Origin: Candidatus Polarisedimenticolia bacterium
Lineage (GTDB): Bacteria > Acidobacteriota > Polarisedimenticolia > JACPZX01 > DASXTC01
Direction of reading: 5' to 3'
NCBI GenBank assembly: GCA_050747525.1
Contig: JBOGOC010000097.1
Coordinates: 74,209-138,208, forward strand
Length of the DNA stretch: 64,000 bases
Both the position numbers and the translations under genes were made by a program. Below, piece by piece: positions 1-64,000 of this stretch. The stretch's first letter is position 1; each line of letters opens with the position of its first letter. A model generated the notes under the pieces. That model was given only the letters and a program-made list of their open reading frames with translations, was not told where the DNA came from and did no database searches.

Positions 1-959
1 AGCTCCCCGGACTCCTCGAGATCGGTCAGGATGCGGCCCAACCCTTCGTCGACTGACAGGATCATCTCCGCCCTGTCCCGTATGCTCTGTTCGCTGGTCC
101 CCGGATCGAGCATGTCGCCGAACTCGCGAACGCTTGCGTCCGAGCCCTTCCGCTCGAGGAACCGCCGGACCATCTCGCTGCCGAGCGTCCCTGCCGCAGG
201 GCTCTTCGCGATCTTCGACCGTGGGAAGACCTCTTTCTGGTATCGCCCCTGGTGCCGTTGGGCGGCGATGTAGCGGGTTCCGTAGGAGGTGTCGAGAGAG
301 CCGTCGTTTCTTTGAATCGCGTCGGGGTGCACCGCCTTGTGTGCGAGATAAAGGAGGTACGGACGCGCCGCGCGGCGCTGCCCGCGAATGAAACGGAGCG
401 CTCGATCGGTCAGGAGATCGGTCACGTAGCCCGGGACCTTCTGGAGCTTCCCGTCCTGGTACAGCTCGGGATCGACGGTCTTTCCCTGACCGGGGAAGCT
501 GACCCAGTAGTCGAATCCCGGCCTCGGCGACGGGTCGTTCCCCATGTGCCACTTGCCGACGAGCCCCGTGGCGTAGCCCGATCGCTGCAGCTCCTGAGGG
601 AAGGTCGGCAGGAGGCGACTCAGGAGGCTGCGGTCGGCGTTGTTGTAGATGCCGTGGCGGGCGGTGTACTGGCCGGTGAGGATGCAGGCCCTGTTGGGGG
701 AGCAGAGCGGCGTCGCGTGGATCGCCTGCGAGAACGAAGCTCCTTCGCGCGCGAGGCGGTCGATGTTCGGCGTCTTGAGGTAGGGATGGCCACCGGCTCC
801 GAACTCGTCCCGTCGAAGGTCGTCGACGACGACGACCAGGATGTTCGGGCGATGATCGAGTCGGGCGGCGCGAATGAACGAGCCCCCCGTCCCGAGCGCA
901 GCCCCGACGATTGCGCCGCCCAGGAGCTTGAGTGAGGATCGCCGGTTGATGGTCATCAT
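1..959 (-). CDS. sulfatase (arylsulfatase family), partial; C-terminus lies beyond the window start
   Basis: Minus-strand translation from ATG at 959 reads MMTINRRSSLKLLGGAIVGAALG (Tat/Sec-like signal) ... HRPNILVVVVDDLRRDEFGAGGHPYLKTPNIDRLAREGASFSQAIHATPLCSPNRACILTGQYTA. It contains the sulfatase CxPxR signature (CSPNR). The ORF stays open to position 1. The track's plus ORF 252..935 is its antisense shadow. Confidence 0.7.
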   Translation of the reverse strand, partial: MMTINRRSSLKLLGGAIVGAALGTGGSFIRAARLDHRPNILVVVVDDLRRDEFGAGGHPYLKTPNIDRLAREGASFSQAIHATPLCSPNRACILTGQYTARHGIYNNADRSLLSRLLPTFPQELQRSGYATGLVGKWHMGNDPSPRPGFDYWVSFPGQGKTVDPELYQDGKLQKVPGYVTDLLTDRALRFIRGQRRAARPYLLYLAHKAVHPDAIQRNDGSLDTSYGTRYIAAQRHQGRYQKEVFPRSKIAKSPAAGTLGSEMVRRFLERKGSDASVREFGDMLDPGTSEQSIRDRAEMILSVDEGLGRILTDLEESGE

Positions 960-1067
960 CAATTGGCCCGGCGAACACTCTACTGGATGACACGTTCGCT
1001 TGACCAGAGAGAGTACCCTCCGGTGTTCGGCTCGTGAACCACGAAGCGCGCCGGGAAAGGACCCGCT

Positions 1068-2330
1068 TTGGCTCTGAACCCATGGAAAGGGCTCGAGGGT
1101 CTGCCGCGCGACCTGTGGCTGATCTGCGGGGCGGTGCTGATCAACCGCACCGGCACCATGGCGCTTCCTTTCCTGGTGCTCTACCTGACAGGCAGCGAGG
1201 GCTTCAGTGTTGGTGAGGCTGGATTCACGGTGACGCTGTATGGTCTCGGGTCGCTGGTGACGGCCCCGGTGGCCGGGGCTCTGTGTGACCGGATCGGCTC
1301 ACTCCGCGTCATGCGCGCTTCGTTGCTGCTGTCCGGCGCGCTGATGATCCTCATCCCGATGGTGCACGGCAAGCTGGCGATCATGGCTGCGACCCTGGTT
1401 TTGGCCATGACCGCGGAGGGGGCGCGACCCGCCTCCATGGCGCTTGTGACCGAGGCAGCGCCGGCCGGCCGTCACAAGGCCGCCTTCGCCGTGCACCGGT
1501 TGGCGATCAACCTGGGGATGAGCGTCGGTCCGGCCACGGGCGGGCTGCTGGCCAGCGTGTCCTTCCCGCTCATCTTCTACGTGGACGGGGCCACATCGAT
1601 TGCGGCCGGGCTGGTGCTGACGTCGGTTCGGCTGCCCGCGGTGGAGGCGGCGCGCGCGGCCGCCGTCGCGCGGCAGGCCGAACGACGAGGAAGCCGGCTG
1701 CGCGACGAGCTGCACGCATTCACCGATCGCCGCCTCATGTTCTTTCTGGCGGCGCTGCTGCCGGCGCTCATCGTGTTCTTCCAGCACCAGGCGGCCATGC
1801 CGCTCTATCTGGTCGGCGAGCTGGGCATGAGCGAGGCCACCTACGGCCTGCTGTTCACGGTCAACACCGTGCTGATCATCCTGCTGGAGGTGCCGCTGAA
1901 CCTGGCCATGTCTTCCTGGCCGCACCGGCGCGCGCTGCCTCTGGGGGCCCTCCTGACGGGGGCCGGTTTCGGCGCGATGGGGCTGGTGACCGGCTTCCCC
2001 ATGGTCGCGCTCACCGTGGTCGTCTGGACCTTCGGGGAGATGATCCTGCTGCCCGGCGCGTCGGCATGGGTCGCGGAGAGCGCGCCGGCGCACCGTCTCG
2101 GCGCGTACATGGGGTTATTCGTGATGAGCTTCTCGGTGGCCTTCGCCATCGGCCCGTGGCTAGGGGCCACGGTGTACGACCGCTATGGTGGCGGCGCTCT
2201 CTGGGGCATGGCCTTCCTGTGCGGCTGCCTTTCAGCGGCGCTCATGACGATGATCAGCGAGCCGCCGACGCCGGGAGTGCCACGCCGAGAGCTGGCTGAT
2301 GAGCAGGTCCCCACGAATCTCGCGGACTAA
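1068..2330 (+). CDS. MFS transporter (12-TM major facilitator)
   Basis: 420-aa ORF made of hydrophobic helices with Gly-rich motifs (LYGLGSLVTAPVAGALCDRIGSLR is a D-R-x-G-R-like MFS motif). Divergent from the sulfatase gene. Confidence 0.7.
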   Translation: MALNPWKGLEGLPRDLWLICGAVLINRTGTMALPFLVLYLTGSEGFSVGEAGFTVTLYGLGSLVTAPVAGALCDRIGSLRVMRASLLLSGALMILIPMVHGKLAIMAATLVLAMTAEGARPASMALVTEAAPAGRHKAAFAVHRLAINLGMSVGPATGGLLASVSFPLIFYVDGATSIAAGLVLTSVRLPAVEAARAAAVARQAERRGSRLRDELHAFTDRRLMFFLAALLPALIVFFQHQAAMPLYLVGELGMSEATYGLLFTVNTVLIILLEVPLNLAMSSWPHRRALPLGALLTGAGFGAMGLVTGFPMVALTVVVWTFGEMILLPGASAWVAESAPAHRLGAYMGLFVMSFSVAFAIGPWLGATVYDRYGGGALWGMAFLCGCLSAALMTMISEPPTPGVPRRELADEQVPTNLAD

Positions 2331-2334
2331 CTGT

Positions 2335-2424
2335 GGCTGAGACCAACAGTGCGTCCACTGCCGCGTCGATGACCTGCCCGATCAGCTTGTCGCGGTCGGA
2401 CCAGGGGAAGAGGATCACGAGGTA
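2335..2424 (-). pseudogene. remnant of a TetR-family regulator C-terminus (about 30 codons)
   Basis: Minus-strand frame encodes LYLVILFPWSDRDKLIGQVIDAAVDALL. It matches the C-terminus of the intact TetR at 28148-28753 (ILRPAFPWADRDRLIGLVVDAAVDGLLA). Nucleotide identity is about 85% over roughly 75 nt (gatcagcYtgtcgcggtcggMccaggggaag). No N-terminal HTH part and no start codon are present; it abuts the MFS stop. Confidence 0.35.
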
Positions 2425-2531
2425 GAGGACTGGCTACGGACTCGAATCGCCATGACCCCCATCGTGCCGGCACGCGGTCCGCAATGGCCTCCCTGTGGTC
2501 ACAGAGCCTCCTGCCTGAATCTGGCGCCGCC

Positions 2532-2960
2532 TCAGTGGCCCGGCCGTTGGAGAAACATCCAGCGGTGGCCTTCCAGGTCCTCGACGCGGTACCGGCGTCC
2601 CGGGCCGCCGCCCTCCGGTTCCGACAAGATCGAGGCGCCCGCTTTTCTGGCTCGTTCGCAGTGCGCGTCAACGTCCTCGATGTGAACCAGCACGCCGTCG
2701 ATGACCCAGGGAACGGCAGCCCACCGGCGGGCCGGCTCGCAGCGTTCTCGATGCCGCCTCGGGCTCTCGTAATCCGGCGTTGGCGTCGCAAGCATGATCA
2801 CGCCGTTGCCGACCGCCATCTCACCGTGGCTGAGTCTCCCGTCGGCGTCGAGCATGCGGGCGGTCTCTCGAAACCCGAACGCACGGGCAAGCCATTCGAG
2901 CGCGGCGACACCATTCTCATAGGAGAGCATGGGGACCACGGCAGGACTCACCTCCTTCAT
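2532..2960 (-). CDS. VOC / glyoxalase-bleomycin-resistance family protein (PhnB-like)
   Basis: From the internal Met: MKEVSPAVVPMLSYENGVAALEWLARAFGFRETARMLDADGRLSHGEMAVGNGVIMLATPTPDY...VLVHIEDVDAHCERARKAGASILSEPE. This is the paired beta-alpha-beta-beta-beta VOC pattern. The track's 200-aa ORF carries an implausible Arg-rich N-terminal extension, so the start was trimmed to the Met at 2960. Confidence 0.65.
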   Translation of the reverse strand: MKEVSPAVVPMLSYENGVAALEWLARAFGFRETARMLDADGRLSHGEMAVGNGVIMLATPTPDYESPRRHRERCEPARRWAAVPWVIDGVLVHIEDVDAHCERARKAGASILSEPEGGGPGRRYRVEDLEGHRWMFLQRPGH

Positions 2961-3199
2961 TGCTTCCTCCCCTCGAATTCGAAGGTCATCTGGCTGGCGT
3001 CCGGCAGGGTGATCACCGACCTGGTGGTCATGCGCCAGGGGTCGGGGAAGGTCCAGGTGATCGATTCGGTCATGGGCTTGCCCTGAAGGCCGCCGACGAA
3101 CGGATCGAACACGACTGTCGACTCTCCCTTCCAAAGCCCTTTGTGATCATGAACTTCTCCCATGGAGGTCACGCACACGGCCTCAGTCCATCCATTCAT
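2957..3199 (-). CDS. hypothetical small protein (80 aa)
   Basis: Its stop overlaps the start of the downstream VOC gene by 4 nt (ATGA), which suggests translational coupling. Composition is non-repetitive. No family recognised. Confidence 0.4.
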   Translation of the reverse strand: MNGWTEAVCVTSMGEVHDHKGLWKGESTVVFDPFVGGLQGKPMTESITWTFPDPWRMTTRSVITLPDASQMTFEFEGRKQ

Positions 3200-3414
3200 G
3201 AAGAAAACCCATGAGTCGGTGCCAGGCCATTCTAACCCGGAATCCGGACGCGCCTGCCTGGTTCCAGACGAACCTGTTCCGAGCCCTGTGCGCCGTCGCC
3301 GCCGCGATGGTCAAGTGGTGTCATGAGACGTGGAGTCGCTTTCGTCCCCGTGCACGGCGAGCCTAGGTGGGCGGGCCGCTGTCACCGGCCCGCCGTTTCG
3401 AGCAGGGTGTGTGT

Positions 3415-4578
3415 CTAGCGTTGGACTGCGAGGAAACCGATGCCGTCGGCGGTGTACCCGGCGATCTGGCCTTCGTTGTTGATATCTCCCGCGATGGTGA
3501 GGACCGGTGCGCCTGGTGCCAGGTCATTGAGCTTCTGTACCGGGGCCGTTGGAGTCTGCCAGATCACCGCCCGAAGGCCGACGCCGGCGATCCTCACCAG
3601 TCCTACGACCTGGTTGTTGTCGTTGATGCCCAGCGCCTGGCTGCGAATCGTTCCTGGCAGTTCATCCAGCTTGATGATGCCGCCTTCTTTGGTCCAGACG
3701 AAGGCTCGATAGTTCACGGTGCCTTCCTGATCGAGCGGCAGGGAGAAGCCCACGACGACACCGTCGTTGTTGATGGCCGTCGGTGTGTTCCAGGTATGAC
3801 CACCAAGGTCATCGATCCGCTGGGGCACGCCGTTCTCCCACAGCACCGAGTGCTTGGCACTGACGCCGCCAACGGCAATCCCGCAATCACCGGAAATCCC
3901 GACGACCTGCCCCTTGTCATTGATCGCAACGGCCGCGCTGGTCGTGTCGCCTGGCAACGGTGGCAGCTCCTGCATCTCCCCCTTGGGTCCCCAGATCACG
4001 GCCCGGAACTGCAACGTTTGAAACTCCGGATCGCACGTGGGGTCATGGATGCCATTCTCCGCCCAACCGACAATCTGCCCGCGGGCGTTCACGGCCGTGG
4101 CGTAGCTGTTGTACCCACCGGGAAACGCCGGCAGAGCCGTCATGACGCCCTTCTCCCAACGAAACCCCTTGCAGACCTTCCCGGTCGGCACTCCAGGCGC
4201 GAAGAACGGCCAGCAGGAGAAGGAGTTCTGCAACGGACTCAGGGGGTTGTCCTGCGTCGTGTCGGAGATACCCACGATGACACCATTGTTGCTCTTGACT
4301 GGCCAGGCGACGGCACTGTTGGTCTCCGGCCCGCCAAGGGAACCCAGGTCAATCGGTACCGGGCCACCCATCCACAGCGCAGCACGTGAGACAGCGTCAC
4401 CTTGCCTATTCGCCTGCCCGGTGACCCAGCCACGATCATTGATGCCGTTGGCTCCGGCGGCACCGCCAAGCCCCTGCAGGGTGGTAACCTCGTAGGTCTG
4501 GGCAGCCAGATCTGTCGGCAACGCCAGTGCGGCCAGGACTAGGGCCGCATCAATCCAGCGGGTGTTTCGCGACGTCAT
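3415..4578 (-). CDS. secreted HAF-family extracellular repeat protein
   Basis: Start trimmed to ATG at 4578 (MTSRNTRWIDAALVLAALALPTDLAAQ is a signal peptide). It is followed by about 8 repeats with the IND(R/K/N)GxVVG motif (GINDRGWVTG, AVNARGQIVGW, AINDKGQVVGISGD, AINNDGVVVGFS, GINDNNQVVGLV, DINNEGQIAGYTADG). The longer 644-aa track ORF has a low-complexity N-terminal extension. Confidence 0.6.
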   Translation of the reverse strand: MTSRNTRWIDAALVLAALALPTDLAAQTYEVTTLQGLGGAAGANGINDRGWVTGQANRQGDAVSRAALWMGGPVPIDLGSLGGPETNSAVAWPVKSNNGVIVGISDTTQDNPLSPLQNSFSCWPFFAPGVPTGKVCKGFRWEKGVMTALPAFPGGYNSYATAVNARGQIVGWAENGIHDPTCDPEFQTLQFRAVIWGPKGEMQELPPLPGDTTSAAVAINDKGQVVGISGDCGIAVGGVSAKHSVLWENGVPQRIDDLGGHTWNTPTAINNDGVVVGFSLPLDQEGTVNYRAFVWTKEGGIIKLDELPGTIRSQALGINDNNQVVGLVRIAGVGLRAVIWQTPTAPVQKLNDLAPGAPVLTIAGDINNEGQIAGYTADGIGFLAVQR

Positions 4579-4725
4579 GGTTATCCTCCTGATAGATGAA
4601 GTGGGACGGAATGTCCAACCGCCCACGGATTCACAGAAGCAGTACCTCCAGCAAGAGGTGGGTACTCGCCGGTTTCGGACGCACAACCGGACTTGAGGGA
4701 TTTGATGTCTGAAAAGGGCTGATCG

Positions 4726-6219
4726 ATGCGGCGGAGCGAGCGTATGGTCGATGTGCCCATGAGCACAGGACCCTCTTTCGATACTCGCGCCCTGGATCGC
4801 GCCCGCAACAGCAGGGATCCGAGGTTCGACGGAAAGTTCTTCATTGCGGTCACCTCGACCCGCATCTATTGCCGGCCCATCTGCACGGTCCGGGACGCTA
4901 AGAGAACGAACATCCGCTACTACTTTTCGGCCGCCGCCGCAGCCGCGGCGGGGTATCGACCGTGCCTCCGGTGCAGGCCGGAGGCAGCTCCGGGGACCGC
5001 CGCCTGGCGAGGAACCTCTGCGGTCGTCAGGCGTGGCCTTAGGCTCATCGATGAAGGGATTCTCGATGACAGCTCGGTCGACGACCTCGCCGGCAAGCTC
5101 GGCGTTGGACCGCGCCACCTGGACCGCTTGTTTGTCCAGCACCTGGGCGCGACGCCGATCGTGCTCGCGCAAACCAGAAGGCTGCACTTCGCCAAGCGCC
5201 TCCTCGACGAAACGAATCTGCCCATCGGCGAGATCGCGCTGGCTGCCGGCTTTGGAAGCCTTCGTCGTTTCAACACCGTGTTTCGGAAAACGTACAAGCG
5301 CGCCCCACGTGAGTTGCGACGACGCACGCGCACCGGCGCCGGTCATCATCCTGCCGACACGGTGATCCTGAAACTGGCGTTTCGTCCGCCCTACGAGTTT
5401 GCGCGGGTGCTGGCGTTCCTGCGGGCGCGAGCGATCCCTGGAGTCGAAAGGGTCGATGCCACCGGCTATTCACGCACGGTCCGAGCCGGAAACGGGGAGG
5501 CCATCGTCAGGGTCGGTCTCAGGGATGGCGAGAATGCGCTGGAGCTCCAGGTGACGGGAGCTGTCCCCCGAGACCTGTTTGAACTGTCGTTTGCCGCCCG
5601 CCGTGTGTTCGATGTTTCCGCGGATCCTGCTCAGATTGTAGAAGCGTTCCGATCGGACCAGATCCTTGGCCCGTTGGTTGCGCGCTCTCCCGGGCTGCGT
5701 ATTCCCGGAGCATGGGACCCTTTTGAATGCGCGGTCCGGGCGATCCTCGGGCAGCAAATCAGCGTCACCGGTGCCCGCACGCTGGCAACCAGATTGGTGC
5801 AGCGGTTGGGGACACGCGTCGAGAGTGCTGCTCCGGATCTGACGACCTTATTCCCATCACCTCGAGCGATCGCGGAAGGCGACCTGAGAGGGCTGGGCCT
5901 TACGAATGGGCGCATCGCTTCGATCCAGAGCCTCGCCCAGGCTGTTATCGCGCGCAAGATCGACTTCGCAGCCGCGACGGACGAGATCATCGAAGCCCTG
6001 ACCCATATCTCTGGCGTGGGACAGTGGACGGCGCAGTATGTCGCCTTGCGGGCGCTGGCAGATCCCGACGCCTTTCCAACGTCGGACCTGATCTTGCGGC
6101 GCATGGCCGGGGGCGAAGAGGGAGCGCTTTCCGAGGCCGAGCTGGAATCTCGTGCGAAGGCGTGGCGGCCGTGGAGAGGGTACGCGGCCACGTACCTCTG
6201 GGATGCCGCCGCACGGTGA
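4726..6219 (+). CDS. alkA: bifunctional Ada-like methylphosphotriester methyltransferase / AraC-HTH / DNA-3-methyladenine glycosylase II (AlkA)
   Basis: N-terminal Ada zinc domain (FFIAVTSTRIYCRPICTVR ... CLRCRP). AraC-type HTH (GEIALAAGFGSLRRFNTVFRKTYKRAP). C-terminal HhH-GPD glycosylase (AlkA N-domain followed by ...HISGVGQWTAQYVALRALADPDAFPTSDL). The start could be a downstream Met (4744 or 4759). Confidence 0.8.
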   Translation: MRRSERMVDVPMSTGPSFDTRALDRARNSRDPRFDGKFFIAVTSTRIYCRPICTVRDAKRTNIRYYFSAAAAAAAGYRPCLRCRPEAAPGTAAWRGTSAVVRRGLRLIDEGILDDSSVDDLAGKLGVGPRHLDRLFVQHLGATPIVLAQTRRLHFAKRLLDETNLPIGEIALAAGFGSLRRFNTVFRKTYKRAPRELRRRTRTGAGHHPADTVILKLAFRPPYEFARVLAFLRARAIPGVERVDATGYSRTVRAGNGEAIVRVGLRDGENALELQVTGAVPRDLFELSFAARRVFDVSADPAQIVEAFRSDQILGPLVARSPGLRIPGAWDPFECAVRAILGQQISVTGARTLATRLVQRLGTRVESAAPDLTTLFPSPRAIAEGDLRGLGLTNGRIASIQSLAQAVIARKIDFAAATDEIIEALTHISGVGQWTAQYVALRALADPDAFPTSDLILRRMAGGEEGALSEAELESRAKAWRPWRGYAATYLWDAAAR

Positions 6220-6336
6220 CCTGGACGCCGGTGCCCGCGTCGCACCACAACACCTACCACGGCACCATCCCTGCGGGACTGCTGGCGGGGCGCGGCCTGC
6301 CGTACGACCACAGCTGCTTCGAGAGCGCCGACGAGC

Positions 6337-7755
6337 ATGGCGACTAGCATCATCAACCGCCATCATGTTTCAGCGCTTGCCCTCGTGATCCTGTTCTGCG
6401 TGCCAGTGGGTTGCGGTGGCTCTGCGCCGGGCGATCGGGGCCGCGACGCCGCGGCCACCGGACCCGGGCCGACGGCCCTCGACTCCTCGGCGCTCGCTAT
6501 CAGGGTGCGGGAGGAGTTCGTCCACGCGTGGAACGGCTACAAGACGTACGCCTGGGGGAAGGATGATCTTCTGCCAGTGAGCCGCACGGGCCGCAACTGG
6601 CACGGCCACACGCTGTACATGACGCCGGTCGATGCGCTCGACACCATGATCCTGATGGGTCTCGACGAAGAGGCAGCGACAACCCGCGAGTTCCTAGCCG
6701 GCAATCTCTCCTTCGACCTCGATATCGAGGTGAAGAACTTCGAGATCACCATCCGTATCCTCGGCGGCCTCCTCTCCGCGTACCAGATGAGCCAGGATCG
6801 CCGGCTGCTCGCCCTGGCCGAGGATCTCGGCGATCGGCTGCTCCCCGTCTTCGAATCACCGACCGGCATGCCCTACATGTACGTGAACCTGAAGACCGGA
6901 AGAGTCCGTGAGCCCAGGTCCAATCCGGCGGAGATCGGGACCCTGATTCTCGAGTTCGGGACGCTCTCCCGGCTGACCGGCCGCAGCGTCTTCTTCGACA
7001 AGGCTAAGCGGGCTTTGGTCGCCCTCCACGAGCGCCGCGCACAGACCGATCTGGTGGGGGAGGGGATCGACGTGGAAACCGGCGGATGGGTCAGCACGGA
7101 GAGCCACGTCGGCGGTGGCATCGACTCGTACTACGAGTACCTCCTGAAGTGCGAGCGGCTGTTCGGCGATCCGGAGTGCGGCGCGATGTGGCGAAGGAGC
7201 ATCGCCGCCGCCAATAGCCACCTCGCGGCCGAGGATCCGCAGGGAAGGCTCTGGTATGGCGCATCGGAGATGGCCACAGGCCGCACCATCTCGGCCACCT
7301 ACGGCGCGCTCCATGCCTTCCTCCCGGCGGTCCTCGCCCTGGGAGGCGACCTCGACCGCGCGCGCCGACTCCAGGACTCCGGGTTCAGGATGTGGACTCT
7401 ACACGGCATCGAGCCGGAGGTGATCGACTACCGGAAGATGGAGGTCGTCTCGCCGGGCTACCAGCTGCGCCCCGAGTTCGCTGAGTCCACCTACTACCTC
7501 CACCGGCTCACCGGCGACGCACGCTACCTCGAGATGGGGCGAGTGATCCTGAACGACCTCGTGACGCATTGCCGAGTCGACGCCGGGTACACAGTCCTCG
7601 AGAGTGTGGTGACGAAAGAGAAGGGGGATTACCAGCACAGCTTCTTCCTGGCTGAGACGCTGAAGTACCTCTATCTCCTCTTCGCCCCGGACACCCTCGA
7701 CTTCGAGGGAGTTGTCTTCAACACCGAGGCGCATCCGCTGCGCAGGAGCTGGTAG
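6337..7755 (+). CDS. glycoside hydrolase family 47 (class I alpha-1,2-mannosidase) lipoprotein
   Basis: Lipoprotein signal (LVILFCVPVGCGG). Strong GH47 collinearity: EEFVHAWNGYKTYAWGKDDLLPVS...TPVDALDTMILMGLDEE...FEITIRILGGLLSAYQMS...ESTYYLHRLTGD...FFLAETLKYLYLLFAP. Confidence 0.8.
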   Translation: MATSIINRHHVSALALVILFCVPVGCGGSAPGDRGRDAAATGPGPTALDSSALAIRVREEFVHAWNGYKTYAWGKDDLLPVSRTGRNWHGHTLYMTPVDALDTMILMGLDEEAATTREFLAGNLSFDLDIEVKNFEITIRILGGLLSAYQMSQDRRLLALAEDLGDRLLPVFESPTGMPYMYVNLKTGRVREPRSNPAEIGTLILEFGTLSRLTGRSVFFDKAKRALVALHERRAQTDLVGEGIDVETGGWVSTESHVGGGIDSYYEYLLKCERLFGDPECGAMWRRSIAAANSHLAAEDPQGRLWYGASEMATGRTISATYGALHAFLPAVLALGGDLDRARRLQDSGFRMWTLHGIEPEVIDYRKMEVVSPGYQLRPEFAESTYYLHRLTGDARYLEMGRVILNDLVTHCRVDAGYTVLESVVTKEKGDYQHSFFLAETLKYLYLLFAPDTLDFEGVVFNTEAHPLRRSW

Positions 7756-7814
7756 CGAGACTCGGAGCGTTCCGGCTTCAATGAGCAGCCGCGCCTTCCG
7801 GGCTCGGCTCTGAG

Positions 7815-8981
7815 CTATTCCGTCCAGGTCCCAGCGAAGAAATTCAGGGCCAGTGGCGCGCCGAGTGCCGCGAACAGGAACAGCACGAGGTAATAAAGCC
7901 ACTTGCTCCTGCACAGGTACCCGAGCAGCATGAAGTGTGGGAACAGGGTCATGAGGTATCGCCCGATCGACCCCGTCGGCAGGGCCCCGGATCCCAGCGT
8001 GAGACTGAACGTCGAAAGCAGATAAATGGGCAGGCAGTAGAGCCAGTAGCTCGGCGCCATGAACCGCAGCGACAGGATCAGCAATCCGAGATGCGCGATC
8101 ATCGATGAAAGGTCGAGCAGCAGCAACGGCCGGTAGTAATGCCAGTATGGAATGACGCCGAACGCCTGGTACGAGAAGCTCAGCGCGGTGCCCAGCCCGA
8201 CCACCTGGCGCCCCCAGGCTGCCTGGACCGTGGCAAAGGCCAGGGGATCCTCGGTGGTACGCCAGCAGAACAGCATGAAGAGGCCGAGGGCCGCGGGGGG
8301 AAGCAGTAACCCCAGCGCTTCGAGACGACTCCGCCGCCGGGTATGCCATTCCCACGCGAGAGGCAGCACGATGGCAAGTCCCGCCAGGCGCGTCAACGTC
8401 GCGATCGCGCCCAGGCTCACGGCGATCCACCACCGTCCTGTCCGTGCGTGATAGAGAGTTGCCGCCACGAGGGCCAGGAAGAGCGATTCGGTGTAGCCGG
8501 CCGAGTAGAAATAGGAGAGCGGGAACAGCGCCACGAGCAGGACGGTCCTTTCTGCGGCCTCACGATCGAATTCGAGGGCGCAGATTCTGTACAGGTAGAC
8601 GAGATAGACCAGGAAGGACAGGTTGGCGATCAGGAAGAGCGCGCCGGCAATGTCTCCTCCGAGGCCCCGGCCGACGACGCGGGCCAGCATAGGCAAGACA
8701 GGAAAGAAGGCGAAGGTCGATTGCTCACCGGGACCCTTCCAGCTGTACCCGTTCCGGGCGATCTCCTCGTACCAGCCGGCATCCCATTGCATGAAGCTCG
8801 ATACCAGTCCGGCCTGCGGGACCGGACGGCTCGCCCCGTGCTCGCCGGGTCGCCAGGCCACGAACGCCAGGGCCAATGTGAAGAGCGCGACGCGGGAGGC
8901 CACGCCGATGCTGATTGGTGCGAGCCAGAGGTCCGGCCGGATGGCGCCCCGTATCTTGCGCGCAAGATGCAAAAGCTCCAT
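7815..8981 (-). CDS. GT-C fold integral-membrane glycosyl/mannosyltransferase (PMT/ArnT/DUF2029-like)
   Basis: About 11 predicted TM helices; aromatic-rich periplasmic loop near the N-terminus (SSFMQWDAGWYEEIARNGYSW). Start moved to ATG at 8981 (MELLHLARKIRG...) because it is preceded by the RBS AAGGAAGG. The track's start at 9065 adds 28 residues. Confidence 0.55.
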   Translation of the reverse strand: MELLHLARKIRGAIRPDLWLAPISIGVASRVALFTLALAFVAWRPGEHGASRPVPQAGLVSSFMQWDAGWYEEIARNGYSWKGPGEQSTFAFFPVLPMLARVVGRGLGGDIAGALFLIANLSFLVYLVYLYRICALEFDREAAERTVLLVALFPLSYFYSAGYTESLFLALVAATLYHARTGRWWIAVSLGAIATLTRLAGLAIVLPLAWEWHTRRRSRLEALGLLLPPAALGLFMLFCWRTTEDPLAFATVQAAWGRQVVGLGTALSFSYQAFGVIPYWHYYRPLLLLDLSSMIAHLGLLILSLRFMAPSYWLYCLPIYLLSTFSLTLGSGALPTGSIGRYLMTLFPHFMLLGYLCRSKWLYYLVLFLFAALGAPLALNFFAGTWTE

Positions 8982-9222
8982 CGCCCCATCCTTCCTTAGT
9001 TCTACATTCGCCGATCCAGCAGCGACCGGCCGCAAAATATAGGGTCGGCCTCGTTCGGGGCGCAAGAAGGCGGGGCTGAAGGGCGGGGACGGCGCTCCAT
9101 GACCCAGAGACCGGAGTTGTTCGAGGCCTACCGCCGGTATGCAGGTGGAGATGAGGGACCGTGGCCGTGTCGCCCCACTTCACCTCCTGCCCCTCCTTCG
9201 CGTCGACTTTCGATGCACCCGA

Positions 9223-10230
9223 CTAAAAGCGCCGCGCACTGACCAGCGCGAACGACCTGACGCTCTCGTCGAAGAAGTCGATGTCGGAGGTCTTCTCGTA
9301 GGCGGCGCCGGTGAAACCGGCACTCCATTTGCCCGGAGAAGGAAACAGGGCGATGAAGGAAACGCCAATGCCGTCCGAGTCGGCCGGCTTGCCGTAGATG
9401 GGATGCTCCTGGTCGTACCGGGTCGACTCGGCGTAGGCGGTGGCAGTGACCGTCACCCTCTTCCCGGCGTACACGTAGGCTATCTCGAATCCCGCAAGGT
9501 CGTGCGCCACCGCCTCACCATCCCGGTCCTGGATCTGAAGGGTCGCGCGCGGCGCCAGGCCGTGCCTCTTGGAGAGTCTGATGTGATACGAGACGCGGAC
9601 TTGCTGCATGAGTCCGTCCCGCTCGAGGAGCCGCTGCTCGGCGTCCGTGAGGCCGAGAAACCTGCCGCTGCGCTCTTTCTCGACTTCAATCCGGCCCGCC
9701 GTGAGCTCGATCTCGAGCCCCGAGCCGCCGATGCCGCTCCAGGTGAGGCGCGCTCCTCGCGACTCACGGTCGGTCACTTCGCGCTCTTCCCCCGTCACGT
9801 AAGGATCCTCCCAGACGCGCACCGGGAGACCGGCGAGCAGCTCGACCCCCAGGAGTCCCGCGCTTCCCAGCCCCTGAGTCAGGCGGATGCTGGCCGTGAA
9901 GTCGTACCGGATGACATCCTCGACGGAGTGGCCGGCGCTCAGATAGGTCCGCGATCCTGCGAAGCGGTAGCCGATCTCGCCCTTGAGGAACGGGACGGGA
10001 TCCGTGACGGAGCCGGGCTCGTCGACCAGTGAGCCGATCTCCTCCTTTCCAAACTGCTGGAGCCTGCTGCCGCTGATGAAGTTGCTCTCGAGTTTCTGGG
10101 TCCCCGCCCCCATCACGTCGAAGCCGTGCCAACCGGCCTTCTCGGGAGGTGGGTCAAGAGCCGCCGCCGGCGTCGCGGCGGCCAGGAGCGGCCCGAGGAC
10201 GACGAGGGTCCTCACCATCCAATGTTTCAT
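9223..10230 (-). CDS. putative outer-membrane beta-barrel protein
   Basis: Signal peptide MKHWMVRTLVVLGPLLAAATPAAA. Alternating amphipathic beta-strand pattern throughout. C-terminal ...FALVSARRF with a terminal Phe, typical of a BAM substrate. Confidence 0.5.
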   Translation of the reverse strand: MKHWMVRTLVVLGPLLAAATPAAALDPPPEKAGWHGFDVMGAGTQKLESNFISGSRLQQFGKEEIGSLVDEPGSVTDPVPFLKGEIGYRFAGSRTYLSAGHSVEDVIRYDFTASIRLTQGLGSAGLLGVELLAGLPVRVWEDPYVTGEEREVTDRESRGARLTWSGIGGSGLEIELTAGRIEVEKERSGRFLGLTDAEQRLLERDGLMQQVRVSYHIRLSKRHGLAPRATLQIQDRDGEAVAHDLAGFEIAYVYAGKRVTVTATAYAESTRYDQEHPIYGKPADSDGIGVSFIALFPSPGKWSAGFTGAAYEKTSDIDFFDESVRSFALVSARRF

Positions 10231-10374
10231 CCACTATATCTATCACCACTGGTTGAGGTTCGCAGCGTCACTGCGGCTCGGATGCCCGTCTCGACACTTC
10301 TATGTCACCCCGGCAGAGGTTCGAGTTCGTAGTCGCTGGTCACCCGGGATGCGCAGTGAAGGCTCCCTCCCACC

Positions 10375-11316
10375 TCATGGGCGCAACGTGCCCGCCGCCG
10401 ATCCCTCGGCGGTGGGCGGCTCGCGGTCAATGACGGGGGAGGGGAGGGCCTGCTCCATCCACGCGCGGATCCTGCTGGCGTCTCCCAGGCGCGTGTACTT
10501 CCCCCAGGAGTCGAGCAGGACGATGACGACGTCTCGCGCGGCAATCTTAGCTTCCATCACGAGGCACCGCCCGGCCTCGTTGATGTAGCCGGTTTTCGAC
10601 AGCGCGATGTCCCAGGTCTTGTTGCTCACCAGCCGGTTGGAGTTGTGGAGTTGGATCACCCGCCCGCGCGGAAGCCTCACCGTGTGGGAGGGGGAGGTGG
10701 TCGCCTCGCGGATCCTCGGATAGGCGCGGGCGGCCAGCACCAGCCGGGCGAGGTCCGCGGGGGTAGAGACGTTCTTGTCGGACAGCCCCGTCGGATCCGT
10801 GAAGCGGGTCGAGAGCATTCCCAGCTCCACCGCCTTGCGGTTCATGGCCTCAACGCACATGGAGGTCCCTCCCGGGTAGGCCCGCGCCAGAGCGGAGGCC
10901 GCCCGGTTGTCCGAGGCCATCAATGCCGCCAGGAGCAGATCCTCCCGCTTGAGGCGGGCTCGCACCGGAAGCCGGGACCCCGAATACTTGATCGTGTCGA
11001 CGTCCGCGCGCGTGATGGCGATCTCATCGTCGAGGGGAGACCCCGCATCCAGCACCACCATGGCGGTCATCAGCTTGGTGATGGAGGCGATCGGAGCAAC
11101 CTTGTCGGGGTGCTTCGAGTAGAGTGTCGTGCTCTTCTCCGCGTCGATCACCAGAGCGAGGTTCGATCTCACGCCGGGGCCGTGTTGCCCGCTCGGTCCA
11201 GGGCGCGCCGCGCTAGGGCGGACGGCTGCACGAGAGGCACCGGCGGCTGCCCCCCTCGCCGGCGTCGTGCCGGCTGCCATGAAGAGAGTCGAGAAAATCA
11301 TGACGACCAGGGTCAC
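10375..11316 (-). CDS. pbpG: D-alanyl-D-alanine endopeptidase / carboxypeptidase, peptidase S11 (PBP7-like)
   Basis: Signal peptide. SxxK motif (ASITKLMTAMVV), SxN motif (ASDNRAA), KTG motif (LSKTGYINEAG). 313 aa with no C-terminal DacA-type domain. Confidence 0.7.
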   Translation of the reverse strand: MTLVVMIFSTLFMAAGTTPARGAAAGASRAAVRPSAARPGPSGQHGPGVRSNLALVIDAEKSTTLYSKHPDKVAPIASITKLMTAMVVLDAGSPLDDEIAITRADVDTIKYSGSRLPVRARLKREDLLLAALMASDNRAASALARAYPGGTSMCVEAMNRKAVELGMLSTRFTDPTGLSDKNVSTPADLARLVLAARAYPRIREATTSPSHTVRLPRGRVIQLHNSNRLVSNKTWDIALSKTGYINEAGRCLVMEAKIAARDVVIVLLDSWGKYTRLGDASRIRAWMEQALPSPVIDREPPTAEGSAAGTLRP

Positions 11317-11774
11317 CGGGGGATCGATTCGATTCAGGAGAGCCTCCTCTCTGCGGGTTCCTCACCAAGGCATCGGTCGACAAGCTAGCGGAAATCCTTG
11401 CTCATGAAAAGGGGCGAGGCAAGGAAATCACGGTCATGTCCATCCCTCGTGAAAGTCCCCGTCAGCCCGGGGTCATCGGAGGAGGATGATTCCGGATCCA
11501 GAATAGGAAACGCGCTGATATGATGGGCCGGCACCCCACCATTGAGGGGCACCATGGCAGCGGTTCGCATCGCTCTCCTGGCAGTCGGTGCGGTCCTGTT
11601 CACCGGCGCCGCGGCACCTCCGCCCCGGCGTCGAGCCCGGGAAGGACTTCGATCGCGTGCGGTCGCTGACTCCAGCCGAGCCGTGGGAGCCCGGTCCCGT
11701 CGTCGACGAGGCCGATCGCTTCGTCATCCGGGTGGCCAAAGGCGACCCTTGTCCGTAGTGCCAGCGTCTGCCCC

Positions 11775-12527
11775 GTGCGCAAGGTGACCAGTGCCGAGAT
11801 CCTGTCCGGGCGCCGGCCTGCGGCGCAGCCGGCACTCTGGTCGGTACGTCTCCGGTTGCTTGCCGTCGCTTTGACCTGCCCGGCGAGTTCACGGGAGCGT
11901 GATCAGCGGCTCTCGGAGCTGTGGCCGCTGCTTTACGGCTCCTTGAGCCGGTTCGTCCGCCTTCACGCAAGCCGTTACGGATCCATGGGGCAGGATCTCG
12001 TTCATGACATCGCCTCCGAGAAAGCGATAGATCTGCTCGCCCGCCTCGATAAGGGAGCATGGGACCCGGGACGCTGGAGTCCTGCTCAGCTCGCGGGGCT
12101 CCTGTCCCGGATAGCCCGAAACGGCGTCGTCGACCACATCCGCTCTCTGCGCAGGCTGAGCGATCTGGATCCGCTTCCGTGTCTGGAGCGCGGATCGGCC
12201 CAGGCCCGTTCCGAGACCGCTGACAACGGCCTGGAGCGCCGTCTGTTCGCCGCCGCGCTGCGAGAGTGCGCCGGCACCCTGCAGAGGCGAGCGCGCGCGG
12301 TGTGGCTTCTGCGCGTCTTCCTCGAGATGCCGAGCGCGGAGATCGCGCGCCACCCGGGCGTTCGGATGCGCGCGCCGGCCGTTGACATGATGCTGATGCG
12401 TTGCCGGCGGATCATCGGACAGTGCATGCGGGGAAAGGGATTTGAGCCGAAAGACATCCCCCCTGGGGCCTTCGCGGTTGTGTGGAAGGCCTTCGGGCTC
12501 GACCAGCAGCCGGAGAGAGAGGAATGA
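11775..12527 (+). CDS. ECF (sigma-70 family) RNA polymerase sigma factor
   Basis: Region 2 (SELWPLLYGSLSRFVRLHASRYGSMGQDLVHDIASEKAIDLL). Region 4 HTH (LRVFLEMPSAEIARHPGVRMRAPAVDMMLMRCRRII). The true start is probably downstream (TTG/GTG near 11870), because the first ~30 codons are low-complexity. The stop overlaps the next start (ATGATGA). Confidence 0.65.
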   Translation: MRKVTSAEILSGRRPAAQPALWSVRLRLLAVALTCPASSRERDQRLSELWPLLYGSLSRFVRLHASRYGSMGQDLVHDIASEKAIDLLARLDKGAWDPGRWSPAQLAGLLSRIARNGVVDHIRSLRRLSDLDPLPCLERGSAQARSETADNGLERRLFAAALRECAGTLQRRARAVWLLRVFLEMPSAEIARHPGVRMRAPAVDMMLMRCRRIIGQCMRGKGFEPKDIPPGAFAVVWKAFGLDQQPEREE

Positions 12528-13246
12528 TGAAGGCGAGCCATTCCCATCCGGGCGATGACCGGCTCTTCGACCTCGCGCACGGGCTGCTTCCACGTGACGT
12601 GGGGAAGACCTGCTTCGACCACCTGGCCGCCTGCTCCGAATGCGAAGATCGCTTCCGGGAGATGACGCGGGATCGGCATCGAGCGTTGAGCATGGAGCCT
12701 CAGACGCTCGAACCGTCCGGAGCGTCCACCATCAGGAGCATCCCGAGGCTGTGGGCCACGCTGGGGTTGTCGGCCGCGGCGATCATCCTCATGGCCGTCC
12801 TGTTTCTGCCCGGGCGGGAGGACGGGCCGCCGCCCTACTGGCTGCCCATCGAGGTCGGCAACACGCTGCTTCGCTCCGGGCCGGCCCCGGACAGGTACGC
12901 GAGAGCGTTGGAGGCGTACGAGCGCCACGACGCCGCACGCGTCGTCGCGATCCTGGAAAGCGAGCCGATCCCTCGTCAGGATCTCTTCATGCGGCTTGTC
13001 TACGCGAGCGCGCTTCTCCTCGAGGATCGCCCGAGGCAGGCGCGGGAGGAGCTCATGAGCATCCGGATCGACCGGCTGCCGGAGCCCTCTCGGCGTCGCG
13101 CGCGCTGGCTCCTGTACAGCAGCCAGCGCCAGTTGGCGGAAAATGAGGAGGCTGATGCCCTGCTGGCGCAGCTTGCCGCCGATCCGGGAGTGATCGGCGA
13201 TCTTGCGCGGGCCGAGATCGTCAGGCTGGGATCGGCGCAGCCATGA
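12524..13246 (+). CDS. anti-sigma factor (zf-HC2 zinc-finger, single TM, periplasmic domain)
   Basis: MMKASHSHP start overlaps the sigma stop. Zinc-binding motif HLAACSECEDRF. One TM helice (LWATLGLSAAAIILMAVLFL), then a periplasmic segment. Stop overlaps the next ATG. Confidence 0.6.
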   Translation: MMKASHSHPGDDRLFDLAHGLLPRDVGKTCFDHLAACSECEDRFREMTRDRHRALSMEPQTLEPSGASTIRSIPRLWATLGLSAAAIILMAVLFLPGREDGPPPYWLPIEVGNTLLRSGPAPDRYARALEAYERHDAARVVAILESEPIPRQDLFMRLVYASALLLEDRPRQAREELMSIRIDRLPEPSRRRARWLLYSSQRQLAENEEADALLAQLAADPGVIGDLARAEIVRLGSAQP

Positions 13247-15654
13247 TCGGGACGCAGACCTCTCTCGGAGCGGCCGGCGCATTTCGTTTGAGCGTGGCTG
13301 CTTCCTTGCTGGTCGTATCCACAAGCCTGTGGATCGCGACCTATCTGCTGGCCCGGGAGAGCTCCGCTGAGCTGCGGGCGGCGGGGAACTCGGACGGCAC
13401 CCGCAGCGTCATTGAAACGCTCGTGAAGCAGGAGCGGTACCTCGAAGCGTTCTCGCGGGCCGTCGCCAGGGTGAGCGGGCTCTCGGAGGCGCTCGGTCTG
13501 GACTCGCCCGCGTCGCTGGATGCCCTCGAGCAGGTCGCGGTCATCGCGCATCGGGCAGGAGACCAGAACCTCGCGGAGCTGCTCCTCGAAGTGTCGCTCG
13601 CCCGGCGGCGGGTGGTTCACGGGGAGCGGTCGCCGGAGGTCGCGGAGAGCCTGCATCATGAGGGGCTCGTGGCCCGCTTCCTCGGCCGGTACGAGCAGGC
13701 GCGTCAGCTCCACGACCAGGCGATCCAACGGCTCGCGCCGCACCGGGCCACTCACGGCCCCCTCCTGGCCGAAGCGATTCAGGCCCAGGCGAGCTGGCTG
13801 CGCCACGTGGAACTCGACCGTGCCATCGACGGATACGCCGACGCGCTGGCCGTCCGCCTCGAGAATCCCGAAACCCCCAGGATCGCCATCGCCGACAACC
13901 TTGTGTGGCTGGGCTGGACGACGTTCCAGGCGGGACGACATGAGGAAGCGGCGCTTCACCTCGCGGAGGCCGAGCGTCTCCTGCGCGAGGCAGGACTGCA
14001 CGATCACACGCTCATGGGCGTCCTCCTCTCCGTTCGCGCGGATGAGCTGGCCATCCACGGAGCGTGGGCGGCCGCCGCGCAGGCGTACGAGGCGAGCACC
14101 GCGATCTTCGAGGTAGCGCGACGCAAGCACTTCCCAGGCTTCCCGCGTCGCAAGAGCCCGCCTCACGGGTACGCCACCTACGCGCTGACTCAGCTGATGC
14201 AGGGGCGGGACGAAGAGGCGTGGACGCTCCTGCAACGTGCGCGCGGCGCGGTGACCTCGGACTTCCTTCAGCTCGCCCGCTGGCAGGAGCTTCGCCCCGA
14301 CACCTGGCGGGAGATAACGGATCTGCGCAGGGCGACCCTGGCCGCCGAGGAGGATCTTCGCGACGCAGCACCGGAGGCGCAGTTGAAGTCGATCCTGCGC
14401 CTGCTCGATCTCCGCGCGCGGACCCTGGAGCTGGAGCAAGCCTTCCTTGACGCGCACCCTCCCCGCGAGGCCCCGTCGCTCACGGCACTGCAGGCCGCGC
14501 TCGCCCCGGAGGAGGCCTTCGTCGGCTGGGTCGACTTCCGGTTGGGAAACCATCACGGGCAATCCAGAGGCCCGAGCCGGGCGGAGATCTGGGCGTACGT
14601 CATCCGGCGCGACAGCATCCGCTGGGTTCCCTTGATGCGCGCCCGAACGACGGAGGAGGCGCGGGCGACTGACGAGAGCTTCAGGAGATACAGCCATGCC
14701 CTGAGGATCGCCGCGGGCTGGCCGGAGCGGGTGGAGCCGGACGAGGAGCTGGACCGATTGCGGCGCGAGGTGGGATCGATCCTCATGGATCCGGTGCTGC
14801 CCGAGCTGCACGGGAAGAAGGTCCTGATCGTCGAGCTGTCGAACCTGGTCCCCGAGCTTCCGATCGAAGCCCTGATCCTCGCGGACGGCACGGTGGTGAA
14901 GGAGCGCTTCGCGGTCTCCTACATCCACTCGGCAGAGACCTACATGGCGATGCGCCGCACGGATCCGGATCGCAGTGACCTCCGACGGCTGCCGGCCCTC
15001 ATCGTCGGAGATCCGGCCTTCGGCGCGGAGAGCCCGTATCTGCCGCTGCCGTTCTCCAGCCAGGAGATCGCGGGTATCTCCTCCCTGTTCCCGTCCGCGA
15101 GCGTCCTGCGCGGCGCCGCGGCGACCGAGGCCCGGCTGGACGAGCTGGCGCGTTCCGGCCGGCTCCGGGAGTTCGGCATCCTCCACTTCGCCACCCATGT
15201 GGTGAGCGGGGGGCACCTGGAACGCTCGGCGGTGGTGCTGTCCCCGGAGGACGAGGGCGGATACGACGGGCTCGTCGATGCCGCCGAGATCCTGGCCGGC
15301 TGGCGTCTGCGCGCCGACGTCGTGGCCCTCAGTGGCTGCCACTCGCTCGTCGGCCGGGGCCCGGCGGACAGCGGGGAGTACCTGGGATTCACGCAGGTTC
15401 TCCTGGCCGCTGGAGCCCGGAGCGTCCTGGCGAGCCTGTGGCGCGTCGACGACGAGGCGACCGCACACTTGATGAAGCGCTTCTACGAGAATCTGATGGG
15501 CCAGCCTTCCACGCGCGCCTCCCGGGCGCAGGCGCTCCGCGAGGCGGGCCTCTGGCTGCGCAGGTATGTCGACGAAGAAGGCCGGAGGCCCTTCGAGCAC
15601 CCGGTCTACTGGTCCGGGTTCATCGTGATCGGACCTCCCGGATCTCCGCGTTAG
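13243..15654 (+). CDS. TPR-repeat / CHAT-domain protease (caspase-like), N-terminal TM anchor
   Basis: N-terminal TM (LSVAASLLVVSTSLWIATYLLA). TPR-like helical repeats. C-terminal CHAT domain with His (ILHFATHVVSGGH) and Cys (VVALSGCHSLVG) of the caspase-like catalytic dyad. 4-nt overlap with the upstream anti-sigma gene. Confidence 0.8.
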   Translation: MIGTQTSLGAAGAFRLSVAASLLVVSTSLWIATYLLARESSAELRAAGNSDGTRSVIETLVKQERYLEAFSRAVARVSGLSEALGLDSPASLDALEQVAVIAHRAGDQNLAELLLEVSLARRRVVHGERSPEVAESLHHEGLVARFLGRYEQARQLHDQAIQRLAPHRATHGPLLAEAIQAQASWLRHVELDRAIDGYADALAVRLENPETPRIAIADNLVWLGWTTFQAGRHEEAALHLAEAERLLREAGLHDHTLMGVLLSVRADELAIHGAWAAAAQAYEASTAIFEVARRKHFPGFPRRKSPPHGYATYALTQLMQGRDEEAWTLLQRARGAVTSDFLQLARWQELRPDTWREITDLRRATLAAEEDLRDAAPEAQLKSILRLLDLRARTLELEQAFLDAHPPREAPSLTALQAALAPEEAFVGWVDFRLGNHHGQSRGPSRAEIWAYVIRRDSIRWVPLMRARTTEEARATDESFRRYSHALRIAAGWPERVEPDEELDRLRREVGSILMDPVLPELHGKKVLIVELSNLVPELPIEALILADGTVVKERFAVSYIHSAETYMAMRRTDPDRSDLRRLPALIVGDPAFGAESPYLPLPFSSQEIAGISSLFPSASVLRGAAATEARLDELARSGRLREFGILHFATHVVSGGHLERSAVVLSPEDEGGYDGLVDAAEILAGWRLRADVVALSGCHSLVGRGPADSGEYLGFTQVLLAAGARSVLASLWRVDDEATAHLMKRFYENLMGQPSTRASRAQALREAGLWLRRYVDEEGRRPFEHPVYWSGFIVIGPPGSPR

Positions 15655-15726
15655 AAATCCCTCCTCCCGCCGATCAGTCAGGGAGCCGGCGTCGTGAGCC
15701 GCTCCACCTTCAGGAGGAGAGTGGTG

Positions 15727-18700
15727 ATGAACCAGACCCCTGTCGCCTTCACCCGGTCGATTCCGCTGGTCCTGATCCTTCTCGTCCTGATGCCGGGGGG
15801 GGAGGTCGAGGCGGTGTCCCCTGCACCGCCGCAAGGGGCGCCTCCGGGCTCGGGGCAGTGGCTTGCCAGCTGGGAGGGGGCGCCTGCGCCGGGAGCCTTC
15901 CGCGCCGCCGAGGGCGTGGTGTCCCTGGGTGGGCCGCATGCGACTCAGGCAGAGGTGGTCGCCGCCGTGCAGAGCCACCTCGTCGCGAATCCGCAGCTCC
16001 TCGGGGGACTGGATCCTGCACAGGAGGTCGAGGTCGCCTATTCCGCGGGGATCCGCGACATGGTCTATGTCCACTACCGTCAGCTCCTGCAGGGAGAGGG
16101 GCTGGACGTGGAAGGGACCTGGGTGCGGTTCTCGGTCAAGCGGGGGGCCGGAGGCAGCATCATTCTGGACACGGACGTGCGCGTGTACCCGTCGCTGACG
16201 TCCTTGCTTCCCTCTGCGTCGCCGCGGCCGGGCGCCGAGCTGAATCAGGCGGCCCGGGCGGCCCTTGGGATCGCCGGGGGGACCCTCCTGCGGGAGAAGT
16301 ATGTCGTCCGGCACGTCGAGAGAAGGGCCGGTCAAGGCCGATGGTATCGGGTCTACGAGGCGCGCTTCGAGGAAAGCCCCTACACCGCCGTCGTCGACTC
16401 GGACACGGCCGAGGTGCTGGGCGTTCGCGACGATCGCCGTTACGCTGATCCGGCGATCCAGGTGGTCCAGGGGACGCTTCGTGGAGACGGCGTCTGGTTC
16501 GACCCGGTCACCACCGGCGAGGACCTCGACACCTTCAACCTCGCGGATCTCGCCGTGAACGCGGGCGGGCAGATCGTCTACACCGACGATCAAGGGCGCT
16601 TCATCTTCCCGACCCTCACGACACCGACCAACGTCAGCGCTCGGTTGACGGGACGCTGGGCGGATGTGTGGTCGTACTTTCTCGATGACCTGACCGTCTT
16701 GGGAGTCGCTACGCCGGGAGTCCCTCTCGACCTGCACTTCAACCCAGCCGGCTACCACAGCTATGAGGTAGCGCAGGTGAATGGCTACCACCACACGACT
16801 CTCGTACACGACTGGGTCAGCACGAGGCTTGGCAGCGCCCTCCCCATGCTGGACAGCTTCACCGTTCCAGTCTACGTGAACCTGCCGGGCCAACCATGCT
16901 ATGCATCCTTCAATGGCTCACTCAATTTCAATCGAGAAGGCATTCACGAGGGCAACGAGTGCATCAATACCGCCTACGACACCATCATCTACCACGAGTA
17001 CGGCCACTACGTGGACGCGTTGAGCCCCCTGGGAGAGGGAGAGGCTCTCGGAGAGGGTTTCGGGGACATGCTGGCGAGCTACGTGAGCGGCCAGCCCGAG
17101 ATTGGAGAGAACCTGGACGATCAGAGTCCTTTCCTCCGGACGGCCGACAACGACTACAGGTATCCCCCTGACGGGTTCGGGGAGATACACGAAGTCGGCC
17201 AGGCCTGGGCCGGCTTCGCATGGCATCTCCGCGAGAACCTGATCGCCGGGCTCGGGTCTGTGGCCGGCCGGCAGGCCGCCGAGGATCTCGTGATCCCGAT
17301 GTTCGTCGCGGATCCTTACAGCATTCCCGATGCCGTCTGGGAGGTGGTTCTTCTGGACGATGCGGACGAGGATCTCTCGAATGGCACGCCGCATCTCGCG
17401 GAGATCGCCGGCGCGGCGGCCCGGCACGGCCTCTTCCCCTTCCACTCCGATTCGGTGACGGTCATTTCCTATCCGGCCATGACGTCGGTCGAGGCCTCGC
17501 AAGGCACCGTCCCTGTCATCGGGACCGTGGATCCCGCCGCCGTCTATCCGGGCCTCGTGCTCCAGGACTACGAGTTGTCTTACGGCTTCGGGCGCAACCC
17601 CGGGAGCTGGATCTCGCTGGCCACCGGCACGAGCGCCGTCCGGAACGGCCTCCTGGGGACCTGGGACTTCAGCGCGCTGCCTGTCGGGCTGTACAGCCTC
17701 AGGCTCGTTGCGCGGGCGACAAACGGCCTGCTGTTTCAGTTCGTGACGAAGGTCGGAATCGAAGCGACGATCACACCGATCACCACGGATCCGGCCTGGC
17801 AATTCAGCCCGGCGATTTCGGGCCGCAACGTCGTCTGGGAAGACCATCGCAATGGATTCGCCTTCGCGGACATCTGGCGTCACGACCTCGTCACGGGCGC
17901 CGCGTCGAGCGTGACGACGTCCCCGGGGCGCCAGTCAAACCCGGACGTCGCAGGAAGTCTTGTCGTGTGGGAGGACTACCGCAGTGACTTTCACGGAGAC
18001 GTCTACCTCTTCGATCTGTCGACGGGCTCCGAATGGCCCCTCGCCACCGGAGCCTTGAACCAGATCGATGCCAGGGTCTCGGGGAACCGCGTGGTCCGGA
18101 CGGACTACGGGAACGGGAACGCGGACGTGATTCTGTGCGAGTTCGATCCGGCGACGGGCCAGTGCCCCCAGCGCTGGTCGACGAACCATGCGGCCACCCA
18201 GGAGCTCCCCGCCGTGTCAGGGAACGTGGTCGCGTGGACGGATTATCGCAGCGGCAACGCGGACGTTCGCGCATGCACTTACAATCCCGCGACCGGTGCG
18301 TGCGGCACTCTCTTCGCGCCGGCGGACCCGTCGATTCAGTGGTACCCGCACGTCTCGGATCCGCTCATCGTCTGGGAGGACTTCAGGAGCGATCCCGGCT
18401 GCTTCCCGTACCCCGGTGGTCCCGTCTGCGACACGGACATCTACCTGCGTGATGGCGCAGTCCGGACCATCGCCATCTCGTCGCCGGGGCTCCAGATGGA
18501 TCCGGTGGTCGACGCCGGGCGTAAGCTCGTGGTCTGGTCAGGGATGGTCGAGGACAACCTCGACATCTTCTACTGCAGGTACGATCCGGTGAGCGGGGCC
18601 TGCCCCGCGCAACAGCTCACCTTTGATCCGGGCAACCAGACGAATCCGGCCATCCATGGCGACATGATCATCTGGTCCGACGACAGAGGCGGGAACCTGG

Positions 18701-20268
18701 ACATCTACTTCGTCAATCTGGGCAACGACGCGCCGGTCTTTCCGCCGGTCCCGATTCCGGTCAGCCTCGACGCCGGCGAGGCGTACAGCGTGGATCTCAC
18801 GGCGACCGATCCGGACTTCGAGCCCGTGACCTACCCCGCGGCGACCCTGCCTTTCGGGGCTACGTTCGATCCGGTGACTCACGTCTTCAGCTGGACACCG
18901 ACCAACTCGCAGGGCGGCACGCACAACATCACGTTCAGCGCGAGGGATGCCCATGGAGCGACGGGCTACAGACTGCTGTCCATCGTCGTCACCGTGCTCC
19001 ACAACGAGCTGGTGACCGCCGCCGGGAACCAGACGAATCCCGCCGTGACGTCCCAGTCCGACGGGAACCTGGTGGTGTTCGAGGACGACCGGTCCGGTGA
19101 CATGGAGCTCTACCTCCACAACCCGACCACGGGCCGCGACATCCGGCTGACGAACCATCCCGCCGGACAACGCAGCCCGTTCCTGTACGGCAGGTCGGTT
19201 CTGTGGGAGGACAACCGTACGGGCGTGTGGAACATCTTCCAGTGTCTGTACGATCCCGTCGCTGAGACCTGCCCGCCGCAGCAGGTCAGCTTCCCGCTGG
19301 CTCCTGTCGTCAACTACATCCGGGCCGAAAAACCCGAGCGCTCCGGGGATCTCATCGTCTGGCAGGGCTATCGGAACTTCCTCAACTTCCAGTACGACAT
19401 CTGGGTCAACGACACGGCGGGCGGCGGCGAGCGGGCGATCACGTTGATCGAGGGCTCACAGGAGAACCCGGCGGTCAACGGAAGCCTCATCGCGTGGCAG
19501 GACAACCGGCACGGGAACTGGGAGATCTACCTCTGCCGGTACAGCCAGGGCAACTGCCCCGAGCGTCGGATCACCACGGATCCCGGGATTCAGAGGAACC
19601 CGGTCATCTCGGGGAGCTACGTGGTCTGGGAGGACAATCGCAACGGGAACTGGGATCTGTACTACTGCCTCTACAACTTCGCGACCGGCGCCTGCCCCGC
19701 GCAGCAGCTCACCAGCCATCCGGCGGATCAGATGGCGATCACGATCAACGGCGGGGTCCGCTGGCTCTGGCAGGACAACCGCGATGGAGACTGGGACATC
19801 TTCACCTGTTACAACGACTTCGTCACCTGTCCGATCATGCGGCTGACGGATCATCCGGCCAATCAGCAGTCACCCGCCATCTCGAGGGACAGTTTCGGGG
19901 ATCTCGTCGTCTGGCAGGACGATCGCGGAGGAACCTGGGATCTACGCTACGCGGACTTCTTCAACCGGGCACCGGTGATCGAACCCATCGGCACCAAGGA
20001 GGTTCAGCCCAACGGCACGCTCTCGTTCCACGTCTTCGCGACGGATCCGGAGGGAGATCCGGTGGCCTACTCCGCCAGCGGCCTTCCGAGCGGGGCGGTC
20101 TTCTATCCGGCCAGCCAGCGATTCACCTGGACCCCGACGCCCTCGCAGCTGGGAACGCACACCGTGAAGTTCACCGCGGAGGATCCCTACTCGAGCTCGT
20201 CCTCGGTGACGATCACCATCAGGGTGCGGTACGTGAAGCCCGATCCTCGAGACCCCACGGAGATGTGA
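15727..20268 (+). CDS. secreted multidomain zinc metalloprotease: PepSY/FTP-like propeptide + M4/M36 (thermolysin/fungalysin-like) catalytic domain + 2 x (7-blade PD40/TolB-like beta-propeller + cadherin-like He_PIG domain)
   Basis: Start taken at MNQTPVAF...LVLILLVLMPGGEVEA (signal peptide). Catalytic HExxH with downstream Glu ligand motif: IIYHEYGHYVD...GEGEALGEGFGDMLAS. Fourteen blade-like repeats of consensus NQtNPAisGxxVVWeDxRnGNwDIY, several with a paired-Cys loop (DPATGQCPQRW, NPATGACGT, DPVSGACPAQQLT, DPVAETCPPQQVS, SQGNCPERRIT, NFATGACPAQQLT). Two about 90-aa cadherin-like domains (NDAPVFPPVPIPVSLDAGEAYSVDLTATDPDFEPVTY... and NRAPVIEPIGTKEVQPNGTLSFHVFATDPEGDPVAY...). Confidence 0.75.
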   Translation: MNQTPVAFTRSIPLVLILLVLMPGGEVEAVSPAPPQGAPPGSGQWLASWEGAPAPGAFRAAEGVVSLGGPHATQAEVVAAVQSHLVANPQLLGGLDPAQEVEVAYSAGIRDMVYVHYRQLLQGEGLDVEGTWVRFSVKRGAGGSIILDTDVRVYPSLTSLLPSASPRPGAELNQAARAALGIAGGTLLREKYVVRHVERRAGQGRWYRVYEARFEESPYTAVVDSDTAEVLGVRDDRRYADPAIQVVQGTLRGDGVWFDPVTTGEDLDTFNLADLAVNAGGQIVYTDDQGRFIFPTLTTPTNVSARLTGRWADVWSYFLDDLTVLGVATPGVPLDLHFNPAGYHSYEVAQVNGYHHTTLVHDWVSTRLGSALPMLDSFTVPVYVNLPGQPCYASFNGSLNFNREGIHEGNECINTAYDTIIYHEYGHYVDALSPLGEGEALGEGFGDMLASYVSGQPEIGENLDDQSPFLRTADNDYRYPPDGFGEIHEVGQAWAGFAWHLRENLIAGLGSVAGRQAAEDLVIPMFVADPYSIPDAVWEVVLLDDADEDLSNGTPHLAEIAGAAARHGLFPFHSDSVTVISYPAMTSVEASQGTVPVIGTVDPAAVYPGLVLQDYELSYGFGRNPGSWISLATGTSAVRNGLLGTWDFSALPVGLYSLRLVARATNGLLFQFVTKVGIEATITPITTDPAWQFSPAISGRNVVWEDHRNGFAFADIWRHDLVTGAASSVTTSPGRQSNPDVAGSLVVWEDYRSDFHGDVYLFDLSTGSEWPLATGALNQIDARVSGNRVVRTDYGNGNADVILCEFDPATGQCPQRWSTNHAATQELPAVSGNVVAWTDYRSGNADVRACTYNPATGACGTLFAPADPSIQWYPHVSDPLIVWEDFRSDPGCFPYPGGPVCDTDIYLRDGAVRTIAISSPGLQMDPVVDAGRKLVVWSGMVEDNLDIFYCRYDPVSGACPAQQLTFDPGNQTNPAIHGDMIIWSDDRGGNLDIYFVNLGNDAPVFPPVPIPVSLDAGEAYSVDLTATDPDFEPVTYPAATLPFGATFDPVTHVFSWTPTNSQGGTHNITFSARDAHGATGYRLLSIVVTVLHNELVTAAGNQTNPAVTSQSDGNLVVFEDDRSGDMELYLHNPTTGRDIRLTNHPAGQRSPFLYGRSVLWEDNRTGVWNIFQCLYDPVAETCPPQQVSFPLAPVVNYIRAEKPERSGDLIVWQGYRNFLNFQYDIWVNDTAGGGERAITLIEGSQENPAVNGSLIAWQDNRHGNWEIYLCRYSQGNCPERRITTDPGIQRNPVISGSYVVWEDNRNGNWDLYYCLYNFATGACPAQQLTSHPADQMAITINGGVRWLWQDNRDGDWDIFTCYNDFVTCPIMRLTDHPANQQSPAISRDSFGDLVVWQDDRGGTWDLRYADFFNRAPVIEPIGTKEVQPNGTLSFHVFATDPEGDPVAYSASGLPSGAVFYPASQRFTWTPTPSQLGTHTVKFTAEDPYSSSSSVTITIRVRYVKPDPRDPTEM

Positions 20269-20440
20269 AGCGCCGTCCCCACGGGTCGCATGCGAGAGCC
20301 ACCCATGGTTTGCGTGGTGCCAGGGGAGGGAATTCAGGCCGTGGCAACGGGACGCGGGAGCCGTCGGCAAGCAGTCCCGTCTCCCAATCGATCAGGTTGC
20401 CGTAGCAATCGAAGCTCAACACCTGGTAGCCTTGGCGGCC

Positions 20441-20857
20441 GTGAAGACCCTCTCGAGCTTGATCCTGCTCTGTGCGCTGGCGCTCCTGACGGCCGGCTGT
20501 GCGAAGGGACCCAAGGTGAAACCCTCGCCGAAAGCCGCTCTCGAGGTGCGCGAGGGGCTTGCCTCCTACTACGGGCAGCGTTTCCACGGCAAGCTCACCG
20601 CCAGCGGTGCTCGATTCGACATGCATGAGCTCGTGGCGGCTCATCCAAGCTACCCGTTCGAAACCATCGTCCGCGTCACCAATCTCCGCAACGCTCGCTC
20701 GGTCCAGGTGCGCATCCTCGACCGGGGACCCTCCCAGCGTGCGCGGGCGGACGGCGTCGTGATCGATCTGTCGTACGGCGCCGCTCGGGCCCTTGGCTTT
20801 GTCGAGGAGGGCCGCACCCGCGTTCGGCTCGAAGTGCTGCGCTGGGGGAAAAAATGA
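20441..20857 (+). CDS. RlpA-like lipoprotein (double-psi beta-barrel domain only)
   Basis: GTG start gives MKTLSSLILLCALALLTAGC (lipobox). DPBB signature GLASYYGQRFHGKLTASGARFDMHELVAAHPSYPFETIVRVTNLRNARSVQVRILDRGP. No SPOR domain. Confidence 0.65.
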   Translation: MKTLSSLILLCALALLTAGCAKGPKVKPSPKAALEVREGLASYYGQRFHGKLTASGARFDMHELVAAHPSYPFETIVRVTNLRNARSVQVRILDRGPSQRARADGVVIDLSYGAARALGFVEEGRTRVRLEVLRWGKK

Positions 20858-21207
20858 CGCGGCTTCGCGCTACGGGCAGGGGGTGCAAAGTTCACCATGA
20901 CCTCCTTCAGCGAGATGACCGCTCCGAGGAAGGCCCTCCAAAGGCTGGATCGGCTCGTGGACGCCGGCCTCCATGATCGCCACCAGGCAATGGCCAGATC
21001 AGTTGACGCACCCCGACACGCTACCCGTGGGGCCGCAGTTGTCCGGTGTGTTGTCAGCCACCGTGCTGCCCGCGAGGTTCACTATTCCCAGCCTGGAGTG
21101 TCTCGGTCTCCCGTCACGTGCACCGCCGATCAACCGCCTGTGCTCGCAGGCCTCCTGCCGGCCGATCCCTGTCCTCCGTCGTCGGACGCCGGTTGCGGCA
21201 GCCTCGC

Positions 21208-21246
21208 GCTCGCTGGGGTGGCGACAGCTTGAAATCCCCCGGCACC
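21208..21246 (+). other. degenerate tRNA-Leu-like remnant (internally deleted), plus orientation
   Basis: gctggggtggcgacagcttgaaatcccccggcacc. Compare the intact tRNA-Leu 5' acceptor/D region (gccggggtggcggaactggcag...), the anticodon loop-stem (cttaaaatcccc) and the 3' acceptor end (ccccggcacca). These are joined with the D-arm core and variable/T arms missing. It lies in a ~600-bp region with no convincing ORF (20860-21440). Confidence 0.25.
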
Positions 21247-21473
21247 GGGACGAGAATGAGCGCAAGGGGTGAGGGCCGTGAGCCAAGACATAATGGCCAC
21301 TTCCCGGACGCTGGACCGGAACCAGGTTCAGACCGACCGCGTCCGCTCACCGGCGGCTGCGTGCCGTTGACGGGGCTCAATCGACCGCTCACCGCCAATC
21401 GGCTTGCCCGGAGGCCGCAGATGGGGTATCGGGATAGCCTGAGATGACTGGCGGGCGGGATCGCGAATCAGCC

Positions 21474-23177
21474 ATGCGGAAACCGCTGCGGCTGTGGCCG
21501 GGCGTGGTCATTGTCGTGCTGCAGTTGCTGATCCGGTTCGGTCTTCCCGTTATCGCGCCCGACGTGGGGGGGTTCGCCCCGCTGAGCGGACCGATCGGCG
21601 CGCTGGCCATCGTCGTCTGGTGGGTGTTCTTCAGCAGAGCCCACTGGTCCGAGCGCGTGGGCGCGTTCTTCCTGATAGTCGCCGCGTTGGCCGCAACACC
21701 GTACATCCTCCACGAATCGGTCCGATCCGGAAACATGGGGATCCAGTTCTTCATTTATGCCCCTGCGGTCTTGAGCCTCGGCTTCGTCGCATGGGCGGTG
21801 GTCATCCGTGACCTCCCTGACCGACTTCGGCGCGCGACGATGGTCGCGACCATCTTGCTCGCGTGCGGCGGGTTTGCGCTTTTCCGGAACGACGGCCTCA
21901 GCGGCGAGGGCGCTCCGGATTTCGCCTGGCGCTGGGCCGAGACGACCGAGGAGCGGCTCCTGGCGCGAGCCGGCGACGAGCCGACGGTGCTCCCCTCGGC
22001 GCCGGCGGCAGCGGAGACGGAAGCTGCGTGGCCCGGCTTTCGCGGGCCCGATCGCGACGGCAGCGTCCGCGGCCTGCAGATCGCGACCGACTGGTCCGCG
22101 TCGCCGCCGGTCGAGCTGTGGCGCCGGCCGATCGGACCAGGCGTCTCGTCGTTCGCGGTCCGCGGCGACCTCCTCTACACGCAGGAGCAGCGCGGCGACG
22201 ACGAAATCGTTGCCAGCTACCGCGTGACGACCGGCGAGCCGGTGTGGAGGCATCGCGATCCGGTCCGGTTCTGGGACTCACACGTCGGCGCCGGTCCGCG
22301 CGGGACGCCGGCATGCGGCGGCGGCCGCGTCTATACGCTCGGTGCGACGGGAATCGTGAACGCGCTCGACGCCGCCGACGGCACCGTGGTGTGGTCGCGC
22401 AACGCCGCGTCTGACTCCAACAGGAAAGTACCGGAGTTCGGCTTCACGAGCTCGCCATTGCTGGTCGACGACGTCGTCATCGTCGCCGTTGCCGGCCAGC
22501 TCCTCGCCTACAACACCGCCACCGGCGATCTTCGCTGGTCCGGCCCGAAGCACGGCGACAGTTTCAGCTCACCTCACCTGTTGACGATCGACGGGGTCGC
22601 ACAGGTCCTGCTCCTAAGCGGCGCAGGGGCCACGAGCGTCGCGCCTGCCGACGGCTCGCTTATCTGGGAGTATACGTGGCCGGGCGACAGCTACTTGCAG
22701 CCGGCCTTGACCGCGGACGGCGATCTGCTGATCGGCGCGATCGAGTTGATGCCGAGCGGCATGCTCCGCCTCTCGGTGGCGCGCGGCCCCGGCGGCTGGG
22801 CCGTCGAGGAACTCTGGAGCTCCAGGGGGTTGAAACCGCATTTCAGCGACTTCGTCGTTCACAAAGGCCACGTCTACGGCTTCGACGGCAACATCCTCGC
22901 GTGCATCGGCGTCGAGAACGGCGAGCGCAAGTGGAAGGGCGGACACTACGGTCAGGGCCAGCTCGTGCTGCTGACCGACCAGGACCTGCTGCTGGTGGTG
23001 TCCGAGGGAGGGGATCTGGTTCTCGTCGCGGCCACTGCCGACGGGTTCAAGGAGCTCGCGCGGTTCCCGGCGATCGAGGGCAGGACCTGGAACCACCCGG
23101 CGCTTGTCGGCGACGTCCTGCTGGTTCGCAACGGCCAGGAGATGGCGGCGTTCCGGCTGCCGCTCGCGGGCGGATGA
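21474..23177 (+). CDS. PQQ-like beta-propeller repeat protein with N-terminal 4-TM domain (BamB-like fold)
   Basis: Start taken at MRKPLRLWPG. Four N-terminal TM helices. Then repeats of the WxxxxGxxxxSSPxxxDGxVY type (LWRRPIGPGVSSFAVRGDLLYT, VWRHRDP..., VVWSRNA..., LRWSGPKHGDSFSSPHLLT, LIWEYTWPGDSYLQPALTADGDLL, RKWKGGHYGQGQLVLLTDQDLL). Confidence 0.7.
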   Translation: MRKPLRLWPGVVIVVLQLLIRFGLPVIAPDVGGFAPLSGPIGALAIVVWWVFFSRAHWSERVGAFFLIVAALAATPYILHESVRSGNMGIQFFIYAPAVLSLGFVAWAVVIRDLPDRLRRATMVATILLACGGFALFRNDGLSGEGAPDFAWRWAETTEERLLARAGDEPTVLPSAPAAAETEAAWPGFRGPDRDGSVRGLQIATDWSASPPVELWRRPIGPGVSSFAVRGDLLYTQEQRGDDEIVASYRVTTGEPVWRHRDPVRFWDSHVGAGPRGTPACGGGRVYTLGATGIVNALDAADGTVVWSRNAASDSNRKVPEFGFTSSPLLVDDVVIVAVAGQLLAYNTATGDLRWSGPKHGDSFSSPHLLTIDGVAQVLLLSGAGATSVAPADGSLIWEYTWPGDSYLQPALTADGDLLIGAIELMPSGMLRLSVARGPGGWAVEELWSSRGLKPHFSDFVVHKGHVYGFDGNILACIGVENGERKWKGGHYGQGQLVLLTDQDLLLVVSEGGDLVLVAATADGFKELARFPAIEGRTWNHPALVGDVLLVRNGQEMAAFRLPLAGG

Positions 23178-23375
23178 TCTGAATTCTCGGCACGCTATGC
23201 CCACCTTCAGCCGGATCATCTACGGCGCGCGGTAACGGCGCTCGATCGGAAGCTCAACTCGTCGAACGAACGCAGCGCATCAAGGAAGACGGGGGAGTGA
23301 GGATCGAGATGGACACTCGGGCCTCAATCCCCTCCTACCTCAACCATCCCACCGTCGCGCAAGTGATTGAATCCA

Positions 23376-23432
23376 TGGTGCCGGGGGTGGGAATCGAACC
23401 CACATGCCGCTTGCGCGGCAGGGGATTTTAAG
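23376..23432 (-). repeat. direct repeat A: 3' half of a tRNA-Leu(UAA) (anticodon loop to CCA); att-site-like fragment
   Basis: Reverse-complement reads cttaaaa|tcccc|tgccgcgcaagcggcat|gtggg ttcgatt cccac|ccccggc|a|cca. That is anticodon loop, stem 3' strand, class-II variable-arm hairpin, T arm, acceptor 3' strand and CCA. It is near-identical to the 3' half of the intact tRNA at 50967-51055. T-stem differences are compensatory (gtggg/cccac versus gcggg/cccgc). Confidence 0.6.
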
Positions 23433-23556
23433 ACGAAACGGGGAGGGCAATGGAATCAGTAAGTTACTAACTCGTTGCCCTTTCCCGTTTCCGAGGGTTA
23501 CGGGGAGCGACCGTATTTTACGAGGGTTATGGACACCCTGATGGACACCTGTTTCA
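23433..23556. repeat. A/C-type flanking arm: 16-bp-stem hairpin plus short direct repeats
   Basis: About 93% identical to 35436-35574. It contains the hairpin gaaacggggagggcaa-[24 nt]-ttgccctttcccgtttc. It also contains two direct-repeat pairs, cgagggttaYgg (x2) and atggacacc (x2), laid out like integrase arm-type sites. Confidence 0.5.
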
Positions 23557-23822
23557 AGGGTGGGCCATCGGTTTCGGGCAACGAAGCGGGTGGGGGTGTG
23601 AGAGCTGGCCTCACCTGAAAACTGTCGGGTCTCGCGGATCGGCGCGCGGTGCCCGGGATGGTGGTGTCGATACAGACGTCCGGGGAGCTGGCGAACTGGC
23701 AGCCGCACCTGCACGCGAGAATTGTCAACCGCAAGGGCGTGTTCACCCCGCTGACGCTGCCCCCGGCGGCGCGCTGGATGGAAAACTTCACGCCGCCGAC
23801 GCAGCTTGACAGCTGACTTCGC

Positions 23823-24593
23823 TCAGCCGTAGCTGCGTCGGGCAATGGTCCTCAGGGCGCGGTAGCCCGCCCGCGCCCCCCGCGCCAGCAATGAAAGAGA
23901 AGAAGCCAATAGGGATGACATGTTCCCCGCGATGCGTTCAGAAACCGGGATCTGCCTGAGCAGTTCCTGCCTTACAAAAACCTGGTTGGGGAATAGCGAT
24001 CTCCACAGCCCATAGCCAACCGCCCGAAGCCGCACTTTGTAGCGATCCAGTCGTAGGAAGTTTTCGAGAATTATTACGTCAGGCCGATAGCGGGCGACGT
24101 CGAGACCTTCGAGCACATCGAGCTCCCACCCCTCAACATCGACCGACAGGACGCCAATGCGGTCCACACCTGCATCTTGCAGGATGCTATCGAGCCGCCG
24201 CACCCTGACCTTGATGAAGGTCTTGCCGCAGCTGGCTGGGAGGAGCTTGGCGTAGCCCTCTTTGATCCCGAGAGAGGAGAAGCTCTCGTAGGAGACAGCG
24301 CCACCTCTGTAGGGCTCTGAGTGCGAGTTGACCACGACGAATTCGACGCTGTCGCGGTCCTCCGTCCCGCATGCGCATTCGAAAATCTCGTGGCCCAGCT
24401 CCCGGTGCATGGCGGCGAATTCGGGATTGGGCTCGATCGCGATCACCCGCCAGCCCTTCTTGCGAAACAGCGCGCTGACCGACAGGTAATCCGGCCGAGC
24501 CGCACCTACATCGACGAATACGCGTTCCGTATTTCCGTCGTCGAAGAACCTCGAGAACACCTTCCGATCAACGTCACCTTCGGCGCGGTTCAT
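23823..24593 (-). CDS. FkbM-family SAM-dependent methyltransferase
   Basis: Methyltransf_21 hallmarks: VFVDVGAARPDYLSV...VIAIEPNPE...LSVDVEGWELDVLEGL. Confidence 0.7.
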   Translation of the reverse strand: MNRAEGDVDRKVFSRFFDDGNTERVFVDVGAARPDYLSVSALFRKKGWRVIAIEPNPEFAAMHRELGHEIFECACGTEDRDSVEFVVVNSHSEPYRGGAVSYESFSSLGIKEGYAKLLPASCGKTFIKVRVRRLDSILQDAGVDRIGVLSVDVEGWELDVLEGLDVARYRPDVIILENFLRLDRYKVRLRAVGYGLWRSLFPNQVFVRQELLRQIPVSERIAGNMSSLLASSLSLLARGARAGYRALRTIARRSYG

Positions 24594-24953
24594 GAAACCT
24601 CCATTCCATTACATCCTATCACGCCAGCGGAGAGGCAGGCAGACCCCCCACATGTTCGCACCGGCGACCGTCAACTGTTGTGGAGCGAGTCTTCGGCGAG
24701 CTTGGGGTCCTGTGGCTGCGGACTCTGCGTGTGGGGCCACCTGCGTGAGCCTTGATGTGAAACCAGTCTGCATGGACTGATCAGCGCCAACGAATGAACT
24801 TTGATGAATCTATCGTGGTTCGCGTAATACTCCCCTTGGCTTGACGCAGGGCGCGGTGAGTCAGTTGCCGGCTCGTGGTCGCGTGGTACGAGTCGGCGAA
24901 CCAGAGGCCCTTGAAGATGTGTGCCCGCTCGGACCCGGATTCGGAGAGCTCAG

Positions 24954-25229
24954 ATGAGCACCTCGGGGTTGATCCACTTCATGGCAGGGGCCCTCGGCTT
25001 TCTGGCCCTTGCGGTGAGCTGCCTCGTGGTTGCGGTGGCGATGTTGCGGCGAGGGAACCCCTGGATGGCGTGCCTGTCCTTCTTCTCCGGGGCTTCGGTC
25101 TTGGGCGGGTTCTTCGCTCCAGCCATGATTCCCGCCTCGGGACCCGTAGCGGGCATCTGGTTCAGCGTCCTCGTCGGGTGGACCTGGCTGGCTCTCACGT
25201 CCGCGCATCTATACCGGGCGGCGCGCTAG
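24954..25229 (+). CDS. small membrane protein (3 TM), function unknown
   Basis: Start at ATG 24954, preceded by GGAGAG. MSTSGLIHFMAGALGFLALAVSCLVVAVAMLRRGNPWMACLSFFSGASVLGGFFAPAMI... Confidence 0.4.
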   Translation: MSTSGLIHFMAGALGFLALAVSCLVVAVAMLRRGNPWMACLSFFSGASVLGGFFAPAMIPASGPVAGIWFSVLVGWTWLALTSAHLYRAAR

Positions 25230-25382
25230 AAGAGGGCCGCCCCAGGACTTCGCCAGATCGATCGCGATAGTCGTATAGTTGATGCCGGGGAAGGTGCGAG
25301 CGCGAAGGGACGGATGGGAATGTCGATTTCAGTACGGCCCGTTCGACTGAACGGTGAACCGTCCTGAAGGAGCGGCGCCATC

Positions 25383-26900
25383 ATGGATAGTCCGGGTCCT
25401 GGAGCTGCCAAGGCGACCAGCCGTGAGTGGGTTGGACTCGCGGTGCTTGCCCTCCCCTGCATTCTTTACTCCATGGACCTTACGGTGCTGAATCTCGCGG
25501 TGCCGAAGCTGAGCGCGGCCCTGCGCCCCACCAACACCGAGTTGCTGTGGATCGTAGACATCTACGGGTTCGTCCTGGCCGGCGCCCTGATACCCATGGG
25601 GGTGCTCGGTGATCGAATTGGGCGCCGTCGTCTGCTGATGGTCGGCGCCGCCGCATTCGGTTGCGCGTCCGTCCTGGCCGCGTACGCCCCGAGTGTCGCG
25701 GCTCTCGTAGGGGCTCGGGCCCTCCTTGGCATGGCCGCGGCCACGCTCGCTCCTTCGACCTTGTCTCTGCTTCGCAACATGTTCCTTGACCCGAAGGAAC
25801 GGACGTTCGCGATCGGAGTCTGGATCAGCAGCTTCTCGGCGGGGGGCGCCATCGGACCCCTGATCGGCGGGGCGCTGCTCCAGTTCTACTGGTGGGGCTC
25901 CGTGTTCCTGATCAACATTCCCGTCATGCTGCTGCTTCTCTCCGTGGGTCCAAGGCTGCTTCCCGAATTCCGTGATCCTCGGGCAAGCAAGCCGGACGTC
26001 CTGAGCGCAGCTCTGTGCATCGCCACGGTTCTTACGGTCATCTACGGGGTCAAACGCATCGCCGGGCATGGGGCGGATTGGATCGCCGTGGCGACGATCG
26101 TGCTGGGTCTGGCCATCGGCGCCGCCTTCGTGCGCCGGCAGCGACACCTCGCCGACCCCTTCATCGACCTCGGCCTGTTCCGGCGAGCGACGTTCAGCGT
26201 GGCACTTGGGATCAACATTCTGGGCTTCTTCATCGCGTTCGGCACCTTCCTTCTGATCGCACTCTACCTGCAGCTGGTGATCGGACTCTCGCCACTCGCA
26301 GCGGGTCTGTGGACGGCTCCCTCCGGCATGGCCTTCATCGTGGGTGCGATGCTCACGTCACGGATCGTGCGCCACCTGAAACCCGCTCATGTGATCGCGG
26401 CGGGATTCGTGATCGCCGCGCTTGGCCTGTCCCTGCTGACACAAACGGGTACGGCGCACGATCTTTCCGTGGTCGTCGCGGCGTACGCCGCGTTCTCACT
26501 GGGCCTGGCTCCGGTGTTCACGCTCGCATCCGATCTCATCTTGAGCACCGCTCCGCCTGAGCGTGCTGGAGCCGCGGCCGGGATTTCCGAGATGAGCACC
26601 GAGCTGGGAGGAGCCCTCGGCATTGCGCTGCTTGGCAGCGTGGCGACCTTCATCTATCGCCGAACGGTAGCAGGCGCGCTGGACGGCGAGCTGCCACGGA
26701 GTGTGCTTGATGCTGCGGGCGACTCGTTGGGAGGCGCTCTGGAAGCGGCGGGGGCGTTGCCGGGCGAGCTCGGCGCTGCTTTGGTCGCCGTCTCGCGGAG
26801 CGCCTTCGTTGACGCCTTCCAGGCGACCGCCCTGATTTCCGCTGCGATTGCTTTCGTGGCAGCGGCCGGAGCGGTGCGGGAATTTCGCGGAGCGTCCTGA
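25383..26900 (+). CDS. MFS transporter, DHA2 (14-TM drug:H+ antiporter, EmrB/QacA-like)
   Basis: 505 aa with 14 hydrophobic segments. Motif A GDRIGRRRLLMVG. Typical DHA2 N-terminal LAVLALPCILYSMDLTVLNLAVPKL. Confidence 0.75.
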   Translation: MDSPGPGAAKATSREWVGLAVLALPCILYSMDLTVLNLAVPKLSAALRPTNTELLWIVDIYGFVLAGALIPMGVLGDRIGRRRLLMVGAAAFGCASVLAAYAPSVAALVGARALLGMAAATLAPSTLSLLRNMFLDPKERTFAIGVWISSFSAGGAIGPLIGGALLQFYWWGSVFLINIPVMLLLLSVGPRLLPEFRDPRASKPDVLSAALCIATVLTVIYGVKRIAGHGADWIAVATIVLGLAIGAAFVRRQRHLADPFIDLGLFRRATFSVALGINILGFFIAFGTFLLIALYLQLVIGLSPLAAGLWTAPSGMAFIVGAMLTSRIVRHLKPAHVIAAGFVIAALGLSLLTQTGTAHDLSVVVAAYAAFSLGLAPVFTLASDLILSTAPPERAGAAAGISEMSTELGGALGIALLGSVATFIYRRTVAGALDGELPRSVLDAAGDSLGGALEAAGALPGELGAALVAVSRSAFVDAFQATALISAAIAFVAAAGAVREFRGAS

Positions 26901-26958
26901 AGGACTGGATTGACCTGGCGTTGATGCACAACGAGACCATTGCCCCGAGGAAGCAGAG

Positions 26959-27288
26959 ATGATTGCCCGTATCTGGCATGGCTGGACGACCCCTGGCAAC
27001 GCGGACAAGTATGAGTCGCTGCTCAACGAGGAGATCTTCGTCGGTATTCAGAATCGACACATTCCAGGGTTCAAGGGTATTCAACTGCTGCGGCGGGAGC
27101 TCGGCGAGGAAGTCGAGTTCGTCACGATCATGCTCTTCGATTCGCTGGATGCGGTCCGTGAGTTTGCCGGAGAGGATTACGCGGCAGCCGTTATTCCCAG
27201 GGAGGCGAGAGCGGTCCTGGCTCGCTTCGATGCGAGATCGCAGCATTATGAAATCAGGACGGAGAGAAGCAACGAGGCCACGAGGTGA
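26959..27288 (+). CDS. ABM (antibiotic-biosynthesis monooxygenase / Dabb) domain protein
   Basis: 109-aa alpha+beta barrel pattern (IARIWHGWT...FKGIQLLRRELGEEVEFVTIMLFDSLDAVREFAGEDY). Confidence 0.55.
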   Translation: MIARIWHGWTTPGNADKYESLLNEEIFVGIQNRHIPGFKGIQLLRRELGEEVEFVTIMLFDSLDAVREFAGEDYAAAVIPREARAVLARFDARSQHYEIRTERSNEATR

Positions 27289-27438
27289 CGGCAATGGTCC
27301 GATGGATCTGCCAGGATTCCTGCAGAAGACGTTCGATGCCGCGATACTCGAGAGCAACGAGGGCGGTCCCACGCTCCTGCAGATCGGAGACTCGCTCCTC
27401 TGGGTGGAGGCGGGCGAGCTGCCTTCTCATGTCACACC

Positions 27439-27660
27439 ATGGGTGGAAAGGCGACAATGGGACAAACGAGGCAGGAGAGGAACAAAGCACTGGTGCTTGA
27501 AGCCTTCGACGCGCTATTCAACAGGCGTGACTACACAGCGGCAGAGCGGTTCTGGTCGCCCGGCTACATCCAGCACAGTGCCCACATCGCACCTGGCCGC
27601 GAGGGGCTCTTCGACCTCGTCCGCAGCCTGCCGCCGACTAGCATCCGGGCGAGAAACGAT
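27439..27660 (+). pseudogene. SnoaL-like (NTF2-fold) cyclase/ester hydrolase, 3'-truncated
   Basis: RNKALVLEAFDALFNRRDYTAAERFWSPGYIQHSAHIAPGREGLFDLVRSLPPT matches SnoaL_2 N-terminal two-thirds. The frame then decays into Ala/Pro/Arg junk and overlaps the convergent DUF1801 gene. Confidence 0.4.
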
Positions 27661-27667
27661 CGGATCA

Positions 27668-28027
27668 TTACCCGCTGCGCCTGCGCGCCGCCTGCTTCAG
27701 GAGCGCCCCGTAGGCCCGTTCGTCGATGTCCGACGTCGCCCTCACTTTGATGTGCCGCACGAACCTTCCCTGTCCCTCGAGGAGCTTCTTCGGGTCCTTG
27801 AGCATGGAGCCCCGGAAGAAGCCGAGCTGCACGTACGTAGGTGCCGAGTAGACGTAGGCGACGGGTTCCTTGCCCTTCACCCAGCACCCGTTGCCCCACT
27901 TCACCGACTCATCCAGCGCGGGCGCCAGGCGCTTCACGAACCTGCGCAGAGCACGGATGATGGTCCGGTTCTTCGGCCGCTGGCCGGCGAGGTACGCGTC
28001 GAAGCTGTCGTAGCGCTTCATCTTCAT
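27668..28027 (-). CDS. DUF1801 (YdhG-like) domain protein
   Basis: Start taken at MKMKRYDSFDAYLAGQRPKNRTIIRALRRFVKRLAPALDESVKWGNGCWVKGKEPVAYVYSAPTYVQLGFFRG. The track's longer ORF (to 28084) reads through tRNA-like fragment F and is rejected. Confidence 0.55.
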   Translation of the reverse strand: MKMKRYDSFDAYLAGQRPKNRTIIRALRRFVKRLAPALDESVKWGNGCWVKGKEPVAYVYSAPTYVQLGFFRGSMLKDPKKLLEGQGRFVRHIKVRATSDIDERAYGALLKQAARRRSG

Positions 28028-28047
28028 GACGAGGCTCCGCTGCAGGA

Positions 28048-28102
28048 TGGTGCCGGGGCCGGGCGCGAACCCGGAGGGGCCCATGGCCCATAGGATTCTA
28101 AG
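28048..28102 (-). repeat. direct repeat F: degenerate tRNA-Leu 3'-half-like fragment
   Basis: Reverse-complement reads cttagaa|tcct|atgggccatgggcccc (palindromic variable-arm hairpin)|ccggg ttcgcgc cccgg|ccccggc a cca. It is followed at 28103-28110 by acgaaacg, shared with repeats A and C. Confidence 0.45.
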
Positions 28103-28147
28103 ACGAAACGTGAACTCCCGGACGCACAGATCGACGGGCTCCGCAGC

Positions 28148-28753
28148 TCAGGCCAGCAGACCGTCCACGGCCGCGTCGACGACCAAGCCGATCAGCCTGT
28201 CGCGGTCGGCCCAGGGGAAGGCAGGGCGAAGGATGAGGAGTGAGGTGATGCCGTGGACGGCCGCCCAGAGCGCCTGGCTTGCGGCATGGCCCTCCACGCG
28301 GCGGAACCGCTTGTCCTCCAGGCACCGCCGTACGAGGGATCGCAGACGCTCGGAGGCGACGTGGGGCTTGTCGGCGCTCTGCCTCGGGCGGCGCAGGAGG
28401 AACGCGAACTCGTAGACGCTCGGGTTGGCCACGCCGAACTCCACATAGGCGCGCCCAATCTTCCGCACCAGCTCGACCGGATCGCGGCCCCTGTCCGATT
28501 CGATCAGACTCCGCATGCTGTCGGCGAGCCGATCGAAGCTCTCCTCCACCAGACAGTCGAAGAGCGCCTCCTTGTCCTTGAAGTGCCGGTAGAGGTTGCT
28601 GTGCGAGCAGCCGATCCTCTCGGCGAGCTTGCGCATCGAGACCCCTTCGTAGCCGTCCCGGACGAAGGCCTCCCGGGCGGCATCGAGGATCTCCCGCCGG
28701 AGCACCTCCCGGTAGCGCTCGCGGGGGGTGGAAAGTTTCGCTTGACCACTCAT
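28148..28753 (-). CDS. TetR/AcrR-family transcriptional regulator
   Basis: N-terminal HTH (REAFVRDGYEGVSMRKLAERIGCSHSNLYRHFKDKEALF) and a C-terminal ligand-binding helical domain. Confidence 0.8.
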   Translation of the reverse strand: MSGQAKLSTPRERYREVLRREILDAAREAFVRDGYEGVSMRKLAERIGCSHSNLYRHFKDKEALFDCLVEESFDRLADSMRSLIESDRGRDPVELVRKIGRAYVEFGVANPSVYEFAFLLRRPRQSADKPHVASERLRSLVRRCLEDKRFRRVEGHAASQALWAAVHGITSLLILRPAFPWADRDRLIGLVVDAAVDGLLA

Positions 28754-28763
28754 GACCGACGGT

Positions 28764-28785
28764 TATAATACTGACCACCGGTCAG
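28764..28785. promoter_or_regulatory. TATAAT -10 hexamer abutting a 6-3-6 inverted repeat (ctgacc-acc-ggtcag): candidate TetR operator in the divergent promoter
   Basis: ggttataatactgaccaccggtcagaagcg lies in the 59-bp gap between the tetR start (28753, minus) and the Ntn-hydrolase-LRR start (28813, plus). Confidence 0.35.
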
Positions 28786-28812
28786 AAGCGCAAGCCCCAT
28801 GGGAGGTGTTCG

Positions 28813-30915
28813 ATGCTCCACCACCGTGCTCGCGTGATCCCGTCATCCGGCCTCGTCCTCTTACTCTTCGCCACCGGTTGTCTCTCCGCCGCCGGCGATG
28901 ACACAGTCGTCCAGCAGGACCGTGTCATTGCCGGCGGCCCCAACGACTCCCTGGAGGTCCGCCACATCGTCCTGCGAGGGACCAACGAGCAGATCGGACG
29001 CGCGCTGGCCGAGATCGCCAAGGAGCGCTACGGCGTCCGGCCCAATCCCGCCATGGATCCCCTGCAGATGCGCGCTCAGCGCCGTTACCTCGAGCGCAAT
29101 TACCCCATCCTCCTCGACCGCATGCGCGGCGTCGCGGCGGCGTACGGCAGATCGATCGAGGAGGACGGCTGGGACTTCACGACGCTCATGTTCACCGACC
29201 TGCGAGCCGGCTGCTCCGTCGCGCACCTGCCGCCGTCGTCGACTGCGAACGGCAAGAGCGTGGTGAGCCGCGACTACGACTTCACGACCGGCGCCCTCAA
29301 CTTCGGGTTCCTCGAGGAGGGGATGCTGCATCCGACCGCCCGCCCCTACCTGCTCGAGCTTCACCCCGATCGTGGGTACGCCTCCATCGCGATGGTCGCC
29401 TATGACCTCCTGAGCGGCGTGCTCGACGGCATCAACTCCGAAGGTCTTACCGTCACTCTGGCCTTGGACGACACGCTCGTTTCCAGCAACGCCACGGAGC
29501 CGACACGGGGCCCGGCCGTGGGCCTCCACGAGGTGCAGACGCTCCGCCTGCTCCTCGACACGTGCGCCACGGTGGAGGAGGCGAAGCAGACGCTGATGGC
29601 GACCAAGCAGTACTACCAGTACGTCCCCGTCCACTACCTGATCGCGGACCGCAGCGGCAAGGCCTTTGTCTGGGAATACTCCGAGTTTCACAACAAGGAG
29701 TACGTCATGGAGAGCCCGGGGCAGCCTCTGGTCATGACGAACTTCACGCTCCACAAGCAGCTCGAGGACGGCAAGCCCCCTTCGGCGGAAAAGGCGAGAG
29801 GCGTCTGCAAGCGCTACGCGTACCTGAGCGAGAAGCTCGCGGCCGGGAACCTCGACGACAAGGTCATCCGCGGTTTCCACCAGAACGTGGATGCGCAGAT
29901 GTCGCAGGCGGCCGACCCATCCAGCCCTCCGGAGCGCACCTTCTGGCACGCCTTCTACTATCCGGAGGAGCGCCGGGTGCGCCTGAGCTACTACCTCAAG
30001 GACGAGCCGTTCCCCGGAAACGAGCGCTTCGTACGCCCGGTCCGAACCGACTACCTGGATTTCCGGCTTGAGCCGACGGAGAGTGTGCCGGCGAAGGCGG
30101 AGACACGCTCGGGATCGGCAGCGCCCCCCGCCGCATCGCCGGCCCGCCCGGCACCCTTGGACGCGCAGGCGGCCGTCGAGGGGGCCGGCGTCGCGTCAGC
30201 CATCGAGGCCGCAGGTGGCGGCGTCGAGCTTAAGGGAAAGCGGGTCGTCGGCGTGAGCCTCGACAAGGCGACCAGGCTCGAGACCGTCATCCCGCTGCTC
30301 GGCCAGCTCTCCGACCTCGAATCGTTGAGCCTCGGAAACCCCTCCTTGACCGATGCCGATGTTCGCGCTCTCGAGGGGCTGCCCAAGCTCCGTACTCTCG
30401 GCTTCATGGGAGCGCCCATCGGTGACGCGGCGCTCGAGGTCATGAAGACCTTGCCTTCTCTGCGCCAACTGAACATCATCGGCACGAAGGTGACGGACGC
30501 CGGTCTCGTGCACCTGCAGGGCCTCACCGCGCTCGAATACCTCGGCCTCAAGGGCACCGCCATCACCGACGCCGGCCTCGCGCATCTCAAGAACCTCACC
30601 GGCCTCAACACCCTCAACCTCGCCGACACCAGAATCACCGGCGTCGGCCTCGTGCACCTCGCCGGCATGAGGCGCCTGGAGGGCGTGAACCTGTCGAACA
30701 ACAATGTGACCGACGCCGGTCTCGGACACCTGGGTCGAATGCCCGGCCTCGGCGGCCTCAACCTTGCAGGGACGAAGGTGACGGATGCCGGCCTCGTCCA
30801 CCTGAAGCAGCTCCCGAAGCTGACCAAGCTCAACGTGACGGGGACCGCGGTCACGGAGCAAGGCGTGAAGGACGCGAAGAAGTTCCTGCCCTTCTGGTGC
30901 ACGGTGACGCGGTAG
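28813..30915 (+). CDS. lipoprotein: Ntn-hydrolase (peptidase C45 / choloylglycine-hydrolase-like acyltransferase) fused to a C-terminal leucine-rich-repeat domain
   Basis: Lipobox LLLFATGCLS. Putative autoproteolytic G|C site (DLRAGCSVAHLP) and INSEGLTVTL as in the C45/C59 Ntn family. Ala/Pro-rich linker. Then about 12 LRRs of the LxxLxLxGTKVTDAGLVHLKGLTxL type. Confidence 0.6.
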   Translation: MLHHRARVIPSSGLVLLLFATGCLSAAGDDTVVQQDRVIAGGPNDSLEVRHIVLRGTNEQIGRALAEIAKERYGVRPNPAMDPLQMRAQRRYLERNYPILLDRMRGVAAAYGRSIEEDGWDFTTLMFTDLRAGCSVAHLPPSSTANGKSVVSRDYDFTTGALNFGFLEEGMLHPTARPYLLELHPDRGYASIAMVAYDLLSGVLDGINSEGLTVTLALDDTLVSSNATEPTRGPAVGLHEVQTLRLLLDTCATVEEAKQTLMATKQYYQYVPVHYLIADRSGKAFVWEYSEFHNKEYVMESPGQPLVMTNFTLHKQLEDGKPPSAEKARGVCKRYAYLSEKLAAGNLDDKVIRGFHQNVDAQMSQAADPSSPPERTFWHAFYYPEERRVRLSYYLKDEPFPGNERFVRPVRTDYLDFRLEPTESVPAKAETRSGSAAPPAASPARPAPLDAQAAVEGAGVASAIEAAGGGVELKGKRVVGVSLDKATRLETVIPLLGQLSDLESLSLGNPSLTDADVRALEGLPKLRTLGFMGAPIGDAALEVMKTLPSLRQLNIIGTKVTDAGLVHLQGLTALEYLGLKGTAITDAGLAHLKNLTGLNTLNLADTRITGVGLVHLAGMRRLEGVNLSNNNVTDAGLGHLGRMPGLGGLNLAGTKVTDAGLVHLKQLPKLTKLNVTGTAVTEQGVKDAKKFLPFWCTVTR

Positions 30916-31141
30916 GCCAGCAAGGTCGAGGCCGACATCAGCTTCTGAGCTCCGTAGTCCAGTTGAGGACTACGGCGCGGGAGGCGGCCGTTCCATGCAC
31001 TCAGCTTGGGGGGCGCGTGTCAACTCCGAAGCCTGAGGCGTGGACTCCAATTCGTAGGCAGGCCGCCGCCTGGGGCATCCGCATTTACCCGTTGTCTCCT
31101 CGCCCGCCGCGCGGTACGATACGGGACAGCTTGGAGTAGGC

Positions 31142-32581
31142 ATGGGGCGTTTCCACCGCGTGCTGCTCGTCTCGGTGGTGTTCACCGTGGCGGCCCGGCT
31201 CGCCTCGGCCGCATGTCCCCCCTTCGATCCCCCCTCGACCGTTGCCGTCGGCGATCATCCCAGTGATCTGGCCGCCGGGGACGTCAACGGCGACGGCTTC
31301 CCCGACCTGGTGGTCGCGAACGCGGATTCGGACAACGTGACCGTCCTTCTAGGCGACGGCGCGGGTTCGTTTACTGTGGGGCCTTGGACTCCCGTCCTCG
31401 ACGCCCCCCGAGCCGTCGTCCTCACGGACTTCAACGGTGACTCCCGGCTCGACCTCGCGGTCATCGGGGCCCGCGTGAACGATGTGAATTGTCAGACCTT
31501 CCTCGGCAATGGCAACGGCACGTTCACCTTGACCCAGAGTCTCGAGAGGAGCGTAGCCCTGGACATGGTGACCGGGGACTTCAACGGCGACGGCCACGTC
31601 GATATCGCAATCCTCGACTTCAATTCCGCGCCTCCCGACCCGCCGACCGGCGGATACGCGGTGATCTACCTGGGCAACGGCGACGGGACTGTCCGTTTCC
31701 GTGGACTGTATGCGACACCCTTGTTCGGCTTGATCGTCACGAGCGACTTCAACGGGGATGGACACCCGGACCTCGCGGTGCGGTCGTCAGGACGGGTAAC
31801 CGTTCTCCTCGGCGTGGGCGACGGGTCGTTCAGCACGATGACGGCTTATGTGGCTGCCGGGGACGGCGACGTCGCGGCTGGCGACCTCGACGGCGACGGG
31901 CGCATCGACCTCGTCGCGGCGGATCTGGCATCGGACGGCGTGTCGGTCCTTCTTGGAGTTGGGAACGGCGCGTTCGGCGCCGAGACCCGCTACCCGTCTG
32001 GGGACGGTCCTTCGGGGATCGCGGTGGTCGATCTCTTCGGCCGCGGCGTGCCGGACATCCTGACCGTGGATCGGAATGGCGATACCGTCTCGCTGCTGGG
32101 GAGCCACGGCGACGGTTCCGTGGGACCGCCCACGGAGTTTGCGGTCGGAGACTTCCCGGTGGCGATCTCGGTCGCGGACTTCGACCTGGACGGCCGCCTT
32201 GACGTCGCCGTCGCGAACTACAACGCCGACACCGTGTCGGTCCTGCTCGGCAAGAGAGCCGACCGGCCGTGGATCGGGTTCGAGACGCCGGAGACGATCG
32301 TGTGGCAAGCGGTCCCCGGCGCCGTCGCCTACAACGTGTATCGCGGAGCGCTCGCTGACCTCGTGGACCCGAACGCGGACGGGCTACCGGACGGGGGCTA
32401 CGGCGCCTGCTTCGACGATCACGATCCCGATCTGTCCGACACGTCGCTCGTCGATGCGGAGACGCCTTCCGCGGGCGCAGGCTTCTTCTACGTCGCGAGC
32501 GTCGTCGGATCGAGCGGCGATCAGGGGATCGGCCTGACGAGCGCGTGCCTCCCTCGGGCACCGTCTTCCGTTTGTCCCTAG
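31142..32581 (+). CDS. secreted FG-GAP / VCBS repeat (integrin-alpha-like beta-propeller) protein
   Basis: Signal peptide. Seven repeats of the D(F/L)NGDGxxDL(A/V)V type (DVNGDGFPDLVVAN, DFNGDSRLDLAVI, DFNGDGHVDIAIL, DFNGDGHPDLAVR, DLDGDGRIDLVAA, DLFGRGVPDILTV, DFDLDGRLDVAVAN). Confidence 0.75.
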   Translation: MGRFHRVLLVSVVFTVAARLASAACPPFDPPSTVAVGDHPSDLAAGDVNGDGFPDLVVANADSDNVTVLLGDGAGSFTVGPWTPVLDAPRAVVLTDFNGDSRLDLAVIGARVNDVNCQTFLGNGNGTFTLTQSLERSVALDMVTGDFNGDGHVDIAILDFNSAPPDPPTGGYAVIYLGNGDGTVRFRGLYATPLFGLIVTSDFNGDGHPDLAVRSSGRVTVLLGVGDGSFSTMTAYVAAGDGDVAAGDLDGDGRIDLVAADLASDGVSVLLGVGNGAFGAETRYPSGDGPSGIAVVDLFGRGVPDILTVDRNGDTVSLLGSHGDGSVGPPTEFAVGDFPVAISVADFDLDGRLDVAVANYNADTVSVLLGKRADRPWIGFETPETIVWQAVPGAVAYNVYRGALADLVDPNADGLPDGGYGACFDDHDPDLSDTSLVDAETPSAGAGFFYVASVVGSSGDQGIGLTSACLPRAPSSVCP

Positions 32582-32715
32582 ACGGTTGAACCGGCGCCAC
32601 CAAGCAGCCATCGAAATCATGGGCGCTGATCTGGTGTGGTGAATATCACCGAAATTGAGTGCGACGTTTTTGCCGGAGGGCGTTATAGGCCGCGAGCCAG
32701 CGGAAGAACGCCAAA

Positions 32716-32771
32716 TGGTGCCGGGGCTGGGACTCGAACCCAGATGAGCCAAAGGCCCAGGGGATTTTAAG
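32716..32771 (-). repeat. direct repeat B: tRNA-Leu 3'-half-like fragment (divergent variable and T arms)
   Basis: Reverse-complement reads cttaaaa|tcccc|tgggcctttggctcat (hairpin gggcc/ggctc)|ctggg ttcgagt cccag|ccccggc a cca. It has the same anticodon-loop boundary as the other repeats. Confidence 0.55.
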
Positions 32772-32865
32772 ATGTCAGCCTGCCCCGGACGCATAGATCT
32801 CCATCAGACCTGATCGTAGCCCATCCCTCTATCGGCGCGTACTTCTGAACGTCTCCAGTCTGCAT

Positions 32866-32945
32866 GAAGTTCGATTCGTTGTCGGTCAGCGCGATGGAAC
32901 CCGACAAGTTGGTTACAAGCTGCCGGAGCCCCTCCCGATCTTCCG
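32866..32945. repeat. B/D-type flanking arm block (about 75 nt conserved, includes gtcgg...ccgac hairpin)
   Basis: ttgtcggtcagcgcgatggaacccgacaagttggttacaagctg...gatcttccgg aligns with 37338-37412 (tggtcggtcagcccgatgggacccgacaagttgcgtacaagtgg...gatcttccgg). Both lie about 90 nt from the fragment boundary. Confidence 0.4.
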
Positions 32946-33204
32946 GGGGAGCCCCCGCCGGGGATTTCTTATCCTTAACCTCGCGTCAGAACAGAAAGAG
33001 AGACGCAGCCGTCGGACGGCTTTTTCATTAGTCGCCGGAACCGGCCCAAATATAGGGCGGTTGCCATTGGCCCAACCACCCGAGGGAGGCTCCGCTCCCA
33101 CCGGTTTTCTGCATGACACCCTGCCTCCGGGCCGTGTTAGAGGATCAGCGTGAGCGCACGCAGGCCCTGGAGCGCGAGATTGGCCAGATCTGGTGAAGTG
33201 CCAG

Positions 33205-34632
33205 TCAGGATTCGATGACCGCTTTGACGCGCTTCTCTCTGATCGCTTTCACGAACGCCTTGTGATCGCGCTCGGCCTGATCGGCATAGTCGCCCGCAAA
33301 GTCGCAGATCGCCTCGTCAAAGGTGCGGCCGGAACCCATGTAGCCCGAGATCATGGCGGCGTCGCCCGAGCGCGCATGGGCTTGGGCCAGCGCCCACGCG
33401 CACGCGTCCGCATATTGTCGCAATAGTTGGGCGTCCATGCTCTCAACGTCAGCCGAGATCTTCATGTCGCGGAGCTGGCGCACGTAGAAGTGGCGCCCGA
33501 GGTGTCCCTGCGTCCACCCCAGGAAGATGTCGCTCGCCGCTTGCATCAGACGCTGGCCGACGACGACGCGCTGGCCGTGGTTGCCGTGAAGACTCCTCCC
33601 GGCATGAGGCTCAAGCACGGACGCGTTCGCCTGCTTGATCTGCAGGAACAGCGGGTCGTCATCGGCGGCCATGTAGAGCGCGACCAGGCACGCGGTACCG
33701 ACGCTGCCCACGCCGACGACCTTCAGCGCCATGTCGCAAAGATGAAAGCGGTCGAAGAGCACGCGGATCTGCTCGGGCAGAGATTCGCGGTAGAACGCCC
33801 ACGCTGCCTTGATTTCCTTGCTGCCCTCGTATTTCTTGAGCAGGGGGTGGTGGAAGATGAGCGGCGGGTTGTCCTTGATGCGCGGAGTGGAGCCATCGTA
33901 CTCGGCCAGCTTTGGGAAATCGTGCTCGGCGGCAGTGCGCGCGCGCGCCTTCTCCAGTGTTGTCTCCATACGCGCGCGCTCCTTTTCGTCCGGCACCGAA
34001 TCGACCAGGCGCTGGATGTCGATTCTGTCGTACCAGATGTCCAGCGCCTTCATGAAGGAATACTCCGCAATGTGTTCCCGGTACGAGCGCACCGCGGCGC
34101 GGGCGGCGCGCGCCGACTCGGTCTGCTTGAGCTGGATGTGGCGCCCGGCCAGGACCACGCTGGCGGTCAAGCGCTTGAGGTCCCATTCCCATGGAGCAGG
34201 AAGCGTTTCGTCCAGGTCATTGACGTCGAAGATCACGCCGCGCTCGGGCGTGGCAAAGACGCCGAAGTTCGAGAGGTGGGCGTCACCGCAGGCCTGCACC
34301 CTGAGGCCGGAGCTTGGGGTGTGAGCCAGGTCGGCGGCCATGATCGCGGCGGACCCGCGATAAAAGGCGAAGGGCGACCGAGACATCCGACCGTGGCGAA
34401 TCGGCAGAAGCTCCTGCAGCCTGCCCTCGTTCGCCGCGAGGACAATCTCGACCGGATCACGCCGGTCCTTGGGCGGCTTCCATCCGCTATGCTCCTCGCG
34501 GGGCACAGAGTCGCGCAGCGCCCTGCCCTCAGCCCGGCGCTCGGCCCGAGGGCGAAGCGGCGCCACGCTGGGCGCCTTGGAGTCACGATTCGTCCCAACG
34601 GCTCGGAGCCGCTCCTTCGCCTGGGTCTTCAT
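33205..34632 (-). CDS. DUF2252 family protein
   Basis: 475 aa. Conserved DUF2252 N-terminal block ERRAEGRALRDSVPREEHSGWKPPKDRRDPVEIVLAANEGRLQELLPIRHGRMSRSPFAFYRGSAAIMAADLA, collinear to the end. Confidence 0.6.
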   Translation of the reverse strand: MKTQAKERLRAVGTNRDSKAPSVAPLRPRAERRAEGRALRDSVPREEHSGWKPPKDRRDPVEIVLAANEGRLQELLPIRHGRMSRSPFAFYRGSAAIMAADLAHTPSSGLRVQACGDAHLSNFGVFATPERGVIFDVNDLDETLPAPWEWDLKRLTASVVLAGRHIQLKQTESARAARAAVRSYREHIAEYSFMKALDIWYDRIDIQRLVDSVPDEKERARMETTLEKARARTAAEHDFPKLAEYDGSTPRIKDNPPLIFHHPLLKKYEGSKEIKAAWAFYRESLPEQIRVLFDRFHLCDMALKVVGVGSVGTACLVALYMAADDDPLFLQIKQANASVLEPHAGRSLHGNHGQRVVVGQRLMQAASDIFLGWTQGHLGRHFYVRQLRDMKISADVESMDAQLLRQYADACAWALAQAHARSGDAAMISGYMGSGRTFDEAICDFAGDYADQAERDHKAFVKAIREKRVKAVIES

Positions 34633-34892
34633 GCCTTGCCTCCCGGCTGCGTCGGCTCTGAGTGACGACGGAATCTTCCGGCTTGCTGGCCACTGCCGGT
34701 GGCGACGGTCTCAACTCCACGAGCACCCGACGCCCGGGGGGTAGTCGACACAATGGCCGGTCGTTTCACCCGTTTTCCCTCAACGGAGCTTAGTGGACGG
34801 CAACCCCAATTGCACGGCTGGGCGGGCGGTGTCAACCAAGGCCGGGCGACCACCGTCGCGCCCTGGACTTCCTCGCACTCAGCGAGGCCCTG

Positions 34893-35310
34893 ATGCGGGA
34901 CTTCAAGCACCAGAGGAGGATCCCCGTGAGGTTCGTGCTCGTCTCGGCCATCGCTGTTCTGGCTGCCGCGATGAATGCCTTTGCCCGTGTGGGCCCGCCG
35001 GGCCTGGAGCCGGCGGGAAAGCATTACCAGGCCGCACGAGGAGCCATCACGAAGGGCGACAAGGACGAGGCAATCCTCGAGCTGAGGCCCGCGCTGCAGG
35101 ACAATTCTCTCGATGCCTCGTCGCACCACCTGCTGGGCTGCCTGCTGGCGCAGCAGGGTGAGGAAGAGCAGTCCATCGGTGGCGTTTCACCACGCGCAGG
35201 CCATCGATCCCACCCCATCCGGAGGTGCTCCCTTCCGCGCCCGCCGGCAGGTGACACCGCCGCTCTCCAAGGGCATCGGGGCCCGCACGGTCCTCCTTTC
35301 GCAAGTCTGA
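34893..35310 (+). pseudogene. TPR-like repeat gene disrupted by a frameshift near 35175
   Basis: Frame A: ...KHYQAARGAITKGDKDEAILELRPALQDNSLDASSHHLLGCLLAQQGEEEQSI. The TPR consensus then continues in frame B (AFHHAQAIDPT...) of track ORF 35113..35310. It lies directly next to repeat C. Confidence 0.4.
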
Positions 35311-35381
35311 AGGACCAAGGCAGATGGACACTTGGCCCTCCAACCTCGACGATCCCACCATCGCGCAACTCATTGATCACA

Positions 35382-35435
35382 TGGTGCCGGGGCTGGGACT
35401 CGAACCCAGATGGCCTTGCGGCGGGAGATTTTAAG
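35382..35435 (-). repeat. direct repeat C: tRNA-Leu 3'-half-like fragment
   Basis: Reverse-complement reads cttaaaa|tctcc|cgccgcaaggccat|ctggg ttcgagt cccag|ccccggc a cca. Confidence 0.55.
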
Positions 35436-35574
35436 GCGAAACGGGAAGGGCAATGAAATCAGTAAGTTACTAACTCGTTGCCCTCTCCCGTTTACGAGGG
35501 TTACGGGGAGCGACCGCATTTTACGAGGGTTATGGACACCCAGATGGACACCTGAGCCGGCCATGGCTGGTCTC
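35436..35574. repeat. A/C-type flanking arm (second copy)
   Basis: Same hairpin (gaaacgggaagggcaa...ttgccctctcccgttta) and the same direct repeats (cgagggttacgg / cgagggttatgg; atggacacc x2) as at 23433-23556. Confidence 0.5.
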
Positions 35575-35697
35575 GGACCGACCTGGTCGTCATGCGTCAT
35601 CTCTATGATCTCGAGCGCGTCCCGTGGCATGAACTCCCAGGCTCCGGTTGATGTCGCGCCCCTCTGTAAGGGGCCGGCCCCGACAGCGACTAACGAG

Positions 35698-36216
35698 ATG
35701 GACGAAGCGGACATGAAGCCAGCGGGCGAGGAACAAGAGTTCCTGGAGGTCCTGAACCGCTACCAGCCCGTCCTCCGGCGTGTATCCCGGATGTACGCGG
35801 ACAGTCCCGAGGAGCGTGAAGACCTGCTTCAGGAGACGATCTACCAGCTGTGGAGAAGCTATCCGACGTTTCGGGGTGAATCCTCGCACGGCACGTGGGT
35901 CTACCGCGTGGCGCTCAACACGGCCATCAGCGCCCTGCGACGAAGGGTGAAGCGGCCCAAGGAGGTGCCACTCGAAGCGGCGGCCCAACTTGGGACACCG
36001 CCTGGCCCATGGGGCTCCGAATCCGAGAGGGTCCGCCTGTTGTACGGGATGATCCAGAAGCTGAATCCGGTGGACCGCGCGCTGGCGCTGCTCTACCTGG
36101 AGGATCTGAGCTACAAGGAGCTGTCGAGCATTCTCGGGATCTCGGAGAGCAACATCGGCGTGAAGCTGAACCGGCTGAAGGCCAAGCTCCAGAGCTTCGC
36201 GAAGGAGCTGCGATGA
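35698..36216 (+). CDS. ECF sigma factor (sigma-70 family)
   Basis: Start taken at MDEADMKPAG. Region 2 (LLQETIYQLWRSYPTFRGESSHGTWVYRVALNTAISALR) and region 4 HTH (LYLEDLSYKELSSILGISESNIGVKLNRLKAKL). The track's upstream extension reads through repeat C and is rejected. Confidence 0.7.
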   Translation: MDEADMKPAGEEQEFLEVLNRYQPVLRRVSRMYADSPEEREDLLQETIYQLWRSYPTFRGESSHGTWVYRVALNTAISALRRRVKRPKEVPLEAAAQLGTPPGPWGSESERVRLLYGMIQKLNPVDRALALLYLEDLSYKELSSILGISESNIGVKLNRLKAKLQSFAKELR

Positions 36217-36812
36217 CCGACCTGGACGCACTGAAAAGGATTTGGCGGGAGTCAACCTGCCCTCCCGACTTGGATCCCCTCGGTAAGGAGGAGCTCATGG
36301 CGATGATTCAAACCCGAGCGGCCGACATCAAGCAAAGGACGATGGACCGAGTGCGGGTGGAGAGCTACAACTATCTTGCCCTTGTGCTGATCCCAGCCCT
36401 GCTGCTGCTTTTCAGCCAGGGCCAGACCATGCGGGCGCTTCTCGGAGTCGTCGGCCTGCTCGCGGCGCTCGGGCCGATCCTCGCAGCGCTCGCGTACAAG
36501 GAATACCGGCTCAGCAGCCTTCCCCTGGGTGGCACGTTGAAGGGATCGCTGGAATCAATGCTCGCGGCTGTCGACTCTACCTCGAGCCTCTACATGACCA
36601 CGTACATGCTCTGCGTGACCCTCGCGGTCGCGGTGGGCGAAGGGATTCTCGCCTGGCGCTACGGCGTGCACTGGATCCCGATGATCGCACTCGTCGCCGG
36701 CATCGCCTTCGTGGTCTGGGCTTATCGCAGCGGCCAGGGTTACCTTCGCGGGATGTTCGGATCGATTCGGCGGGAGTTGGCCGACTGCCTGCGAGAGCTC
36801 GAACAAGCCTAG
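36213..36812 (+). CDS. membrane protein cotranslated with the ECF sigma factor (putative anti-sigma or partner)
   Basis: ATGA overlap with the sigma stop (MTDLDALKRIWRE...). Cytoplasmic N-terminal segment, then 4 TM helices. No zinc-finger motif. Confidence 0.5.
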   Translation: MTDLDALKRIWRESTCPPDLDPLGKEELMAMIQTRAADIKQRTMDRVRVESYNYLALVLIPALLLLFSQGQTMRALLGVVGLLAALGPILAALAYKEYRLSSLPLGGTLKGSLESMLAAVDSTSSLYMTTYMLCVTLAVAVGEGILAWRYGVHWIPMIALVAGIAFVVWAYRSGQGYLRGMFGSIRRELADCLRELEQA

Positions 36813-37192
36813 AGGAGGGGCTGGCATTGGAAAAAGTGACCATTCGCTATTGCTTCGTCTGACCCATCAAACAATCGATGGCGGCCAGTCTGGCTGCCCG
36901 GCTCAGAAACGAATGCGCCGCACAAGTGGAGACCATCCGGGGAGGGTTGGGAGAGTTCACCGTCCTCGTGGGCGACGAAGAGGTGGTGAGCACAAGCCGC
37001 CTCTGGTACCCCGACCTCGCCGAGACATTCCGGGCGGTTCAGACGCGCGTCCGGAATGAGCGCTGAAGGCATGCAGCCCGTAGGACGATGGCGCTGAACT
37101 GCGAGATAGCTGGTCCGGCGTGACGACGGCGGATTCGTCGGGCATGTTGAAGGACCTCAACCATCCCACCTGCACGGAACTCTCTGAAAACA

Positions 37193-37249
37193 TGGTGCCG
37201 GGGGCGGGATTCGAACCCGCAAGAGCCTTCCGGCTCCGGAGATTTTAAG
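37193..37249 (-). repeat. direct repeat D: tRNA-Leu 3'-half-like fragment
   Basis: Reverse-complement reads cttaaaa|tctcc|ggagccggaaggctcttg (hairpin gagcc/ggctc)|cgggg? ttcgaat cccgc|ccccggc a cca. The B/D-type arm block lies at 37338-37412. Confidence 0.55.
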
Positions 37250-37494
37250 ACATCGGACGGCCCTGGCCTGAGCGATCCCCATCGTCCTGAACGGACCCCA
37301 TTCCATTACCCTTGCGACTTTCCGCACGTTCCTGATCGGGTCGAAGACCGATTAGTGGTCGGTCAGCCCGATGGGACCCGACAAGTTGCGTACAAGTGGG
37401 CGATCTTCCGGTTCCCACCTTCGGTGCTGATGGAAACCAACCGTGACGGACAGCATCGTGGACTTCGCCTTCATCGATCCACTATATTCCGCGC

Positions 37495-37878
37495 ATGAAG
37501 TTCCTGCCTCGATCGGCTTCGGCGATGGTGGCTCTTGCCGCGGTCCTTCTTCCCTGGGCGACGGGCGTTGTTGTTGTGGCGCATCTTGCCAGCGAAGGGC
37601 ACCATCATGCGAAACCGATCGTCCATGACGCCGAGGGCGTCAAGCTGGTCGTGCACGGACATCGCCATGGATCGGGCACTCCGCTGCATGAGCACACGGT
37701 CGTGATCGCGAAGCCAGCGACACTCACCGCAAAGCACTGTCTCATTCTGACCCCGGTGGGACTGCTTTCACCCGCGACCGGGTCCTCGAACCCCACCACA
37801 GGATCGTTCGCCGCGCCCGCGGACGTCGCGCACGGCCCACCTCACATACCCAAGGCCTCACTGATTCTCCGGATCTGA
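37495..37878 (+). CDS. His-rich secreted protein, possible periplasmic metal-binding protein
   Basis: Signal peptide MKFLPRSASAMVALAAVLLPWATG, then HLASEGHHHAKPIVHDAEGVKLVVHGHRHGSGTPLHEHTVV. It lies immediately upstream of the HME-RND efflux operon. Confidence 0.4.
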   Translation: MKFLPRSASAMVALAAVLLPWATGVVVVAHLASEGHHHAKPIVHDAEGVKLVVHGHRHGSGTPLHEHTVVIAKPATLTAKHCLILTPVGLLSPATGSSNPTTGSFAAPADVAHGPPHIPKASLILRI

Positions 37879-37965
37879 TCATCCCGCTGACGTGACAGCT
37901 GTGCGCGGGGTCGCGGAGCCGTCTGTTGACGCGGCCTGTCCGACGATGGATCACGGAGGATCGTC

Positions 37966-39168
37966 ATGGATCGACCACTTATCGCGGTCGTTGTGCTGTT
38001 CTTGGTCGCATCGGCCGCTCTTGCCCAGGAAGTCACCGAGGAGAAGTTCCTCTCGGCGCTCGACGAGGGGCACGTCGGCGTCCGTTCACTCACGGACGGC
38101 ATCGCCCGGGCCGAGGGGGCTCGCGTGCGAGCGGGCACGCTCGCGAACCCGCGCTTCGACTTCTGGCGCGAGGACCCCGAGGACAATCCCCGGGTGACGA
38201 ACTGGGCGCTTGCCTGGACGCCGCCCTTCGACGGGCGCTACGGCCTCGGGAAGCGGGTCGCCGAAGCGGGCGTGGCCGCAGCGCGCCAGCGCTTCGAGGT
38301 GGATCGCGCCGCGCTCCGGAGGGAGTTCCGGCAGGCATTCGCGAGGTGGAGCCTCGGGCTCGAGAGCCGGGAGATTCTTCAGCAGCAGCTCAATGTCGTG
38401 ACCGGCCTGGCCGAGCAGGCGCGCCATCGTGCGCGAGTTGGCGAGGAGTCGGGCCTTGCGGCGCGCCGTTTGACCCTCGCGGAGGGTGAGGTCCGCATGG
38501 CGCTCGGCAGCGCCGACGCCGAATATGTCCGGGCCGCCGCGACAGCGAGGGCCCTGCGACAGGACCTTCCGGCGGAGACATGGCCCGCGCCGGCGGCGCT
38601 TCCCGTCCCTCCGGCGGCGCTCGACCCTGGCGGCGCGTCGCTGGTGAGCGCCCTCGAGCAGGAAAAAGTTCAGGCCGAGTACGAAGCTCGCAGGCTCGGC
38701 CGATTTGTCGCCTTCCCCACGATCGTGCTCGGCTGGCAAACGATCGATGACCGCAACGCCAGCGACGGAGGGCCGATCCTCGCGGCCGGTTGGCCCGTCC
38801 CGCTTTTCGACCGTGACCAGGGATCCCGACTTGAAGCGGAACGACTGAAGGACATCGCGGCGGACCGCCTGAGCTTCGCGCAGGCGCGGGTCGCGGCGGA
38901 GGTCGAAGGTGGTCTCGATGCCTACCGGACGCTCCTCGCCGCGGCTCGCGACGCCCGCGAGGTCGCCGATGGCGCCGACCAGGTCATCGAGGCCGCAACA
39001 GCGGCATTCCGCGCGGGGGAATCTGGTCTGACCGATCTGCTTGACACCCTGCGCTCGGCGTTTGCCGCGCGTCTGCGGGCCATCGATGCACGAGGGCAGG
39101 CCCTGGAAGCGCACCGCGAGCTGGAGGCCGTGCTGGGACGACCGCTGACGGAGGGTCAAGGCCGATGA
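37966..39168 (+). CDS. TolC-family outer-membrane efflux protein (CusC/CzcC-like)
   Basis: Signal peptide. Two repeated halves of alpha-helical coiled coil and beta-barrel. Stop overlaps the next start. Confidence 0.75.
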   Translation: MDRPLIAVVVLFLVASAALAQEVTEEKFLSALDEGHVGVRSLTDGIARAEGARVRAGTLANPRFDFWREDPEDNPRVTNWALAWTPPFDGRYGLGKRVAEAGVAAARQRFEVDRAALRREFRQAFARWSLGLESREILQQQLNVVTGLAEQARHRARVGEESGLAARRLTLAEGEVRMALGSADAEYVRAAATARALRQDLPAETWPAPAALPVPPAALDPGGASLVSALEQEKVQAEYEARRLGRFVAFPTIVLGWQTIDDRNASDGGPILAAGWPVPLFDRDQGSRLEAERLKDIAADRLSFAQARVAAEVEGGLDAYRTLLAAARDAREVADGADQVIEAATAAFRAGESGLTDLLDTLRSAFAARLRAIDARGQALEAHRELEAVLGRPLTEGQGR

Positions 39169-40697
39169 TGCGCGCACGGCTGCTCGTCACGACGTTCGTC
39201 CTGCTGGGCGCCCTCGGGTGCGTTCAGGAGAAGTCCCCAGACAAGCTTGCTTCGGAGCCCGTCGATAGCTGGGCAGTCACAGCATGGGGAGAACGCTACG
39301 AGGTGTTTGCCGAGTGCGGCCCGCTGATCGCCGGAACGTCCGCCACCTGCAACGCGCACGTCACCGTCCTGCAGGGCTTCACCCCGCTGACGGCAGGCTC
39401 GGTGAGCGTGGTTCTCGGAGGTTCGGGCTCTGACCTGGTGTTCCGGCAGGATCACCCGAAGCGAGACGGGATCTACCCCGCCGAGGTCCGCCCGCCGTTG
39501 GAAGGGACCTTTGATCTGAGTTTTCAGGTGGATGGTCCCGCGGGTCGAGAGGAGATCGCCGCGGGTCGCGTGAGTGTCGGCAGCGCAGAGTCGCCCGGTG
39601 GGACGCTCGCGGCCCAGGAAGCCGCTCCCGATGCCATTTCATTCCTCAAGGAACAGCAATGGCGAACGGCCTTCGCGACGGCTCAGGTCTCGGAGGGCAC
39701 GCTCAATGAGAGCGTCGCCGGCCCGGGGCGCGTGACCCCACCGGCGGGAGGGGAGGTGACTCTGACGGCAACCTTCGATGCAACCGTGGCTCCGGAGCCG
39801 TGGCCGTATGCCGGCCTCGATGTGGAGAAGCGGAAAGTCCTGTTCCGGCTCCTGCCCAGGGTAGGGGAACGCAGTCTTCCGGAGTTGCGAGCTGAGGCGA
39901 CGTCGCTGGCAGCCGACGTCGAAGCCGCGAAGCGCCGGGTGGAACGGCTCACCGAACTGCTCCGAGTCGAGGCGACGAGCGCGGCAGAGCTCGAGCGCGC
40001 CCAGGCCACCCTCGCGGGCCTCGAAGCCCGCCTGCAGTCGGCTCGACAGGGGATGGGTGCGGCAGGTGATCCGGGCGGCTCTTCAGCCGGCACCGCCATC
40101 GCGGTCACGGCCCCGTGGTCGGGCCGCGTAGCCGAGGTATCCGTATCGCCCGGCCAGACCGTGACCGCGGGCACCCCCCTGGCGCGAGTGGTGAAGCTGC
40201 GACCGCTCTGGATCGTCCTCTCCCTGCGTCCGGTGGATGCGGCGCGCGTCCAAGGCAGCCCGTCAGGGTTGTTGCTTCGCCGTCCCGGGTCGACCGAAGT
40301 CATGAACGTCGGAGCGGAGGAGGTGCGCATCGTCTCACAGTCGCCGGAGGTGGATCCGCAGACGGCCTCCATCAGCCTCATCCTCGAAGTCAACCGCAGC
40401 GCTTCGGACCTGGCGATTGGAAGCGGAGTCGAGGCGGAACTGCTCCTCGAGGGGGAGAGGGAGGGGATCGTCATCCCGGTCTCCGCCTTGATCGACGATT
40501 CGGGCGTGAGCGTCGCCTACGTGCAGATCGAAGGGGAGAGCTTCGCCCGCAGGGAGGTGCGCGTCCTCGTACGGCAGGGCGAACGGGCTCTCGTCGATGG
40601 TCTCGGGGTGGGTGAACGGCTCGTCACCGTGGGTGGCGGCGCCATACGGCGCAGCTCTCTTCTCTCCTCGGGTGCCCCCGAGGGGCACGTCCACTGA
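39165..40697 (+). CDS. efflux RND periplasmic adaptor (membrane fusion protein, CusB/CzcB-like)
   Basis: Signal peptide; beta-barrel, coiled-coil and lipoyl segments (HlyD_D23-like). Sits between the OMF and RND genes. Confidence 0.75.
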   Translation: MMRARLLVTTFVLLGALGCVQEKSPDKLASEPVDSWAVTAWGERYEVFAECGPLIAGTSATCNAHVTVLQGFTPLTAGSVSVVLGGSGSDLVFRQDHPKRDGIYPAEVRPPLEGTFDLSFQVDGPAGREEIAAGRVSVGSAESPGGTLAAQEAAPDAISFLKEQQWRTAFATAQVSEGTLNESVAGPGRVTPPAGGEVTLTATFDATVAPEPWPYAGLDVEKRKVLFRLLPRVGERSLPELRAEATSLAADVEAAKRRVERLTELLRVEATSAAELERAQATLAGLEARLQSARQGMGAAGDPGGSSAGTAIAVTAPWSGRVAEVSVSPGQTVTAGTPLARVVKLRPLWIVLSLRPVDAARVQGSPSGLLLRRPGSTEVMNVGAEEVRIVSQSPEVDPQTASISLILEVNRSASDLAIGSGVEAELLLEGEREGIVIPVSALIDDSGVSVAYVQIEGESFARREVRVLVRQGERALVDGLGVGERLVTVGGGAIRRSSLLSSGAPEGHVH

Positions 40698-40704
40698 GCC
40701 GGCC

Positions 40705-43700
40705 ATGCTGAACGCAATCATCCAGGGCTCGTTGCGCCATCGCTGGGCGGTCCTCGTGACCGCCGCGGCGTTCATGGTGGCCGGGACGCTGATCGCGTTG
40801 CGGCTGCCCGTGGAGGTCTTCCCGGATCTCTCGGCGCCGACCGTCACGGTCATCACCGAGGCCAAGGGCCTGGCCCCCGAGGAAGTCGAGCTGCTGGTGA
40901 CCTTCCCGGTCGAGTCGGCCCTGAACGGGGCTTCCGGCGTGCGCCGCATCCGGTCGGTGTCGGGGCCCGGCATCGCCGTGGTGTGGGTCGAGTTCGAGTG
41001 GGGCGAGGAGATCTATCGCGCGCGCCAGGTGGTGGCCGAGCGCCTCCAGGTGGTGGTCTTGCCGGCGGGTGTCGAGCGCCCGACTCTCGGGCCGATCAGC
41101 TCGATCATGGGCGAGATCACCTTCATCGCGCTGACGTCGGATCGTGTGCCGCCGATGGAGCTGCGACGGCTGTCCGAGACGGTGGTTCGCCGCAGCCTCC
41201 TGGCGCTGCCGGGGATTTCCCAGGTGGTCCCGATCGGCGGAGAAGTCCGCGAGTATCTCGTCGAGCTCGACCCGGCGGCCAGCGCCCAGGCGAGCCTGTC
41301 CGTCCAGGAGGTCGTTGACGCCCTGCAGAAATCGAGTGCCGCTCCGGCGGCAGGCTTCCACGTCGACGGCGGGGAAGAGTATCTCGTCCGAGGCCTCGGC
41401 CGCGCCCATTCCGCGGATGACCTCGCCGCCACAGTGCTGCGCGAGCGCAACGGCATTCCTCTGCGTCTGGGACAGGTCGCCGCCGTCCGCGAGGCACCCG
41501 AGCCGGCCCGAGGAACCGCCTCCTACCGCGCGCATCCGGCCGTCATTCTCAGCATCCAGAAGCAGCCGGGCGCCAACACGCTGGAGCTCACAAGCCGGAT
41601 GGACCGTGTCCTCGTCGATCTGCAGGGGACCCTTCCGCCGGGCGTCGTCATCGAAAAGGAGAACTTCAGGCAGGCCGACTTCATCGAGATCGCGATCCAC
41701 AACGTCTCGGTCGCGCTGCGCGACGGCGCCGTGCTGGTGCTGATCGTGCTGTTCCTGTTTCTCGGCAACCTCCGGACGACGCTCATCTCGGCGGTCGCCA
41801 TTCCGATCTCGCTCGTGGCGGGCGTCATCGTGATATCGCTGTTCGGGGGCACCTTGAACACCATGACGCTGGGCGGCTTCACGATCGCCATCGGCGCCCT
41901 CGTAGACGACGCGATCATTGACGTGGAGAACGTGCTGCGGCGCCTGCGGGAGAATCGGCGGAAGCCGGAGGCCGAACGGCGGCCAGGGCCCGAAGTCGTG
42001 TTCCGCGCCTCCTCGGAAGTTCGCGGCGCGATTCTGTTCGCCACGCTTGTCATAGCGCTCGTGTTCGTCCCGCTTCTCTCCCTGCCCGGTCTCGAAGGGC
42101 GCCTGCTGCGCCCTCTCGGGACCGCCTACCTTGCCTCGCTCGCCGGCTCGATCATCGTCGCCCTCACAGTCACCCCCGTCCTCTGTCTGTTGCTCCTGCA
42201 GCGCAGCTCCCTGCTCGAGTCGCAGGAGCCCTGGCTCCTGCGGCAATGCAAGAGCGCCTACGACCGCACGCTGGTTGTGTGTCTCGATCGGACCGCTCTT
42301 GTCATCGGGGGCGCGGCGGTCTTCCTTCTGGCCGCACTCGCGACCGTGCCTTTCCTCGGCCATTCGTTCCTGCCGCCCTTCAACGAAGGCAGTCTGACGA
42401 TCGCTCTCGTGAGCCCGCTCGGCACGCCCCTGGCCGATGGGGATGCGCTTGGCCGGGACGTGGAGAAAACGCTTCTCGCGTTTCCCGAGGTGGTCTCCAC
42501 GAGCCGGCGGACGGGGCGCGCCGAGAAGGACGAACACGTCCAGGGCGTAAACGCCTCCGAGATGGAGGTCGTGCTCCGGCCCGGGCGGCCGAAGGCCGAG
42601 CTGCTGGCCGAGATGCGCAAGACGGTCGCGACTATTCCGGGCGTGAACGTGAGTTTCGGCCAGCCGATCAGCCATCGGATCGACCACATGATCTCCGGCA
42701 GCAAGACAAACCTCGCGATAAAAATATTCGGCCCCGAGCTTGCCCAGCTGCGCGGCCTGTCCTCAAGTGCAGAGCGAGTGCTTCGTGAGGTTCCGGGACT
42801 CGTAGACCTGTCCAACCAGGAACAGGCGTCGGTCCCGCAGATCCTCATCGACTTCGATCGTCAGGCCATGGCGCGTCAGGGCCTGACCCCCGCCGACCTG
42901 GCACAGTCCGTCGAGGCACTCTTCCAGGGAACGCTAGCCGGCGAGATGGTGGAGGGAGGCCTCACCTCCCGGATCGTCGTGCGCTACCCCGAGAGGCTGC
43001 GATCCCGGCGGGATCAGATGGCGGCCCTCCCCGTGACGACACCGGATGGTGGTCTGATTCGCCTCGGCGATGTGGCGCGCGTCCGGTTCGACCTGGGTCC
43101 GGGCCTCATCCGGCGCGAGAGCGTGCAGCGCGTCGCCATGTTGACGGCCAACGTCACCGGCAGCGACCTCACGGGTGTCGTGGAGCGGGCGCGCGCGGCG
43201 CTGGCTGCGAAGCTCGCTCTGCCCGAAGGCTACCGGATAGTGTTCGGAGGGCAGTTCGAGGAAGCGGCGCGCAGCGTGCAGAACCTCGGCTTCCTGTCGG
43301 GTGGGCTCCTGCTGGCCATGTACGGCCTGCTCTTCCTGGCGTTCCGCAGTCACCGCCACACGATGATTGTCCTGGTGAACTTGCCTCTTGCGCTCATCGG
43401 CGGGTTGGCGGCCGTGGCTCTGGGCGGCCAGGGTCTGAGCGTCGCCTCGCTCGTGGGCTTCATCACCCTCTTCGGGATCGCCACGCGCAACGGTGTGCTG
43501 CTCGCCAGTCACTACGGGCACTTGATGCGCGACGAAGGTCTGGCTCTCAGAGAAGCGGTTGTCCGCGGATCACGAGAGCGGCTCGCGCCGGTGCTGATGA
43601 CCGCGCTGACGGCGGGGCTTGCGCTGATCCCCCTCGTGCTTGCCGGAGACAAACCTGGCAATGAGATCCAGAGCCCGATGGCCGAGGTGATCCTCGGGGG

Positions 43701-43812
43701 ACTTCTCAGCTCGACATTTCTCAACCTCGTCGTGGTGCCGGTGCTCTTCTGCCGTTGGGGGGAGTCGCGGGCGTTGAAGCCAGGTGTTCGGCCTCCGCAG
43801 CCTGAGATCTGA
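40705..43812 (+). CDS. heavy-metal efflux RND transporter (HME family, CusA/CzcA-like)
   Basis: Start at MLNAIIQGSLRHRWAVLVTAAAFMVAG (8 nt after the adaptor's stop). 1035 aa with 12 TM helices and 2 large periplasmic loops. AcrB/CzcA signatures (GGxxxDDAIIDVEN). Confidence 0.85.
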   Translation: MLNAIIQGSLRHRWAVLVTAAAFMVAGTLIALRLPVEVFPDLSAPTVTVITEAKGLAPEEVELLVTFPVESALNGASGVRRIRSVSGPGIAVVWVEFEWGEEIYRARQVVAERLQVVVLPAGVERPTLGPISSIMGEITFIALTSDRVPPMELRRLSETVVRRSLLALPGISQVVPIGGEVREYLVELDPAASAQASLSVQEVVDALQKSSAAPAAGFHVDGGEEYLVRGLGRAHSADDLAATVLRERNGIPLRLGQVAAVREAPEPARGTASYRAHPAVILSIQKQPGANTLELTSRMDRVLVDLQGTLPPGVVIEKENFRQADFIEIAIHNVSVALRDGAVLVLIVLFLFLGNLRTTLISAVAIPISLVAGVIVISLFGGTLNTMTLGGFTIAIGALVDDAIIDVENVLRRLRENRRKPEAERRPGPEVVFRASSEVRGAILFATLVIALVFVPLLSLPGLEGRLLRPLGTAYLASLAGSIIVALTVTPVLCLLLLQRSSLLESQEPWLLRQCKSAYDRTLVVCLDRTALVIGGAAVFLLAALATVPFLGHSFLPPFNEGSLTIALVSPLGTPLADGDALGRDVEKTLLAFPEVVSTSRRTGRAEKDEHVQGVNASEMEVVLRPGRPKAELLAEMRKTVATIPGVNVSFGQPISHRIDHMISGSKTNLAIKIFGPELAQLRGLSSSAERVLREVPGLVDLSNQEQASVPQILIDFDRQAMARQGLTPADLAQSVEALFQGTLAGEMVEGGLTSRIVVRYPERLRSRRDQMAALPVTTPDGGLIRLGDVARVRFDLGPGLIRRESVQRVAMLTANVTGSDLTGVVERARAALAAKLALPEGYRIVFGGQFEEAARSVQNLGFLSGGLLLAMYGLLFLAFRSHRHTMIVLVNLPLALIGGLAAVALGGQGLSVASLVGFITLFGIATRNGVLLASHYGHLMRDEGLALREAVVRGSRERLAPVLMTALTAGLALIPLVLAGDKPGNEIQSPMAEVILGGLLSSTFLNLVVVPVLFCRWGESRALKPGVRPPQPEI

Positions 43813-43900
43813 AACAGCTCCACTCATGATAACTTCGTTGCCATCGAGTTTGACGTGACACCCCCCGGTGCGAGGCCGCGTTCTCCAGAAGAGGGAGTCC

Positions 43901-44650
43901 ATGAAACGACGTGATGCATTTGGCGTGATCACGATGGGGGCCATGGGCGTCGCGGTGTCGTTAGAAGGAGTTGCCATGGCACAACAACCGACAAGCCCCC
44001 CTCCAGGTTCCGCGTCGCCGGCGTCGACCGGCGTGATCCCCGGGCAGCACGCGGTGAAGCCACTTCCATTCGTGGCCAAGAACCTTCGCGGGCTGTCAGA
44101 GAGACTGATCGTTTCGCACCACGACAACAACTACGCCGGTGCGGTGAAGAACCTCAACAAGGTCGAAGAAGAGCTGTCGAGGGTCACCGCGGACACGCCC
44201 GGATTCATCGTCGGCGGTCTCAAGGAACGGGAACTGACTTTCACCAATTCGATGATCCTGCACGAGCTGTACTTCGGCAATCTAGGCGGCGACGGCCGGG
44301 CCGTGGGATCGATCCTGAAGGATCTGGCCAGCGCGAACGGATCCTTCGCGCGCTGGGAAGAAATGTTCCGGGCCACCGGAATGAGTCTTTCCGGAGGCAG
44401 CGGCTGGACCATACTCGACTTCAATCTCCACACCGGAGACCTGCGCACCTACTGGTCCGGCAATCATAGCCAGGCTCTCGCCTCGGGATGTCCGTTGCTC
44501 GTCATGGATATGTACGAGCACGCCTACCAGATGGATTACGGAGCCGCGGCGGCAAAATACGTCGACGCGTTTTTCGAGAACATCCAATGGGATGAGGTGA
44601 ACCGGAGACTGGAGCGCGCGCAGAAAGCCGCCGCAGTGCTCCGCGCCTGA
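43901..44650 (+). CDS. Fe/Mn-family superoxide dismutase with Tat signal peptide
   Basis: MKRRDAFGVITMGAMGVAVSLEGVAMA is a twin-arginine signal peptide. SOD motifs VSHHDNNYAGAVKNLN and DMYEHAYQMDY. Confidence 0.8.
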   Translation: MKRRDAFGVITMGAMGVAVSLEGVAMAQQPTSPPPGSASPASTGVIPGQHAVKPLPFVAKNLRGLSERLIVSHHDNNYAGAVKNLNKVEEELSRVTADTPGFIVGGLKERELTFTNSMILHELYFGNLGGDGRAVGSILKDLASANGSFARWEEMFRATGMSLSGGSGWTILDFNLHTGDLRTYWSGNHSQALASGCPLLVMDMYEHAYQMDYGAAAAKYVDAFFENIQWDEVNRRLERAQKAAAVLRA

Positions 44651-44677
44651 CAGGCTTCGCGGCGGGGAGGTTAGTCA

Positions 44678-44838
44678 TGAAGTGGGTCACGCGCGAGGGT
44701 GCAAAGACGGACCGCGTGGCCTGTCCGTGGCTCATCACCCGGTTTATCGACGCGGACCATGTGCTCTCCGCTGAGCTGCGGCTCCAGTTCCCGCTGTACG
44801 ACGCCCTCTATGCCTACTGTCGTGACGATTCACCCTGA
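44678..44838 (+). pseudogene. ChrB-C-like (chromate-resistance regulator domain) 5' fragment
   Basis: MKWVTREGAKTDRVACPWLITRFIDAD matches the conserved N-terminus of the ChrB C-domain. The frame then diverges and stops after 53 codons. Confidence 0.3.
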
Positions 44839-44853
44839 GGAACAAACGAGGAC

Positions 44854-45891
44854 ATGAGCCACGCAGGCCTCCGCCCCACCCTCCTGGTGCTGGTCGCGGC
44901 TGCCCTGTTCGGCTCAGCCACTCCACTGGCGAAGGCGCTTCTCGAGTCGCTGGGTCCGTTCCCGCTCGCCGGATTGCTCTATTTCGGCGCCGCTGCGGCC
45001 GTCTGGCCCACCGTTGTGCGAGACGGGCTGCCTGACCGGCGGCACCTCTCGCGCAATGCCCTGCGCCTGACCGGCATCCTGCTGTTCGGCGGAGTGCTGG
45101 CGCCCGTGCTGCTCCTCTGGGGTCTCACGCTCGCCGCCGCGGCCTCCGTCGCCCTGTGGCTCACGCTGGAGACGCTGATCACCGTTCTGCTGGCATGGTT
45201 CTTCTTCAACGAACACATCCATCGGCGCGTGTGGCTCAGCGTCCTGTTGATCCTCGCGGCAAGCGTGCTGCTCGTCTGGCCGGCGGGATTCGACGCCGGG
45301 CAGGCTGCGCTCCTGGTTGCCCTCGCGTGTTGCTGCTGGGGTCTGGACAATAACCTGACCGCGCTCATCGACGGGCTGACACCGGCCCAGACGACCCTGG
45401 TCAAGGGCCTGGCCGCCGGCACGATCAACCTCTTCCTGGGCAGCCTCACAGGCCTGGGGCGACCGCGCGGGCATATCGTTGCTGCAGCCCTCGTTCTCGG
45501 GGCTTTGTGCTACGGCCTGTCGCTGGTCCTTTACATCGGCGGGGCGCAACAGCTCGGCTCGGCGAGGGTTCAGCTCATCTTCTCGACGGCCCCCTTCTGG
45601 GGTGTCATGCTGGCCTGGACTGTGTTCTCCGAGCCCGTTCTCCCGGCACAGATCGCGGCCGGAGCCATGATGCTCGCTGCCCTATGGCTCCTGCACGGCG
45701 AACGTCACGATCACGAGCATGCGCACGAGGCCGTCCGGCACGTTCACTGGCACCGCCACGACGATGGTCACCACGGCCACACCCACGAGGGTGTCACGCC
45801 GTCGAAGGGTCATATCCACGAGCACATCCACGATCCGGCAACCCATTCACACCCGCATCGGCCGGACATTCAGCATCGCCACGAGCACTGA
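44854..45891 (+). CDS. DMT/EamA-family transporter with His-rich C-terminal tail
   Basis: 10 TM helices in two EamA halves. Cytoplasmic tail HGERHDHEHAHEAVRHVHWHRHDDGHHGHTHEG...HIHEHIHDPATHSHPHRPDIQHRHEH is a candidate metal-binding tail. Confidence 0.7.
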   Translation: MSHAGLRPTLLVLVAAALFGSATPLAKALLESLGPFPLAGLLYFGAAAAVWPTVVRDGLPDRRHLSRNALRLTGILLFGGVLAPVLLLWGLTLAAAASVALWLTLETLITVLLAWFFFNEHIHRRVWLSVLLILAASVLLVWPAGFDAGQAALLVALACCCWGLDNNLTALIDGLTPAQTTLVKGLAAGTINLFLGSLTGLGRPRGHIVAAALVLGALCYGLSLVLYIGGAQQLGSARVQLIFSTAPFWGVMLAWTVFSEPVLPAQIAAGAMMLAALWLLHGERHDHEHAHEAVRHVHWHRHDDGHHGHTHEGVTPSKGHIHEHIHDPATHSHPHRPDIQHRHEH

Positions 45892-45927
45892 TGTGAATGC
45901 TATCGGAGGAAGAAAGGAGCGTAACCG

Positions 45928-46587
45928 ATGACCGCCATCCTGCCAGCCCTCGCCCTGCTCCTCGTCGTCCCTGCTGCCGGCGCCCAGGAAAAAACCTCCC
46001 CGCCCAGCAAGACCTGGAACTTCGATTCTGACAAACCTGAGGCGCCGCCTGTCGGGTTCACGTTCGACAGGACCGGTGGAGGCCCAGTCGGTCGGTGGGT
46101 CGTCCTGGCCATGCAGGGCGCGCCCAGCGGCGGACAGGTCTTGGCGCAACTCGACGCGGATGCAACCAGCGCCCGCTTCCCGGTGGCGGTGGCCGACGAA
46201 CCGGCCGTGCGCGACCTTCGTCTCACCGTCAAGTGCAAGCCGGTGTCCGGAAATGTCGACCAGGCCTGCGGTCTCGTGTTTCGATACCGCGACGCGAACA
46301 ACTACTACATCACGCGGTCGAACGCTCTGGAGGGGAACATCAGGCTGTACTATGTGAAGGATGGCCAACGGAAGCAGATCGCGAGCTTTGCCGGCTCCGT
46401 CTCCGCTGACGCCTGGCACGAGCTCGGTATGGAAGCGAAGGGCGAGCACATCGAAGTGTTCTGGGACGGAAAGCGGGTGCTCTCCGCCGACGACAAGACA
46501 TTCCCGGACGCGGGCAAGGTCGGCGTATGGACGAAGGCCGACTCCGTCACCTACTTCGACGACCTGAGTCTCACAACGCCGAACTGA
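45928..46587 (+). CDS. secreted DUF1080 / LamG-like (3-keto-disaccharide-hydrolase-like) domain protein
   Basis: Signal peptide. Conserved W/G pattern (WNFD...GRWVVL...ACGLVFRYRDANNYYI...VGVWTKADSVTYFDDL). Confidence 0.55.
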   Translation: MTAILPALALLLVVPAAGAQEKTSPPSKTWNFDSDKPEAPPVGFTFDRTGGGPVGRWVVLAMQGAPSGGQVLAQLDADATSARFPVAVADEPAVRDLRLTVKCKPVSGNVDQACGLVFRYRDANNYYITRSNALEGNIRLYYVKDGQRKQIASFAGSVSADAWHELGMEAKGEHIEVFWDGKRVLSADDKTFPDAGKVGVWTKADSVTYFDDLSLTTPN

Positions 46588-46723
46588 GGTCGTTCATCGA
46601 TGCCGACAAGGGATGACGACCTTCTCCCCGAACCCTCTCGCGGATGACGGGCGCCGGGGAGAACGCCATCATCCTGACCGTCATCACGGGCGGGCTGCTC
46701 GGCCTCGCCCGGTCCTTCCTCAC

Positions 46724-47488
46724 GTGAGAGCGTCGTCCCGCCCTTCGACAGTATGGATCCTGAGGCCCTGGATCGTCGTGCTGGTCATTCCGGCTGAGTT
46801 GTCGGGCGTCGCGCTGGCGTACCGTCCGTTCGACGGCACGGACGCCGCCGTGGTCGATCCACGCGAGATCGAGATCGAAGTGGGTCCGCTCGGCTTTCTC
46901 GACGACGAGGGCGAGGAGTACCTGGTCGGCCCGGCTGTGGTCGTCAACTGGGGGATCGCGCCGGAATGGGAGGTCGTCGTCGAGGGCACGGGAGTTTTCC
47001 CGCGGGATACCGGCGAGGACGAGCACCGCTTCCGGTTCGAGGATACTGCGGCGCTCCTCAAGGGAGTCCTTCGAAGCGGCGCACTCCAGGATGCCGCTGG
47101 CGCGAGCCTCGCCGTCGAAGGCGGTTTCCTCCTGCCTACGGTTCATGGAGAATCGGGGATGGGCGCCAGCGCGGCACTGATCGTTTCGTGGCGGCTGGGC
47201 CGCGCCATGCTCCACCTGAACGCTGAGGCCGAACGGTCGCGAGCCGGGAAGCCCGGTCTCTTCACCGGGGCCATTGTGGAAGGTCCGGATTCGTGGTGGG
47301 TCCGTCCGGTCGGAGAAGTGTCTCTACAGGGCGAAAGTGGCGACGGCAGTGTCCGGTCGGTCCTCATCGGCCTGATTGCAAGAGCCGGCGGTCGACTGAC
47401 ATTCGACGCCGCCGTCAGGCTCGAGCGCGGTGGGAAGTTCAGGGGCCATGAGCTACGCGCAGGGTTCACGGTAGTTCTGCCTCAATGA
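46724..47488 (+). CDS. hypothetical secreted protein (start uncertain)
   Basis: GTG start gives MRASSRPSTVWILRPWIVVLVIPAELSGVALA (signal peptide). The track's ATG at 46613 adds a low-complexity Arg/His/Pro leader. 4-nt overlap with the downstream ABC substrate-binding gene. Confidence 0.35.
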   Translation: MRASSRPSTVWILRPWIVVLVIPAELSGVALAYRPFDGTDAAVVDPREIEIEVGPLGFLDDEGEEYLVGPAVVVNWGIAPEWEVVVEGTGVFPRDTGEDEHRFRFEDTAALLKGVLRSGALQDAAGASLAVEGGFLLPTVHGESGMGASAALIVSWRLGRAMLHLNAEAERSRAGKPGLFTGAIVEGPDSWWVRPVGEVSLQGESGDGSVRSVLIGLIARAGGRLTFDAAVRLERGGKFRGHELRAGFTVVLPQ

Positions 47489-48528
47489 AGGGAGCGACGA
47501 TGATGGGTTCATGGGCCCGAACGATAACGCTCGCCACCGGGCTCGCCGCGATCGGCTGCATGGCCGGCGGTATCGGATGCCGATCCGACATCGCCGAAGT
47601 AGTGGCCTATACGTCCGTGGACCAGGTGTTCTCCGAGCCGGTGTTCCGCGCATTCGAGGAACGCAGCGGAATCCGGGTGCGGGCGGTTTATGACACGGAA
47701 GAGACCAAGAGCACCGGCGTTCTGAACCGCCTGCTCGCCGAGGCCGCCCACCCCCAGGCCGACGTCTTCTGGTCCGGCGACCCGGTGCGACCATTCATCC
47801 TGATTCGCAAGGGCCTGGTTGAACCCTACCAGTCTCCTGCGGCGACCGGGTTGCCTGTGTCGTTCAGGGCAGACGACGGAAGCTGGAGCGGCTTCGCCGC
47901 CCGCGCTCGCGTACTTCTTGTCAATCGTGACTTGGTCCGCGTGGAGGACATGCCGGGATCGATCCGCGATCTCGCCGATCCCTGCTGGCGCGGCAGGGCC
48001 GCCATCGCCAACCCCTTGTTCGGAACCACGACGATGCACGTCGCCGCGCTCTTCACATTGTGGGGAGAGGAGCCGGCGCGGAATTTCCTCGAAGACCTGA
48101 AGCGCAATGCCGTCCGCATCGCGGGCTCGAACGGAGAGGTCCGGAGGCTGGTGGTCGCCGGAGAGGTGGCCTTCGGCCTGACCGACACGGACGACGCGAA
48201 CGAGGCCCTCAAGGCGGGGGCGCCGGTGGAAGTCGTCTACCCGGACCAAGGAGGACAGGGGACCCTGGTGATGCCGACCGTCGCCGTCCTGCTGCGTGGC
48301 GGGCCGAACCGCGAGGCCGGGAGGAAGCTGATCGACCATCTCCTTGCCGCGGAGACGGAGGAAGTGATGGCCCTCCGTGCCGCGCACATGCCGCTGCGCC
48401 CAGGCGTTCCGGTGCCGTCCGGCGTGAGGCGCGTCGAAGAGATCGATGCCGCCCAGGTTGACTACGCCCGGGTTGCAGAGACGATGGAGTCAATCCAGGA
48501 ATGGCTGCGAAGCTGGTCGGGTTACTGA
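47485..48528 (+). CDS. ABC transporter substrate-binding protein, Fe(3+)/FbpA-AfuA family
   Basis: Lipoprotein-like signal (LAAIGCMAGGIGC). Cluster-1 SBP fold with motifs AYTSVDQ, VFWSGDP and VVYPDQGG. Confidence 0.65.
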   Translation: MKGATMMGSWARTITLATGLAAIGCMAGGIGCRSDIAEVVAYTSVDQVFSEPVFRAFEERSGIRVRAVYDTEETKSTGVLNRLLAEAAHPQADVFWSGDPVRPFILIRKGLVEPYQSPAATGLPVSFRADDGSWSGFAARARVLLVNRDLVRVEDMPGSIRDLADPCWRGRAAIANPLFGTTTMHVAALFTLWGEEPARNFLEDLKRNAVRIAGSNGEVRRLVVAGEVAFGLTDTDDANEALKAGAPVEVVYPDQGGQGTLVMPTVAVLLRGGPNREAGRKLIDHLLAAETEEVMALRAAHMPLRPGVPVPSGVRRVEEIDAAQVDYARVAETMESIQEWLRSWSGY

Positions 48529-50090
48529 AGTCGCCTTTCAGACGATCCCAGCAATCGATTGCCCTGACGGCTGCGTCGGCGGTGGTGTGCCTGGCGGTCC
48601 TCGTCCCATTCGCATGCCTGCTGGCGGAGACGTGGGACGCGGGGGGAGCGGCCGCGCGTGTCCTTGTCTCGGCAGCACCGTGGCGGCTCCTGCTCCGTTC
48701 CGTCGTTTTTTCGGTCGCCGTGACGTCCCTCGCGCTGGTCATTGGTGTGCCGCTCGGAGTGCTGCTGGCCCGGACCGATGTCCCCGCGCGCCGTCTCGCA
48801 TGGGTCATCCATTCGTTCCCGTTGTTCCTGCCACCATTCCTTCCGGCTCTGGGATGGTTCTACCTGTTTGGAACGAACGGGTTCCTCGGCACGGCGGCCT
48901 CGTCGCGGCTGCTCTTCAGCGAGTGCGGGCTGATCGCCGTGCTCGGCCTGGCCTTCTCGCCCGTCGTCACCTCGCTGGTGGGGCTCGGTGTCCTCGGCGT
49001 GGACGCGAGCCTGGAGGACGCGGCGCGCTGCGTGGCGGGACCCGGGAGGGTTGCGGCGCGCATTCTCCTTCCAGCGGCTGCCCCGGCAGTGGCCATGGCG
49101 GGCATCGTTGTTTTTGCCATGACTGTCTCCGAGCTGGCCGTGCCGTCCTTCCTCCGGGTGGAGGTATTTCCGGCTGCGGTTTTTGCCCGTCTCGGCGGTC
49201 TCGATTACGCGCCGGGAGAGGCGTTCGCGCTCGCCCTCCCTCTGCTCCCCGTAGCCTTGGCGCTGCTCTGGCTCGAGCAGCGCTTCGTCGGCCGTCGGTC
49301 CTTCGCCGTCCTGGGGCTTCGTAGCCTGTCGCGAAGCCCCATGCTGCTCGGGCGCCGGTGGCGGCGGCCCGCGATCATCCTCTGCTGGCTCGTCGCGCTG
49401 GTGTCCGCCGCCCCCGTCGCGGCTCTGGCGGTTCGTGCGGGCACCGGAGGTCTCGCCAGCCTGCCGGCCTGGATCGGAGGGGCGCCCTGGAACAGCCTTC
49501 GGGCGGGTATCGCGGCAGCCACCCTCATCACCGGCCTCGGGCTCGTTCTCGGACACGCGCTCGCCCGGCGCCTGCCGGGCTCCGGACCCCTCGACACCGT
49601 GGTCGTCCTGGGATTCGTGGCGCCCGCCCCGGTCATCGGGGTGGGACTCGTCGCAGCCTGGAACCGCCCCGCAACCCAGCTGCTCTACGGCAGCGCCGGT
49701 ATCCTGGTCCTGGGCCTGCTGGCTCGCTACGCCGTCATCGGGCTGCGCACCGTGGCAGCGTCCGTCGCTCAGGCTTCCCCGTCATTCGAGGAGGCCGCGG
49801 CCGTCGGCGGTGCGGGATACTGGAGACGTCTTACGGGGATTGTGCTCCCGCTCCACGCCCGGGGTGTCGGCCTCGCATGGCTCCTGGCGCTCGTCTTCTG
49901 CCTGCGTGACCTGGAGACGTCGATCCTCTTCTACCCGCCGGGCGGCGAGCCGCTTCCTGTGCGCATCTTCACCCTCGAAGCGAATGGGCCCGAACCTGTC
50001 GTGGCCGCGCTGGCCGTCGTGCAGGCGGGGCTCGTCGCCGCGGTGTTCGCGCTCGGATCCGTCCTGATCTTTCGGCAGAGAACGACATGA
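48501..50090 (+). CDS. ABC transporter permease (fused double permease, FbpB-like)
   Basis: 529 aa with 12 TM helices and two EAA-like permease motifs. Stop overlaps the ATPase start. Confidence 0.7.
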   Translation: MAAKLVGLLKSPFRRSQQSIALTAASAVVCLAVLVPFACLLAETWDAGGAAARVLVSAAPWRLLLRSVVFSVAVTSLALVIGVPLGVLLARTDVPARRLAWVIHSFPLFLPPFLPALGWFYLFGTNGFLGTAASSRLLFSECGLIAVLGLAFSPVVTSLVGLGVLGVDASLEDAARCVAGPGRVAARILLPAAAPAVAMAGIVVFAMTVSELAVPSFLRVEVFPAAVFARLGGLDYAPGEAFALALPLLPVALALLWLEQRFVGRRSFAVLGLRSLSRSPMLLGRRWRRPAIILCWLVALVSAAPVAALAVRAGTGGLASLPAWIGGAPWNSLRAGIAAATLITGLGLVLGHALARRLPGSGPLDTVVVLGFVAPAPVIGVGLVAAWNRPATQLLYGSAGILVLGLLARYAVIGLRTVAASVAQASPSFEEAAAVGGAGYWRRLTGIVLPLHARGVGLAWLLALVFCLRDLETSILFYPPGGEPLPVRIFTLEANGPEPVVAALAVVQAGLVAAVFALGSVLIFRQRTT

Positions 50091-50854
50091 ACGAGTCGAT
50101 AGCCTTCGACGGTGTGTCGCTTCGCCTTGCAGGCCGTACGGTGCTGGACGGATTCTCGCTGACCGTCCATCGGGGCGACACCCTCGCCTTGCTCGGGCGA
50201 TCGGGCTGCGGCAAGACGAGCGTGCTGCGCCTCGCGCTGGGTCTTATCGCCCCTGATCGAGGATGTGTGCGGCTGCGCGGCGAGGTCGTCAGCCGCGAAG
50301 GGCGCGTCCTCCGGCTCCCGGAAGAGCGTCGACTGGCGGTGGTCTTCCAGGATCTGGCCCTGTGGCCGCACCTCACGGTCCGGGGCAACCTGGAGTTCGG
50401 ACTGGCCGCCGCCCGCGTGCCGCCCGCGGAGAGGATGGCCCGGATCGCCGAGATCGTGAGACTGGTGGGGATCAAGGACAAGGAAGAATCCTACCCTGGG
50501 GACCTTTCCGGTGGAGAGAGGCAGCGGGTGGCGATCGCGCGCGCCCTCGTGCTCGACCCGGAGGCAGTGCTCCTGGACGAGCCACTGAGCAACCTCGACG
50601 TGAGCCTCAAGCGGGAGCTCCTGCGACTGTTCCGGGATCTGATCGAGCGGCGCGGCGCGACCGCCATCTACGTCACCCACGATCCGCATGAGGCGATCTT
50701 TCTCGCAAACCGCATCGCGGTCATGGAGCAGGGTCAGATCATTCAGGAAGGAACCGCTGCGGAACTCGCGTCGGCACCAGCAAGCGAGTTTGTCAGGGAA
50801 CTGGTTGTCAACCTGAACGGCCGGCCGTTCGCAACTGGGAGGGACGAAGCATGA
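50087..50854 (+). CDS. ABC transporter ATP-binding protein
   Basis: Walker A GRSGCGKT; signature LSGGERQRVAIARAL; Walker B VLLDEP; H-loop VTHD. Confidence 0.85.
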   Translation: MNESIAFDGVSLRLAGRTVLDGFSLTVHRGDTLALLGRSGCGKTSVLRLALGLIAPDRGCVRLRGEVVSREGRVLRLPEERRLAVVFQDLALWPHLTVRGNLEFGLAAARVPPAERMARIAEIVRLVGIKDKEESYPGDLSGGERQRVAIARALVLDPEAVLLDEPLSNLDVSLKRELLRLFRDLIERRGATAIYVTHDPHEAIFLANRIAVMEQGQIIQEGTAAELASAPASEFVRELVVNLNGRPFATGRDEA

Positions 50855-50966
50855 GGCCAGGTCGCCGCCGATCACAGTTCTCCTGTCGATTCATCCACTT
50901 CCATCTCGACAGGAACACAAGCTCGCGCACGACGGGATGGTCCCGCGGCTCCCGCGGTGGCCCTGA

Positions 50967-51055
50967 TGGTGCCGGGGGCGGGGATCGAACCCGCATGCCG
51001 CTTGCGCGGCAGGGGATTTTAAGTCCCCTGCGTCTGCCAGTTCCGCCACCCCGGC
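50967..51055 (-). tRNA. tRNA-Leu (anticodon UAA), class II, 89 nt including CCA
   Basis: Minus strand reads gccgggg tg gcg gaactggcaga cgc a gggga cttaaaa tcccc tgccgcgcaagcggcat gcggg ttcgatc cccgc ccccggc a cca. The acceptor forms 7 bp. D-loop GGAACTGGCAGA is typical of tRNA-Leu. Anticodon stem forms 5 bp, long variable arm with a GNRA-looped hairpin, and T arm. Confidence 0.8.
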
Positions 51056-51161
51056 CGCGGCCAGTATAAGGCCCGAAGGGCAGTCCATCTGGGGGCGAGC
51101 GGAGGGTGAGGCGGTTTTCATGGGCACGCACTCGCGGGTTTTGGGGTAATCTCGGCCCATC

Positions 51162-51659
51162 ATGTCGGCCAGGTCGAGCTTCATCCGGCGACTTCTTGCC
51201 CGTCAGGTCCGGCCGCGGGCCGGGCATCGGGCCCCGGGTCTGCTGGAAGCGTGCCTGGGGCCTCTCGAGGTCCGCGTGCTCGAGACCCTCTGGCAGCGCA
51301 CGGGTGAGGCGGGCGTCCGCGACATTCTGGGCGGCTTCCCGGGCATCGCCTACACGACTCTCATGACCACGCTCGATCGCCTCCACAAGAAGGGTTGTCT
51401 CGAGCGGCGCAAGGACGGCCGTGCCTACTTGTATTCTCCCCGGTACCGGCGCGAGGAGCTGGAAGCGGTGCTGGCGCGCGACGCCATCGAGGATCTTCTC
51501 CGCGACGGTGTCCGGGCGTCCGCGCCGGAGCCGGTTCTCGTGGGTTTCGTCGAGGCCATCGGAGGGCGTGATGCCCGGATGCTGGACGAGCTCGAGCGGC
51601 TCGTGAGGCGATACAGGGCTGCGGCGCGCCGTCATTCACGCCGTGGAGGGACCGAATGA
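51162..51659 (+). CDS. BlaI/MecI/CopY-family transcriptional repressor
   Basis: Winged-helix LGPLEVRVLETLWQRTGEAGVRDILGGFPGIAYTTLMTTLDRLHKKGCLERRKDGRAYLYSP. ATGA overlap with the next gene. The true start may be downstream of 51162. Confidence 0.65.
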   Translation: MSARSSFIRRLLARQVRPRAGHRAPGLLEACLGPLEVRVLETLWQRTGEAGVRDILGGFPGIAYTTLMTTLDRLHKKGCLERRKDGRAYLYSPRYRREELEAVLARDAIEDLLRDGVRASAPEPVLVGFVEAIGGRDARMLDELERLVRRYRAAARRHSRRGGTE

Positions 51660-52609
51660 GGATGGCCCTGCTCGCCGTGTGCAGCACGCTGCTCATCTTC
51701 GCGGCCGCCAACGCCGTGGCCTCGGTTCTCATGATGCTGCACTGGCGCAGCCGCCGCGCGGCATGGATGCGCCGGTCCGCCTCGAGCCTTCTGTTCTACC
51801 GATGCCTCCCCGCGGCGTTCTCGGCCGCGCTGGCCTGGCTGACCGTGCTGCCGTCGTTCATCCTCCACGAATCAAGGGACCAGGTGGAGGCCGTCAGCCT
51901 GCCGCTCGCCATCGGCGCCGCCGCAGGCCTTGCCATACTCGCGGCCGCGGCCGTCCGTGGTGTCGTGGCCATCCGGCGTACGCGCCTCTCGTTGCGTCGA
52001 TGGCTGCTCTCGGCCAGATCCACCGTGGTTCCAGGATGGTCGGGTCCGGCATGGCTCGTCGAGCCGGACTCCGCGGGTGTCTGCGTCGTCGGATTCCGGC
52101 ACCCGGTCCTGCTGGTCGCGCGGAGGGTCGTCGAGACCTGCACTTCCGGCGAGCTGACCGGTGTGGCGGCCCACGAGACGGCGCACGCCGCGACCGGCGA
52201 CAACTGGAAGCGATTGATCCTGCGCGGCATGCCGGACGTGGTGGGGATGACGCCCATCGCCGGACAGCTCGAACGCGTCTGGCGCGCCAGGGCCGAGGAG
52301 GAGGCCGATGCCGCCGCGGTGTCCACTCACGGGGCGAACGGCGTCGAGATTGCGGGAGCCCTGGTCAAGCTCGCCCGGTGGCACGTCGGACCCGGCCTTC
52401 CCCTGGCGACCTCCATCGATGCCGGCGGGTCGCTCGAGCGGCGCGTGCGGAAGGTGCTGGAAGACGTGTCGCCGGTTCCCGATGCGCGCCGGTCACGATG
52501 GACGGTCCTGGGTCTGGCCGTGGGGGTGTCGATCCTCCTCGGCACTCTGCCCCCCTTCTCGCGCAGCGTGCATCTCGTGGTCGAGGCTCTCGTGCAGGCC
52601 CTGGTCTGA
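51656..52609 (+). CDS. BlaR1-like peptidase M56 family membrane protein (no penicillin-binding sensor domain)
   Basis: 4 TM helices. HExxH zinc motif (AAHETAHAATGDNWKRL) in the cytoplasmic loop, as in BlaR1/MecR1. Only 317 aa. Confidence 0.65.
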   Translation: MRMALLAVCSTLLIFAAANAVASVLMMLHWRSRRAAWMRRSASSLLFYRCLPAAFSAALAWLTVLPSFILHESRDQVEAVSLPLAIGAAAGLAILAAAAVRGVVAIRRTRLSLRRWLLSARSTVVPGWSGPAWLVEPDSAGVCVVGFRHPVLLVARRVVETCTSGELTGVAAHETAHAATGDNWKRLILRGMPDVVGMTPIAGQLERVWRARAEEEADAAAVSTHGANGVEIAGALVKLARWHVGPGLPLATSIDAGGSLERRVRKVLEDVSPVPDARRSRWTVLGLAVGVSILLGTLPPFSRSVHLVVEALVQALV

Positions 52610-52672
52610 CCAGGCGACTCCGCCATCTACGAGCGCTGGTAGTAGGATCCGACCCCATGCTGTGATGCGCCC

Positions 52673-54898
52673 ATGCATCAGCACGGCAGGACCACGCGCT
52701 TCGTCACGTTCGCGGGTGTGGTCACGGCGCTGGCCCTGGCCTCCGGGGCGGCCATGGCGCTCGAGGGACGTGTGGTCGACGCGCAGAGCGGCGCGCCGCT
52801 GGCCAACGTCACGCTGTCGGTCATCGGGGGAACCCAGACGGCCAGAAGCGACGCCGAGGGACGTTTCGTGCTGATCCCCGACCCGCGGCCGCCCTTCGAG
52901 ATCCTTCCGCTCCTGCCAGGCGGCGGGTACGGGAAGACGCTGCGCATCGACGCGCTGCCCGAAGAAGGCCCTCTCACCATCAGGATCGAGACGGCCGCGA
53001 CGGAATCGGTGCTGGTGACCGCGGGGGCGGCTCCGGGAATTCTGACCGCGCCTGCCAGCGGCACGACCACCGTCTCGCTGGAGGACATTCGCTCCCGCCA
53101 GTCCCGCAACCTGACGCAGGCACTCGAGAACGTGCCGGGTGTCACCAATGTGTCGGAAGGGCACGCCTCGGTGCCGGCGATACGCGGACTGGCCCAGGCG
53201 CGGTCCCTGGTTCTCATCGACGGCGCGCGCGTCACGGCGGAGCGCCGCATCGGCCCCAGCGCGACGTTCGTGGATCCGTTCGTGCTCGAAGGGGTCGAGG
53301 TGGCGCGCGGCCCCGGCTCGGTGGCCTATGGCTCGGACGCGCTGGGAGGGGTGGTCATGGCCCGGACCCGCCGGCCGCGGCCGGGGGGCGACCTGGCCAT
53401 CGCGGTGGAGGGAACGCTCGGCGCCGGAGTGCCGCAGGAGCGCGCCGGCGTCGAGATCGAATCGGGCCTCGGCGCGAAGGCCGGCGTCCTGTTTTCGGCG
53501 CACTACCGGGACTTCGGAGACTACGACAGCCCCGAAGGGGTGGTCCTCAACTCGGGCAGCACCGACCATGGCTTTCTGGCCAGCTATGCCCAGGCGGCGG
53601 GTGATGGCCTTCTGACCTTCGCGGTCCAGGGTGACTACGGAAGGGACATCGAGCGGCCTCGCATCAACTCCGATGTCGTGCGCTTCTACTATCCCACCGA
53701 GGATTCGCTGAGGTTCACCGCCGCCTACGAGAGCGGCTCCGTTCCTGGATTCGACGCGACCGAACTGTCGTTGTTCGTCGGAGACTACCAGGTCGTCACC
53801 GACCAGGACGAGTTCGGCACCGCCACGACCCCGCGCCAGATCGCGCGCTCGGACGTCGCGGCCCACGACTTCGGCCTGCGGGCCGGTGCGGAGCGGCACT
53901 GGGGTCAGGTACAGCTTCACTTCGGCGTCGATCTGAACGGCCGCGTGGACCTCGAGGCGGAGGACGTGACCATCGATTTCGACCTGTCGGGCTCCCAGAC
54001 GCAGGAAACCTCCTTCACCACCATCGAGGATGCGCGCCGGATCGACACCGGAGTCTACGTTTCGGCAGAGGGCCCCGTCGCCAAAGTCGTTTCGCTCGCC
54101 GGCGGGCTGCGCTACGACCACGTGCGGTCGACGAACGAGGACGGCTTCTTCGGTGACGTCTCGGTGGACAACAGCGAGCCGTCGGGCTTCGTGGCTGTGA
54201 CGCTCGGGTCGCTGTCGGGCTTCTCGGCCACGGCGCAGTACTCCCACGGGTTCCGTGACGCGCGCCTCTCGGACAGGTTCTTCCGCGGCGTCACCGGAGC
54301 CGGGTTCATCACCGGCAACCCGGACCTCGATCCGGAGACGAGCAATCAGTACGATCTCGCCCTGCGCTACGTGAAGAACCGCTGGAAGCCGGCTCTCTAC
54401 CTCTATCACTACGACATCGAAGACCTGATCGAGCGGTTCGAGGACCCCGCGCAGCCCGACTTCTTCTTCTTTCGCAACCGGGGCGAGGCCCGCATCCGCG
54501 GCGTCGAGCTCGAGCTGCTCGTCGATTTGCCGAAGCAGATGACCTTGCTGGTCGCCGGCGGCATGTCCGAGGGCGAAGCGCTCGACGACGGGACGCCTCT
54601 GGACGACATCTCACCCGAGAACCTGGTGGTTCAGGGGCGAAAGGGGCTTGGCGGGCGCGGCTGGGTGCAGATGCGCGTGGCCTGGGTGGGAGATCTGGAT
54701 GAGCCGGGCCCCAACGAGGTCGCGCTCGACTCCCGCACGGTCATCGACGCGTCGGGGGGATATAGATTCACCTCGAACTTCGAGCTGCAGCTTCTCGTGC
54801 GCAACCTGCTCGATGAGGAGTATCTGCTGACCGCGGACGGCCGCTCGCCGCTGGCCCCCGGGGTCTCCGGCACGCTGGCGGCCCGGTTGTCCTTCTGA
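52673..54898 (+). CDS. TonB-dependent outer-membrane receptor with N-terminal carboxypeptidase-regulatory-like domain
   Basis: Signal peptide. CarbopepD_reg-like region (GRVVDAQSGAPLANVTLSVIGGTQTARSDAEGRFVL). Plug (PGVTNVSEGHASVPAIRGLAQARSLVLIDG). Beta-barrel with C-terminal ...LAARLSF. Confidence 0.8.
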   Translation: MHQHGRTTRFVTFAGVVTALALASGAAMALEGRVVDAQSGAPLANVTLSVIGGTQTARSDAEGRFVLIPDPRPPFEILPLLPGGGYGKTLRIDALPEEGPLTIRIETAATESVLVTAGAAPGILTAPASGTTTVSLEDIRSRQSRNLTQALENVPGVTNVSEGHASVPAIRGLAQARSLVLIDGARVTAERRIGPSATFVDPFVLEGVEVARGPGSVAYGSDALGGVVMARTRRPRPGGDLAIAVEGTLGAGVPQERAGVEIESGLGAKAGVLFSAHYRDFGDYDSPEGVVLNSGSTDHGFLASYAQAAGDGLLTFAVQGDYGRDIERPRINSDVVRFYYPTEDSLRFTAAYESGSVPGFDATELSLFVGDYQVVTDQDEFGTATTPRQIARSDVAAHDFGLRAGAERHWGQVQLHFGVDLNGRVDLEAEDVTIDFDLSGSQTQETSFTTIEDARRIDTGVYVSAEGPVAKVVSLAGGLRYDHVRSTNEDGFFGDVSVDNSEPSGFVAVTLGSLSGFSATAQYSHGFRDARLSDRFFRGVTGAGFITGNPDLDPETSNQYDLALRYVKNRWKPALYLYHYDIEDLIERFEDPAQPDFFFFRNRGEARIRGVELELLVDLPKQMTLLVAGGMSEGEALDDGTPLDDISPENLVVQGRKGLGGRGWVQMRVAWVGDLDEPGPNEVALDSRTVIDASGGYRFTSNFELQLLVRNLLDEEYLLTADGRSPLAPGVSGTLAARLSF

Positions 54899-55184
54899 AG
54901 GGGAAGCCCTTCGGCGGTACGCCATCGTGGATGAGGCCATGATGCGCGAAGGGGCCGAGAAGCTCTTGCCGCGCCCAAGTTGCCCGCAGGGGTTAGAGAC
55001 GTGTCTTGGGGGCATGAGCACGTCGCGTGCTGCATGAAGATTGAGTCCAGAGAGGGTTCCGCCGATCTGCGGCCTCGGGAAAACCCGCGTGCTTTCGCCT
55101 TTTCCTGACTGAATGCCGCGCCCGCCACATTGTGCAGGTTTTTTTCTTGACACCGCCCGGACAACAAGAGCAGTCTCACCAATC

Positions 55185-58100
55185 ATGAAATTGATCCTCG
55201 TCTTCGGCTGCTGCCTTGTCATGACGGCGCCGATTTGCGCCGAGGAAATCCTGCTGCGCCGAGACGCGCCTTCCGGACTGAACCCCCCGGCGCTCGAGAT
55301 GTTCGTGGATGCGGTCGCGCCGTTCGTGACGAACGCGCGGAGATCGCCGGCGATCCTCGATGTGCCGCGCGACGTCACGCTCGAGCTGCGCGCGGTCAGC
55401 GATCGCCCCGCCCAATTCCTCTGGGAGGGAGCCAAGGGGGCGCGCAGCCAGGAGCACGGCTCGACGGCCAGCCGGCGGTTTCCAAAGCCCGGACGCTACG
55501 TGATCAGGGTGACGGCGGTTTTCGACGCCGCGACCCAGGTTCCCCGGCTCGAGCGAACGCTGGTCGTCCGTGTGGGGCCGGAGCGGGCGTCCGGCATCCG
55601 GATCCGGATGGTCAATCCCGCCGTCGGGGGCACCGAGATCGGAACCCGCCGCAGCGCGCGGGTGTGCCGGGCGAGCATCAGCCATCCCCAATACACGCAC
55701 CTGGTGGAATGGCGGACGCTGGACGGCTCCGCCGATCCCGGCATCGGTCTGACCTGGGCTCCCACCTTCCGAAGAGTCGGCATCCATCCCGTCCAGGTCG
55801 GCAACGACCGGACCCAGGCGGCGGTGTTCGAGACGTTCGACGTCGCGCGGGTGGACCGGTCGGGCCCCTACGGAGAGATGATCTGGTACGACTTTCCGAT
55901 CACCTTCAGGGCGTCCACGGTTCCTGTGGGCTACGAGCGCCACGTCTCCTGGAAGGTGGACACCCATCACGACATGTTCACGCGCGCAGAGCCCTCGTCG
56001 GGGACGGGGGGCCAGTTCACGACGGTCTTCCGTATGTCGGGAGCGGACAGACTGTTCTGGGCGATGGTTTACGCGTCCGAGGTGGAAGCCTTCGACAATC
56101 CCGACCAGCTGCCGCCGCAGCAATCGGTGAACTCGGGGCTTGAGGCTCCCAATGACGCTGGGCAGTCCTCGCTGAACCTCGCGCGTCTGCCCGTGAACGT
56201 GAACGCCGGGAGCGTGTACCTCCACTCCGGTGAGTACCGTTTCTCGGAGGTCGTTCTGAGGATCCCGGGACGCGGGTTCGACTTCGTCTGGGGCATGACG
56301 CACCGCTCCCGCGAAGGACGGCTCACCGCCATGGGAAACAACTGGGACCACTCGTACAACATCCGGGTCGAGGTCAATCTGCTCAATCCGACCCAAAGGT
56401 GGCTCTATGACGGCCATGGGCGGCGTGACACGTACAGCCCGGTGGGCGGGAACTGTTGGGCCAGTAACGGATTCTTCGCGGAGCTGTGCCTGCAACCGGA
56501 TCTGAAGTACACGCTCACTCTGCTCGACCGGACCGTGTGGACCATGAAAGCCATCGATGGGACGCTCACCGCGGGGAAGATTCTGGAGATCCGGGACCGC
56601 AACCAGAACGCGATGACCTTCGGATATGACGGATCGGGGCGGCTGGCCACGATCGTGGACACCCTGGATCGCATCATCCAGGTGACCAGCACCGGGACCT
56701 TCATCCAGTCGGTGAACGATTTCCGGGGCCGCGTGGTGCAATTCGCGTTCTACCAGGCCGGTGACGCGGGAGGCGATGCCGGGGATCTCAAGTCATGGAC
56801 CACCCCCGCGGTCACGGGCACCCCCAACGGAAACGACTTCCCCGCAGGCAAGACGACCACCTGCACGTACAGCAAGGGGTTCGTCGACCCGGCGCTGAAC
56901 CACAACCTGCTGACGATCACGGATCCGCGGGGCCTGGTCATCGTGCAGAACCAGTACCAGACCTCCGGGTTCCCCACGGACATCGTCAACGGGATGCTGT
57001 TTCCCAACGGGCGGGTGACGTTCTATTACGTCGGCCAGGTCCCCGGTCCGGGCAACGACATGGCGACCGTGAAGACCATCGTCAAGGATCGCGCCGGCAA
57101 CGTGCGGGAAGCCTTATTCAACGCGCGCAACGAGCTGGTGCTGCTCAAGGAGTACACCGGCCGCGCCCCCGATCTCACGTCGACCGTCACGGAGTCTCTC
57201 AACCGACCCGTCGCGAAGCTTCGGCCGGGTGATCCCGGCGTCTACCAGACCCACTTCGCCTTCAACCCGGACTCCATGCTGAAGAGGATCGATTATCCCC
57301 GCGGCAATGTGACCTTGATGAACTACGAGGTGGACGTGAATCCCACCCCGCTGAGGCGATCCCGGGGGAACCTCCGCGTCCGGACACGCCAGCCGGGAAC
57401 GGCGGGTGGAGACCAGTCCTCGATCGTCGACAGCTGGCAATACGACCCGAATTTCAACATGGTCGTGCAGTACGTGGATGGCCGGGGCCATCCCACCATC
57501 CATTCGCTGGACGCCTCGGGCAACCGGATCCAGACGCAGCATCGCATTCCGACCATCCTCGAGAACTGGGAGGTCAACGCCTTCGGGCAGGTGACGGCGC
57601 ACATCCTGCCGGACAACGGCAGCGGATGGCGGCGGCGGGACGAGTTCGCCTACTACACGTCGGGTTCCCAGCGAGGCTACCTCGAGTCGTCCACCCTCGA
57701 CGCGCTGGGACGGGCGCTGCTGACGGGCTACAGCTGGAACCCCTCCGGCGCGCTCATCGCCCTCGTCGACGCGAAGGGGAACGACACCGCGTTCGACGTC
57801 AATGCCCTGGATCAGGTGGTGCGGGAAACCTCGCGCGAGGTCGCACCGGAGTCCGGGGTGCGGTACGTGACCGACAGCTTCTATGATGCCGCGAACAACC
57901 TCGTGCGGCGCGACGTGCGCAACGTGGACGAGGACGGTGTGCTGCAGCCGAACCAGGATTTCACCACCACGTACGAGCGTGACGCGCTGAACCGGATGAC
58001 GGCAGTGGTCCAGGAAGTGGACGAGACGCGGAGCATCAGGACGGAGTTCGGCTACGACGTGAACGATCACCAGAGCCTGATCCGCAGAGGCGAGGCGACG

Positions 58101-61100
58101 GCGGGACGGATCCCGGCCGACACGCTCACCACGCTCTACGACGAGCGGGACTTCGTCTTCCGTGAGATCCAGGCTCAGGGGGCCACGGAACAGTCCACAA
58201 GCCAGCGCGACTACGACCTCAATGGGAACCCGTCCCGGGTCTCCGAAGGGCTGGAGGCGAGTCCTCACGTCTCATCGGTGGTCTGCGACGGATTCGATCG
58301 GGCGATCACCTCGGTCGACCCCATGGGCAACGTCTCGAGGCTTCGCTACGATGCCAACGGCAACGTGGTCTCGCAACGGGTTGAGGGTGAGCTGGTGGAT
58401 CTGCCGGGGAGCACGGCGAACGTCCGCCTGAGGGAAGCCTTCACGACCTACGACTTCCTCGATCGGCCGATCCGGGAGGACGAAGCGTTCTTCAACCGGC
58501 AGACGCAGGCGCCGGTGGGGGACGGGATGTCCTCCACGATCACCGACTACACGGGGATGTCCGCCGTGGCGCGCATCGAGGACGACAACGGCCACGCGAT
58601 CCTTCGTATCTACGACACCACGGGCGAGCTGGCCGAGACGACCGATGCGGAGGGCAACATCATCGCTTTCCTCTACGACGAGAACCTCAATGTGGTGACC
58701 CGGGAGGAGACGGATACGTGCGATCTGGGAGGCCCCGAGGATCGGTTCTCCACCACCTACATACTCGACGGCCTCGATCGCGTGATCCAGATGGTGGACT
58801 CCTCGGGAAACGTCTTCGACTATGCCTATGACTCACGGGGGAACGAGGCACGTACCAGCGACGGCGCCCGGGCGGCGCCCGAGCTTCCGGGAAACATCGT
58901 GACCCATGAGTACGACGGTGCGAACCGGCAGACATCGACCACCATGGTCCTGACGAACGACGGCACCGGCGGCGGCACTCCCGTGGGCAGCATCGGGCTC
59001 GGTCAGACGTGGGACGACAGTGGTCGGATCGCCTCGCAGATCGACGCCAACGGCCGCGCGACCTCCTACCAGTACGATCCGCTGGGCCGTGTCACCCGGA
59101 TGACCATGGCCGATGGAACGTTCTCGACGACGGTCTACGACGTGCACGATCACGAGGTCCAGGTGACCCAGGCCAACGGCACGTCGCTCACCTCGGTGTA
59201 CGACGATCTCGGCGGGATGACGAGCCGGACGATCGTTCCGGGGCCCGGGGTGTCGGCGGACACCACCTTCGAGACCTACCAGTACGACGGAGACTCGCAT
59301 GTCGTGCGCGCGGAGAACAACAATGCGATCGTGCTGCGCAGCTACGACTCGCTCTGGAACGTTACGGCCGAGACGCTCAACGGCGTGACCACCACCTTCA
59401 CCCGCGACGGTAAGGGGAACCAGACGGGAGCCGTCTATCCGGGAGGCCGCTCCCTCTCGACCACCTACGACGGCAACGATCGCAAGGTCGACATCAGCGA
59501 CGCCGCGGGCTTGGTGGCCATCTACGCCTACATCGGTCCGACGCGCGTTCAGCGCCGCACGCTGCGCAACGGAACGATCACCACCTACGCCTACGACGGC
59601 AAGGTCGGAGTGCCCAACCCGGGAGGAGACTTCGGCGTCAAGTACCCCGTGCGCATGACCCATCAGCGGACCGCTCCCCCCCTTGTCATCGACGATCGCA
59701 GCTTCGAGTGGAACCGCACCGGGAGCCGCACGGAGCAGAAAGACCTGCGCGTCGGCTCGCCCCGCCGCGCCACCCGGTACGACTACGACTCCGCCTACAG
59801 GCTGGCCCAGGCGCAGGACTTCGATCCCAACGGCATTCTGCTGCGGGATTCTCCGTACACGCTGGATGGAGCCGGTAATCGGCTGACCGTGGGCGGACCG
59901 GGGGGCGGGACCTACACTCGCAGCCCGGCGACGCCCTCTCCCGCCGACGCCCAGGTCAACCAGTACACGAGCACCCCCTTCGATGCGCGCACGTACGACG
60001 ACAACGGCGACCTGAAGACCATGACCCCGGCGGGACCGGGAGGCGTTCGGTCCCTGACGTTTGACTACGCGGGCCGGCTGGTCGGCTACCAGGACGCCGG
60101 GACGGGCACGACGCTGCACCTTTTCTATGACCCGTTTGGCAGGCGCATCCGGCGTACGGTCACCGGAGCCGGCACGGCCGACACGCGGTTCTTCTTCGAC
60201 GAATGGCAGGAGATCGAGGAGCAGAACAGCGCGGGCGCCACGCAGGCGACGTACGTCTACGGGAACAACATCGACGAGGTCCTGAACATGGAGCGTTCCG
60301 GGGCGTCGTATTTCTACCACGGGGACGACCTCGACGGGACCAGGGCCGTCACCGACGCCACGGGGACGGTGGTGGAGCGCTACGACTATGGCGACTTCGG
60401 ACAACCGGTCTTCATGAACGCCGCCGGGACCCCGATCCCCGGCTCGGCCATCGGCAACCCCTTCCTCTTCGCCGGCCGCCGGTACGACCCGGTGACGGGA
60501 CTCTACGACTATCGCAAGCGGCAGTTCGATCCGATGACCGGCCGGTTCGTCACGCGCGATCCGACGGGTCCCTGGGGGGACGACCAGAACGAGGGGAATC
60601 CCTACACCTACGCAGGGAACACTCCGTGGACCCTGATCGACCCCACAGGTGAGGCCGCCCTCGAGCCGACGTGGGCCAAGGACCCGAACGGAGTTGCAAC
60701 CTGCTCACCGGGGCAGCAGGCCACGGCGTGGGCCGCGACGAACAAGGCGCAGAGCCTGGCACGGGAGGCCGCGCGTCGTCTGGGCTCGCTCAAGCCGCGG
60801 GAACGGTGGTGCGATGACGGGTACCGGCTCTGGTTCGGCAACTACTCCAAGACGCGGTTCCGGACCGTCCGAAGGGTCTTCGACGAGGTGAGGCTCTGGT
60901 TGGACACCCAGAATGTCCCGCTGAACTGCGAGACCCCTTGCACCAAGATGATAGACGGCCAGGAAGCGAACGCCCACACGGACTTCGCACCGGGATCGAC
61001 CATCCACCTGTGCCAGCCGTTCTTCGGCAGCCTGTACGAGAGCAACGCCTTCGCCCAGATCGGCGACCAGGACGCAGATGGACAGCGGGGGGCAGGACTG

Positions 61101-61403
61101 ATCCACGAGATGACTCACTGGTACGGCACCAATGTTTCGCAGCATGAGAGATACGGCCCCGGCGAGTGTCTCCGCTTCGCGCAGTCGCATCCCATCATGG
61201 CCACCCGGAATGCACAGAACTATGCCCTCTACACCATCTCGCCGCTCCAGGGCGGCTGCGGAGCCGTGGATGTCTGGTCCAAGAGCCTGGTCAACGTCGT
61301 CCGGGGGGCGGCCGGGTACGTGGCCAAGTCGGCGCAGCGGGCGGGGGAGAAAGTCTCGAACGCCGCCAAGAGGATCAAGAAGAAGATCAAGAAATGGTTC
61401 TGA
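55185..61403 (+). CDS. RHS/YD-repeat polymorphic toxin: signal peptide, N-terminal domain, long YD-repeat shell, RHS-repeat-associated core, C-terminal HExxH metallopeptidase-like toxin domain
   Basis: Start at MKLILVFGCCLVMTAPICAEE. Dozens of YD repeats (FGYDGSGRLATIVD, YDANGNVVSQRVEG, YQYDPLGRVTRMTMADG, ...). RHS core (YFYHGDDLDGTRAVTDATGTVVERYDYGDFGQPV...NPFLFAGRRYDPVTGLYDYRKRQFDPMTGRFVTRDPTGPWGDDQNEGNPYTYAGNTPWTLIDPTGE). About 250-aa C-terminal tail with GLIHEMTHWYGTNVSQHERYG (HExxH followed by GT...xxYG, aspzincin/M35-like). Confidence 0.8.
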   Translation: MKLILVFGCCLVMTAPICAEEILLRRDAPSGLNPPALEMFVDAVAPFVTNARRSPAILDVPRDVTLELRAVSDRPAQFLWEGAKGARSQEHGSTASRRFPKPGRYVIRVTAVFDAATQVPRLERTLVVRVGPERASGIRIRMVNPAVGGTEIGTRRSARVCRASISHPQYTHLVEWRTLDGSADPGIGLTWAPTFRRVGIHPVQVGNDRTQAAVFETFDVARVDRSGPYGEMIWYDFPITFRASTVPVGYERHVSWKVDTHHDMFTRAEPSSGTGGQFTTVFRMSGADRLFWAMVYASEVEAFDNPDQLPPQQSVNSGLEAPNDAGQSSLNLARLPVNVNAGSVYLHSGEYRFSEVVLRIPGRGFDFVWGMTHRSREGRLTAMGNNWDHSYNIRVEVNLLNPTQRWLYDGHGRRDTYSPVGGNCWASNGFFAELCLQPDLKYTLTLLDRTVWTMKAIDGTLTAGKILEIRDRNQNAMTFGYDGSGRLATIVDTLDRIIQVTSTGTFIQSVNDFRGRVVQFAFYQAGDAGGDAGDLKSWTTPAVTGTPNGNDFPAGKTTTCTYSKGFVDPALNHNLLTITDPRGLVIVQNQYQTSGFPTDIVNGMLFPNGRVTFYYVGQVPGPGNDMATVKTIVKDRAGNVREALFNARNELVLLKEYTGRAPDLTSTVTESLNRPVAKLRPGDPGVYQTHFAFNPDSMLKRIDYPRGNVTLMNYEVDVNPTPLRRSRGNLRVRTRQPGTAGGDQSSIVDSWQYDPNFNMVVQYVDGRGHPTIHSLDASGNRIQTQHRIPTILENWEVNAFGQVTAHILPDNGSGWRRRDEFAYYTSGSQRGYLESSTLDALGRALLTGYSWNPSGALIALVDAKGNDTAFDVNALDQVVRETSREVAPESGVRYVTDSFYDAANNLVRRDVRNVDEDGVLQPNQDFTTTYERDALNRMTAVVQEVDETRSIRTEFGYDVNDHQSLIRRGEATAGRIPADTLTTLYDERDFVFREIQAQGATEQSTSQRDYDLNGNPSRVSEGLEASPHVSSVVCDGFDRAITSVDPMGNVSRLRYDANGNVVSQRVEGELVDLPGSTANVRLREAFTTYDFLDRPIREDEAFFNRQTQAPVGDGMSSTITDYTGMSAVARIEDDNGHAILRIYDTTGELAETTDAEGNIIAFLYDENLNVVTREETDTCDLGGPEDRFSTTYILDGLDRVIQMVDSSGNVFDYAYDSRGNEARTSDGARAAPELPGNIVTHEYDGANRQTSTTMVLTNDGTGGGTPVGSIGLGQTWDDSGRIASQIDANGRATSYQYDPLGRVTRMTMADGTFSTTVYDVHDHEVQVTQANGTSLTSVYDDLGGMTSRTIVPGPGVSADTTFETYQYDGDSHVVRAENNNAIVLRSYDSLWNVTAETLNGVTTTFTRDGKGNQTGAVYPGGRSLSTTYDGNDRKVDISDAAGLVAIYAYIGPTRVQRRTLRNGTITTYAYDGKVGVPNPGGDFGVKYPVRMTHQRTAPPLVIDDRSFEWNRTGSRTEQKDLRVGSPRRATRYDYDSAYRLAQAQDFDPNGILLRDSPYTLDGAGNRLTVGGPGGGTYTRSPATPSPADAQVNQYTSTPFDARTYDDNGDLKTMTPAGPGGVRSLTFDYAGRLVGYQDAGTGTTLHLFYDPFGRRIRRTVTGAGTADTRFFFDEWQEIEEQNSAGATQATYVYGNNIDEVLNMERSGASYFYHGDDLDGTRAVTDATGTVVERYDYGDFGQPVFMNAAGTPIPGSAIGNPFLFAGRRYDPVTGLYDYRKRQFDPMTGRFVTRDPTGPWGDDQNEGNPYTYAGNTPWTLIDPTGEAALEPTWAKDPNGVATCSPGQQATAWAATNKAQSLAREAARRLGSLKPRERWCDDGYRLWFGNYSKTRFRTVRRVFDEVRLWLDTQNVPLNCETPCTKMIDGQEANAHTDFAPGSTIHLCQPFFGSLYESNAFAQIGDQDADGQRGAGLIHEMTHWYGTNVSQHERYGPGECLRFAQSHPIMATRNAQNYALYTISPLQGGCGAVDVWSKSLVNVVRGAAGYVAKSAQRAGEKVSNAAKRIKKKIKKWF

Positions 61404-61421
61404 CCCCTGGTGATGCGGGCG

Positions 61422-62021
61422 TCACTTCTCGACCGGCAGCGCGGCCACCTGGCGCTCCAGCTCCTCGGCGCCGTCCTCGACGGGGTTAGCCCACCAGACG
61501 GGGGAGGGGAACGGCTCTTCCCAGACCGCGCCCGGTGAGAAGCCCGCGATGACGTCCCAGGCGATGGCGCCGGGGGCCCAGTCGGGCTCGCGTCCCTGGG
61601 ATCGATAGATCAGGACGGCGCGCTCCATCATGCGCGGCGAAGCCCACCGTTGAGGGTCCCAGTACTCCGTCACGCGGGGGTCTCGCACCCGGGCGCGCGC
61701 CTCGTCGCCGGGGGGGCCGGTGTCCGACGCGATGACCGGCAGCCAGATCACGAACACGCGCACGCGCGCGCCGGGATGCGCCGCAAGGGTGGTGCCGACT
61801 GCGGAGGCCCCCCGCAGGCAGGTCTGTCACGTGGGGGAGAGCGCCACGACGTAGCGCCCCCGGTCCGACGCGCCATCGAAGTCCCGGCGCAGCGCGGACG
61901 CCGTGGACTCGTCGAGTGTGCGCAGGGCGGCCGGATCGTCCGGCGGCTTTCCGCCCGTCCCCTGGCAGGCAGCCCCCAGGCAGGTCATGGCCAGCAGGAT
62001 GGCCGGCGCCGCGGCCCTCAT
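61422..62021 (-). CDS. candidate selenoprotein: TlpA/ResA-like thioredoxin-fold thiol-disulfide oxidoreductase with U-x-x-C redox motif (in-frame TGA at 61827-61829)
   Basis: Minus-strand frame: MRAAAPAILLAMTCLGAACQG (signal) ...DFDGASDRGRYVVALSPT-[TGA]-QTCLRGASAVGTTLAAHPGARVRVFVIWLPV...RMMERAVLIYRSQGRE...IAGFSPGAVWEE. This aligns with the thioredoxin-fold TlpA/AhpC-TSA pattern (..[34 protein letters not shown]...VVVLGVNVD...). The TGA falls exactly where the first Cys of the CxxC motif belongs. It is read as a selenocysteine codon rather than a stop. The track splits this gene into 61827..62021 and 61422..61763. Its start overlaps the stop of the upstream methyltransferase (ATGA). Confidence 0.45.
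61795..61826 (-). promoter_or_regulatory. SECIS-like hairpin 9 nt downstream of the in-frame UGA
   Basis: mRNA reads UGA CAGACCUGC CUGCGG GGGGCCU CCGCAG UCGG. That is a perfect 6-bp GC-rich stem with a 7-nt G-rich loop, which can be extended with a bulge. Position and size resemble a bacterial SECIS upper stem-loop. Confidence 0.3.
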
Positions 62022-62578
62022 GAGGGCTTGCTCATCAGAAACGCGCGCGCTCCCGGAAACACGACGATCCCCTCGCGCAGGAAGCCCACCCCGGCGGCCG
62101 TCTGCACCAGGATGTCGAAGTCCTTCGCGCGCACGTGCATCCTGGGCTCGGCCACCAGCATCCGTCCTCCCGGGCGGAGCGCCCGGTAGGCCTGTGAGAA
62201 GAAGTCCGCCGCATCGGGCGCCTCGTGCACCATGAAGATGGCCGGCACGAAGTCCACGCGTCCCGCCATGTCCTCCACCCCCAGATGCCCGTGAGATCCG
62301 TGCCGGGCGTCGATCCGATCCGCCAGCCCCGCCCGCGCGGCGCGGCGCCGCAGCGCGGCGAGCATCCTGTCCTGCACGTCCACAGCCACCACGCGTCCCG
62401 AAGGCCCCACGAGGCGGGCCAGCTCCAGCGTGAAGAACCCCATCCCCGGGCCGGGCTCCAGCACCGTCATCCCCTCGCGCACGTGAGGCCCGAGCAGCTT
62501 AGCGGGATTCTGGCGGAGCCGCCGCAGCGGAATCAGGAGAAGATACCCGGCCCACCAGGGACAGAGGCGGTGCGGCAT
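62018..62578 (-). CDS. class I SAM-dependent methyltransferase
   Basis: Motif I VLEPGPGMGFFTLELARLVGPSGRVVAVDV. Post-I acidic (DVQDRML). Motif II/III region. Stop overlaps the start of the selenoprotein candidate. Confidence 0.65.
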   Translation of the reverse strand: MPHRLCPWWAGYLLLIPLRRLRQNPAKLLGPHVREGMTVLEPGPGMGFFTLELARLVGPSGRVVAVDVQDRMLAALRRRAARAGLADRIDARHGSHGHLGVEDMAGRVDFVPAIFMVHEAPDAADFFSQAYRALRPGGRMLVAEPRMHVRAKDFDILVQTAAGVGFLREGIVVFPGARAFLMSKPS

Positions 62579-62610
62579 GCCTGTCAGGATGACACATGGA
62601 TGGATGTACC

Positions 62611-64000
62611 ATGCGGCCCATGGGCCGCAGCACCACGACCACGTGGCTGAGCAACCTGGCGCTTTCCTTCGTCGCGGTCATCGTGTTCGCCGCGGTGGGC
62701 GAGACCGTCCTGTGGCTGGCGGGCGCCCCCACCTTGAGGGAGTCGCGCGACCCGTTCCGGGGTTTCTCGAACAGGGTGCGGGTGTTCGAGGAGGACCGAT
62801 CGCATGGCGTCTTCCGCACCGCGGAGCACGCCATGCGGCATTCGTTCCGCGACCAGCGGTTCCTGGCGCGCAGGCCCTCCGGGGGGCTGCGCGTGTTCGT
62901 GCTGGGAGGCTCCAGCGCCTACGGCTTTCCACACGACGCCGGGACGGCGTTTGCCGCGTTGCTGGGGCGCACGCTCGAGCTGGCGCATCCCGACAGGCGT
63001 GTGGAGGTGGTCAACGCGGCGGCCATGTCGTACGGCTCGCACCGCCTGCGGGTGCTCGCCCACGAGGTGCTGGAGCACGAGGTGGACGTTCTGGTGCTGT
63101 ACGAAGCGCACAACGAGTTCGTGGAGGAGCGGTTCTACCGCCAGATCGCGGACGCCCCACGGGCGCTCGAGCCGCTGCGCGCCCGGCTGCACGGCACGCG
63201 ACTCTATTCCGCTCTGACATTCGGCCTCCAGGGGCTGATGCGGCGCGAACCCCCGGCCATCCCGGCCGGCGCGCTCCTGGGGCTCGACGTGGCGCGAGAG
63301 GATGCTTCGCACCGCAGGGACGACGACAAGCGCCTTGCCGTGGCCAGATTCCGGGAGAATCTCTCCGCGGTGCTCGACCTGGCGCGCAGACGTGGCACGC
63401 AGGCCGTGCTGTGCACCGTGGCAGCCAACCTGCGGGACTGGCCTCCGAACCAGTCGCTCTTCGACCCCTCGACATCCGCAGAGGGGCGCGAGGAGGCGCT
63501 GGCGCTGGAGGCGGCCGCCCGCACGGCGCTCGACAAGTCCGACGCTGCCGGCGCTCTCGCGGCGATCCAGCGCGCGACGATGCTGGCGCCCGGACACGCG
63601 GGCTTCCGTTACCTGGAGGGGCGAGCCCTGGAGGGGCTGGCGCGATGGGACGAGGCGCGCACGGCCTACCGGCGCGCCGCGGACGACGACGCCCAGCCCG
63701 CGCGGGCTCTCTCGAACTTCAACGACACGATCCGGCGTCTGGCAAGCGAGAGGTCGCTCCCGCTGGCCGACATCGAACGGCACTTCGAGCGCTCCTCGCC
63801 TCACGGACTCGTGGGCTTCAACCTGATCGAGGACTACGTGCACCCCACCGCCGAGGGGCACCAGCGGATCGCCTTCGAGGTGTGGCGCGTCATGGAGGAA
63901 GCGGGCCTGGCCGGCGACCCGGCGCGCGCCGATGAGGCGCTGTTCGGCAGGGTCGTGGCGGCGGCGCGCGCGGCGCGCAACCAGGCCGAGGCCCCCACCG
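62611..64000 (+). CDS. membrane-anchored SGNH/GDSL-family hydrolase with TPR-like region, partial (runs off the window end)
   Basis: Frame 1 is absent from the track because it has no stop inside the window. MRPMGRSTTTTWLSNLALSFVAVIVFAAVGETVLWLAG (TM anchor). Block I (RVFVLGGSSAYGF). Block V catalytic DxxH (EDYVHPTAEGHQRIAFEVW). The two track ORFs here (62577..63935 plus, 62584..63861 minus) are Arg/Gly-rich shadows. Confidence 0.6.
   Translation, partial: MRPMGRSTTTTWLSNLALSFVAVIVFAAVGETVLWLAGAPTLRESRDPFRGFSNRVRVFEEDRSHGVFRTAEHAMRHSFRDQRFLARRPSGGLRVFVLGGSSAYGFPHDAGTAFAALLGRTLELAHPDRRVEVVNAAAMSYGSHRLRVLAHEVLEHEVDVLVLYEAHNEFVEERFYRQIADAPRALEPLRARLHGTRLYSALTFGLQGLMRREPPAIPAGALLGLDVAREDASHRRDDDKRLAVARFRENLSAVLDLARRRGTQAVLCTVAANLRDWPPNQSLFDPSTSAEGREEALALEAAARTALDKSDAAGALAAIQRATMLAPGHAGFRYLEGRALEGLARWDEARTAYRRAADDDAQPARALSNFNDTIRRLASERSLPLADIERHFERSSPHGLVGFNLIEDYVHPTAEGHQRIAFEVWRVMEEAGLAGDPARADEALFGRVVAAARAARNQAEAPT

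Follow-up and report, generated by a model that had tools for sequence, protein, structure and literature searches.

Thioredoxin-fold selenoproteins of the UxxC type, in which selenocysteine (Sec) takes the place of the first cysteine of a CxxC motif, have been catalogued as a PF13098 thiol:disulfide interchange protein, a PF08534 Redoxin family, thiol-disulfide isomerase-like and UGC-TlpA proteins (cd02966), and GOS_C (NF045500) (PMC13188914 Table 1). Selenoproteins are classically recognized by a Sec/Cys pair at this position of a thioredoxin fold (PMC13188914). The model of the bacterial SECIS element (bSECIS) comprises a stem of 4–16 bp, an apical loop of 3–9 nt with a G within its first two positions, a distance of 16–37 nt from UGA to loop, and an MFE (minimum free energy) of at most −7.5 kcal/mol (PMC13188914 Fig. 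2). Use of Sec is documented for Acidobacteria (PMC1794560 Table 2; PMC12013277 Table 2). A further thioredoxin-like selenoprotein, SaoT (NF040730), belongs to the SAO organometallic system, occurs in UPTC and CPTC variants, and has been suggested to contact a mercury-like metal instead of acting as a classic reductase (Haft & Gwadz, bioRxiv 10.1101/2022.07.06.499078).

The locus described here lies on the minus strand of a stretch of 64,000 nt (the window) from a metagenome-assembled genome (MAG) of Candidatus Polarisedimenticolia (Acidobacteriota), an acidobacterium and not a myxobacterium. Like the catalogued UxxC selenoproteins, its predicted product combines Sec for the first Cys of CxxC, a thioredoxin fold, an in-gene bSECIS just downstream, and Cys homologues; in contrast to them, neither the window protein nor any of 31 Cys-form relatives reaches a corresponding Pfam or NCBIfam model. 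TlpA/ResA/CcmG (DsbE)/YkuV-type oxidoreductases share only 5–19% sequence identity with the window family and carry W-C-x-x-C, whereas the window family reads SPT-[U/C]-x-x-C-[LV]-R-G-A-S, has Sec for the first Cys in most close members, and stays below threshold for the Pfam models AhpC-TSA, Redoxin, and Thioredoxin. As in SaoT, the motif reads U-P-T-C in many family members, but SaoT is an MJ0307-like protein of ~85 aa, encoded in a nine-gene ABC-transport operon of anaerobic Firmicutes, whereas the window family is acidobacterial, TlpA-like, and ~195 aa long; the read-through protein has no match at E ≤ 1 to NF040730 or to any other selenoprotein model in NCBIfam. Glutathione peroxidases (GPx) carry Sec at a structurally equivalent position and appear among the structure matches, although more weakly than the ResA/DsbE group; they are without the +3 Cys, and their catalytic Gln/Trp are not evident in the window protein.

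An in-frame UGA conserved across homologues

The preliminary description had pointed at two adjacent minus-strand ORFs parted solely by an in-frame TGA. Translation of 62021..61422 indeed gives a single internal stop, in the context RGRYVVALSPT-stop-QTCLRGASAVG. The flanking ORFs are 62021..61827, of 64 aa, and 61763..61422, which opens with GTG and spans 113 aa; in the NCBI annotation each counts as a hypothetical protein, with the accessions MGH9870099.1 (64 aa) and MGH9870098.1 (113 aa). TGA-form genes are likewise split, or started downstream of the TGA, in the NCBI, JGI, and ENA calls inspected; in a few calls, use of another genetic code turns the TGA into Trp, as in one apparent “W” form (L088). 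Recognition as one selenoprotein gene would correct thousands of database entries.

Table 1 Features of the selenoprotein locus
Feature	Position	Strand	Details
Predicted selenoprotein gene	61422..62021	−	199 codons plus stop; Sec predicted at codon 65; motif U65-Q-T-C68
In-frame UGA, predicted Sec codon	61827..61829	−	Based on conservation and alignment to the first Cys of CxxC
UGC codon, Cys68	61818..61820	−	Second residue of the predicted U-x-x-C redox or metal-binding motif
Candidate bacterial SECIS hairpin	61799..61817	−	8-bp stem 61817-61810/61806-61799; GGC apical loop 61809-61807; 9 nt after UGA
Putative N-terminal signal peptide	61965..62021	−	Lipobox-like L-G-A-A-C end, Cys19; read from sequence
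Class I SAM-dependent methyltransferase gene	62018..62578	−	186 aa; MGH9870100.1

Relatives keep the TGA rather than exchanging it for TGC or TGT: it is found in 84/84 homologous loci (73 unique sequences) from metagenomes of soil, rhizosphere, and sediment and from Acidobacteriota MAGs, never as TAA or TAG, and recurs in two assemblies of this contig. Other codons at the Sec site are seen in rare relatives, GGA in L089 and GAT in L090, and the protein P0001, 54% identical to the window protein, carries Asp there. The TGA falls, as had been suggested, at the site of the first CxxC cysteine, since ALSPT-U-QTCLRGASAV aligns with LLSPTCPTCLRGASAV of Cys homologues, and SPT-C-P-T-C is read at this position in P0024, P0025, and about 50 further full-length forms. 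The equivalent of Cys68 is invariant across all Sec and Cys forms.

Conservation extends to both sides of the TGA. Entropies by codon position, 0.95/0.39/1.56 in the 30 nt upstream and 0.99/0.69/1.22 downstream, indicate that both sides are coding in the same frame. N- and C-terminal parts jointly align to single-domain, full-length Cys homologues, and in AF2 models of relatives a single thioredoxin domain covers both, with strand beta-1 upstream and helix alpha-1 downstream of the TGA. We conclude that 62021-61422 (−) is very probably a genuine Sec-encoding thioredoxin-fold gene, with Sec insertion predicted at codon 65.

The UGA codon is not reassigned in this genome; TGA is the stop of 15 of the 24 well-supported window genes and the commonest ordinary stop codon there. 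Neither selA, selB, selD, nor tRNA-Sec was found in the window, the 8.6 kb beyond it, or the fetched loci, which amount to ~1–2% of a genome, so that their absence says little either way. As tblastn queries, SelA, SelB, and SelD of E. coli found no match in the 412 kb made up of the window and the loci, and Rfam scans of the window and of loci L001 and L003 returned tRNA-Leu only and no tRNA-Sec, in agreement with ARAGORN.

A hairpin downstream of the UGA

A perfect 6-bp stem with a 7-nt loop had been noted 9 nt past the TGA and is present as CUGCGG (61817-61812), GGGGCCU, and CCGCAG (61804-61799). In the computed fold, this stem lengthens via a G.U and a G-C pair to 8 bp closed by a GGC loop. 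All four parameters of the bSECIS model lie within range, with a 3-nt loop that begins with G, a stem of 8 bp, a UGA-to-loop spacing of 17 nt, and −11.5 kcal/mol, in support of the SECIS-like character originally suggested. Hairpin MFE is likewise ≤ −7.5 kcal/mol in all 73 unique homologues, whose natural variants form a ready data set on acidobacterial SECIS tolerance.

In the alignment of homologues, 98.6% of the cells of the stem are paired, with compensatory changes: pair types at individual positions are C-G (37) or G-C (27), G-C (66) or A-U (3), and U-A (59) or U-G (11). Much of the C-G/G-C covariation divides clades and therefore reflects few independent events. Over the six hairpin-encoded residues, entropies are 1.0/0.4/0/0.5/0/0 in TGA forms, compared with 1.8/2.8/0.1/1.8/2.2/2.9 in Cys forms, whereas the columns on either side vary to the same degree in the two sets. 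These comparisons argue for a hairpin segment that is constrained at the RNA level. Compared with dinucleotide shuffles of the same GC-rich sequence, the 66-nt hairpin region shows no gain in stability (z = +1.6), and stability alone was therefore dropped as an argument; it is TGA conservation together with stem pairing, not thermodynamics, that excludes chance as the source of the pattern. No Rfam RNA family was matched at the hairpin in scans of the window, L001, and L003.

We propose that UGA 61829-61827 is decoded as Sec because the downstream hairpin acts as a bacterial SECIS element. According to the standard bacterial mechanism, the hairpin would recruit SelB carrying Sec-tRNA(Sec), and UGA elsewhere in the genome would serve as an ordinary stop.

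Other readings of the interrupted frame differ in what they make of the UGA. Recoding to another residue could yield Cys via a tRNA-Sec-like tRNA(Cys) and a SelB paralogue, Ser via an allo-tRNA, or Trp via hairpin-stimulated near-cognate read-through. Some anaerobes do possess opal-anticodon tRNA-Sec-like tRNA(Cys) along with SelB paralogues, and allo-tRNAs occur in Acidobacteria (PMC7609411), but a selC*-type tRNA(Cys) is not reported for Acidobacteria in the same review. Moreover, the hairpin fits the canonical bSECIS model, the pairing of Sec and Cys forms at the first CxxC position is the selenoprotein hallmark (PMC13188914), and Acidobacteria themselves use Sec (PMC1794560, PMC12013277), all of which makes decoding as a residue other than Sec unlikely.

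Two separate small genes of 64 and 113 aa, with the TGA as a true stop, would match the split made by gene callers everywhere and the GTG downstream at 61763. This arrangement is highly improbable, given that called starts of the downstream fragment vary among homologues, from right after the Cys to 10–30 codons later, that the stretch between the TGA and these starts is conserved as protein, and that one indivisible thioredoxin domain spans the TGA according to full-length Cys homologues and AF2. An invariable TGA at 84/84 sites, always followed by the same hairpin, would also be unexpected at an ordinary gene boundary. A lone in-frame stop in a MAG could, finally, mark a pseudogene or a sequencing or assembly error, and the GGA and GAT codons of rare relatives might be taken in the same sense. 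This reading is effectively refuted already, since the TGA recurs across many samples, in 73 unique and independent sequences, as well as in two assemblies of this contig, and purifying selection acts on both of its sides.

Fold, putative export signal, and family

For structural comparison, AF2 models of P0001 (Asp at the Sec site) and P0024 (Cys form) served as stand-ins for the window protein. Both point at a thioredoxin-like fold whose nearest structures belong to the ResA/DsbE/TlpA group, and the dithiol motif is located at the N-terminus of helix alpha-1 in the models of relatives. The collinearity with TlpA/ResA/AhpC-TSA proteins asserted in the preliminary description therefore holds for the fold but not for sequence models, as no thioredoxin-type Pfam or NCBIfam model is reached at threshold. 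For the window protein, no such match was obtained at E ≤ 1 in either collection; among the 31 relatives, best values were E = 0.0037 for Thioredoxin_4 (7 members) and 0.0034 for Redoxin (1 member), below cut-off where a score was shown. A PDB profile search yielded only matches at E about 1, to glutaredoxin and thioredoxin oxidoreductase.

The N-terminus looks like a lipoprotein signal, in keeping with the initial proposal of a lipoprotein, and close relatives carry canonical L-S-A-C and L-A-G-C lipoboxes. More distant relatives, Cys forms included, display an N-terminal transmembrane helix instead. Judged by these motifs, the window protein is predicted to be exported and is probably lipid-anchored.

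Clustering at 50% identity divides the family into at least 2,500 clusters, the nearest of which mostly look like Sec forms. It is a large, mostly selenium-using family without an entry in the main catalogues compared, Pfam and NCBIfam. We regard it as a genuine selenoprotein family that has escaped annotation and belongs to a known kind, although it may still coincide with one of the CDD-defined (cd02966) families. With it, a Sec-dominant family of soil Acidobacteriota would join a catalogue that draws mostly on anaerobes and marine samples. A scan of species-representative genomes yielded one locus only, so that the taxonomy of the family rests on a few named MAGs. The contig of one locus, L091, carries many fragmented genes and is uninformative.

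Gene neighborhood and possible function

The selenoprotein gene overlaps an upstream methyltransferase gene by ATGA (ATG 62021-62019, TGA 62020-62018), which suggests that both genes are probably co-transcribed. The operon postulated earlier stands in this respect, but the pairing is not conserved across the family. Among NCBIfam models, the methyltransferase, which contains one Cys only, comes closest to the arsenite methyltransferase family, with 57 bits vs a cut-off of 263; it is therefore not a demonstrated ArsM. No conserved partner was found in the window's subfamily beyond an occasional methyltransferase, and a MerR/MerT link is seen in 0/15 of its loci.

Subfamily B, its sister, harbors a MerT-like gene directly upstream in 23/40 loci and a MerR-type regulator in 9/21, in the order MerR-type sensor, small thioredoxin-like protein, MerT-like membrane protein, and selenoprotein gene last. 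A Cys-form operon (L092) has the same layout. The MerT-like protein consists of three helices with a CC motif in helix 1, its match to MerT is weak (E = 1.3e-5, 25 bits vs a cut-off of 130), and in L043 and L081 it is fused in frame to the Trx(U) domain. Distant family members include fusions with HMA domains and Cys-rich metal-binding segments, and CopZ-N-terminal-like metallochaperone genes are part of the same operons at 4 loci. Neither MerA nor MerB was seen near the loci examined, and no genes for cytochrome c maturation, Sco, or CcdA/DsbD were seen among the conserved neighbors. The links to MerR-type and MerT-like proteins (fusions included), CopZ-like proteins, and ArsM constitute a testable connection of selenium use to metal and metalloid handling in soil.

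The subfamily B gene thus occupies the slot that MerP takes behind a MerR-type regulator and MerT, and its product resembles MerP in a two-residue soft-ligand motif that would face the periplasm. Unlike MerP, it is predicted to adopt a thioredoxin fold, not the HMA ferredoxin-like fold with GMTCxxC; unlike in mer operons, no MerA or MerB was seen in its surroundings, the likeness to MerT is weak, and this context is missing from the 15 loci of the window's own subfamily.

Sec65 is predicted to sit at the N-terminus of helix alpha-1, with Cys68 one turn on, as in CxxC thiol-disulfide oxidoreductases. A TlpA/ResA-like fold with this residue pair suggests that the protein most likely acts outside the cytoplasm via its selenol/thiol pair, which could either cycle as a selenenylsulfide redox couple or chelate a soft metal or metalloid. 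For the family, we prefer a role as periplasm-facing partner of a soft-metal handling system; based on gene neighborhoods, such a role is plausible, if tentative, for the family and rather doubtful for the window gene itself.

If Sec insertion is accepted, the protein could instead be a plain extracytoplasmic thiol-disulfide reductase of TlpA/ResA/CcmG or ScsD type, which would reduce its partners, for example maturation factors of cytochromes or copper proteins, or repair oxidized periplasmic cysteines. A transmembrane electron relay, analogous to CcdA/DsbD and without a metal path, would in that case consist of the MerT-like protein and the small thioredoxin-like protein of the cytoplasm. 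We regard this as possible but short of probable. The nearest structures are indeed reductases of TlpA/ResA/DsbE type, and the succession of a small thioredoxin-like protein, a membrane protein with conserved cysteines, and a periplasmic thioredoxin-like protein resembles a redox relay. Import of Hg(II) would also make little sense with no reductase such as MerA nearby, and metal-induced periplasmic reductase systems exist, the Scs system being one. By contrast, the membrane protein resembles MerT/MerC, albeit weakly, and not CcdA/DsbD, and the metal-binding fusions and CopZ-like genes, as well as the lack of cytochrome c maturation and Sco genes among conserved neighbors, fit a reductase poorly.

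The soft-metal reading can be sharpened into a more specific, speculative proposal, which we consider unlikely as a whole: the family would serve as a receptor that is based on selenium, faces the periplasm, and accepts Hg(II) or some other soft metal or metalloid; it would replace MerP beside a MerT-like, non-canonical transporter controlled by a MerR-type sensor and be widespread in soil Acidobacteriota, and the window's lipoprotein subfamily would have been re-deployed with a SAM methyltransferase. Were this receptor model true, soil selenium supply would directly condition bacterial mercury and arsenic handling.

Elsewhere in the window, segment breaks at a TAG (15652-15654) and at a TGA (~28148) were considered as sites of a second selenoprotein; both are ordinary gene boundaries.

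Reading frame and conservation of the in-frame TGA

Two minus-strand reading frames, of 64 aa and of 113 aa from a GTG, were delimited by ORF listing and also by public gene callers, and translation confirmed the preliminary description that only a single in-frame TGA separates them. Read as one, they very probably constitute a genuine selenoprotein gene with predicted Sec insertion and a thioredoxin fold. The ATGA overlap with the preceding methyltransferase gene was likewise found in the sequence. By exact look-up the window belongs to an NCBI MAG of Candidatus Polarisedimenticolia (Acidobacteriota), whose annotation lists two hypothetical proteins, MGH9870099.1 and MGH9870098.1, beside methyltransferase MGH9870100.1; public annotation misses the selenoprotein gene.

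Features of the window discussed in the text
Feature	Position	Strand	Remarks
Selenoprotein gene	ATG 62021 to stop 61424-61422	-	199 codons; single internal stop, TGA 61829-61827
Hairpin core, 9 nt past TGA	CUGCGG 61817-61812 / GGGGCCU / CCGCAG 61804-61799	-	read from sequence
Methyltransferase gene	62578-62018	-	upstream of selenoprotein gene, overlapping its start
RHS/YD-repeat gene	55113-61403	+	2,096 aa; C-terminal Aspzincin_M35 domain (Pfam list of loci L087/L096)
Glycosyl hydrolase family 47 gene	6220-7755	+	class I alpha-mannosidase, E 1e-116
PIG-V-type mannosyltransferase gene	7815-9179	-	adjoins the family 47 gene
TPR-CHAT domain gene	13156-15654	+
Following ORF	15655-20268	+	1,537 codons; same frame as TPR-CHAT gene, past TAG
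Acyltransferase gene	28756-30915	+	acyl-CoA:6-APA acyltransferase / choloylglycine hydrolase-type domain, C-terminal leucine-rich repeats

A protein database search with the read-through protein, in which Cys was put at the stop, returned 25 relatives, of which three are full length and most comprise ~128 aa starting directly after the TGA position. In two full-length relatives the motif LLSPTCPTCL[RK]GASAV aligns with ALSPT-TGA-QTCLRGASAV of the window, placing Cys exactly where the TGA had been predicted to replace the N-terminal residue of CxxC. At least 530 relatives were confirmed among the first 600 candidate stretches of a metagenome scan, and the best 80 were taken. The aligned codon is TGA in 84/84 homologous loci with the motif region present (73 unique), with neither TAA, TAG nor a Cys codon at this site; the TGC or TGT in close relatives that, combined with low read support for TGA, would have indicated a pseudogene or an error was not encountered. 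Codon-position entropies (positions 1/2/3) are 0.95/0.39/1.56 for the 30 nt that precede the TGA and 0.99/0.69/1.22 for the part that follows it; the variation is codon-like, so both sides are translated in the same frame.

Other residues occur at the Sec position in a few public entries and loci. Trp in P0049 (encoded at L088:188-784), P0038, P0039 and P0153 is an artefact of gene calling under a TGA=Trp code; the L088 DNA carries TGA and an intact hairpin. Real codons other than TGA are rare, namely GGA (L089:2024-2644) and GAT (L090:639-1250), both with a partly degraded hairpin, and these forms may have lost the redox site recently. A tandem paralogue with Ser replacing Sec/Cys (LSPTSVKCQRGAAAV) precedes the Sec-form gene by ~1.4 kb in two loci (L054:~1767 and L058:~1743), and the Ser form is also represented by protein P0221.

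A hairpin downstream of the TGA and the decoding of UGA

The 6-bp stem with a 7-nt loop starting 9 nt after the TGA is present as originally described, and two additional pairs, G.U and G-C, lengthen the stem to 8 bp (ViennaRNA, RNAalifold). A published bacterial SECIS model requires a loop of 3-9 nt with G in its first two positions, a stem of 4-16 bp, 16-37 nt from UGA to loop and an MFE <= -7.5 kcal/mol (PMC13188914); the window hairpin has a GGC loop, 8 bp, a distance of 17 nt and -11.5 kcal/mol, and the energy threshold is reached in 73/73 unique homologues. Stability alone is not evidence, since the local fold is no more stable than dinucleotide shuffles (z = +1.6; the sequence is 66% G+C). 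Pairing of the 6-bp core is, however, kept in 98.6% of cells across 70 distinct sequences, a value reached by 0/500 column shuffles and compared with 30-73% in slid controls. RNAalifold recovered the same helix with two further pairs. Stem positions vary between pair types: C-G (37) and G-C (27) at the base, G-C (66) and A-U (3), and U-A (59) and U-G (11). The base-pair switch is seen in the protein as C-L-R-G-A-S-A-V versus C-V-R-G-A-S-A-L, both peptide types being found inside the distant subfamily.

In TGA forms, the six residues that the hairpin encodes are nearly frozen (entropies 1.0, 0.4, 0, 0.5, 0 and 0), but in Cys forms they are free (1.8, 2.8, 0.1, 1.8, 2.2 and 2.9), with flanking columns equally variable in both. 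This constraint acts at the RNA level, goes with the TGA and provides the strongest independent argument for a SECIS role of the hairpin.

Genome-wide code reassignment is excluded and a local signal required, because TGA is the ordinary stop in 15/24 well-supported window genes, including the overlapping methyltransferase gene. Decoding of UGA by an alternative opal route, known from other lineages (PMC7609411), is a minor alternative to Sec insertion. Neither selA, selB, selD nor tRNA-Sec was found in the window, the adjoining 8.6 kb and the loci fetched, which together amount to 412 kb, a very small fraction of any genome. Sec use is documented for Acidobacteria (PMC1794560 Table 2), among them Occallatibacter (PMC12013277 Table 2). 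The proposed mechanism of Sec insertion is standard, and the gene very probably belongs to the well-known class of thioredoxin-fold UxxC selenoproteins.

Fold, localization and family size

AlphaFold2 models bear out the proposed TlpA-like thioredoxin fold as far as structure goes; by sequence, the family does not belong to the curated TlpA, Redoxin or AhpC-TSA families. The window protein matched nothing significantly in Pfam or NCBIfam, and Thioredoxin_4 and Redoxin matches in relatives were sub-threshold only. A 31-sequence alignment of Cys forms yielded a confident model (pLDDT 92.9) ordered as N-terminal membrane helix, strand, CxxC, helix onward, and the same domain was modelled for P0001, a protein from the window's subfamily with 54% identity (pLDDT 88.1). 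The domain most likely lies outside the cytoplasm, as the window protein carries a probable signal peptide ending in L-G-A-A-C, the lipoboxes of close relatives are canonical (LSAC, LAGC) and more distant ones have a transmembrane anchor.

An exhaustive profile search, run over 1.84 billion cluster representatives, retrieved 2,534 clusters with E <= 1e-3, of which 1,009 have <= 1e-10. Among the best 150, the N-terminal third is missing in at least half (75 by strict sequence test, ~90 once divergent fragments were added by eye), and these are presumed Sec forms; ~50 are full-length Cys forms. Besides the source of the window, named relatives stem from Bryobacteraceae, Terriglobia and an Acidobacteriota MAG. 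In the latest inventory of selenoprotein families in prokaryotes, every family is given a domain model (PMC13188914 Table 1); the models from Pfam and NCBIfam were compared with the window protein and none matches, while a few further entries are defined by CDD. The family is large, apparently Sec-dominant, mainly acidobacterial and without a curated model. Three proteins (P0157, 708 aa; P0158, 621 aa; P0160, 571 aa) combine two copies of the family domain with HMA and Cys-rich N-terminal segments.

Genomic context of the two subfamilies

Clustering of ORFs around all loci, combined with targeted tblastn, distinguished two subfamilies. Subfamily A (47-64% identity, lipoproteins) includes the window; neither approach found a conserved partner gene, and 0/15 loci have a MerT-like gene upstream. 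The translationally coupled gene in the window encodes a 186-aa class I SAM methyltransferase, and a related enzyme is encoded nearby in one further locus (L021).

Subfamily B (33-41% identity) is membrane-anchored and has a conserved operon, an unexpected association of the sister clade with metal-resistance-type genes. Directly upstream on the same strand, 23/40 loci encode a membrane protein of ~105 aa that has three helices and carries the motif A-C-C-L-P-x-G; this protein matches RC607-type MerT weakly over its full length (E 1.3e-5, 25 bits; cut-off 130) and MerC at E 0.02. Among the 21 loci whose upstream sequence spans 1.5 kb or more, a small thioredoxin-like protein is encoded upstream in eight (tblastn matches in 14 loci overall); a metal-sensing-type MerR-family regulator, scoring 100-116 bits and below cut-off against the CadR, ZntR, MerR and CueR models, lies further upstream in 9/21. 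Four loci carry a CopZ-N-terminal-type metallochaperone (124 bits, above cut-off). Directly upstream stands a bona fide ArsM in L056 (301 bits, above cut-off), and a shorter, end-truncated homologue of the same BLAST cluster in L060. The MerT-like domain (three helices, CC motif) and the thioredoxin U-x-x-C domain form one reading frame in L043:2554-3498 and L081:756-1556, both keeping the in-frame TGA and hairpin, and HMA-domain fusions occur in distant members. A Cys-form gene in L092 has the same operon layout and adjoins ferritin and an RND efflux system.

Taken together, the MerT-like, MerR-type, CopZ-type and ArsM neighbours and the MerT-like and HMA fusions suggest a role in handling soft metals or metalloids on the outer side of the membrane. 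In such a role, the U/CxxC pair would be either a MerP-like ligand or the redox terminus of a relay. MerA was not seen in the neighbourhood of any locus, which weakens the classical mercury-import reading and keeps the redox relay alive as a rival. Another Cys-form member (L093:750-1896) lies directly upstream of microcompartment shell genes (BMC, three EutN/CcmL).

The RHS/YD-repeat gene of the window, probably a polymorphic toxin gene, is convergent with the selenoprotein gene, the two stops being only ~20 bp apart. Glycosyl hydrolase family 47 and PIG-V-type families are mostly eukaryotic, which makes both unusual in a bacterium. The TPR-CHAT protein and the following ORF may form a CHAT-protease-associated system.
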